A stretch of DNA of 64,000 bases from Schmidtea polychroa. Lineage: Eukaryota. The stretch covers positions 30,630,001 through 30,694,000 of the forward strand of contig CM097885.1 of the NCBI GenBank assembly GCA_044892525.1, read 5' to 3'. The notes beneath the pieces were generated by a model. That model did not search any database, was not told the DNA's origin, and saw nothing but the letters and a program-made list of their open reading frames with translations. Each line of letters opens with the position of its first letter. Position 1 is the first letter of the stretch. A program made the translations under genes and the position numbers. This document shows positions 1 to 64,000 of the stretch, piece by piece.

Positions 1-530
1 TCTAAAAATATGACGTAATCATCGTTCTAAAAATGTGATGAGTCATTCTAAAAATATTAGGCATCATTCTAAAAAATAAGGTGAGTCATTGTCTTTGTTC
101 TAAAAATGTGATGAGTATTGGGCTTTAAGATGAGGTATCGTCCAATAAAATCGGTTGGCGGGAACATTAATTTTTGGGATGAAAAAAAGTATGTCACCGC
201 TGGACCAATTAATAATATTTGAATAATAATAATTTAACTTTGAAAAGATGGTGGTCATCAATTGTTAATAACATTAAAACTATTAAAGATATATAAGATA
301 CTTATAGCACATCTTAAAGGTCTTGCAATGGGCTTTAAGATGAGCTATCATCCAATAAAATCTGATGGTGGGAACATTAATTTTTGGGAGGAAAAAAAAA
401 TGTCACCGCTGGACCAATTAATTAAAACAAAAAATTAAATTAAAAAAATAAATGACCTTGACCTTTTAATTAAAAAAAATTTTTTTTCCCGGGGGGGTGG
501 GGGGTATGTGACCTGGCGGTGACATATCAT
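1..530. repeat. Tandem ~25-bp TTCTAAAAAT-containing units plus a ~94-bp direct duplication (120-213 / 330-423); probable transposon subterminal region in a POLG intron
   Basis: ttctaaaaat..tga repeats over 1-115; gggctttaagatgag...tgtcaccgctggaccaattaat occurs twice. Confidence 0.6.
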
Positions 531-893
531 ACTACTACTGGTGAAAAACAATAATTCACATTCTATTTTCAAATCGCTCTAACGTATCTCTAGCATTGTA
601 AAACAAAAATTGTAAAACAGCGTTAGAGAATTTATCATTCCAATATGTTTTCCGATGCTTACTTGATAACATTATATATCTGAACATAGCAATTTTCAAA
701 TTATCCAATTAAGCAATCGTTAAATTCATACTTAAATTGATCAAAAAATAGTAATAATTGATTTTGAGTGAATTGTAAGTATATAGCTATTGAAAAATTA
801 ACTTAATTTTGTGAATAAAGTATAAAGATAAAGGAAAAAGAAATAGAAAATAATCGATCAGTGGTGAAGAAGATAAAGATAATAATCTCCTAC

Positions 894-12648
<11,755 letters not shown>

Positions 12649-13079
12649 AAAATACCCACTATATGATAAAAGTTGTAAATTATTATTAAGAAATTTTAAA
12701 ATTTTTAGAAAATTTTAGTAATAAAATGACTTAACATTAAATATACAAAAATAATAATTAATTATTACTTTATAGTTCGAAACAAATTTAGCATTTTACA
12801 ATTAATGCAGCTTTGTTATAAATCAATATTAAAACAATGTCGAATTAAAGTTTTAAATTTAACTACATTTTTAATTCATTTTTAATTTTTATTCAATAGT
12901 TTTAAAATATTATACGAAAAATTTAAAATATAAAATAACTACTATTCCCCCAGAATCCAATACATAATACCTTAGAACTTTCTGAATTATTCCTTTAAAT
13001 GTGAAAATTTAATAATACATTGCTGATTTTATAACGCCATGACTTATTGACTATATATTTTGCCGATGGACAACAAATA

Positions 13080-13245
13080 TCGCTCCTTGTGGCAATTAAA
13101 GACAGAAATATTCCTCAAATTATTTACTTGGCATTCATATTTCGTTTAGCGTTTCTGATCAATATCACAGAGCACCTGAACGAATTGAATTTGAAGATCC
13201 AAAGTGTAAATTAGATGATTGTTCCTATGTTTAATAGCGTAGTAC
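13080..13245 (+). mobile_element. hAT-Charlie (SPIN/GTF2IRD2-like) transposase fragment
   Basis: Translates RLAFLINITEHLNELNLKIQS, matching the LAFLxDITxHLNxLNLKLQG family motif. Confidence 0.65.
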
Positions 13246-14129
13246 TCCAAATACAAGATTTTGTTGTGGGCAGTTGTTGCACGCTTCAATAATCTTACAA
13301 TCCCTATTAAAAGGCTTTCAAAAATTATTTATTTAGTTGTTGTATCGGCTCGAGGTCGTTTAATGCCCTTGTCATAGAGTTAATAGAATGTCCATTTTGT
13401 TCTGTTTACGGTTAAAAGACGTTGGTCCAAAACCTTTTTTGATATATCACCAATCATGGCTTCTAAGATTCCTTTGGTCTTCGAGAGACACCTCTGTTGA
13501 ATCTCAGAGTTACCACTATCTTTCATCGGCCATCATTATAGCTTATACCTTTGGAAGATATCCGCGTATATGGGTAATGGACAAGGCTCACCCTATATAG
13601 CGCACCGTTTTGACTCTAACCATTCCCTTATTAGTTTCTTACACCTATATACTTATTGTGTAGTACCACATCCAAGTTCATCTATAGGTGACATTGGAAT
13701 GGAAAGAGCGTTAGCTCTTTACTGCTCGCTAGGCAGATTCACATTCCATCCAATCTCTCTCGTTTGTCTTTCTTCTAACCTTCCATCCTTTATAATTTTT
13801 AGAGTATTCACAAATTCAGTTCACAAATTATCTAATGGGGATTTGACTATTTTAGAAATTAAGATTTCAAAATATTCTTATTTCTTATTAAATCTTTTGA
13901 TATCTTATAAAAATTCTAATTTAATTCACTCGTGTTAATTTCTTATTTATATAGTTTTAACAGGATACGACTATACTTATATCATCAAATGAAAAGTAAA
14001 AAATAATACCTAAATTGATTTTTTAATGAATTTAATGTTAAGAAAAATCTTTAGAAAGCAAAAAATAAAAATCAGTAAAATCCATCCGTAAAAAATTTGT
14101 AGTTTCATGTAATTTATTCAACAAGAACA

Positions 14130-14900
14130 CCGATGGCAGTTTTGGCAAGGAACTCTGGCGTTGTGAAAGAAGAACATGCAAATCATGACTTCATACACGT
14201 GCAAATTCAATTGTTCTTGTTGTTGGAGTTCACAACCACACAGTTACTCATGGACAAGTTGAGATTTAAAGGTTTTGTGCTAACGTCAAAACTAAAGCTG
14301 AAACAAGTGAAGAAACAGATGGATCGATTATTCAGAATGAGTTGATGAGTGTTCCTCGTTGTAGTAACTCATTTTTCAACACATCAAACTTTATCACGAG
14401 ATGTACGAAGACATCTGCAACTGACCGGATTAAATGATCAACAAGATATCATGGTGTATTCTAAGACACTTGATTTTTTTTCAAGATGCCAACATTGGTT
14501 TGCTGATGGAACATTTTGAGTAGTCACGAATAGATTCGATCAACTCCACAGTACATAGCTTTCTTTCTGGAGAAGTTGTTCCTGCAGTCTACGCATTACT
14601 GTCAACAACTTCTATAAACAACTTCTTCAAGAAATTATCAACTTGCGTGCAGATTTGAATCCGGTATCGGGCGTGTTTGATTTTGAATTAGCAGAAATAA
14701 TAGCTTTCAAAATACATTACCAATGCCACCAATAACTGAATTCATGTTTCACTTTGATCTGCGAGTCTGGAGGAAATTATAATCAGAAGGTTTTTCAAAC
14801 GTGACAAAGATGAACCGGATTTTTTGCTTATTGTCAAGCGTCTCTTATTCTAGTATTCATTCGGGAAGACAACGTCATAGAAGTTTTCGAAATTATGACT
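14130..14900 (+). mobile_element. Mutator (MULE) transposase pseudogene
   Basis: Frameshifted motifs HWFADGTF (~14493), VVPAVYALL (~14575), FDFELAEI (~14676) and FHF..VWRKL (~14745). Confidence 0.8.
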
Positions 14901-16388
14901 GCGGATCCAGAGTACCAAGAAATTGAAGTAATCTGGGATTGACAGGCCAGGAAGAGGAAGAAGAGGTCTGCCAAGATTCACAATTCTGCAAATCAACCTA
15001 GAGAATTCTCTGTAAAACTCTATTTCGCTTATAATTAAAAACAGAATGCAAATAAGAGTATACGCCATAGCAATATGTCCAGTGCACGTACGCAATGTGT
15101 ATGCGTAACTAGTTAACTACTCTGAAATCACTACTGCCAATGGTTCTTTTTTAAATTATGACCATGACGCGCAAGGCTTAAATATTCATGTCGCATCACA
15201 GTTTAAATGAAATAATTTTTCCAATTAAATGCGAGGTCAGTAGGTAGTAATGTGCACCCTAGATCCATGCGGTTTCGAGATCTGAGTACTCCCCCTACTT
15301 TTTTAAAAAAATTTTAAAACAACCTTACTTTTTTTAAAATTTTTTAGAGACCCCCCTACTTTTTTTAAATTAATTTTTTTTAATTATCGATTATGTACTA
15401 ATTTTAAATTTTGTTTTAATTATATACTATGTAATAATTTTAATTTGGTTTAGATCATTGATTATATCATCAATTTTCATTTTTTTATAAGAATTTTTTT
15501 TGTCAATATATTTGAAATTAAATTATCTATTAAATGACGTAATCGAAATTGTGAAATATAATTTTAGTGCACCATTTTTGAATTTACATATCTTTTTAAA
15601 CAACTTGAGATATTTTCACTCAAACAATATATAGATATAATTTTAATCTCTACAAAATGACATCATTATTTACTTCAAATTCACAATATAACACCTTAAA
15701 CAATGCATTTTTCAGCCAACTTTTACATACACAAATATTTTCAACTTTTAAAAAATACAAATTATTCATTTATACTTAAGATACATACATCTTTCTCATT
15801 CATTCATTAAACATACATTTTTGGATCATTGCTCCCAACACAATTAGATCTTTTTTTCTTTGCTGTAGATAAATTGAATGCTATCTAGTCAAACATAAGA
15901 CTTTCTATTCAAGCTAAAAACATTCACATACCTAGCATTTCTAAAAATAGTTATACTTTTTCCATGATCCTAAACCATTGTCATATCTTGCAACATGAGA
16001 TGTAAGATAATGAAATTACAGAGAGAGAACAGTGATCGCTAATGCATATCCTCCCGTTACAGTATTATCCTAAGGGAGCTATGTATTAATGAATAATATT
16101 GAAATGCCCGTAGTCAAATGATCATTTAAACATATTGGATTTCTCTTAAAAATTAATGTCATAAGGTAGTTTATGGTAGTATTTTAAATCCTATGGAAAT
16201 ATAACTAAAATAAAACCTGTAAACAAATTAAAACCTAAATGAAATTCTTGAAAATAAAACCTACGATCATTAACAAGTTTACCAAGAGGGTCATATGTCC
16301 AAAAAAAAATACAAATTACTAAAACATAAACACTTTCATATAAACATAACATAAAAGACGACAGAAATTGTGAATGCTTAATGGATTC

Positions 16389-16617
16389 TTAATGAATGCT
16401 AAAAGATTGGATGTGCTCAATCAAGTCTTGATCAATAGCCTCTTGGTTGACTTGTGTCTCTAACTGACGCACTCGGATCCTGAGGGCTTTGACCTCATTT
16501 TATCTTGTTGACTTTGCGTCTGCAGCTACCGGATGAACTGCAAACGTTTTTCATCTCTGTGGGGCTAAACCAAGTATTCTTAATCTCTCTATACCAGCCC
16601 TTGAGTTTGGACACTCG
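16389..16617 (-). pseudogene. Decayed paralog of the 25728-26099 coiled-coil ORF
   Basis: RVSKLKGWYREIKNTWFSPTEM/KRLQFIR*LQTQSQQD/NEVKALRIRVRQLETQVNQEAIDQD aligns with RLAKFNGRCRELEGTWFSPAEKQKRLKLIQQLQLQSTQDQTEIWALRLQIRSLEKQVHQRAIDQD. Confidence 0.7.
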
Positions 16618-17689
16618 GCACTACTTTTTGGCCAGTTTCCTTGTCAGCCCCTAGATCTCCCATTAATTTGAGCTTTAAATGGGCAAAATTCAATCGATAT
16701 TTCCACTATTATGGAATTCCCGCATAAAACTATCCCCAATTATGCACGGTACCCTCGTTTATTGTTACTTATTACCCACGGTGGTTAAGGGTTGGCGGTC
16801 TCGTTTGTAAATTTCCGGTTTACTTTTAATTTGCCTATCCCGGTATGCCTTAATAATAGCTCGTTTGACTATATTTGCAATTTATGAACCGGTAACTAGA
16901 CGAAGGGATGGATAGATGTTAGGTTTACAACAATTTCGATTTGGAAGTTGTGTTATATTTTAGACGTAATATGAGAGAGAAACTTTAGAAAATTGCATTG
17001 TTAATATTTACATCTATCTTCCGAACCTTTGACACTTTTGTTACCTACTACTATTTCCAAACCGCTACCACTGGTATTACTTACAACTATTTTTAATTAT
17101 AATTATAATTATATGATAATCTCCCAATATTTTAACACTAAGTATAGCTGGAATTTTCCTATTGATCATTAAACCAAGTGACAACAAGCACAACAAGAAG
17201 TGAAAATTTTATTTCTACCGCATGACACCAGATCTCCTCCCTATCTCTCCTAAGATCGTCGCATCAAACTGCACGGCCTTTCTCGTTTCCGTTGAGGTTC
17301 CAGAGGCGACCAGTTCACCGACTCGGGAAAGTGGATCTCTCGATTGTTGAATTTGACCTAATCATCGGCCCACTCATCATAGCAGGTCAGCAGTTCTTCG
17401 TCCGTACTGGGAATGAGTCCCTGCAAGATTTCTTCCTCGACCCTCCTCAGCCGGTTTATCGCCATGTGTACCTCATGTGTTAGATTTGTTCTGTTTGATA
17501 CAACCAACACAGTTAAAAATCTGACTCCAATTAAAAACGGAAAATGCGCGTAAGGTTAAATGAAAAAATAAAAGAAATGTTTTCCAAATTCTTTATTATT
17601 TATACAATTTTTTCTCCCGGTCTTCTTTCTCTTGTTTGTTGATTCTTTTCCACGGTTTCTATTTATCCCAAATTTATTCTTGGTCAGTG

Positions 17690-18623
17690 AATCCCGATAT
17701 TTGGTACCATTCAACTTCGTGAATGATATTTTCTTGAGCTACACCATTTCACAGTGGTCTCTCATCTGTTCGTATATCAACGTGGTAGTATCTGTTCTAC
17801 AACTACCAAATTTAGCGTTACATTGCGGGTGTGCCATCAGTTTTCCCGTAGCTACGTCAAATGTATCTTCATACTCCGTAGTTCTACCGAGTAGTCCTCA
17901 ATATCTACCACAACATAGACTAGATTATTACTGAGAACTTCCTTTCTCACTTCGCATGATTTGTCAGAATCTATGGTTCAACCCCAAATAATAGTTACTC
18001 CCAATAATATTAGTTACTTCCGATTTCCGCAATAATGAGTACCTCGTTGTCTTTTTTCTCAGTACCTTCTCGAAACACATCTAGAATATCTTTTGGTGAA
18101 ATGTTTACTGGCCTAGGGATTAGTGTTGCGGATAGAAAAGCTGAATAGTAATATTCGAATGGGGCTCTTTGAACTCTACATTCCTTTATCGTGGTTCTAT
18201 AGAACTCGCTCTATTGGTACACATAATATTCCACCTTTTCATCTTGATGGACCTTCTACGGATAGGCCTCTTTGCACTCAGTTGCATCCACTAGCGAAAA
18301 TATCCGAGATAGCTTGCGGTCATTACAGTCAAATGCTGTTAGTCAATTTGTTTGTCTCATTATGTACATAATGACTAAGAACATTAGAATTTAGAACATT
18401 ATATTTCCTGCCATCATATTTTCGTTGTTGGCAGTTTGCTCAACAAATTCATATCGTGGCTTAGGGGTTTCCTTGTCCCCCAAAATTTATTTTCGTTCAT
18501 CCAAGGTTCAAGATTCTGTTTGATAACTTTTTCTATTTTGTCGATTTCTTTGTTGATATGTTTTTCCTCGTTTCCAGACTCTACTAGAGCCGTTACGACC
18601 ATCATAGATAACAATGTTATCAT
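17690..18623 (-). pseudogene. Decayed viral/LTR-retroelement envelope glycoprotein, chuvirus-G-like
   Basis: Signal-peptide-like MITLLSMMVVTALVES. Then, across frameshifts: LTAFDCNDRKLSRIFSLVDATECKEA, KECRVQRAPFEYYY, VNISPKDILDVFREG, TIDSDKSC, FDVATGKLMAHPQCNAKFGSCRTDTTTLIYEQMRDHC. Confidence 0.6.
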
Positions 18624-20139
18624 TCTTCATTTGAGTGTATTTTTGGGTTGTCCTTTTTAATATTTTCTTCATTATTTTTCTGATCGATTGAGATAATTTC
18701 TCAACATTAATTTCCTTTACTTTGGATCCACCATTCAGGTTTGAGGATACCAATAATTTGCATTATTCTATGCCAGAGAAGAGATTTCTCATGTAATATC
18801 ATGTAATATCATAATAGTATATCCACTTCCTAATCTAACCCCGCTAACATCTTCAAATGTATATTCCAGGTCGTTTCTGGATTCGATTGCTCTTTAGTAG
18901 TTGGTTTCATCTGATCTTTTCGTGGACATATCCTGTTATCTTTTTTCGCATTTTTCCTTGGAGGAGGGGGGGTCTACTGTTTCCACTGCTTTTGGAGGAG
19001 GTGGGTCTACTGTTTCCACTGCTTGTGAAGTTGTAGCTCTCACGTTTGTCTCCTCTGGGTTCAGCTGGATGTAAGTGGTAGAGAAATCTTCTTCATCCAG
19101 ATCTACTTGTGGTATGGGTATTTCATCCAGCACGATTTATTCCACTTCATCAGGTAACCGTAATACCGACCATTAAAACTCGGGTGGCGTTACAGGTATG
19201 ACCATTACCGTCGTTGACTCGAACAGTAGACACCACGCGTCTACTAAATATTAGTCGTCGACTACTTGTTCTCCATGGATCATTATCAAAAATATATATG
19301 TTGTTAGTCCTAAGGCGGCTACGTCCCTTCTCATGGTTTTCACTTTTGTGAAACTGTGATATTCCTTTGACTCTTGCTCTACTACTCTCGCATCCAATGT
19401 TGTCATGCCTGTGATAATAGTGATAATAAATAATCATATGTGCATAGTTATATATTAATTTAATATAAAATTATTTAATATTTAATCTAATTTATTCATT
19501 TCCAATTACTATATCTAAAGGTTGTATATTAAAATAATGGAATTTTAATAAAAAATACACAAGGTAAAAAATACAAATAATTAATCACTTTTTAAAAATA
19601 TTAATTTTATTAATTTAAAATTTTATTTTCCCGAATATATGATAATTAAGGTGATGACTTCTTGAATTTTTTCTCAATTATCATTTCCTGTAGCATCATA
19701 ATTGGATGAACTTTTGCCTATTAATGACTAAAATGAAGTTTATTCCATTGAGATATAGAAAAAGGTCACGCACAAACCATTTTAAAATGTTATGTAGGCC
19801 ACTTTATCATATTATATAATTATATTAACCATATTTATTTAACTCGATAACAGTTTCTTTAATTTGTTACTTATTTAATATTTACTATAAGGCCTTTTCT
19901 ATTTCTGCTGCTGAGTACATGACAACATGCCATTCGAGAAGAACTCTTCTAACACGGCGAGGAACAAGGAAATCTGGACAAAGTACTTAATCAAGTTGCA
20001 AGCGTCATCAAGAGACAACATAGTAATTTATGAAGCATCTTTGAGTGAACGGAGTCGCATGCAAAGAAGTTAAGTTAACTGCACTCAAATTGAAAGATGG
20101 GGAAAGCTCAAACAGTCACAGAAGAAATAAAAATCAAAT

Positions 20140-23100
20140 TTTATTTTATAATACATTCATGCCGGTTAGGGCTGAAGGGGAGAGATTCTCAACCTTAAAA
20201 TTCTAAGGCTTCTTTCATTCATCAATCAACGATAAGTAGAGGCTCAATCGTTAGTACTGTTGTATTTCTTCTGTTAGGCTCAGTTACAAGGCTCAAGTTT
20301 TCAGAGGTTTTTCGGAGTTATCCATCAGGCAGTCCATATATAATCCAGTTGTAAGGTTGATTAGGAGAAGCTTTCACGATAGCTTCTGTCTGATAAGTTC
20401 GTAATCATTTGCATATTTTCGGTAGGCTTAAGGCTTTGAGTAGAAAGACTCATAGGTGATGTGTGTAGCGAGAATATTGATATGCATAATATAATAAAGA
20501 TAAAAAGAGTTGTTGAGGTTATGAATTAATATAATAATGATATGAAGACAAAAGTCACTCATCTTGATGTGGAATCCCTACAAGGATTCCTACATTTACC
20601 CAAAGAGAATGGAAAATACATATATACTCATATAAGTATGAACGCATAATACATAGAAAATTATTATGTAAATAAATAAGTAATATAAGTAGTTTATAAA
20701 ATAATAAGTAAATAAAATTATAGTAATTAGAAGGATAGATATGATATGCGTTGAGTAATATATACGTTTATACACATATACATGCATTAATAAGTTATAA
20801 AGTTTTATGATAAAATGTATAGGTGGTACATATGCAAATATATTAACCATAGAGAACAAATATATATGAGATACTTTGAATATATATTAAGTATATAAGT
20901 GATATATTCCTAGTCTTTGTATATATGCTGCCTGTAAATCTGGTAGCTGCTATTGATGGCCGCAGTGCAACATTTCTTTGCTAGGCTTTTGATCTCCGGG
21001 TTAGATAGGCCAACGATCCTAAGTATAGGATCATTCTTTTTATCCCATGAGCCAAGGGTGCCCACTACGAGGGCATGTACAGTGTGCGAGCATTTATGTA
21101 GACGTCCAATCTCGTCACCAAGCTCTTCATATTTTTCGTAATTATTTTTCCTAGCGTTAATATAGATTTCCCTTGAGTCAAAGGGAACTTTAATGTCAAG
21201 AATGTGAATTGACTTATTACGCTTAGATTTAAGAAGAAGGTCAGGCCGGAGATTGGAGGACATTCCTTCAGGTACTTTATAAATGTCCACATCAAAGTTT
21301 TTGGAGATAAAAAAGTTCTGCTGCAGTTTGCAGGACATTATCATGCTTATTTCTACGTGCATTTATTCTAGCTTGGCAGTGGTTAAAGATGTGTGCAGGT
21401 GTCTCAGAATGAGCATGACAATGCCTGCAAAGAATAGATTTTTTGGTTTTAAGGCGGTGAGGCGAGTAGTTAAGTTTCAAGATGTTATTACGAGCCCGTA
21501 TTAAGAAGAGAAATTGAAACACCAGGAAGAATGTCATTTTTAAAGAAGTAATTACCTATGCTACTCTCCCCAATTGCTTTTGCTATTTAACCTTGGCATT
21601 TCAACCTAACCCAGCATTCAGCATGAATAAGACTTATGACATTGTGAATTTCGGAAGAAGTAGACGATTAGGAGTCAGATATAAGGACGATGTCAGCAGC
21701 ATATGCCAGTATACCAATGTTGTGACCATGAAATAGGAAAGGGTGATTTTTTAGGACGTTGCGAAGTATAAAATCGATAGACAGACAGAAGAGTCATTGA
21801 TAAATGACAGCCCTGTTTGACTCCTTTAACAATTGGGACAGATGTTGAAAGTTCTCCTTCGCATTCAAAGAAAATTTGTACATTATTATACATATCTTTT
21901 ATAAAACTAATTGTATTGGCATTAAGTCTCATTTGGATAAGAGTGTACTAGATTAAATCATGAGGTATAGAGCCAAAAGCTATATCAAGCCAGATGATAT
22001 GTAAGTCAAGTTTCTTACGATAAGAGTAGTCCATAATCAGGTGTAGAGTTAAGTTGTGTTCAGCACAGCCATCAGATGCACCAATAGCCTTCTGGTTGTG
22101 CGTTAAGAGATTCCCTTCAATTATCCAGTTAAGAAGACGATTGTTAATCAGCGAGAAGAATATTCTATAAGCTGTATTCATGATGGAGATCGGTCTCCAA
22201 GAGTTAGCTTCATGGCTCACTTCAGATTTACCAGACTTAAAAAAAGTCTAGTGCGAAAGGTTTTCCAACTAGAAGGGCACTTAGAGTTACGGAGTATATT
22301 GTTACAGAGAGAGAGAATAAGTTCAAAGTCAGTAGATATTTTTCTCCAGTCAGAGAGTGAGATATTTTCCATACCAGGAGCAGTATTGTCCAGTTGAGTA
22401 AAGATATGTTTGATATCATCAATGTCGAAAGGAGAAGAGGAATATAATTCCGGATGAGAGGGGTATTGAGAATAGAAGTCAAAGGTACAATTTGTTGATT
22501 TACCAGCAAATAATATTAGGATATCATCCATAGTCGGTTTATGAGATTCCACTTTATTATTTAATATTTTAGAAATTTCCACTTTTGGGCTATATTTATA
22601 TTTCAGTCTTTTGGTAAAAATTAATTCTTTTGCAATTATAAAGTTTTTATGAATAATATCAGAAGGTTTGTTAATGATGTATTTTTGAGGATTAATGTTT
22701 CCATTAATTTTCTCAATCTCATCATCACCTTCAATAGTATTATTGTTAAGGTTAATTAGTAGGCTATTGATAAATGTTCGGTATTTCCGCACATCATCAT
22801 TTGGTAGTCTATGATTTACAAAATTGTTAATAATTGATTTAATAGTGGAGGTCGTAACAGGTATGTTAGGAGCAGTTAATTTTTTATTCTTGAATAAACA
22901 CTCAATAAAATGATATAAATACATAGGAGAGTCTGAAGGTGAGAAACAACGTGGGTATTCCAGTTTTTTTAAAAGGATTTTAATCGGTTATACAATTTTT
23001 TGAAGATCCAATATAGTTTCACGAATGTTATATGCAAGAATTGAATGATTGGATATACTATCATCAGTAATAGGATCGATAATAACCGCAAGCTTACTAC

Positions 23101-25548
23101 TTTTGTTAAGGAAGAAGAAAAACCAGTTGTCCTTACCATTAGACATAGGCATTACAATTTCGTTCCAGTTAGCAAATTCTTTAAAAGGAAAAGTGGAGAA
23201 AAAAGTTACGAAGTTGTGTTGGATAAGTGAATTTCCAATAAAGGGGTCAACAAATATAGAAGAGTTTCTCAGAGTATGAGAGAAGATATATGCCTTGATT
23301 GCATGCTGTGACCATCATGCATATTCTTTATCAATGTTATTGGAGAAGATAAGAGTATCAGGAAGAGGTCCGAGATAAAAACTTCACATTCCTGGGAATC
23401 AAGTATCGGACGAAGATTGACTTCCGTTTCAGTCATATTAGTATCAATTTGGCTAAGTATGGCAGGAGGAGGATTATTACCAGGGAATACAAAAGGTGTA
23501 AGATGGGTCAGAAAGATATAAGATTTGATTAGGTGGAATGGGATCCATGAGCCACAGAAACAGTATAAATGATCATTTTGATTAAAGTTATGTTTTTTGT
23601 GCTTTGATTTCATGTGTGCGCAGATAGTGGATAGCGGTGAGTCAATATAAAATATCGTCTTACATTTGCTACGATTTTTGTTGTAGAAAAAGCACGACAG
23701 ATTATTCGCGATGCGTCTCAGGTACTCTAGGTCACATTGGTATTTGTGTTGGAGATGAGTTATATGGTTATAAATTTGCTTAAAAGTTATGGGATTATAC
23801 GCAAATTTATTCTCACCCGCAGATCTGCACTGAATGCAGTCAATAATTGAATGTTCTTCAATTTCTATATGATGTATCTGAAGTGCGTGCGAGATTAATT
23901 TTCCTTATTGTGTATCGAAATGAGGCCACAAATAGAGGTTTTAAATCTGGATCTGCATTCAACTTTTCCACGACCATTAAGTTGGAATAGCATATGATCA
24001 TCAGGCTTCCTCTCGTTTGTGGTCTTAGGAGTAAAGATATTGCGTGTATATTTATTAAGAGTGACAGGAGTGAGGAAGGTAGGAGAGGGAGCCGGAATAT
24101 CTTTAGAAATAATTTGTATTTTTTTGCCAAAGACATCCATTTGCGAGTCAAGCCTAAATAGATCCTGTATCTCATTACATTGAGAGGAAGTAGGAGTGGA
24201 AGGAGATAAGTCAGTGTTAGTATTAGGAGAAGGGGCATTTTTAATGGGCTCAAGAGGAGTGATATTAGTAGGAGGGGTAGAGTGGATCCTGGAGCAATTT
24301 GGAGTATTAGAATTACTATGGTGGGGTGAAGTAGATTTATTCATCATAAAGGGAGATTCAGATGCAGTTGGTTGCTGAGATATGATCTTAATTGGTGATG
24401 AAATCTTAAAATAGTGAGTGGGTATAGCAGTATTAGTAGCAGATGAAGAGCTTTCAGATATGTAAACATCATCAATGTCAGAGTTGAACAGGTCAGCAGC
24501 ATTGGAATTGTTTTCATTAGAGGGAATGAGGTTGACAAAATTTTGAGGAATTAATTTATCCACGCCAAGAAAATCAATCATATCGTCAAGATTACAATTA
24601 TAAGGAGGATAATCAAGGTTGCATTGAGAGGAGCAGGAGGCAGATAAGTTAGAACAGGTGTTGGATAATGAAGACGAGGAGCATTCAGATTCGTCACCGG
24701 AGAAACTATCTTCCGTGTCATTCAGAGGTGAGGATTTAAAGTGTGCCGGGCCAATACATGATCCACCCGTAATTAATAACGAGGAAGATGATTTATTTTT
24801 ATAATAAGATTTTTTATTATAGTTGATAATAGGATAGGAGTCATAGGGTAAAGCTTCAGAGTAGTGACGCTTACGCGAATTGTTTAAGTTGTGGTGAGGA
24901 GCTACGGTTTCGGTAGGATAACGGATATGTATTAATTGGGAGGCGTGTAGTCAGGATTTGCAGTAGGAGAGAAGATTGAAAAATATTAGATTTAATAGAG
25001 GAGGAAGAGCAAGAGTTAAGGTCAGATGATATAGGTAAGGAGGAGGTAGCTGTGTCATTAAATGTAACTGTCTTTAATGATGCAAGTTGGCCGGAGGCCG
25101 GCGAGCTGCGTCTTTTCTCGTGTTCCGCAGGAAAATCTTTCAGAAAAAGAGGGTTCTTAAGTTCATAATATTTAAACTTCAGGATGTGTTAGAGGAATAA
25201 AACCTGCTGTGATCAATTGTGATGATTGTTACCGATGAAACAAGCGTGAATACCGGTAAGAAGCGCGTTGTTGTCCGACTGCACCAAATGTTCGAAGGTA
25301 AAGGTTTCCCTAAACCTAAGTTCATCAGTTTTGGTGGGTTTACTGGTAATAAATTATTATACCTCGTCGTGCTGTTTCCAGCGAAACCCAGAATACAATA
25401 GAAGCTTAACTACTTGATACCTGTTGAGTGATCAACGTTGGTGATGTATCAAAGGTTGGAGTACTAGCAAAAAGTGAGCATACTCTGTATACTATAATTG
25501 TTCAGTACTCCTTGGGTTCACGGACTGCCGATAGAAGGCCTGTGTCCG
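20140..25548 (-). mobile_element. Decayed near-full-length non-LTR retrotransposon with a restriction-like endonuclease (NeSL/Utopia/R2 group)
   Basis: 5' structured leader, S/T/P-rich N-terminus, C2H2-like fingers (~23500-23850). RT motifs TAPGMENIS, WRPISIMNTAYRIF, GCAEHN, WLDIAFGSIPH, GVKQGC, LAYAADI (YADD altered). Zn knuckle CRHC..ETPAHIFNHC, RHDNV-like motif, RLE PDLLL..ILDIKVPFD..KY, VGTLGSW; stop at 20910. ~770 nt 3' UTR ends in an A-rich tract near 20140. Many frameshifts and an internal deletion after the RT core. Confidence 0.92.
25323..25548 (-). ncRNA. Structured 5' leader of the non-LTR element, copy A
   Basis: Hairpins CGGAC..GCC-TTCTATC-GGC-A-GTCCG; GGAGTAC..GTACTCC; TTGATAC..ACCAAC..GTATCAA; TGGGTTT..AAACCCA; ATG at 25325. 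Confidence 0.6.
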
Positions 25549-25727
25549 ATTTATCCTGGTCCCTCTATTCAAGATTGTGTTTCCAGACCTCAATTCCTAT
25601 TTCCATCTCATTACCCAAACAAACGAATTTGTAACTGTACATAAACATAAGACTAAGTTAAAATTACAATTCTTTCAAATTCCACAATAAATGAAATTGT
25701 CATAACAAACTTTTGAATGTTAGCCGT

Positions 25728-26099
25728 TTATAGGAGTCTGGAAATTGGCACATTTGCTTGTTTGGCTAGCCGTAGCCTTGCCTGTGCTGCCTTGTCGGCT
25801 CGGGTCTTCCATTTTGGCTGAGGTGCGATTATGATTTCTGCCATTGGTTGGATCTGAGCGGACACGTCTTGGTCTATTGCTCGTTGGTGCACCTGCTTTT
25901 CTAAACTCCTTATTTGCAGGCGGAGAGCCCATATCTCGGTTTGATCTTGGGTGCTCTGAAGCTGTAGCTGCTGGATCAGCTTCAGGCGTTTTTGCTTTTC
26001 TGCTGGACTAAACCAGGTGCCTTCTAATTCCCGGCACCGTCCATTGAACTTGGCAAGTCTTTGTGCGATGGGCCTCCTCCATCTACACCTACGTTGCAC
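25728..26099 (-). CDS. Small coiled-coil protein of unknown function, probably borne by a repeat or mobile element; start codon uncertain
   Basis: 123-aa open frame with a protein-level paralog at 16389-16617. Confidence 0.5.
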   Translation of the reverse strand: MQRRCRWRRPIAQRLAKFNGRCRELEGTWFSPAEKQKRLKLIQQLQLQSTQDQTEIWALRLQIRSLEKQVHQRAIDQDVSAQIQPMAEIIIAPQPKWKTRADKAAQARLRLAKQANVPISRLL

Positions 26100-26888
26100 G
26101 ACAAACGTGATCCTGATTTCCGAAAATTTTCTTTATTCAATCACGTTGCTCATTCTCAGGGTCAGTTATTCCGCACTAAAGAACCGTATGTTTATTTTGG
26201 TGATATGGAACGGGGAGATATCAATTTGGCTCATGAACTATTGGATTGTCAACTTATCCTGATAAATGTTTAAGCCACAAAAAATTTTAAATTCGTTCAA
26301 TCGTTTCTGATCCAAACGTCTCCATGGATTTTTAATTATGAGTTGTGGATTATTTAATTTTCCATTATTATTTAATTTAGGTATGGTTTTAATAAAATTA
26401 AATTTTCAATCGGTTTTTCTAATTTAATTTTTGTTTAAAGTTTTTAAACGTTTCTCGTTCTTTGTACGCAGTAGATACCTTTTGATTTGTCACGAGTGTG
26501 TAGTAAGTAAGCTGGGGAAATTTCCGTCCTTTACTAAGGTGAGATTCGAAAAGGCGTTGCTATATGGGCGGCATGACGAAATGGGACTTTCTTAATAGCC
26601 GACGGTGATTGGCTGGTTTGCTAAGTGGGTATGTAGAGTTCGTTAGTTCACTCAACTCGCAGATGGGTATTTTTTGGAGGAAGGAGTATATTGCGAAAAT
26701 TAGATTGAGATAATAAATTAGATTGAGATTATAATAAAATATTATGATTTTTCATACGCCATGTTTACAAGTTTACAGATTTTTCTGTGACCAAGCTATT
26801 TTGCAAGCGATGTGATTTCCAGTGTACCGGGGGAAGTATGCAATAGAGTTGAATCAACAATATTGTATACTTACCTGGCGCGAAGAGA

Positions 26889-26932
26889 AATAGTACTGAT
26901 GAGAGCCAAAAGCTCGAAACTAGTCTACTATT
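26889..26932 (+). ncRNA. Type I minimal hammerhead ribozyme, Penelope-like/retrozyme type
   Basis: Stem I AATAGTA/TACTATT; core CTGATGA; stem II GAGC-CAAAA-GCTC; GAAA; palindromic stem III ACTAGT; GTC triplet with predicted cleavage after 26925. Confidence 0.9.
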
Positions 26933-27829
26933 GGGATTTGCACTGGGTATCACAAAGCTTGTACTGTTTATTTTATAATAAAATCGTTCTCACTATTGAG
27001 TGCTGATTTCAGATAAGGTACAATCACAAAAGAAAGTTTTTTGGCATAAAGAATGTGGCGGTATATATACCTGGTTTTCGGTGTGCGAGTACGTGTGTGT
27101 GCATTGATGCAGTAAAACAAAACCAAATTCTTTTTAATTCTGAAACATTCTATTTTTGATTTTTATCGATTTTGATGGAAATTTTTTCGTAATAATTTTT
27201 GTTTTTATTTTTCAATTATTTTTTATTACATTTGCCTCCATGATGGATTTGGGCATTTCTAGAATGTTCCATACTAAATTTTGCTCTAATTCTTATTTTA
27301 GAATCGGTTTTGTGAATTCTTTATAAAGATTTTCATATTTTGAATTAAATTATTTATTTTGCTTAACTTTTATTGTGTCGCTTGGAGGTCATGATGGGTC
27401 TCACCATTTTCATGGATTAAAATTTGTGTTTTTATTTAAAATCTGGACAAGATTTTCTTTATTTACAATTTTTATGAGATATTCTTTTAATTTTTCTCTA
27501 ATTTCTTTGAATCGTCTTCATTCTAGTTTGTTTCTGTAATTTTATGCTTTTCTGTTGTATTGAGTAGGTTTTCGTGCAATACTTCTTGCTCGTGTTTTAT
27601 TTTAGTTTTAATTTGGACGTTTTATTTTTGGTTATTTTATTTCTTTATTATCATTTTTTACTTGGCGTTGTATATATTTTTATTAAAGTAAACTTAATGC
27701 TAGGTATGCGTGTTGTGTAACACCACATTTCGTCCCAGTTTCGAGATATGGGTCTAGAATTCAGTTCTAGTCCAACAGTTGTCAACACCATCTGTTGAAT
27801 TGCGTTCTCTATGTTATCATAGACTATGA

Positions 27830-28360
27830 GTTCCATGGGTTCACTAAATCACGTGATTTGATGAGAAATTATGATGATTTGAAAGCAGCTTTCATCAACT
27901 GTAAAACTGAGAATAAGGAAACAACCAGCTGGAGAGACGATATGGAGCTTCTCTACCACCCACTCGAGTCATCCGTCATTAAATTGAAAGAAATGAGATC
28001 GCATTAGTGAAGATTTAACAGAGTCCAAACATCTGCAATCCACGTTGGAACTGTCGTCCTATTCTAACCCTTCTTGCTTTCATTCTGATGCCTGAAGCCT
28101 GTGACAGACTGCCTAAAATCTGTTCATTCATTTTCTACTCATTGGCTGATCCTTGGTCCAACAGATTTTGATGAACTATATGCAGTTCTGAATGACTACC
28201 CAAAAGGTCTCAAATGCTTGCAAAAACACTGGAAAATATATGAATCTCCCGTCAACATTGCCAAAATCTGTGAGTATGTGATTTAAGTTTTGTAAGACCT
28301 ACATGAATCCTGCTGCGACAAGGACAAGTTCCCACTGAGATTCAACTTATCCAATGACAT
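27830..28360 (+). mobile_element. Degraded DNA transposase C-terminal region, family uncertain
   Basis: Fragmented ORFs HWLILGPTDFDEL..LKCLQKHWK.. and DLHESCCDKDKFPLRFNLSN with stops and frameshifts. Confidence 0.35.
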
Positions 28361-28659
28361 TATCGTGAATAATTGACCTCTTTGTGTGTTTGATCACCCT
28401 ATATGATGTTGTATATATAGTTATGTTTTGAGCACATAAGGAGATATCGCATGACTACCATAGACGCATTTACCCAGACTATAGTGAGCTCAACTTCTGG
28501 TTAAGCAAATAGGTTTCTAGACCATTGATAATTCAAGAGTTAATATAAGATCACGTTTAGACATTTAATGGTTTCCTTTAATTAGATATCCACTTTTCCC
28601 CGAAGTCGTAAATGTTAGTATATAATGTTACGGAGTCAGACCTCTGTTGTTTTCTTTTA

Positions 28660-28896
28660 GACGTAAGACCTTCTAACGGCAGTTCTGGTCATTGAGGCAT
28701 GTATAGGTCGAGTAGCTGGATAAAGTCAGGTAACCTCTACCCATGCATTCCGCCACACATTACCAACGCGTCTCATCCACGCGGATATACAGTTGATTGC
28801 TTGGAAGTCTTGTTTGGTGTTTTAGCCTCGGAAATAGGTAATTTCATCTCTAACAATAACACCGTTGAAAAACTGAACTAGAACGCCAATAATATG
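28660..28896 (+). ncRNA. Structured leader, copy C, with no downstream RT detected
   Basis: GACGTAAGACC-TTCTAAC-GGCAGTT; GCATG..GAGTAG..GTAACCTC..CATGC; ACCAAC-GCG..CGC-GG; TTGGTGTTTTAG..CTAGAACGCCAA; ATG at 28894. Confidence 0.55.
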
Positions 28897-31357
28897 TTGA
28901 AAACTCTTAAAACATTTTACGTACTGAGCTGTTTGACTTTGATTGAATTAATTACCTTAATAACCTGAGACAGTTTCCTTATTGTTTGATTATTATTTTT
29001 AAAATATTTTATGATGATTAAATAGCTTCCTTTCTTTGACTTCTTTCCTTTTTGTTAAGTAATGCATAACGTTATTAATGAGGAATATTTTATTCCGTAA
29101 TATGAATTTATATATGAATTTTATATATTCCGTAATATGAAATTAAATAATTATTATTTATATTAATAATTATAGCATTATATTATTATTAATATATATT
29201 AATAATATTATTAAGTGAGAATAGCTAATCACTGCATGGTTTGATATTGATATGAGGCATTGTTGTCATGGTGATTTATAGGAATTTAATTAATGGAATG
29301 TAGATAATGACATAATAAACACTTGCAAGGAACAAAAACAATAAAGTTTTTTACATTAATTTGTTATGATGTATATTTGAAAATTGTCAAAAATAGTTAC
29401 TGAATTATATTTTTAAAAATTAATTGTTCAGCCACACGAGACAACTGTTAAATAGCGCAAAGAAATCTAGTCTATTTATTCTATTATAATAAACAAAGAC
29501 AGTCATCCATCACTCTTTTTAGCATAAAATAGAATGAATTGTTTTTCATAGACTGACCACTACAATTTATCAAACTTTCAATTGCTTATCAAAGCAAAAC
29601 TTTGATGTGTAGAGGGAAAATTCTGAAAGTGAAAGAAAATGCTATTATGCTATGACTATCAAGTATCCCTTATTTATTCCCAATCTTTTAAAAAATATAG
29701 TGGACAAAAAATCAGTTGTTTTTGATTTGTTTTAATATATTAAAAAAACATGCACCAGTTCCGAACTCATTTAAAATTCACGATATGTCATATACAAAGT
29801 AAAAAAAACAGCACGTTTGGTAATAGTAAAATACTTATAATTAAAAAAAATATACCCCGACAGATTGAAAAGTAATATATTAAACAACTCAGAAGTTTTC
29901 CAATTCGAAAAAATGAGTCTAAATACAATATAGACATTAAAAATAAAAATGTAAAATAATTATTAGTTTTATCACCATTGAAAGACCAAAATTGAAATTA
30001 ATTAAAAAAATTATGAATTGTTTAAATAGATTAAAATGTCATAGTTAAATTCACTATAATGATAAAAAAAGTCAAATAATATAATTATTATTTTTGTCCA
30101 TAATAGTAATACAATAATTATTATGAATTTCACACTATGAATTTTTTATAATATAATTCACTTACCTAGAGAACTATTCAATCTTCATAACGCCATAGTT
30201 ATTATGAAATTTGAAAATATTATACTATGAATTCTTTATTCAATCGTAACAACGTATTTTGAAATTTTAAATCTTGATTGATTACTTGACGTAAATACAA
30301 TTATAATTGCAATATAAATGGTAAAAAAATTTTAAATGGTAGAAATAACTAGCAAAGTTCAAAAGGCTTTTAGTGGATATTTGGAAATACAACTAAACAC
30401 AAATGTTATTATGCTGGGGAAATTAGGCATTTGTATAGAAAAATGATATCTAAAAGTACCATTTTTGACAGGTTAAATCTACTATTTAAAATAATTCTAT
30501 AAAACCTATAGTAATAGTATTTACATACGAAAGTACCATAATTATGACAGTTGGGAATAATAAATTAACTAAATGAAATGCACCGTAACCAATATGACCA
30601 TAAAACACTCACCATAATAGAATAAATCATTATTTAAATAAAATAAACATAGATAATATACACATAGAATAAATTCTAAAATTCACAGAATTTCTCTACT
30701 TGTTTTTTTAGATCTTTAACTCCACTTCGTACTTTTCCTTGTATAGCTGAGAAAGCTGAAAGCGTATTGTTTTAATAAACAATGCTACATAAATCTACTG
30801 TGATATATAAGACCAATTTTAACTTAGTTGAAGATAATGTATCAGATGGTGAAGAATAATTGTAGATAACAACTAAATGATAAATCGTCTCTTGAGGAAT
30901 TATTTATGATAGCATTATTCAAACAAATAAGTATATTATTATTTAATTAATTAATTAATAAGATTCTATTAAAAAATAAATTTACCGAAATCGTTCTCAA
31001 TCCTTTCAACCGTTCCTGACTAGATTTTGATCAAAATAATTATTTTTTATTATTACATAATTTGTATGTTAACTACTTTACAAGGATCTATCACCTTAAA
31101 AATTAGAAAATTCTTTAATTAAAAATGACGCTTACATTTAGTAACGTTGTCTAATAACAGAGTGCGTACAAAGTTATTCTGTCAACCAACAATTGGGCTC
31201 ATACATAACTAATGTCAGTAAGTACATATTTTATTTTAATAAAAAACATTGAAAATAAAATTAGAAAAATTATCGTAACCAACTGAAATATGATATGATA
31301 TAAATATATAAACTTTAAATAATAAAAAACTTTGATAAACTATATTTAATAAAATCT

Positions 31358-33340
31358 TCATTTTCCGTTTTCATTATGTTTCCCGTCACCAAATAGGAAG
31401 AATTTCCCATCTCTTAAGCTGTCATTTGAAACAATTAATTGATGGTCATTATGTTCATGGTTTGGGTTTAAGAGAGAGACAAAAGAAGCATGGCTACGGT
31501 GTGCTCGTTGCAAATTTCTTAACCTGTTATTTCCCCTTTTCTCGTCATACAATGATGACGTTGAATCAATGTTGCTAATTTCTTGAGCCTCGAGAATACT
31601 TTGACAACGATAAACTTTCAATACTCCTGAATTGTATGCTTTTCTTTCTAAAGTCCTATTGTTCATGAACCATTTCTTGAAGTATTCATTATTGCAATTC
31701 CTATACCAATTTTCCCACTTAAATCTCAAAGACGATGATCCAATAACGGTTTTGATACCTTCCTTAACTCTATCGCAAATCTTTTCTTGAAGACTTAAGA
31801 AAACCAATTTTTCCCCATGAGTTTCAATGGAAATTTTCAGAACTTTTACCAACGGTTTAATTGAAGCTCCTAAAACATAAACGGAAAAGAAAACCATAAT
31901 TGCTGTTGCGCTTTGATAGAAATAGCGATTATCGAAATATTCATTAAGAGTCAATACCAACGAGAATCCAATGGCACCTCTCAGACCACCGTGGGCTTGG
32001 ATAAAGAGTGCTTTCTTATATTCCAATTTTTCATTTCGGAAAATATTGATAATAAATCCTAGAAAGTAAACGACAATAAAACGAGAAATATAACAAGAAA
32101 CGATGAGGAAAATCGAAAATCGTATGTCACTGTTTTTTAATAATCCAGTTGGAGAAAATGAGGTAAGCCCCATCATGATATAAATGACACCCTCCGATAA
32201 CAAGCTCAATTGAGATATAACTTGACTTATGATCGTATTGCTAGTGACAGATAAATTGGCCTGTACATATTGTCGTTGGATAAGAACACAAAAGAACAGG
32301 CTGATAATGCCGGATCCTTTAATAAAATCTGCGGTAATATAAGTGAGATAATTCAAAGAGAAAACAGCGACGAATTCCAAAGCCTGTTGGTTATAGAATA
32401 TTTTGCTGACATAACTAATGACAACGGCCATGACAAAGGCTAAAATGACAGAAATAACAAAAGCGTACACAAAGTAAAGAACGACAATTGAAAGGCTCTC
32501 AATGAAATTAATCTCTGGAATAGTTTTTATCTCATAAAAGGCCCGATAAAAAACGACAGCAACGCCATCATTGAGAAGAGATTCCCCGAAAACCACATTG
32601 TAAACCAACTTATCAATATGCATTGACTCAAACACCGACAACACAGCAACCGGATCAACAGCGCAAATGATTGTAGCAAACAATCCAGAATCGACAACAT
32701 CAAAATCTATCGTATCAAAAATGCCCCAACGAGACTTGCTGCCATAATAGAAAAGCGGCGCCAAAATTACAGCGTTCAAAATCGTTCCGACGATAGCAAA
32801 CAAAAGAATCGTTCCGAGATTTCGATAGAATGTGATTTTGTCTGTCGACCAAGCAGCTCCCATTACAATCGGAACGAGGAGGAGATTAAAAATCAAATTC
32901 GGATCCAAAGATCCTTCCCAGTTGATGCCCAATTTCAAGAGAATTATCGCTATGACAGCTCCCGATGAAACAAGAAATGCGCTTTCCGGTAGAATGCTGC
33001 CGGGTTTGATTTGATGTTTTGAGCATTTCTTTTGCGGGAGGATTTTCGGAAAGGTTTTGTTGTCACATCTCATGAAACAAACCAACAAGCAATAGTTGAA
33101 CGTTTTTTCTGATGCATATTTGACAAAAACAAACAAAATGACAAATATCGTTCCTGCGAAATAGATTTTCAACGATTCGAAATGGAAACTCGCAAATGGA
33201 TTATAAAGATTTCCAGATTGGAAATGGATTTCCTGTGAGATATTTCTTGTCTGATTTGTTGATATTTCATTTTTATCAACTGGATATGATCTGACGATGG
33301 AAATCCAAAACAAAAGTAATGCGAAAATTATTTTCTTCAT
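31358..33340 (-). CDS. Na+/H+ exchanger (SLC9A/NHE, CPA1 family), 660 aa
   Basis: Signal peptide and multiple TM helices; LPES, ILLFAIVGTILN, AVDPVAVLSVFE, VFGESLLNDGVAVV and GGLRGAIGFSL motifs; uninterrupted ORF. Confidence 0.95.
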   Translation of the reverse strand: MKKIIFALLLFWISIVRSYPVDKNEISTNQTRNISQEIHFQSGNLYNPFASFHFESLKIYFAGTIFVILFVFVKYASEKTFNYCLLVCFMRCDNKTFPKILPQKKCSKHQIKPGSILPESAFLVSSGAVIAIILLKLGINWEGSLDPNLIFNLLLVPIVMGAAWSTDKITFYRNLGTILLFAIVGTILNAVILAPLFYYGSKSRWGIFDTIDFDVVDSGLFATIICAVDPVAVLSVFESMHIDKLVYNVVFGESLLNDGVAVVFYRAFYEIKTIPEINFIESLSIVVLYFVYAFVISVILAFVMAVVISYVSKIFYNQQALEFVAVFSLNYLTYITADFIKGSGIISLFFCVLIQRQYVQANLSVTSNTIISQVISQLSLLSEGVIYIMMGLTSFSPTGLLKNSDIRFSIFLIVSCYISRFIVVYFLGFIINIFRNEKLEYKKALFIQAHGGLRGAIGFSLVLTLNEYFDNRYFYQSATAIMVFFSVYVLGASIKPLVKVLKISIETHGEKLVFLSLQEKICDRVKEGIKTVIGSSSLRFKWENWYRNCNNEYFKKWFMNNRTLERKAYNSGVLKVYRCQSILEAQEISNIDSTSSLYDEKRGNNRLRNLQRAHRSHASFVSLLNPNHEHNDHQLIVSNDSLRDGKFFLFGDGKHNENGK

Positions 33341-34893
33341 GTATCCAATTATATTGTTTGTTGGCTAAATGATACAATCAATTTATTTATTTGTCAATTT
33401 TATTAAAATATTTTAAACAAATTATAAAGCATTTTTTATAAAACTTGTAAAATAAGTAGAAATTATCTAAAATGAAATTTTAAAACTCTTCGTTAATTTT
33501 TGCTTTCATTATACAAGTGATTACGTAATCGAAATTCATTAATTTATGTAAATATTTACAGAATAATTCACGGATAAATCTAGGATTTTTTCCTAGTATA
33601 TTGTGTGTACATCTCAGTGAGTTTGGAAACGAATCGCATACTCAATTTGATTAACTTTGAATTAAAGTTATTTATGACCAAAAATATTAACAAATAATTT
33701 TAACGTGGTTTTTTATTTAATATGAAAACATAATTTTGACCGGCAATACATTAAAAAAATTTTTTTAAATAAACTTTATAGCTCAATTCTAAAAATGTAA
33801 TTATATATGATATTAAGTTAGTATATAAACATAAAAGTTTTATATTAAATTTAAAATGTCAACATTTTATTAATTTTCAAAAATATTAACTATAAAAATT
33901 ACTAAAACTTCGATAAATTTTAAGAAAATATGATTCATTTTATAAATTAATAGATTTACACAGTTTATTATAATTTGAAATATTTTATGTTTAATAAATA
34001 TATATTAAAACAAACCAACTTATTTTATTTAAAATCCTTTTTATAAATTTATTTATAAATTTATTTTTTTTTAAATTTAACTATTTTTAAAATTTAATTT
34101 ATTTATGGTTTCTAGAATATTATAAAAAATGGAAATCTTTTAATTTTCCCATGCACACTTTAAATTAAGATTTAAATAACGATGTCATTTGTGAAAGATT
34201 TATAATGATAAAATCAAATTAATGTTGTAGTGCAATATAAAGTTTGTATAAAAGTATTCCTTATCGATTGGCTTTTTTAATTCAAAATGTTACATTTTCA
34301 AGATCTGTGCACTGTATTCAGCTTGTCCCATTACCTAAATGATAATTGACATGGTATGTGGATATCATTACTAAAATATGATTACCTTCAACTGCGTGCA
34401 AAGGCACTAAACTATCAACTAGTGGAGTGATTTCAAAATTTTGCAATTTGCAAACTATTCCAGTATTTATTGCATATGTAAAAAAACTAAATGCAAAAAT
34501 TTGGACATTTTCTTTGTTTCTTTATTATGTGTTTCCAAAGGATCAATAATATTATTGGGGTTGGTAAGAAAACCAAAAAAAATTATACATAAAAGGAAGG
34601 CATAACAATTATTTGTAAAATCAATAAAAGTGTAGAATTAATTAAAATTAATTAATTACTAATGTTGAGGTCTCACTTTTTAAAACCCCAACTTACTGGT
34701 TCTTATATAATTATTTGAATAAAATTAAGTCTGTTGAACAAAGTTTATTTATAAATAAAATTCACCTTTTAATTACAAAATTTATCTTTTAATCCTTTTC
34801 AAAATTCGCTAATCAACGATGCGTGTTGTATATTGTTAATATGTATGCCGTGCGTGTTATATTATAATTGCAAACTCAATATGTTAGACTTTC

Positions 34894-36040
34894 TGTACTG
34901 TCTTATTTTGAAATCTCGTAGAGATTGCCTCTTCAAGATTCAGGAATAATTCAAGAAATTTTGGGCGAATTTACTAAATTTTGGTGTGGTATATATTGTT
35001 GGGTTTTGGATTATTTCAAGTCGGTTCTCTCTGACTCCTAGTGTTCTTTAACTCAAAACAATGAACGACCCAACGTATATTGAAACAACAGGTTCACAAT
35101 TTATTATCACGCTACAATTACTGATCAAAGTTTTATACGATTCTCCGCTCGGCGTTGATGCTTTGCAAACAAATAATAGTCACCTTTTGTCCTTTAGATT
35201 CTCTCGATTCACGTTTTCCTCGGTTTCTGTTTGGTTTGATTCCTTTTCGCCTTTTCGTATTCTTAATTCTATTTCTTCTTTTCCCTACTTTCCCTAATTC
35301 GTCTACCAGCTTTTCCTACAGTCTAATTCTTCGAACCCTAGCTGAGGCAAAATGCCGATTTTCTCTGATTTTCCCTTTGCTTATATACTCCTCGAAATCA
35401 GGATGACAAATGGTTATTGCCGAGCCAATCTTTCATTTGACATTTGCTCCTACGTATTTGCTTCGGCTGTCACCCATAATGGTCCAACGAATCCAGATAA
35501 TTAATGGCCCTACCGGTCTTCCTACGCGCGCTATCTTCTCCTTACTCTTTTCCCATTAATCATTGTGTCAAGCTAATGGGCCCAAATCTTCCTTTTGTTT
35601 GCCTTTCTTCTTGTTTACCCAGCTCGGGTTTCCTCTATCTCTCGGGTTCTCCATTGGCTCGGGTTTCCCATTAGCCAATTAATTAATTAATTAACGTTTT
35701 CTGTTTTCATACATTTGAATGTTTTTCGACCCTTCCTAACCATTTTCTGACAAATCTCTAACCATCATCTTGTTGACCATTAGCTAATCTATACCTGTCC
35801 CGTTTTTCCCATTCGATTTCGATGATTTTTCCATTTATTGATTTTTCTCGGATTTCCGGATTCTCGCCTTTCGTAATTGCTTTTGGCATTTTCTAATACT
35901 GTTTCCATCACACTTTCCTTTACTATTGATTCTGTGCGCGATCCCACTTTTATTTGTCTTTTTTCTTCGCTTACTTTCTATTTGAATTATTATCCTAAAT
36001 TTTATTTAAATCTTTTACTTTTAATTTACAGACCTCAACA
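34894..36040 (-). mobile_element. Possible solo LTR
   Basis: TG...CA ends (TGTTGAGG at 36040, ..GTACA at 34894), TATA (TATATAAG ~35381-35388) and AATAAA (~35100) on the minus strand; no convincing TSD. Confidence 0.35.
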
Positions 36041-37724
36041 ATATACTATTTTTAAGTGACTGTAAAAATAAATATTTTAATTTCCGGCATATACGCACGG
36101 AATATTATATTATATTTATTATATTTACTTTCTATAATATTAATTAAAAATTATTCTTCCATTATTTGCCTTGCGTGTTTATAAAAAGAATTTAATTAAA
36201 ACTCTATTTGTTAATTTGGGTGCTTATATTTAATTACAGATTTATATTTTCCTAAGAAAATTAAAACTATAAAATTTATATTAATTTATATATAATAATT
36301 TATATTAATTTATTTATTAAAATATTTCCCCTTGTATTTATATATTAAATGTATTATCACATATATACACCGATTAAAAGGAATAAAATTAAAATAAAAT
36401 ATAACATAGTGTATCCATAATAAAATATTTACAATCATTCAGGATCATAGTGAATAGTCAATAATAATATAAATGAATGTCATACACGGTTGTTATTTCG
36501 ATCACAAAGGATAATTATTGTTTTTTGAATGGTATTGGATTGGAATGAACTGTTGGGGAATTGGATTGATAGGTATGGTGAAGCTTTAAAGATATGGAGA
36601 AGTTTTGTCGAATTCCACTCTTCGGCGAACACATTAACCCTATATTTGTTTGGCCCCGTTCTGTAATACTTATCTAGGGTAAATGTAGTGATGGGCCTGC
36701 CCTCATCATCTAACACTAAAAATCAAAATCAGCGCCAAATTGATTGGCGAGTTCAGAAATTATATTGAAAATGTAATGAAAGGTTCACAGAGAAAGTTAA
36801 TGTAAATAAAAACAAATAAGAAACGAAACATAATACAATAATTATTAAATTAAAAAATATTAAAAATATCAAAATAGACAATTATCGATTAAAACAAAAA
36901 ATTAATAATATCTAAATAAACTGGCTGGAACCAAGAATTTGTTTTAATGAATCATAAATACATAACATAAAAACCGCACCAAGTTGAATTAAAATCCATG
37001 GTCATACACCAAATAATACAAAATAAAATACATAATACATTTAGGATAAATAAAAAACGTATAATAAAATAAAGGGACGCAAGTAGTTGCAATCACCAAC
37101 ACAATTAGGAGAAATATCGCATTCAAAAAATTTACCAACTAGAAAATAAAATAATAATAACTAAAATAATCGGTAATAAATAAATTAATAATATGAAAAT
37201 GTTTTAAATAAATAAATTTAAAATTGAAACTAAAATATCCAGTAAACTGATAAAATGATAAAAGAGTAAAATAGAAGTAGTAAAATTATGTAAATTATAA
37301 AATTTATAAAACTAAATTGTTTAAATCAATGAAAACTAAAATAAAACTAAAATAATTTAAATTATAAAATTTATAAAACTAAAATAAAACTAAAATTATT
37401 TAAATTATAAAATTTATAAAATTAAATTGTTTAAATCAATGAAAACTAAAATAAAACTAAAATTATTTAAATTATAAATAACGATGTCATTTGTGAAAGA
37501 TTTATAATGATAAAATCAAATTAATGTTGTAGAGCAATATAAAGTTTATATAAAAGTATTAATTTTTTTTTAATTCAAATATAAAATTTAGTATAAAATT
37601 TATAAAACTAAATAGTAAAAATTAATAAAAATTAAAAATATTTTTGATTAATTAAACTAATTAAATTAAAAATAATAATTACACACACTCATGCATGTAT
37701 GCAGAAGTAAATCAAAATTTCTCG

Positions 37725-37800
37725 CATTCTGATTGGATCTAGTGGCAGAGAATGCATGCACAGTCAAAATCAGTATAAATACTGATTGAAAATTCAGTTA
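37725..37800 (+). promoter_or_regulatory. Pol II core-promoter-like arrangement
   Basis: ATTGG (reverse CCAAT) ~37732, TATAAATA 37774-37781, Inr-like TCAGTT 37794-37799; the TATA-Inr spacing is shorter than canonical. Confidence 0.35.
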
Positions 37801-38633
37801 AACAACTAGTTTTAACTGGAAATCAACTTATCATTGTGTAAACAATTCTAGGCGCTCTCAGTTTTCGGTTCATGCCATCGCGGTTGGTTAAATTGGATTT
37901 TGGTAATTTTATGTAAATCGGATTTTATATATGACATAAATTAATGTAATGTTTTAATGATTTAATAAAACTTTAAATTTAATTTAGTTGAGTTATTTTT
38001 GTTGTGTTTTGTCAATCGTTTTATTGTTTATTTCGTTTTTGAAGTTTCAGTAATATTTATAATTTATATGAATGTTATGTAATTCGATTTTATGAATATT
38101 TTTCTGATTTATGCTTTGATTCCCCCAGATTGAACAAATGGCACTCGTGCTGTTGGCCAACAGATGTTTTGCCAATTTGACGCATCGTTTTATAGGATAT
38201 AGTTATGGGGCCGAAGAAAAATATAGAGTCATTTTGGACAGTTTGGAGCCTTGTTTTAAATCTACTCCGTCACAATTATGTTTATGAATACGAGTGAGTT
38301 AGGAATAGTGATAGAGTAACTAAGATCGGTTGTCAGTAGATAAAGTTCAGTTTGGGTAAGCTTATAGAATCTGCGAATGGTTAGGATGTCAAATAGGTCA
38401 AAAGTAGAAATACATGCAGATCCCTGCTCAAATTTTTGGGAAAGATAAGTTAAACTTTCATAAATAGGACGGAAAATACATTTATTATTTCTGGTAACAT
38501 TTATTAACAGAAAAATAAGTGCATATCCCTGCACAAAATCTTTGAAAAGAACAATGGAAAACATCTAGAAACGAGGACCATAGTTAAATGAAGCCATGCC
38601 AATGATCCAACAATAGAAATAGACAATGAATAA

Positions 38634-38880
38634 TGACGTAAGACCTTCTATCGGCAGTCAAGAACCCCTAAGGAAAATACAATGAGGAGTAGTTTTAGCA
38701 ATAGAGCTCACCTGCTCATTTATTTTCAACCATTGTGTACAGTACCAACATGGTCGTCGACATGGGTACACAGATGGTCTAAAGTACAATAGTTATGAAG
38801 GCGTTTAGGAAGGAGTCGATTTAACATCTAAAATTACCCCTAACACATTTAAAAATAAAATGACACGCTCCTAAGCAACT
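38634..38880 (+). ncRNA. Structured leader, copy B, followed by a decayed K/E-rich ORF (5' part of a related element)
   Basis: TGAC-GTAAGACC-TTCTATC-GGC-A-GTCA; GAAAATA..GAGTAG..CTCACC..TATTTTC; TGTGTAC..ACCAAC..GTACACA; GCGTTTAGGA..TCCTAAGC. Confidence 0.6.
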
Positions 38881-39605
38881 AACACAATAAAATATAATAA
38901 TATCAAACAAAGGAGCACTAAAGAGGTCAAACAAATAAATGGATGAAGGAGAAAACATATGAAGGGAAAATGAGTAAATTGGGGGAAATGAAAAAAAAAG
39001 CTGAAAAAGAAATTCAAGAAAAAAGACATAAGACAAGAGAAATTGTCGAAAAGACGAAGTAAATTACCCTAAAGGAACTTAAGGAAATCAAAGTTGAAAT
39101 TACATAAATTATATTGAAAAAACGCATGTCTAAATATAGACAGACGGAAAATAGAAAAAAAAATTCATAATTTAAAAGTATAGGCGCTGATTCAAAAAGC
39201 ACCTACACTCATTGAGTAAGATCATGAATAAGCCGATATGAAAAAAATAATAAAAGTGCTCGGCAGGAGGCTGTGCACAGCAGACCAATACCAACAAAAG
39301 AGAACAGCCGCCGAAACTAGTCCTAAACCCAATAAATTAGAACAATCAACTCATCGCAGTTCGAGATACAGGAAGAAAGGAGCCTATAGAGAAATCAAAA
39401 TTAAAGAAAACATTTGCCAAAAGTAAGGTTCCACATGAAATTGATCTTTTGCTAAAATGTTTTATTTAATATTGTCATTTTTGGTCATTTTTGGCGTGAC
39501 ATAATTATGCAATGACCCCTATAACATTTTATTTATTTTTATTAATTCTTTTAATAATAAACAAAACTTTATAAAATAACAAAATTTTAAAAAAATTAAT
39601 CTGCA

Positions 39606-40371
39606 TTATTTTTTCATTAGAAATAAAATAGCTTCAATAATATCCGGTGTCATTGATGCTCTCAAATCGTATCTGATGATTCTGAATGCTGAAAATAACC
39701 GTTTTACTAAGATTTGTGTCGGCGGCAATGCCGTCGCGGTCAGAACAGCCTCTTGAATAATCTCAGTGTATCTATGAATTACATCGTTTACTGCTAAATT
39801 TGAATACGTTGTTCATCTTGCAAACCTATACCTTTGATTCAAATGGCTAATTCATACAAAGAATCTTTAGCTCTAATTTAATTAGCTCTCCGGTAAGTAA
39901 CACTCGGACCATAAGATGAATGTAGATACCCGCTAGTAAGATGTCATTGTCTAGGAGGGTACTTTTTCTGCGTATCATTGAATATTTTATTCCATCAGCT
40001 ATTTTACAATTAGATTTAGAAAACGGAAAATAAGATGTTACGGTTGGGTTAACCATGTCAGTAAGAAAAGATTTTAATTCAATGATACGCTCAAATGAAT
40101 TGTGAAATCTACTTATTGATCTAGTAATTGGTAAAATATTGCATCGCCAATTTCGAAGAATTTTTTTTTACAAATTTTTGAAAAATTCTTTGAATCCTTT
40201 AAAAAATTTTACGCGATAATTAAAAAAATTTTTTTTGTCAAATATATGAAAAATTCATTAAATTTAAAATATTTTGTACATGCAAGTGCAATACCGAGAA
40301 GTTGGAGTCGCGATTTTGTTTAGCGACTCCGACTACGCTACAATTGTCGCGACTCCAACTCCACAGCCCTG
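39606..40371 (-). mobile_element. Internally deleted hAT element
   Basis: Terminus CAGGGCTGTGGAGTTGGAGTCG at 40371 with GGAGTCG subterminal repeats; hAT dimerization-domain remnant ALPPTQILVKRLFSAFRIIRYDLRASMTPDIIEAILFL* (39730-39606). Confidence 0.8.
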
Positions 40372-40806
40372 ATAACCACATCGCAGAAAATTGAAAATGA
40401 TGCGTGGAATGCGGAACAACGGTAAGTCAAGAGCTGCAACTGATCTTCCGAAACTATAGTCGAAGGACGGGCTTAACACGTTGACGGGCACTTGCGTCCA
40501 TAACCGTCAACGCTAAGTCCACAATGTAACATGACTACAATAGCAGTCGAAAATGAAAAGGTCATTATGGCACCCTGTAAATACTTTGTGTTAGGATTCG
40601 TTTTAATTTTAGACATTAACAAATTTAAAGTCGTGAATAATTATATATTATTTAAACAAAGTATTTTCTTAATTAATTTTTGGGGAATTAATTCAAATCC
40701 AAATAATATTTCGAACAATTTCAACATTCAATTTCAACATACCACAACATTCAAATAATAAAATATAAATGCTATAAATATGAATAGTTTAACAAATTAT
40801 CATGAA

Positions 40807-40880
40807 AGCGTTTAGGAAAGAGTCGATTTAAAATCCATCTGTAACCCTAAAATATTTAAATGACACACCTCCTAAGCGCT
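40807..40880 (+). ncRNA. Structured leader, copy D (fourth hairpin only)
   Basis: AGCGTTTAGGA..GTCGATTTAAA...TTTAAATGAC..TCCTAAGCGCT is homologous to 38800-38880. Confidence 0.55.
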
Positions 40881-41334
40881 AACAGTCCAATAGAAGTTAT
40901 CTCCTTGAGAAAATATTTAAATATAATTCTACTAGTTAAACGTTAAATTTAATATAGTTTGTAAAACATCTCGCGACCTAAAATAAACAATTACAATCTT
41001 TTTTCAACATAATATCAGACAATTTGATGAAAATTCTAATTTATTCTCTTGAAGTTTTCGACAATTTCTTTAGCAAAGGTTTTTATGATAAAGGTTCGAC
41101 TACTAAGAGATGGAGCACATAGGGAAATGATGAAGGGACAATGTAAACCGAGGCAAGACATCTTCTACGGTAGCCAGTGAACGTTGCGACTCGTCTTGTC
41201 ATTAGCAGTTTTCATTGTAAAGCTCACATTTTTGCCGAGAGTCGCCCGCTGTGCTCTAAATAATATCATTGTAAAATGTTTAAATTAAAATTTTTACTTT
41301 AAAAATAAACATAGTGTAACATTTTTTTGTTTAA

Positions 41335-41405
41335 CACATTGGCTGCCAACTACGAGACAAGTCGTAGTTAACATATCAGAATTGATCAACATGGCAGTCA
41401 ACGTG
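41335..41405. mobile_element. 71-bp piggyBac-type mini element
   Basis: TTAA-CACATTGGCTGCCA ... TGGCAGTCAACGTG-TTAA; a related terminus TTAA-CACGTTGAC lies at 40473. Confidence 0.65.
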
Positions 41406-43828
41406 TTAAGTAGAATCCGCGCTACAACCAAGATGGATTAGTCAATAACCTTGTGGATCACTATGGTGAGAAAACCATAGTGGGTCACTAATTTGAGGTT
41501 GCAGTAAACATCATTTAGTTGTTTATTTTCACTTTATAAAGTGATAAAGTCATAGTCCCTTCAATTAATTTTTGTAAGTAGGACAAACGAAGGATTAAGA
41601 AAAGTAAATGGATCAATTAGGGTAAAATCAGGATCATATTATTGAAGGTGATTATTGTATTAAAGTTCAAGGAATCCAACAACCAAAATGGAACTTGTAG
41701 AGTAGTCATAATGTGCATTATTTCATTCTTTTATTTCAGGAGCGCGGTTACTATTTTATTATTTCTTTTGTTATTCGAACCCTTATCATTTATTATCAAC
41801 CCAAACCTCATTGTTAATGATATAAAAAGTTTGTTTAATATCATTTAACTTCAATTGTGCTTCATTTATCGTATTTTTGAAATATAATCTGATATTGTTG
41901 AAAAATATTTTGAAAAATTAAAATAATTTTACAAATGAAATTTTTTAATTATTTTTAAAAAAATGTGTAAAGTTTAAGAAAAAAATGAATTTTATTTTAT
42001 ATTTTATAACGAAAATTTTCATATTTTACTATTATAATTATTATTATTACTAATATTTATTAAAAAGAGCTTGAATACTATAAATCAGTAATATATCGAT
42101 GTTTTTGATATTCACAATAAATACAATGGAAAAAGTTCAGTGAAATTGGAAAAATTACTATTATTATTTCTTTCTTATTAATAATTTCGTAGTATTTTTG
42201 GCCGTGCAGGTACATCCATTGGCCAGGTCTTCTTTAATCTGGAGGCCTAAGCTGTTTACTGGTGATAAATCGACAACACTTCGAATGTGATTTAACAATC
42301 GTAGTGTTTATTTAATATAATTAGAGGTTTGATTTGAGTCATTTAATTATATAAATCTGATTTCTATAACTTCTAGAAGCAATCACTTAACTGATTTCAT
42401 CATCGTCATCTGGATACTTGATAACATTGCGAAGTTATTATTTTAAGGTCACTCGTTTGTTCAAAGAAGTCGAAATTCGAGTGAGTTTTTTCTTTTCTGA
42501 CACCATTGTCATAAATAAGAATTTGAATTAATAAGTTTATTTATAACATTTTGTTCTATCTGTAATTTTTTCGATTTGTTCCAAAGTTTCAGTTTCTTCA
42601 ACTTCATTAACTTGTATGGCTTTAGCAATTTGTTCGACTTCAGCTTCAACTTCAGAATCTTTGTAATGCATGTTTGAATTGAATTCTGCAACTAGTTTGA
42701 CATTTTCTTTTTTTTTGAAAATAGGAAAAAATGAAGTATATTATTATGGTAAGATGTGGTATTATGTAATATACAGTGTTATATATAGTGTAATATATTA
42801 GTGTTATATATTGACTGTATTATGTTTGTGTTGATGAGTGCGTGTGTCTGTTAGGAAATTTTATAAACCCGACAGAGTCTCCGTTAAAAAACGTGGCGAG
42901 ACAATCGGGGTGCATGTGTATCTGCGTGCTTAACAACCACAAATAAAAATGAATAATAACCAAACAATAACAACTTTTATTTAAATAATAAGAATTTAAA
43001 GCAACCTTTGTTATTTTCTTGGTAGTTTATTCTCGCTTTTCTTATCAAGTAGATTTGTGGATCGTCGTAGAACAATTTAGGACAGAGGATCACAGTCGAA
43101 ATCGATTTTGATATAAGTGAAGAATCTGGATGATTTATCTTTTAAAGCGTTTATGTCCTTTCACTAATATTTCAGTTTTCTATTAAATTATATTTAGAAG
43201 TTGGAAGATTCAATTTATAAATCGTATATTTTCTCCTGATAATTTTTAGTTGTTCTTTAAATTATATTCGGGAATAGAACTGTTCGGCCTTTCAATCGTT
43301 TGTTTCTTTTGAATAATCTTCAGCTATTCCTTAAAATTATATTTAGGAATTGATCTGTTTAACTTTTGGATCGTTCACTTTCTTCTATTAATTTTTCTTA
43401 TTCTTCGAAATTACTCTTTTCTACTTTAATTTAATTTTTTTATTGATTTTTTTCTTTTTTTTCGATATTTTTTTTTACCATAGTAAATTATCGCTATATA
43501 GTATTTTTTATTTGTTTGCCATTGCGGCCTACCCTCGATAAAATGACAAGGCGTCGCAAAACCTTGTTTAAAAATAAATAAAATATATAACAGTACATTA
43601 CATATATAAAATTATTTAAACAAAAATCTACTTATATACTTAATTTTAATTTAATTTAAAATATAAATATTTATAAATTCTATTGGTACTTCTTTTACAA
43701 CCAATAATTTTTACGATAAAAGTGTGACCAGCCCAATTATTTACTTGCCCCTGATACAGCTGACCAAAATTGCATAAGAATGCAAATATTAAAAATAGAA
43801 TATATTTCGAAATAAAAATATATAGATA

Positions 43829-46800
43829 TCAGCAGCTTTTTTCATCTAATCCCATACAACTGACCGTAGATTTTGAAATTCCTGGACAAGTTTTCCCGTC
43901 GCGTGAAGGAGATGGATTACTACACGCTCTTGTTCTAATTCTTACTCCCCTTTCTCCAAGACAGTCGGTAGAACAAGATCCATAATATCCCCATTCTTGC
44001 CATTCTCCATCCACTAAATGGCACATCAGATGTTAGTTTTTTCAGTCAAAACATACCAGCTCTAGCAAAGGATGAAATTGGTTCTGTAAAAACTGATTTG
44101 GTATCATTAATATTTACAGATTGTAAACGAATAGAAATGGTGTGAAAATGTTCAGCTGCCAAGTATTCTGAGTAATTGAAATGAATTGCATAGTTTCGAA
44201 TGGCAATGTTATTGTGATGAACAATAGTTCGATGAATTGTTGTTCTTATCTCCTTTCCATTATAACTCATCATTGTACTATAAATGCAAACATTTTGAGC
44301 TATTTCACCATATGGAACAACGGACCAAGAAACTTTGAAGGTGCCATTTCCATAACTAATTAATTCATTATTTATAGGTGGCTGTATTTTTGTTGGGCAT
44401 CCAACATATGACCAGCAGTCTATCAGTTTGGTATCACTTCCGGTACAGTTTGGTTGTGAACATTTTCGAATAGCTGCTTGGTGTCCAGGACCACAAGGAG
44501 ATTTTCCTCTTAATGTGCATGGCTCATATATAGTCCATTCACTCCAATGAGAATCTAATATTTTGCATGATAATCTTCATTAAATTAAAAATAAATAAAT
44601 GAAAATATAAATGTGTTTTTTTCGGGAGAGAAGTCATGATTTTTTTACCACTAATGTTCCTCTTGAACTTTTCAGAACCCTATAATCATGCAAAGCTTCC
44701 TCTAGATTGCAAATGCTTTAACGCAAGAGGTTTGGAAAATACTATTAAATTGAAATTTTTTTAAATATTCCCAAACTTTAATGTTGGTTTTCCCATTTTA
44801 TTCTTCACCAACATTCCTATGCTATGTTGAGATTGTATAAATTAGAAAGAGATAAAAGTTAAATGCACGAGTGTACCAAGAAATCAAAAACCAATATTGA
44901 ACAAAATTCAGAAAAATTAATTTAAAATAGAAAAATCAATATTTCTATGACGAAAACATGTATTAGAAGGTAGCAAATGAAAAGATAAACTCAGATATAA
45001 TAATTTTAAATCGATGAGAGGTTCCTAACCAATGTTGTATAAAAAATGCTTACTAATAAATTAATTATTTGAAATACACTAATCAATTTATTTGGTAAAC
45101 AAAATCCCCGGACTTGACAGGCTGTCATTTCAAGATTTTTGTGAACTAGTAATTTAATTAAAAGCGAAATTCATGAAGATAGCTTCTATATAAGGAGCAA
45201 AAAGTTTAGACAAATTGCCACGTGGGTCGGGAAAATCTTTTCCAAAGATTGTGTTGAAGGCGGGAATATTTTGGTTTTATTATTGTGTTAGATCAGATTC
45301 GTATTTATTGTGTTTTCTTATTTAATTTATTACTTATTTCCCATTTTTATATCATGGCTTCGAATCAGCAACATCCGCGTATTCTGAGTGGCAGATGCCG
45401 GCAACGCATGATTAGAACAACAACAATCAGGAAGCAATTATTAACTTTAATAGAGTTGTAGTGTTAATTGTGAGCATTGTTTTTCAGACAACTTAATACT
45501 TGGAATCATTGTGTTAACTAATAAAAACCTATTGCTTTGATTAAGGACACTTTGAGTCAAAAATATTAGAAACTATTTGTTAGCCCCATAACTAAATATC
45601 GGGAGGCTAAGGTCGTGGTTAATTTGAAGGTGTTGAATGATAATTATTGATAATATTAATTCTACACAGTTTGTCGATGAAATAATCTCCTAGCAAAAGA
45701 AAGACAACAAAATATGAATACCATTAAGACTAATTAAATAGTATGAATACTTGGATGGATTCTTGGACTCTACTTTAAGACTACTTCGAGACTACTACTG
45801 CTACTAGATTTTCCAGTTAATGAGAATGTCTTTTACTTTTTGTAAAACCTTTCTCAAAGAAAAGATTTTTTAATACCTTGATTTTAAACGTATGAAAACT
45901 ACTAAGCTTTTTATTATTTTTACACAACTTATTTAACTAAAAGTATTTTCAATGCACACCGGAACCCGCGTGAAAAGAAAAAACAATCTTACGAAACATG
46001 AGATTATACGTTTGAAACGTTTTATTAAGCTGGAAATGAGCACAAATAAGATTTCCTGTAACTTGAATATATTTATTTTTATAGCGAAAAGAAAGTCAAA
46101 ATAATATTCATAGTGAAATGTAGTGATTTATGAGACCTAATAGCATTTATAACGAAAAGACTATCATTTCAAGCATTTTATTATTGACCAAACTTATGAA
46201 AGTTAAAAAACCCACCTAGCTGCACCTAAATCTAAAATTGGTAAGATAAAGGAAAAAATAAATTATAAGAAAACAAGGCTGTTGTTTCAGATGAAAAAAA
46301 AAATGGTGCTCGTGTTTGGATGAGAAAATTTTCTTTTCAAGAAATGTCTCTATCATAAATGATGATGATCTCAATTATCTTGATGAAACTGACTTTTATT
46401 TCCATTCTTGTAGTAATTATGGAAATTCACTAAAAAGACTAAAACCTTTAGAGCCGCGCTTGTAAAAATGAAAGTGTGTAAGTTTCATTTGCGCAAATCG
46501 AAGTGTTGTATAAAATAGTTTATAAAAATTTACATCAGTGGAAAATTTGTCTTTTATTTGTTCATGTGCAGTGCGAGATTTCTTAAATAATAGAATGTCA
46601 TTCCATCGTTTGGTATTTCAGATTGGAATCCGCATCCTTGCCTCTATAAGCCTTCAATTAAATCCTTTCGATGAATGTTCATATATTATAAAGTCCGAAA
46701 GCTACATCAAGTAATACTTTAAAATAATTTTTAAGTAATATTTTTACTACAAACAAACTTTAAAATATAGAATTCTTTTGTGTCACAAGATAAAACAGGG

Positions 46801-49800
46801 GTGGGAACCTTTTTATTTCCGTAGGCCACATTGAAATTTGTCGCCTCCGAATGAGGCCGCAGTCAAAAAGTATTTTAACATTAATTAATTTCATTTTAAA
46901 TCTTTTATTTATATACAGTTAGTAATTAAAACAATATTTATAATTAGTCTCCAGATTTAAAAAAATGCAGCTGTACGAAATTTTCTGGAAAATTTTTATT
47001 ATTTTTGAATCGAAAAATTGATGCAAATAATTCATCATTTCACAAATGAGAGCTCAATAATCTTATTTATTCGTCTATATAAGTTTTGTATTTATGGTGT
47101 GGATGATTGACTTTTATATTTAGTTCTTTGTACTCGGCGGGATGCTTGTACAGTAAAGTATATATACAGTTTGGAAGTTACGAGTATTTTTATTTGTAAA
47201 TTCTCAAAATTTATGGTTTTTTTATATAAATTAAGATTTATTTCGATAAGGCTCCGGAGGCCGCACATGAAGCTCCGGGAGGCCGCATGCGGCCTAAAGG
47301 CCGCCGGTTCCCCACCCCTGGGATAAAAGGTTAAAGAAGGATATCTGATGCAATTTCTATTTAATAAAAATTATGTTATAATCTCTTATTTAATAGCATT
47401 AATAGATACGTCTTACTTTTCATTAAATATTTTTATAAATAAATCTGGCCTCAGTAACAATGAAAAATCCTGCAGCATTCTTAAAATTATTTATTGTTTT
47501 ATTTAAAAGGCTCAACATGACAAAGGAATCTCATTGGTAATGCCGAACGAAAAGTATTTCTGTAGGAAATAATAATTAACAAAATATAACTTGAACGACT
47601 TTTATTTCATATCAATGATTCACGTGTTATCCTATTTATTTGTTTCCTATTCGGCTATTCTATAAAACTTAAACGAAAAGCAACAACGATAGCGTGACTT
47701 ATGAAGCGTGATTCATGACCCATTGACTCGTACTTTAGTCAACATACATAGGGAGTGTATAAAGAACATTTCTCATGTTACCCAGTTTCGAAAATGTAAA
47801 AATAGAACATTTTCTAAATTCTAGACATAATATGAAGTTTAACACTGAAACCGAAATGTAGGAATTGTTCCAAAAAAATCAGAATAAGTTGTAAAAAATT
47901 TCACTTTTTATAGATCAGCTCCATCTCAACAAATATAAATACCTGGGCAAGATGATAACCATTGACAAAATTGGTGCTCAACTTTTTCTCCGGAGCAAGA
48001 AATGACTTCCATATTGCTTCCAGAATCTATGCAGATTCTATTTCTAGTTCTTAGTGGTATTCTATTATGAGTTTTACACTGGTTAGAACAACTCGACCAT
48101 TGCGACCATATTGACCATATTCCAGTTGGTAGGGTTTTTTTTGAATCTTTATCAGTACAATTGAAGAACTCTTTATCCGATTCCTTGCATTCATTTGAAA
48201 TATTTTTTGATATCATTAAACAATCTCTTCGCCTGACAAATACACCGGATGTCTCATTGTATTGAGTCCACGACGACCAATTCGTCCAAGAAGATTTGAC
48301 TAAAAATTACATTAAATCTTATAGAAAAATTTACGGATCTATAACAAATACATTTATATTCTAATAAACCTGTTCTATGTCGGATATAGCTGGAAATTTT
48401 TATTGGAAATAAATATTAACAGATTTAAAAATGAAATTTATTTAGGAAGTTCCTAAGCAGTGGCGTAACTAGTGGACGCAGGACCCTGCGTTGTGGGGGT
48501 CCACCAGCTATAGGAGGCCCAAAATTATTACTAAAAAAATATTTACAATCATTTTCTGAAACTTTTTTCCCGTAGTTATATTTGCCTACAAACATAAAAC
48601 TATTAAACTTTAACCGAAAAATTTAAGTGGAAATATTTTACATTGCGTGGGGGGCCCAAATTTTGAAGTTCTGCCACTGTTCCTAAGAAAAGAAATTCAA
48701 AATAAAAGCACATAACTTTTAAATTTCTATAATCCATTCGTGACATTTTGTTTCTATATACTATCAAAAAGATACTACTAATATGTGGCAAGGAAAGAGT
48801 TGGTAGTCTAGGAAAATAGTCCTCTTTATCATAATTGGGAATGGTTTATTATATACAGATTTGTGTCAAGAGAAAGTAATTGCTAGAAAGTTAAGAATCG
48901 AGATGTTAACCTCGTAATAACTAAGACTAGTTAACCGTTTATTTGAACTAATTTACTACTACTCATAAACCTGTTTTTTAATTTTTTATGCATTTCCATT
49001 TTTAATTACCAATTAATTCATTTTTAATTAGTTAGCACATTAATTAATCCCAAATCCCAATATTAAATTTAATTAAAACAAATTCTCACATATTTTAAAT
49101 TAAAAGAAATTCAAAAGATTTTAAGTAATAAAATGTTAGAGGTATTGGAAAGCAGTATCTCAATGCAAAAATAAGATTTTTACAGTTATGATTTTGCATC
49201 AAAGGTCAAAGATCGAATTAACAATTTATTTAAACATGGCATAATATAGGGCAATTAATAAAATAACACTAATTTTTATATATATTTTTGCAATGTATTT
49301 TGACAACTCGGCTGTTATCATCAAGAACTAAACAGCTTCAATAAAAATGATTGTATTTATAAATTTATTAGTAATTACATAATTGTATGTGTGGAATCCA
49401 ATAAAATTAATTAAAAATTCTCAAAATAAACGTTATTTTCTTGAATGACTTTATCATCAATTCCTTACAAGTAATATTTTCCAAATAGTTTTTGAAAATC
49501 TTAGATAACACTTTAAAATGGGATTGAGTGGAAATATTAATATCATTGGACATAATATGACATACAAGTTAAAAACAGATATATTCCTAAACCCTCTCCT
49601 GGACAAATAAGAAATTATTTGGACGATGTTTGCTAAACGATTTACAAAATTAATTAACGCGTCAGCTATGGGATTTTCACAATGATCAACGGTTTTTATC
49701 TTTTTGGTTCTAGACCTTCCTAGGGACATTATTATTTTTAAATGATTTTATTCGTCTACTACTACTTTCAACTTCTTTTGAATATGTAATTAGCTTTTAA

Positions 49801-52217
49801 TTAATTTCTACCGAATTTTCATTCTCCATTTATTTTATGTATTTTTTTTGTAATCCTAACAAAGTAGAAACAAAATTTAAAGTTTCAATTTTTATTTTGG
49901 GAAAGGGTTAATAATTGGTTCAGATCTGTACAAAAGAATGATTGTTATTAGGATTCACCGTGACAATTTTTACTGAATATTTGGAAGGGCTATTTACTAG
50001 ATTCGGGGAACGAATTGAATACCACTTTCCTAAAATTTCCAAAAATTCTTATTATTCGTGTGGAAATTACAGAGCGAATAATTCACTTCTTGTTTTCTAC
50101 AATACTAAAATGGCATTATATACATTATAAAGACAACAAATGGAACGGAATTAAGTGGATGTTTAAAATTAGTGATATATATATTTAAAAAGTTTCTTTG
50201 CACTAATTTGTATATAAAATATTTGTCAGTACGAATACTTCCGAATAGTACCGAAAACGATGCATTCAGTCGATGCATTCATATAATCCGCATCCATGTG
50301 TAATAATTACTGTTTTTTAGACATTTTTTTTTTAAGCCACGCCTTTTAGTTACTCTAAAAATCGATTTTTCTTAAAATTGAAAGTGAAATGAATTGAAAA
50401 ATTTTGATTTTTGATTCATGGAAATAGGTCTCCCTACAGTATGTTCATAATAACCTTAGGAATGCTAAACTTCACACTGATAATAGTATTAATTCAATAA
50501 ATTATAAAAAAATGATAAATAGTATTTAAATCTGCTATTATATATATTAAGTGAAATAAAATTTTTGAATAATTTCTATTTAAAAAATAACACCCCATAA
50601 TCATTTTCGCTAGCAATTAATTAACATGTTATGCGAGACGTACCCGTTCATAGCAATTCACAGCGAGTTGGCATGTTATTTTAAGTAAGTCATACACTAT
50701 ACAATATATAACGTGGTGAATCACTACTAAATTAGCAAACATTACACAATATGCTATGCACGTCATATAGAAATTTGATGCAAATATTGGTAGCCATGCA
50801 AAGTTCGTCATTTTAGCCAAAGTTGTTAATTTTTCAAAAATTCAACTTTTTGCCTATACAATAAATTCTTGGGCTTGAACAAAACAGGCAAAAAAATAAG
50901 ATCAGAAAGTATATAAAGTAAGTGCAAATCAATAAAAACATAAAAATTCAAAAAATTAATTTTAAAAAACCGAAAATTTAATGTAAATAATTTGCGGGGT
51001 AAACTGGTATGAGTGGATGTCACCATAATGAGACAAATACAAATACAATAAAATAAAATCAATGAAAGGTCCCTAGATGGAAATATTTAAAGAAAATTAA
51101 TTAACCAGTGGAAAACCCGAGCTAATAAAGTCCAAGTAATGTAGGAAACATGGGTTGTCAGCAAAATCATCTAATTAGTGCTACGGAAATCAAGGATTAA
51201 AGGGAAACCTGAGATATAAGGGAACCCATCCACAATTAAGAGTTAATAACATTCCACCTAGGCAAATGAGCTATGGGAAAACTCCGAAATACTCAAATTG
51301 GCAAATTAAATTGATAAATTCAAAGGGAGCCCTAGCGCTAGAGAATAAATAAAAAATTTGTTATTGAAAATCGTGTCAATATAAAGTTGTGATAATTTGA
51401 ATAAACATTATAGCGTTGGGTTGTTCGATTTAATTGGAAAAGGATACCAAGGAATCAGAACCTAGTACTGACTTGTAACAAATACCCAACAAATGGTACA
51501 TTTAATAAGTGCCTTACTCGATAAGTAACACTATCAATAGCTGTTTTTCTTGATAAATAAAGCCCTTGGGAAACTGAATTAAAATTTGATTCAATAACTG
51601 TCACTCCTTATTTTTCATGGGTTTTACAAAAATCGATTCACCTCTTCTGAAATATCTGAAATTTATTTTTTTCTGAAAAAATATAGTAATTTACATTTAT
51701 TAATTAAATTATTAGTTTGTCCCAGATTTTATTTTGTAACTCGTCGAAACAAAAACGAGTTTTATCCTTTTTATAATAACATTTTCTCAAAAAATTGTAC
51801 AAATATAATTTAAGAAAAATTGACTAATATAATGGTTTTATTTTCTTAAATTAGTAAATTATTCCATTGAAATAATTAAATAGCAAATATAATAAATAAT
51901 TTCAAATAATTACCTTCATTGACAAAACAAGAAATATTCCTTTCATAGATTTGATAAAAAATTCCACCGCAAATCACAAGAATTCCGACAAATATAAAAA
52001 TCAATATCGTAATTGCGAACTGCCGAAAGATCTGATTGGTCCGATGTAAATGTAACTGTGAAAGTGTCGAATTATTTTTCAATGAATTTGATTTTTTATA
52101 ATTATGTCTCACAAATGATATATTTTCTCCTTGGTTTAAGAGGTTTGCTTGTCGAGGGAATTTAATAGGATCCCGATATTTATTTCTATTAAAATAAAGT
52201 GAGTTCTTATTTGACAT
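43829..52217 (-). CDS. Type II membrane protein with thrombospondin type-1 repeats and an FN3-like segment
   Basis: Phase-consistent exons 52217-51914 (cytoplasmic N-terminus plus TM FAITILIFIFVGILVICGGIFY), 48299-47943 (WTNWSSW..RRRDC; WSIWSQWSSCS..RTRNRIC), 44554-44057 (WSEWT..C..CGPG..IRKC, then FKVSW), 44013-43829 (DGEWQEWG..CS..RIRTRACSNPSP..GKTCPG). Confidence 0.85.
45960..46690 (+). mobile_element. IS630/Tc1-like transposase remnant
   Basis: Decayed motifs YLDETDF (~46376), NVSFH-like (~46590) and QLNPFDE (~46656; compare SPxLNPIE). Confidence 0.4.
46796..47320. mobile_element. hAT-Charlie-type MITE, 525 bp
   Basis: TIR CAGGGGTGGG(G)AACC; 8-bp TSD AGATAAAA/GGATAAAA; GGCCGC subterminal motifs. 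Confidence 0.88.
48458..48679. mobile_element. hAT MITE, 222 bp; same family as 57471-57708 in inverted orientation
   Basis: TIR CAGTGGC; perfect 8-bp TSD TTCCTAAG. Confidence 0.9.
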
Positions 52218-52630
52218 GATTTCGAAATCTAATATTATAAAGAAATCACACGTTTTCTTCGAGAGAGGTCAAATGAATTTTATTCGATATTTTTTTTACT
52301 TTATCGCAAGTGCAAAATATTACATAATATCTGCACATGTAAATATTCGATTAGTTTAAATATCAACTTGACCGAATGTCAAACAATTTAGTTTCTATTT
52401 AATATGTATGTTTTTGTTGAAAAATATTTTTTAGACTGTAATGCAAATAAAACGCAACAAATTTGGAATGGATATTTGTTTTTTTGTCTATAATAACAGC
52501 TTGCAAATCTTCTCTTTATGATTATGTATTTCAATAATTATTTCAAGGTCTACCCATGATATTTTGGTGTTTTCGTCCAATAACAACACTGATTTAATGG
52601 GAATGTTTTTATGAATAAAATATTTCTCGG

Positions 52631-53490
52631 AAAAGGCTGTACCGAAAATTCGTGAATATCAAAAAAACATCGATATCTTTACATATTCATAGTCAATTTT
52701 TTAATAAATACTATGTCAATTGAAAATAAATCAGAAGTGAAAATTGAAAAAAGTTCTATTAATAAAATATAATACAATATACAAACATATATAAATTAAA
52801 TCATCATAAATAAATTTTTCTTTTTTAAATTAAACTTTGCCATCTTTCTTTCTAGTAAATTCATCAACAAGATAATGCGCGTCCGCAAGAATTTTTCCAG
52901 GGGGGGGGCAAAAATATTTTTTTACCAAGTAGACAATTTTTCTAGGGGGAAGAGAATTAAAAAAATGCATTTGTATAATAAGTATTTGGGGCATTATACA
53001 AAATAGAACACTTTTTATTGATTTACAAATTAGAACAATTTTTTTTAAACCAGAACGTCATTTAATATTGAATGTTTCTATACAAATAAGATGATTTGAA
53101 ATCATTGATTTCCAGATATAATTAATAACATTAAAAAAACAGGAAGCCTCTTTAAATTAATTTTTTTTTGTCTTGGGTTTTTCCAACATTGTTTGAGCGC
53201 ATCTATTAAAATAGAATGGTTTGGAAAATCCATGGGGGGGCAAGTGCCCCGATTTGCCCCCCTTACGGACGCCCATGAACAAGATTTGTCTTGCTAACAA
53301 AATTTTGATATTTTTAAAGCTTTCTCTTTCCATATTGTCTCCAATAATATATTATAAGAACTTATTTTTTTATTTTTAACCACTGATTTTTTTTTCAATT
53401 GACATTGTATTTATCAAGAAACTTAACTACGAATCAGTAAAGATATCCAAGTTCATTTAATATTCACGAATTTTCAGCACTGCCTTTTTC
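52631..53490. mobile_element. Long-TIR non-autonomous DNA element (~150-bp imperfect inverted arms)
   Basis: AAAAGGCTGTACCGAAAATTCGTGAATAT... versus ...ATATTCACGAATTTTCAGCACTGCCTTTT; related fragments at 54340-54500 and 42060-42120. Confidence 0.75.
52874..53277. mobile_element. hAT-type MITE nested in the long-TIR element
   Basis: Imperfect TIR AATGCGCGTCCGCAAG / CTTACGGACGCCCATG; perfect 8-bp TSD AACAAGAT. Confidence 0.88.
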
Positions 53491-54958
53491 AATAAATCAT
53501 TCAGATTTATCTAAAAAATTTCAAATAGTTTCAAATAAATTGCATGTATATTTTTTACAATAGAAATAACGGAAATAAAATTGATGATTAAAATAATAAA
53601 ATGAAAAAAAATATATAGTTATCCCTCGACTTATATGGCACCATGTAAAGCGACACAGAGCGTGAATATAAAAAAAATTGGATAAAATCAAAAAAACTGT
53701 GGACCATTCAAATTATCTTGTTGGGATTTACACAAATTTGCCGCGTAAATTGAAAACCGAGTGTAGTAGATTAAAATGTGTACAATAAAATGAAAATATT
53801 TTCTAAAAACTTGATACTAAATTATAAAAATGAAATTGTTATAATGAATTTATTATCATAATATATATTACAGAAAGATTAATAGAGAAACTTACGGAAT
53901 CTGAGACTCATCTTCCATTGACCACTGATTGCACTATCAAAGGCTCTGTATAATAATATCTCAAAATCCAAGTCAATGAAATCAATCACAATTTCATCTG
54001 CACAGTGCTTTTTGTTAATAAGTAAACATTAATGAAAATATTTACATTAAACAAAAATTTTTCGATAAAATTCGTGAATGTTTCTATTTACTAATGAAAC
54101 ATTCTGATCAATGAAAGTGCCAAAGTTTTCGGCCTCCGAAAAAACCTTTTAAAATGAATGATATTTCATTGTAATTATTTTCAAAAATCAATAAGTTTTT
54201 TAATTTTTCAGGTCGAGGGAGGGAGCAAAAAAATTTTTTGCCATTTAATAATTATTTCTTATTGATTACTTTTTATTTCATTTTGTGAAAGTTCGTCACA
54301 AAAAATATTAAATTCAATTTTTGTTCACATTTTTAATAAACAAAAATATTGTGTTCATTAAAAAACTTGACTATGAATCAGTAAAGATAAAAAAAATGTC
54401 GATATCCTTACTGATTCATAGTCAAGCTTTTTAATAAGTATAATGTCAATTGAAAAGAAATCAGTGGTGAAAATTGAAAAAGGTTCTTATAAAAAATATG
54501 GAGTCTTTAAAGTTTTTTCTTCGATTGACGGGAAGCTTAAAACGGATAACCGAGCTCGTTTTATAGTTGTACGTAAATAGGTTTAAATTAAATTACATTT
54601 AGAAAATGATCTCTCAGTGCTAGCTGAAGATGTTGGAAATGTGAACACAAAATTAAAGCTCTAAGTTCTTAAAATCTGATGTTAAATTCAAATTAATTAA
54701 AATTGCTTAATAAACTCTCACAGTTTCCAAATTTTGAGATCAACAAATAATTTCCTTGTACTATGACAATTTCGTCCGAAGTATTTTTTTCAAAAATTTG
54801 ATTAAAGTTTTACGAATTCTGGTGGATCAAAAAACCTTATGACTTGTTGCAATTTGATCGTATTATAAAATCTTTCATTAATCGATATTATCAGATTTTA
54901 CAACGGCTTTAGATAGACATTTTCTTCAAACTGTCTTCCTCTGATTTTTGCAATTTAA

Positions 54959-55452
54959 CCTTCCTAAGAACGGCTCAAATTTCTTACACGGAAGATCACT
55001 TGGGGTAAATTTGTACTCCAATACTTTTTCACTGTGCTATTGCTAGTTTAAAGGTTTTTAATAATTTTAACGTATAAAAATAAAATATATTCAATGAAAT
55101 ACAAATATATTACAGAAACAAGTGTTTACAAAATGGATATTACTTATATTCTTACACATTACTTATCACAAGTTTTATACTGTACACACAAATGTTGAAC
55201 ATTTATTACATATTTTTCGACATTTGCGATTTGATTTACAAGTACAAAATGAACACTTGCCACTTTTACCAGCCGCAGTTATAGGTAGTTTATCATAATG
55301 TGCTTCATTTGTACCCCAAGCAGATTCTTTACAATAAATGCGAAGTGATGTTAAATGATCACACTTGGAAGAACTAAAAAGTGAATGCGGTAGGTTCTAG
55401 AAATTTTCAAAAAAAATATGATGCTAGGGTGGACAACCTGGTCTTAAGAAGG
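54959..55452. mobile_element. Internally deleted piggyBac element
   Basis: TTAA-CCTTCCTAAGA ... TCTTAAGAAGG-TTAA; Cys-rich C-terminal remnant on the minus strand at ~55100-55230. Confidence 0.75.
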
Positions 55453-56159
55453 TTAATAATCATAGATATAATTACATTGCAAAATTGATATTTTTCTTTT
55501 AGTTTTATGATAAATATCTTTATATCTTTTCAAAAAATTAATAGCACTATTTTAAATCTGATCAACGGCGTGCTGTGACTAAATAAATTTTTAATTTTAT
55601 TGCATTCATTTTATTGATTGTAATTAAAAAACAAAGCAATTTTTCTAGCTCTTTTGCTGGCAAATTCATCAATTTTTTCTTTTAATTCATGATATATTTT
55701 TGCTATTGGAGAAGTTTTTCTAATGTATTTATTATTTGGGTAGCCCTCAAAAATAAGGATCTCAGTGCGACTGTACTTGTTGCATTTAAGATAGCTGAAT
55801 CTGATAATACATTATTTTCATTCTGGCAAAACATTTAAGATTGCTTTAAACACAATTTTTATCCTTCACTACAATTAAGCATATGGACGATAATGAACTG
55901 GTAGCTTACTGTAACATACAATGTAAAAACATGTGATTGACCTTGACATCACAAGTTGACATATTTATAATATTTATTATGTAAGGATAGTTCACGAATA
56001 TGATGCAATCATGTTGAAATATCCCCGTATATTTATTAATTGTATTGGAATAAATTAGTTGTTGGTTTATACTTCATCTTCGACACTAACCTTGATGGTT
56101 GAATAATTACGAAGGCAGACATAAAACTTTTCCATTCATTGGGTGAAAAAGTGATCAAA

Positions 56160-56560
56160 TCCAACTATACTCCAGTGGACATTTTTCGTCTTATTGTGGA
56201 TGAAACAATAATAAATCACATTGTTTCTGAAACTAATAGATTTGCAAAGAAATGATAGTTGAAAAACTAACAATCCACTATGCAAGGAAATTTAAGGCTT
56301 TCTAGTCTTCCAGGATATTGGTAAAATCTAGCAGTTCATCAGCAAGATGTTCCTCATACTATTTTAACACGAAATCAATTCCAAAGACCTGTGAATTTTA
56401 TGTTTCAGTGAAAATAATTCGGCCATTAGTTGACATTATAGAAAAAATTTAGGTGAATATATTATCATTAATGAAACCTTATTGCTATGGAGAGGACGAC
56501 TTGTATTGAGACAATATATCCCAAATTTCACCGTCGTTATGCCATAAATTTATTCAAACT
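56160..56560 (+). mobile_element. piggyBac (PGBD4-like) transposase remnant
   Basis: TPVDIFRLIVDETIINHIVSETNRFA and INETLLLWRGRLVLRQYIPN. Confidence 0.85.
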
Positions 56561-56929
56561 ATTTCAATAATCTTTTCACTAAATCTTGGTTTATATAGAA
56601 GTTATCCATATACGAACTTCTACATTCATTGAGAAGTTTTCTAGTGAGTTAAAAGCATACACTTTATACCAATTTAATTTCACGTTCACCAAATGAAGAT
56701 GTTTCAAAATACATTTTTTAGGTTCGTGTCTAACCATCTTTGGAGGATAAAATTCGTCTCATTGTCACTCTAAGGGCTTATAAAAATTGGTATTCCGAAA
56801 GAAGTTCTATATTCTAAATTGCAGCGAAAGAAATCATTTTATGTGAGAATGTAATTGGAATTGTGGTCCATAAAATCCAGAGGTATACCCAGTCTTGTGC
56901 CAACAATCAAATCTGAGGTGAAACTAGAC

Positions 56930-57272
56930 CAGTGTTTCCCAACCGGTGTGTCGAAAAAACGAACTCCTGCCCTTCAGGAGCTGTTAAAATACTAAGATAC
57001 ATTTATTTTTTATCATTCGAAAGCTTATGCTTCTTATATTGGAGAGTTATTTTTTCAGCAACTTATTGGCCGCATTTTAATCTTTAAATTATAATTTTTT
57101 GATTACCCCTTGTATTTTTTTTAATGTTTTTCTCTTCAATGATGGTTAAAAATGTGAATTCAAAATTTATATCTTCATCTAAATGCTATAGTTAAAAATT
57201 TTTCTTTAGGGGTGGCATGAAAAAAATCTATTTTTTGGTTTGTCGTGGGCTAGAAAAAGTTTGAAATCACAG
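56930..57272. mobile_element. Degenerate hAT-Charlie MITE
   Basis: Left TIR CAGTGTTTCCCAACC, eroded right TIR; TSD AACTAGAC/ATCTAGAC. Confidence 0.65.
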
Positions 57273-57470
57273 ATCTAGACCATCATCTTTGCCCTAAATC
57301 AGTTTTTTATAAACATCATATTTTACAAATAAGCGATCAAAAATGTCAAAAGATACGTGCAGAAAACGCTAAAAATGTTATGCATGAATGCAAAAAGCAG
57401 GCAGACGTCAAGCAGTCAGAAAGCGAAATCAAATTGTTCATATATGCTATGATCTGTAGTCTGGTCTACC

Positions 57471-57708
57471 CAGTGGCGGAACTTCAAAATGTGGGTCCCC
57501 CGTGCAATGTAAAATATTTCCACTTAAATTTTTCGGTTAAAGTTTAATACATAGTTATTCACAGCAGCCGCTATTCAATGATAATTTTATGTTTGTAGGC
57601 AAATATAACTGAGGGAAAAAAGTTTCAGAAAATGATTGTAAATATTTTTTTAGTAATAATTTTGGGCCCCCGCAACGCAGGGTCCTGCGTCGACTAGTTA
57701 CACCACTG
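57471..57708. mobile_element. hAT MITE, 238 bp
   Basis: TIR CAGTGG; perfect 8-bp TSD GGTCTACC; internal sequence near-identical to 48458-48679. Confidence 0.9.
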
Positions 57709-57914
57709 GGTCTACCTCAGATATTTCTAAATCTCTTCGATTTCAAACACAAACAAGTTAACCAGCAAAAAGATAATAAAAATAGAATTTATAAATTTCA
57801 TTAACAGTTATTTGTGAAAATCCATTATACTGTTCTGGTTGCGAGGAGCCACTGGTGAAGTTTGCTACTTCATACCCATACAGTGAATAATTTCATTTGT
57901 TTTCTACCAGGAGT

Positions 57915-57918
<4 letters not shown>

Positions 57919-57947
<29 letters not shown>
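57919..57947. repeat. (AT)n microsatellite
   Basis: About 14 AT units. Confidence 0.95.
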
Positions 57948-57951
<4 letters not shown>

Positions 57952-58054
57952 TAGAAAAGAATAGTATTCAAATTTTGAGACATTTAATAATGTGCAAATA
58001 TGGAGCAAAATAGGGGACTGATCGCAATTGTTGAGCTAAAACATTAGTCTAAAC

Positions 58055-58697
58055 CAGGATTGGCCAACCGGCGGCCCGCGGGTTATCAATTGGCGGCCCG
58101 CATGCTTTAATATTTTGAAAATATAATAAAAACTTTTTAAAATACGATATAATACAAAAAATGTAATAAATGCAACACAAAGAATATATAGTTAATAATT
58201 ACAATACAAACTATAAAAATTTTGTGCAAGAATGTTTTTTGAATGTAAAGTTTTAAATATCTCTTTCTTTTCTTTTTTTCAGTTGGTAGCTTTACGAACT
58301 GTAGTAAAAAATGTAATAATGGGCCGCCGGTAAATATTGAACAAAATTTATTGTTTATTTCATATTTTTATCTATTTTAACCAATTAGTTTTGTATGCTA
58401 CATTATGAAAATTTGCCCGATTCATTATGCTTTATAATCAGGGCTATCAAGTATAAATAGTGCCAGTTTATCCTGTACCTAAGAAGCATAATTTATTTAA
58501 CATGCACGCAAATGCTTTATTGTTTTTTAAGCGGTTGTCTCAGACCCCACTACGGGCTATTACTGCGCTTCTCCTGTTCCTTAGTTGGAATTAGCACAGA
58601 AGCATTAGTTAAAAATTTACGCCTTTCAAACCTGCGGCCGCCGCATTATTCAAAAATATTGTAATGGCCCTTTTACCAAAAAGGTTGGCCACCCCTG
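58055..58697. mobile_element. hAT-Charlie-type MITE, 643 bp
   Basis: TIR CAGGATTGGCCAACC / GGTTGGCCACCCCTG; perfect TSD GTCTAAAC; GGCCCGC subterminal motifs. Confidence 0.9.
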
Positions 58698-58979
58698 GTC
58701 TAAACTATATGGGTATTGTTTTTTTAATTTCTAAAAAAAATCATTTGGCCACCTAATTTAATTTATCGAAATCAGAATTAATTTTAGTTAGTATAATTTA
58801 ATTAATAATCATCAGAATTGATTTAAATCGGTCAATTTTTAATTAATGATATTCTGGATGATGCATCAAATATTGTTAGTTTAGATGAAATTGTAGAAAC
58901 AAAAAAGTATCGTGGGAAAAATGGGTTGCATGACCCGTTTTTACATGTCAAGATACTAAATCGGAGAAGAAACAACTGG

Positions 58980-59206
58980 AAGGTACGATTAATGAATATA
59001 AATGGATGTATTTAAATTCATTGGACAAAAATTATATTTGTAAACATGTTATTGGAATAGTGGATGCCTCAATCTGTGAAAAATACCTCAGAAATAAAAC
59101 GGCATTGAATAAAGTTAATGCGACTCCAGCAGTTGCAACTACTATCCCAACTGCAACAAGCATTCCTGTTGCAAAGAGAGATAGAGGTAGACCAAAAAGT
59201 AAATAA
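58980..59206 (+). mobile_element. MULE transposase C-terminal remnant (SWIM finger plus AT-hook)
   Basis: YICKHVIGI and terminal KRDRGRPKSK. Confidence 0.6.
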
Positions 59207-61540
59207 CCTAAAATGGATAACCTAATAAATAAAATACTTACTAATTATTTTTTGTTGTTTTATTTTGTTTTTATTTTTTTGGTGAAAATGTTTTATTTTG
59301 TTATTAGATAATCTTTAGTAGACTTGCTAGCCAGAATTTCTGTGCTATGCGAACCAGAAGAACATTAAGGATCTTGAAGTAACCCTGATTGCTGAAGAAC
59401 AAAGCCTTCAGATGTAAATGTTTTCCTTTTATTAATTTTTTTGACTTTGGATCGAATCTAAATCTTTCAATTTCAATGTTGCTATAGTTGTTTCGATTTA
59501 GGACTTTTTTGAATATTGTTTGATGAATTCTTCTAGCAAAGGCTTATTGTAAGGGTAATTAATTATTTTAAATATAAATTTAATTAATAAACTTCAAATG
59601 ATTTGCTACACGGCATTTAAACTGATTGACAGGCCTTTATTATTTATCCGAGAATTCGAATATCATGTGGAATAGAATCTGTCTAACAAATATCGGGGAT
59701 TGTTTAATATAAAATTCAAAAATCAAATGATTCTTTAAACAAATACAGTGAATGCAAAATGGTGAATTTAAATTGATTAATCATTGCAATAAAATTGATT
59801 AATTTTGTCGTTGAAATTCGTCTGAACGACAAATCAATATTTTGTATTCAAAGCACTTCAGTGTCCAAAGTGTAAATTGATTCAGGAATGCAGAAAATTA
59901 TGCTAATTAAGTCGCAATTTTACTAATTTTGACCTAAGATTTGTTTACATTGTTATAATTTTAATTAAGGTTTATTATTTCTATACAGCGGTTAATCATA
60001 ATTCAAGAGTATAAATTAATCTAGAAAAAATCACAGTATCCTAAAAGAAGTAGGAAACTTTAACTAAGAAATTGACTCCAATTTATATCAAGATATTAAA
60101 AAATAAATGAAAATTTTCATAAAATAAAAAACACAATAACATTAAAAAAATATTTTGCGTCCAATTACATATTCCAATATATTTTTATCCATTTCCCAGT
60201 ATATTTTATTTATGTAATTTTTTTGAGACAAAGGAGTTAATTATATAATTACCAAAATTCGTGACGTTACGAAAAGCAGCCAATTAAATTTAACATTGTC
60301 CAATAATAATTCCAGCCAATTAAATTTCACCGAACTTGATGCCAAAAATTGTCAGCAATGACAAATGCTATGACTCAATGGAATAGAAAATGTATTACTT
60401 AACTCTAATCGACATACATTACATTCAAAAGTTTTTTTCAATTTATTTAATTATTTTTCATTAAATCGTTTACCTATGAACTTATTGTGCCATTTATAAA
60501 AATTTTACTTGCAAATATGAAGTGCGTTGGAGGAGTTTCAATAATTTGTTGCATGTCATACATAAAATCGATGAACGTGTTCAAATTGTTAGAAATAACC
60601 ATAATTAATTACCTTCCATATTCGATGTGTTTCAAGGGGACCAGTTTAACAATCACTGAAAAATTTCATTTAATTAACATTCACAAATTTTCCAATTTTT
60701 CGTTAATATTATCTAGTTAACCAACACAATTGTGTATAAATATTTAATTCCTAAAAACAAACATGTTCATGATAAATATTATGTCATTCTTAACCCTATT
60801 GCCTATTAATAATACCAACAGATGAGCTAACACGCATCTCCATATCAATCAAACAATTACGTCATTTCATTATTAAATAATAGTTGAATTTGATAAATAT
60901 AAAGACAAATTTGAGAATATAAAGTTTTACATAATTACAAACCGAAAATGTGAGTAATTTTACTATTACTAATTTAAAAAAGTCTTTATCAATAAGAAAC
61001 TGCTCTCATTTTCAAGTCATTGTCAGTAACCCACACTTGAGTTTAGCTTCCAATAATCATTCATCAATCTGATATGAAATTATAGTAAATGAAATTGTAT
61101 TCAAACTTTCCTGAAATTGCCTCCAGTATAAATATTTCTTGCAATTTCATAAAAAATTCATTTCCTTTTAGTAACAAATTTGTACAGTCATTAATAACTC
61201 ATCAGACAACTTCCTCTACAAGTTTGCAAAAACAACCAAATCTAAAATTGAAATGAAAATTGGATCAAATAAACACTGATATTTAGTAATAGCATGCTAA
61301 AACGAAAATGTCCTCGTCAATGAAATTTACGACACTAAGCAAATATGGATTTTTAAATCGACGCTTTAAGCATAAAAAGTTTATTAAAATTTCATTTACT
61401 TCCATAAATATCAAATGTTACCAAATTCATAAATAGCAATATATTTCCCCAAAATAATAAAACTAAACTACTTTAAGAAAAATTTATACAAGTGTTCAAT
61501 AAAAATTAACCAAAATTTTATTAAATTTCAAATCGAAAAT

Positions 61541-62919
<1,379 letters not shown>

Positions 62920-64000
62920 TTTGTTTTTGAATAATTTTAATGAGGAACGTGAGTATTTATATTTTCTTTGTTATAAAAGTGTTGTCAGTCTTAACAACAG
63001 AAACTATATCTTTAAAACAATTTTCAATATTTATATTGATAAATGATATTATTGAAAATTTGTAAATATTGAAATTTTTTACACTAAACGATCGAAATAA
63101 TTTAAATAAATGTTTTATTTAATAAATGTTAATAAATTTATTTTTTGAGATTTTAGCAAATACAATAATTAAAAATAATGAATTAACATTTGGAAGCAAT
63201 TTTTGGTTTAATAAACTGAATATCGACGTTATGTGAAAGACATTCTATGGAATAACTTAATATGTGGACATTATTAATTATTTTATAAATTAAAATCAAA
63301 ATGAAATAATAAATAGGTCATCCGTGATCTGTTTTTTGAAATTTCTTTAAATTTCATTTTATTTAAAAAGTAACTCTAGAAAAAGGCAAAGTAGAAAATT
63401 TGTGTTAAGTTTAATAAAAAATATTTGATTTTTTGCTAAAATAAAAAATTTAAAACGAATTCTATTGATTCTATAAAGAACATTGATTAAGATAAAAAAA
63501 TGGTTTTTACAATAACATGATTTAAGAATTTTGTAAGACAAAAATAGGCAGTTTTTATTTTAAGGCCTGAGTTCTGGATCAATGAATTTTTCAGGTTATT
63601 TAACCTTCACTAAGGAGCGCCAAATGATTGTTGCTAGATTTGGAATCAACTCTTCACGCCTTTACGACTATTTTACTTTTTCTGCCTGTGCACCCATGTC
63701 AACGACCTTAATTGGTAATGTATAATGTGGCTGAAAATAAATGAGTAGGTGAGATCTATTCCTGAAACTACTCATTACACTTTCATTTTCGGGTTCATAA
63801 CTTCCAATTGCCTTATCGTTGCTAGATCATTACAAATTGCTTATATTTCTAATTCGAACCTAAATTGATTCTAATTACGAGAGGATTTTATAATACCACC
63901 TAAAAACTAAGTCTTCTCTATGTTTACTCAAAATCTACCTCCTTTTTATTATTACCAACCTAATTCGCTATACTCAATAAAAAGTTGTCAGTTGTTGACC

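Follow-up and report, generated by a model that had tools for sequence, protein, structure and literature searches.

The conserved structured RNA found in the 64-kb window (the whole stretch of DNA that was analysed) is almost certainly the U5-end domain of LTRs in giant gypsy elements of the Burro type, a real and strongly conserved domain, and we give a probability of about 0.5 to the reading that it is a retrovirus-style structured leader, which would serve primer docking and the selection of unspliced genomic RNA. The RNA comprises 210-280 bases at the 3' end of the LTR, arranged in four domains (H1-H4) with near-invariant unpaired parts, namely UUCUA in the loop of H1 and the bulges CUCA (H2) and ACCAAC (H3). 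Three copies of the H1 loop motif were found in the window, compared to a shuffled mean of 0.25, and 2,958 exact copies were detected genome-wide, compared to 0 for the reversed control. Genome copy counts were obtained from exact motif matches and DNA searches, and a covariance model was used to scan selected loci and the window. All of the stems and loops that a preliminary description had named for three loci (A, B and C) were present at their positions in the window sequence, and a partial locus, D, was confirmed as H4 only (40808-40879). Locus C is a decayed copy, with losses of 5 nt in H3 and ~30 nt in H4 relative to its relatives. The covariance model, built from 37 copies, also detected E (63823-63667) and F (41147-41272), two window copies beyond those listed earlier. 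A candidate continuation of H3 at 41331-41410 was rejected, since this sequence is an inverted-repeat element of 80 bp that is unrelated to the RNA. The copies and their parts are as follows:

25332..27777, minus strand: locus A, a solo LTR (TGTTG...CACCA) that belongs to the A-type lineage and is decayed, and whose start agrees with that of the LTRs in A-type elements with a PBS; the target duplication is 4 bp (CAAC/AAAC, one mismatch) and an older repeat continues on both sides
25332..25548, minus strand: copy A of the structured RNA (H1-H4), which extends to the LTR terminus
25521..25548, minus strand: H1 of A, with a 5-bp outer stem, a purine-rich internal loop without GT and the invariant UUCUA loop
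25458..25511, minus strand: H2 of A, a long stem with the AG-U/hairpin/G-CUCAC bulge module
25414..25452, minus strand: H3 of A, a covarying stem with the ACCAAC bulge and an apical hairpin
25336..25389, minus strand: H4 of A, the terminal stem adjoining the LTR end, a short form without the tRNA D-arm box
25728..26132, minus strand: remnant of an LTR-encoded ORF with the motif ELEGTWFSP (~250 aa in intact LTRs)
36928..38884, plus strand: locus B, a B-type LTR remnant interrupted by other DNA
38634..38884, plus strand: copy B of the structured RNA (H1-H4), which extends to the terminal CA of the LTR
38638..38643, plus strand: predicted splice donor GTAAGA in the H1 internal loop of B
38834..38844, plus strand: short form of the tRNA-Pro D-arm-complementary box, in the H4 loop of B
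28436..28891, plus strand: locus C, the 3' part of a C-type LTR (RNA 28660-28891; H3 and H4 deletions; terminal CA changed to TA)
40795..40884, plus strand: locus D, H4 and the LTR terminus of a B-type copy
63635..63823, minus strand: locus E, a decayed copy of B type that runs from H2 into part of H4
41147..41250, plus strand: locus F, a truncated copy (H1-H2) from another LTR lineage, in which the stems are completely exchanged

The assignment to an LTR element came from the ends of the copies and from the complete elements that carry them. For the first 30 genomic loci, copy similarity ended ~200-270 nt past the motif at a CA, which in three of these loci was followed by TGGGGGCTCAGCCGGG, and an LTR-type terminus was detected under a loose pattern at 81 of 89 parsed motif loci (90 fetched). 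One whole element of 30.4 kb has 4,177-bp LTRs that are 99.9% identical, with TG...CA ends and a 4-bp target duplication (TAAT). A second element of 15.4 kb, apparently non-autonomous, has 1.66-kb B-type LTRs and a TAGG duplication, and further LTR pairs were found besides these two. The RNA was directly upstream of the PBS in 12 of 12 PBS loci, several of which are near-identical or were already among the loci examined. In 5' LTRs, the tRNA-Pro PBS starts 7 nt after the end of the RNA and matches the tRNA-Pro(TGG) gene of the same genome over 17-24 nt; a purine-rich tract (PPT) precedes the 3' LTRs. Pfam matches in the 30.4-kb element include gag-CCHC knuckles and a protease preceded by an env-like fusion domain of the Monjiviricetes type; RT, integrase, ankyrin and MATH were matched as well. 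The LTR-encoded ORF gave no Pfam, PDB or convincing Atlas match. Elements of this kind are known from planarians as Burro/GYPSM1 (Jurka, 2007; Grohme et al., 2018, as cited in the available part of PMC6431247). Our use of the name Burro-type follows size and domain order.

The placement within U5 was derived from the position of AATAAA upstream of H1. In most lineages AATAAA and a U-rich tail are found 90-190 nt before H1, after the stop of the LTR-encoded ORF; for B- and G-type LTRs, no AATAAA was detected in the 400 nt upstream. The start and poly(A) sites, and hence U5 proper, are thus inferred positions, placed from sequence. The predicted U5 length is ~300-450 nt. Contigs of four sequencing runs aligned to a young element gave no usable start or end; these contigs are sparse and are not on record as RNA.

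The four-domain fold is real, and the stems of H2 and H3 change sequence yet keep pairing across eight LTR lineages. Outside the RNA there is little common sequence between these LTRs: those of different lineages align solely over 25-32 nt, inside the RNA, and 9-mers common to at least three lineages were found only at the LTR start, in H1 and in H2. Because the copies are related, we used one well-preserved copy from each of the eight lineages and swapped the stem arms between them. For H2, the lineage's own arms paired best in seven of eight lineages (-17.8 versus -8.5 kcal/mol; 2 of 40,000 permutations), and for H3 in six of eight (-8.3 versus -1.8 kcal/mol; 2 of 40,000 permutations), though we selected the copies by hand and set the H3 anchor so as to maximise pairing, both of which favour this result. 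The corresponding figure for H4 was three of eight lineages (31 of 40,000 permutations). On a sequence-only alignment, 15 pairs were predicted for H3, 13 of them with double changes. H1 and H3 together paired in 75.4% of cells compared to 61.0% for shuffled controls (0 of 500) and to 26-39% for slid arms, in an alignment in which MAFFT had mis-registered the H1 outer stem as well as the C-type H2; the H1 figure of 47.6% and the H1 pairs of covariance model R1 are therefore not valid tests.

The H1 outer stem is GAC/GTC, ATGG/CCAT or AGGC/GCCT depending on the lineage. Covariation of this stem had been proposed from A, B and C. The stems are indeed present in all three copies, but these share essentially the same GAC/GTY core, so that little covariation can be drawn from them; the genuine compensatory change comes from the two other lineages (ATGG/CCAT and AGGC/GCCT). 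Within H3 pairs, G-U was found in 39 cells versus A-C in 16, which favours this strand as the RNA. The folding energy z-scores of -2.47 (A), -2.08 (B) and -0.50 (a young copy) are a weak signal alone, and mutual information over 73 H3 rows, including decayed and mis-anchored rows, placed only four predicted pairs in the top 25 of 1,485. The modest z-scores, the fact that LTRs are regulatory DNA and the relatedness of the lineages (RTs are 91-99% identical among five RT-bearing elements from three lineages) all count in favour of conservation at the DNA level, on enhancer, integrase or chromatin sites, with stems that are incidental or inherited from one recent ancestor. We regard this as very improbable, given that lineage-specific arms pair best with their own partner, that the G-U excess falls on one strand and that pairing drops in the slid controls.

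As the preliminary description had proposed, this is an undescribed covarying RNA common to several element families. Rfam gave 0 matches at gathering level in the window and 0 in 14 loci at E up to 5. Metagenome contigs, from collections that include few animal genomes, gave no match to the RNA, and nine matches in viral contigs were rejected since they correspond to the short motif alone and not to the full RNA. Literature searches, with the original Burro paper and all supplements outside their reach, returned no description of RNA structure in these LTRs.

The RNA had initially been read as the 5' end of a non-LTR retrotransposon, on account of its position upstream of such an element in this window. 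The neighbourhood of locus A is as follows:

20128..25177, minus strand: a broken non-LTR element, presumably NeSL-like, with a restriction-like endonuclease motif, inserted independently of the element that carries the RNA
25176..25330, minus strand: a 155-bp piece of the older repeat between the LTR and the non-LTR element, containing the ATG that follows A
27813-28164 and 19645-20127: continuation of the older repeat around locus A

In other copies the older repeat is continuous across 28164-27813, 25330-25176 and 20127-20063, and the LTR and the non-LTR element are thus two separate insertions, 155 bp apart, into this repeat. In each of the 29 other A-type copies, the match to the window ends with the LTR, at 25317-25340, and unrelated DNA follows. 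We also scanned thirteen loci from nine other genomic places that carry the 5' part of the non-LTR element. No RNA was detected in the 1.5-kb flanks at eight of these places; the ninth has one RNA copy inside a broken element and another 1.2 kb away on the other strand. At none of the nine was the RNA at the 5' end of the non-LTR element, and homologs of the RNA are thus not associated with such ends. With only the upstream position in this window in its favour, and no association at other copies of either element, the non-LTR leader can be given next to no credence. An ATG within ~10 nt downstream had also been noted for A and C, but both ATGs lie past the end of the LTR, in flanking DNA, and the one after A belongs to the older repeat.

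The position of these ATGs also bears on translation. Factor-binding RNAs typically combine variable stems with invariant bulges, and an ORF lies between H1 and the start of gag, ~3.4 kb further on, as might be expected if H1-H3 were an IRES or translation enhancer that allowed the genomic RNA to be translated from gag, ~3 kb downstream, past an upstream RING ORF. For Drosophila Gypsy, the part of the source available reports IRES activity of the 5' UTR (PMC1635307). No conserved AUG follows the fold in the present elements, however, since those after A and C are flank DNA; the spacer between LTR and PBS has an ATG in some lineages only, and the first real ORF begins 340-650 nt past the LTR end with its own acceptor. 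We consider this function unlikely.

HDV-like ribozymes have a P1/P3/L3 layout with a P1 that is normally 6-7 bp, and plant retrozymes carry hammerhead ribozymes in their LTRs. H1, with its short stem, pyrimidine-rich loop of 6-7 nt and outer stem, appears to us to resemble the HDV-like P1/P3/L3 core in layout and has near-invariant loops, raising the idea that H1, with H2-H3, is a self-cleaving ribozyme, either degenerate HDV-like or of a new class, as in LTR-borne retrozymes. The P1 equivalent is only 3-5 bp in 14 of 14 copies, however, and the loop is without the G of HDV L3. Only five of 14 copies have a candidate P2-like partner downstream of a J4/2-like motif, three of them inside the H2 stem and the others short or far, so that the earlier remark that H1 lacks P2 holds, with no conserved P2 or J4/2 across the 14 copies. 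No Rfam ribozyme matched even at E up to 5, and cleavage in U5 would be expected to cut R from the PBS and should thereby block strand transfer. A ribozyme is thus improbable, and both it and an IRES are less likely than the leader.

Element sequence outside the PBS is predicted to be complementary to the D-arm of tRNA-Pro beyond chance in the Burro-type and G lineages. When tRNA-Pro was examined as 14 windows against 12 copies, only the windows over nt 5-29 (3 of 14) exceeded the pairing found for upstream LTR sequence, with excess pairing of -3.6, -6.6 and -2.5 kcal/mol. The complementary box is located in the variable H4 loop of Burro-type LTRs and was found in 35 of 37 Burro-type copies. 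Tested in 22 copies (two more were dropped for want of a parsed end), the D-arm duplex had p <=0.03 in eight and 0.06-0.11 in five, and was not significant in three A-type copies; overall the box was not significant in 14 of the 22 and was weak in B and C types. For the whole element of 24-26 kb, the best D-arm site was the box in four of six elements, while the box was second-best in a B-type element and outside the top four in an A-type element. A-type LTRs, including those of a full-length RT-bearing element, are without the box; no PBS match is longer than that of the A-type element (24 nt). H4 of the G lineage is also without the box, and the equivalent duplex is found 38-55 nt before H1; this sequence has equally good partners inside its own element and could alternatively form a local hairpin. 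Among 22 distinct box versions, we counted 30 transitions at positions where G-U keeps the pair and none at the four positions where it breaks, a count that is partly built into the search pattern and drawn from events that are not independent.

Several other candidate contacts were rejected. The PAS-like GAACCC after H1 (A, B, G and F types) did not pair significantly with the tRNA T-arm (p 0.08-0.96), and pairing of the H1 loop with the tRNA-Lys D-arm (-15.7 versus ~-14 for shuffles) was without covariation. No covariation was found for pairing of the H1 loop with the H2 or H4 loops or for a P1.1-like pseudoknot, and ACCAAC as an anti-tRNA motif failed against the genome's own tRNA-Pro.

We also examined signals for RNA processing. 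For 21 of the 30 ORFs outside gag-pol in five elements (about six distinct genes), a YAG and T-rich tract was found within 9 nt of one of the first three ATGs, compared to 91 of 3,072 ATGs overall with the same acceptor context. The accessory genes thus have predicted acceptors of their own, one of which is inside the LTR. These acceptors could alternatively reflect spliced-leader trans-splicing, which is known in flatworms and needs no donor. Before the first acceptor, four elements have just one donor-like site in common, the GTAAG of H1, which was present in 73 of 94 non-A copies versus 0 of 63 copies classed, crudely, as A or F. Two A-type elements instead have a common donor-like site after the PBS. 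Since GTAAG is missing from the H1 of A and F types though the rest of H1 is kept, donor function cannot explain the invariant H1 loop. Among the 15 joints listed of 31, none linked the H1 donor to the acceptors, the contigs being sparse and not on record as RNA; one joint on the young element (4141-4385) was discarded because it is not a GT-AG intron.

The predicted donor is past the poly(A) signal but inside the LTR and would therefore be present in both LTRs. According to the part of the source available, donors are coupled to poly(A) control in HIV-1 and foamy virus, and in foamy virus structure gates a donor present in both LTRs (PMC3694450). This precedent, and the location of the donor-like site ~90-190 nt after AATAAA, near the 195 nt of HIV-1, are consistent with a fold that acts mainly in RNA processing, by regulating how U1 reaches the H1 donor, by suppressing or permitting use of the LTR poly(A) site or by driving the export of unspliced RNA, with little role in priming. 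Such a role, which leaves the D-arm box and its change of place unexplained and has no GT to act on in the A and F lineages, carries some weight but is rather unlikely.

The structured leader remains our preferred reading and, as a mechanism, would run as follows. The leader occupies the last 210-280 bases of the LTR, a position right before the tRNA-Pro PBS; the D-arm box and the PBS would together hold tRNA-Pro; and the leader would mark unspliced RNA for packaging and reverse transcription. A fourth step of the proposed mechanism would draw on position and analogy. It is conceivable, though a long shot, that the whole domain is a T-box-like tRNA-sensing switch in an animal retroelement, in which tRNA-Pro would be captured through the PBS together with the D-arm box and the invariant bulges, and docking would flip the leader from a splicing and translation state, with the H1 donor exposed, to a packaging and reverse transcription state. 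Structured leaders that combine primer binding, control of splicing and genome selection have been mapped in detail for a small number of retroviruses and for Ty elements of yeast, but scarcely for metazoan gypsy elements. Here, a single genome carries the fold in thousands of copies, spread over at least eight lineages of LTR that have nothing but this fold in common, and thus constitutes a natural covariation experiment. It yields a testable structure, a candidate for a new RNA family and a predicted primer contact that has moved between lineages, as well as a first outline of how giant Burro elements may express their accessory genes.

Comparison with known systems points to both shared and distinct features. 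The HDV-like ribozymes of the R2 group appear to have the same short-stem layout, but the RNA described here has no P2 or J4/2, a short P1 and no Rfam match, and it is hosted by an LTR element rather than an R2-like one. Plant hammerhead retrozymes similarly keep a structured RNA in an LTR. Retroviral R-U5 leaders, among them the HIV-1 PAS and major splice donor, the foamy virus donor in R and the HTLV-1 Rex element, as described in the available portions of PMC11251516 and PMC3694450, have the same arrangement of multiple hairpins before the PBS, a donor-like site near the poly(A) signal and accessory genes with their own acceptors, though without sequence or Rfam similarity to the RNA here. 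Extra primer contacts are described, in the parts of the sources available, for Ty1 (boxes 0, 1 and 2.1, one of which was seen in vitro but not confirmed in particles), for Ty3 (a bipartite PBS with a D-arm contact in U3) and for Drosophila Gypsy (two tRNA sites; PMC3592414, PMC5371799, PMC1635307). The predicted tRNA pairing outside the PBS, including that with the D-arm, is the same, but unlike what the available text gives for those elements, the PBS here is full length (17-24 nt), the extra box is upstream in the LTR, in a predicted hairpin loop, its place differs by lineage and the probable primer is tRNA-Pro. Finally, the Burro/GYPSM1 giant gypsy elements of planarians are likewise ~30 kb long, have LTRs and are present in thousands of copies, and they encode the same domains: a gag with CCHC knuckles, then an env-like fusion domain ahead of the protease, with RT, integrase, ankyrin and MATH/TRAF domains as well. 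The account of these elements, as far as its available part extends (PMC6431247), covers the proteins, to which the present analysis adds an RNA structure in the LTR, a predicted primer and candidate splice signals.

In most lineages, the 7-nt spacer that separates the LTR end from the tRNA-Pro primer-binding site (L031:8587-8596, in a stretch of the S. polychroa genome, and equivalents in other elements) resembles the Sm-binding-site consensus, A-U5-GG; in A-type elements it is shorter. Genes for tRNA-Pro(TGG) are repeated in tandem every 475 bp at G000:C1:130.90-130.95 Mb, and the genome as a whole has ~2,300 pattern matches.

Within the LTRs, some A-type copies carry the entire RNA domain twice in tandem, and two Burro-type LTRs with diverged flanks share a 150-bp block at 93% identity. 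This block, to which one in B-type LTRs is similar, is possibly a promoter or a second structured element.

L052; G000:C1:213548553-213549038: tandem RNA domains, A-type LTR
L031:5240-5405; L003, upstream of H1: shared 150-bp LTR block
L031:7231-8016; window 25728-26132 (-): LTR-encoded ORF, ELEGTWFSP protein

Elsewhere in the window, at 41331-41410, lies an ~80-bp element bounded by terminal inverted repeats; it contains an internal hairpin and has many near-identical copies. Host genes, found by translation, are presumably those for mitochondrial DNA polymerase gamma (1362-12714), a Na+/H+ exchanger (31358-33364), a thrombospondin-repeat protein (44046-52268) and beta-tubulin (61541-62815), all on the minus strand.

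Each element has five or six accessory genes (starts taken from L031-L034, L216-L219, L220-L223, L224-L227 and L228-L231). Each begins directly 3´ of a putative YAG acceptor, which suggests that these genes are expressed either through alternative cis-splicing or through trans-splicing of a spliced leader. In the Burro-type, G and A lineages, the LTRs additionally encode a conserved ~250-aa protein (RPCFSC...ELEGTWFSP), for which Pfam and PDB gave no match and Atlas no convincing one. Its ORF, preceded by a putative splice acceptor and followed by AATAAA, resembles sag, nef or bel in its placement.
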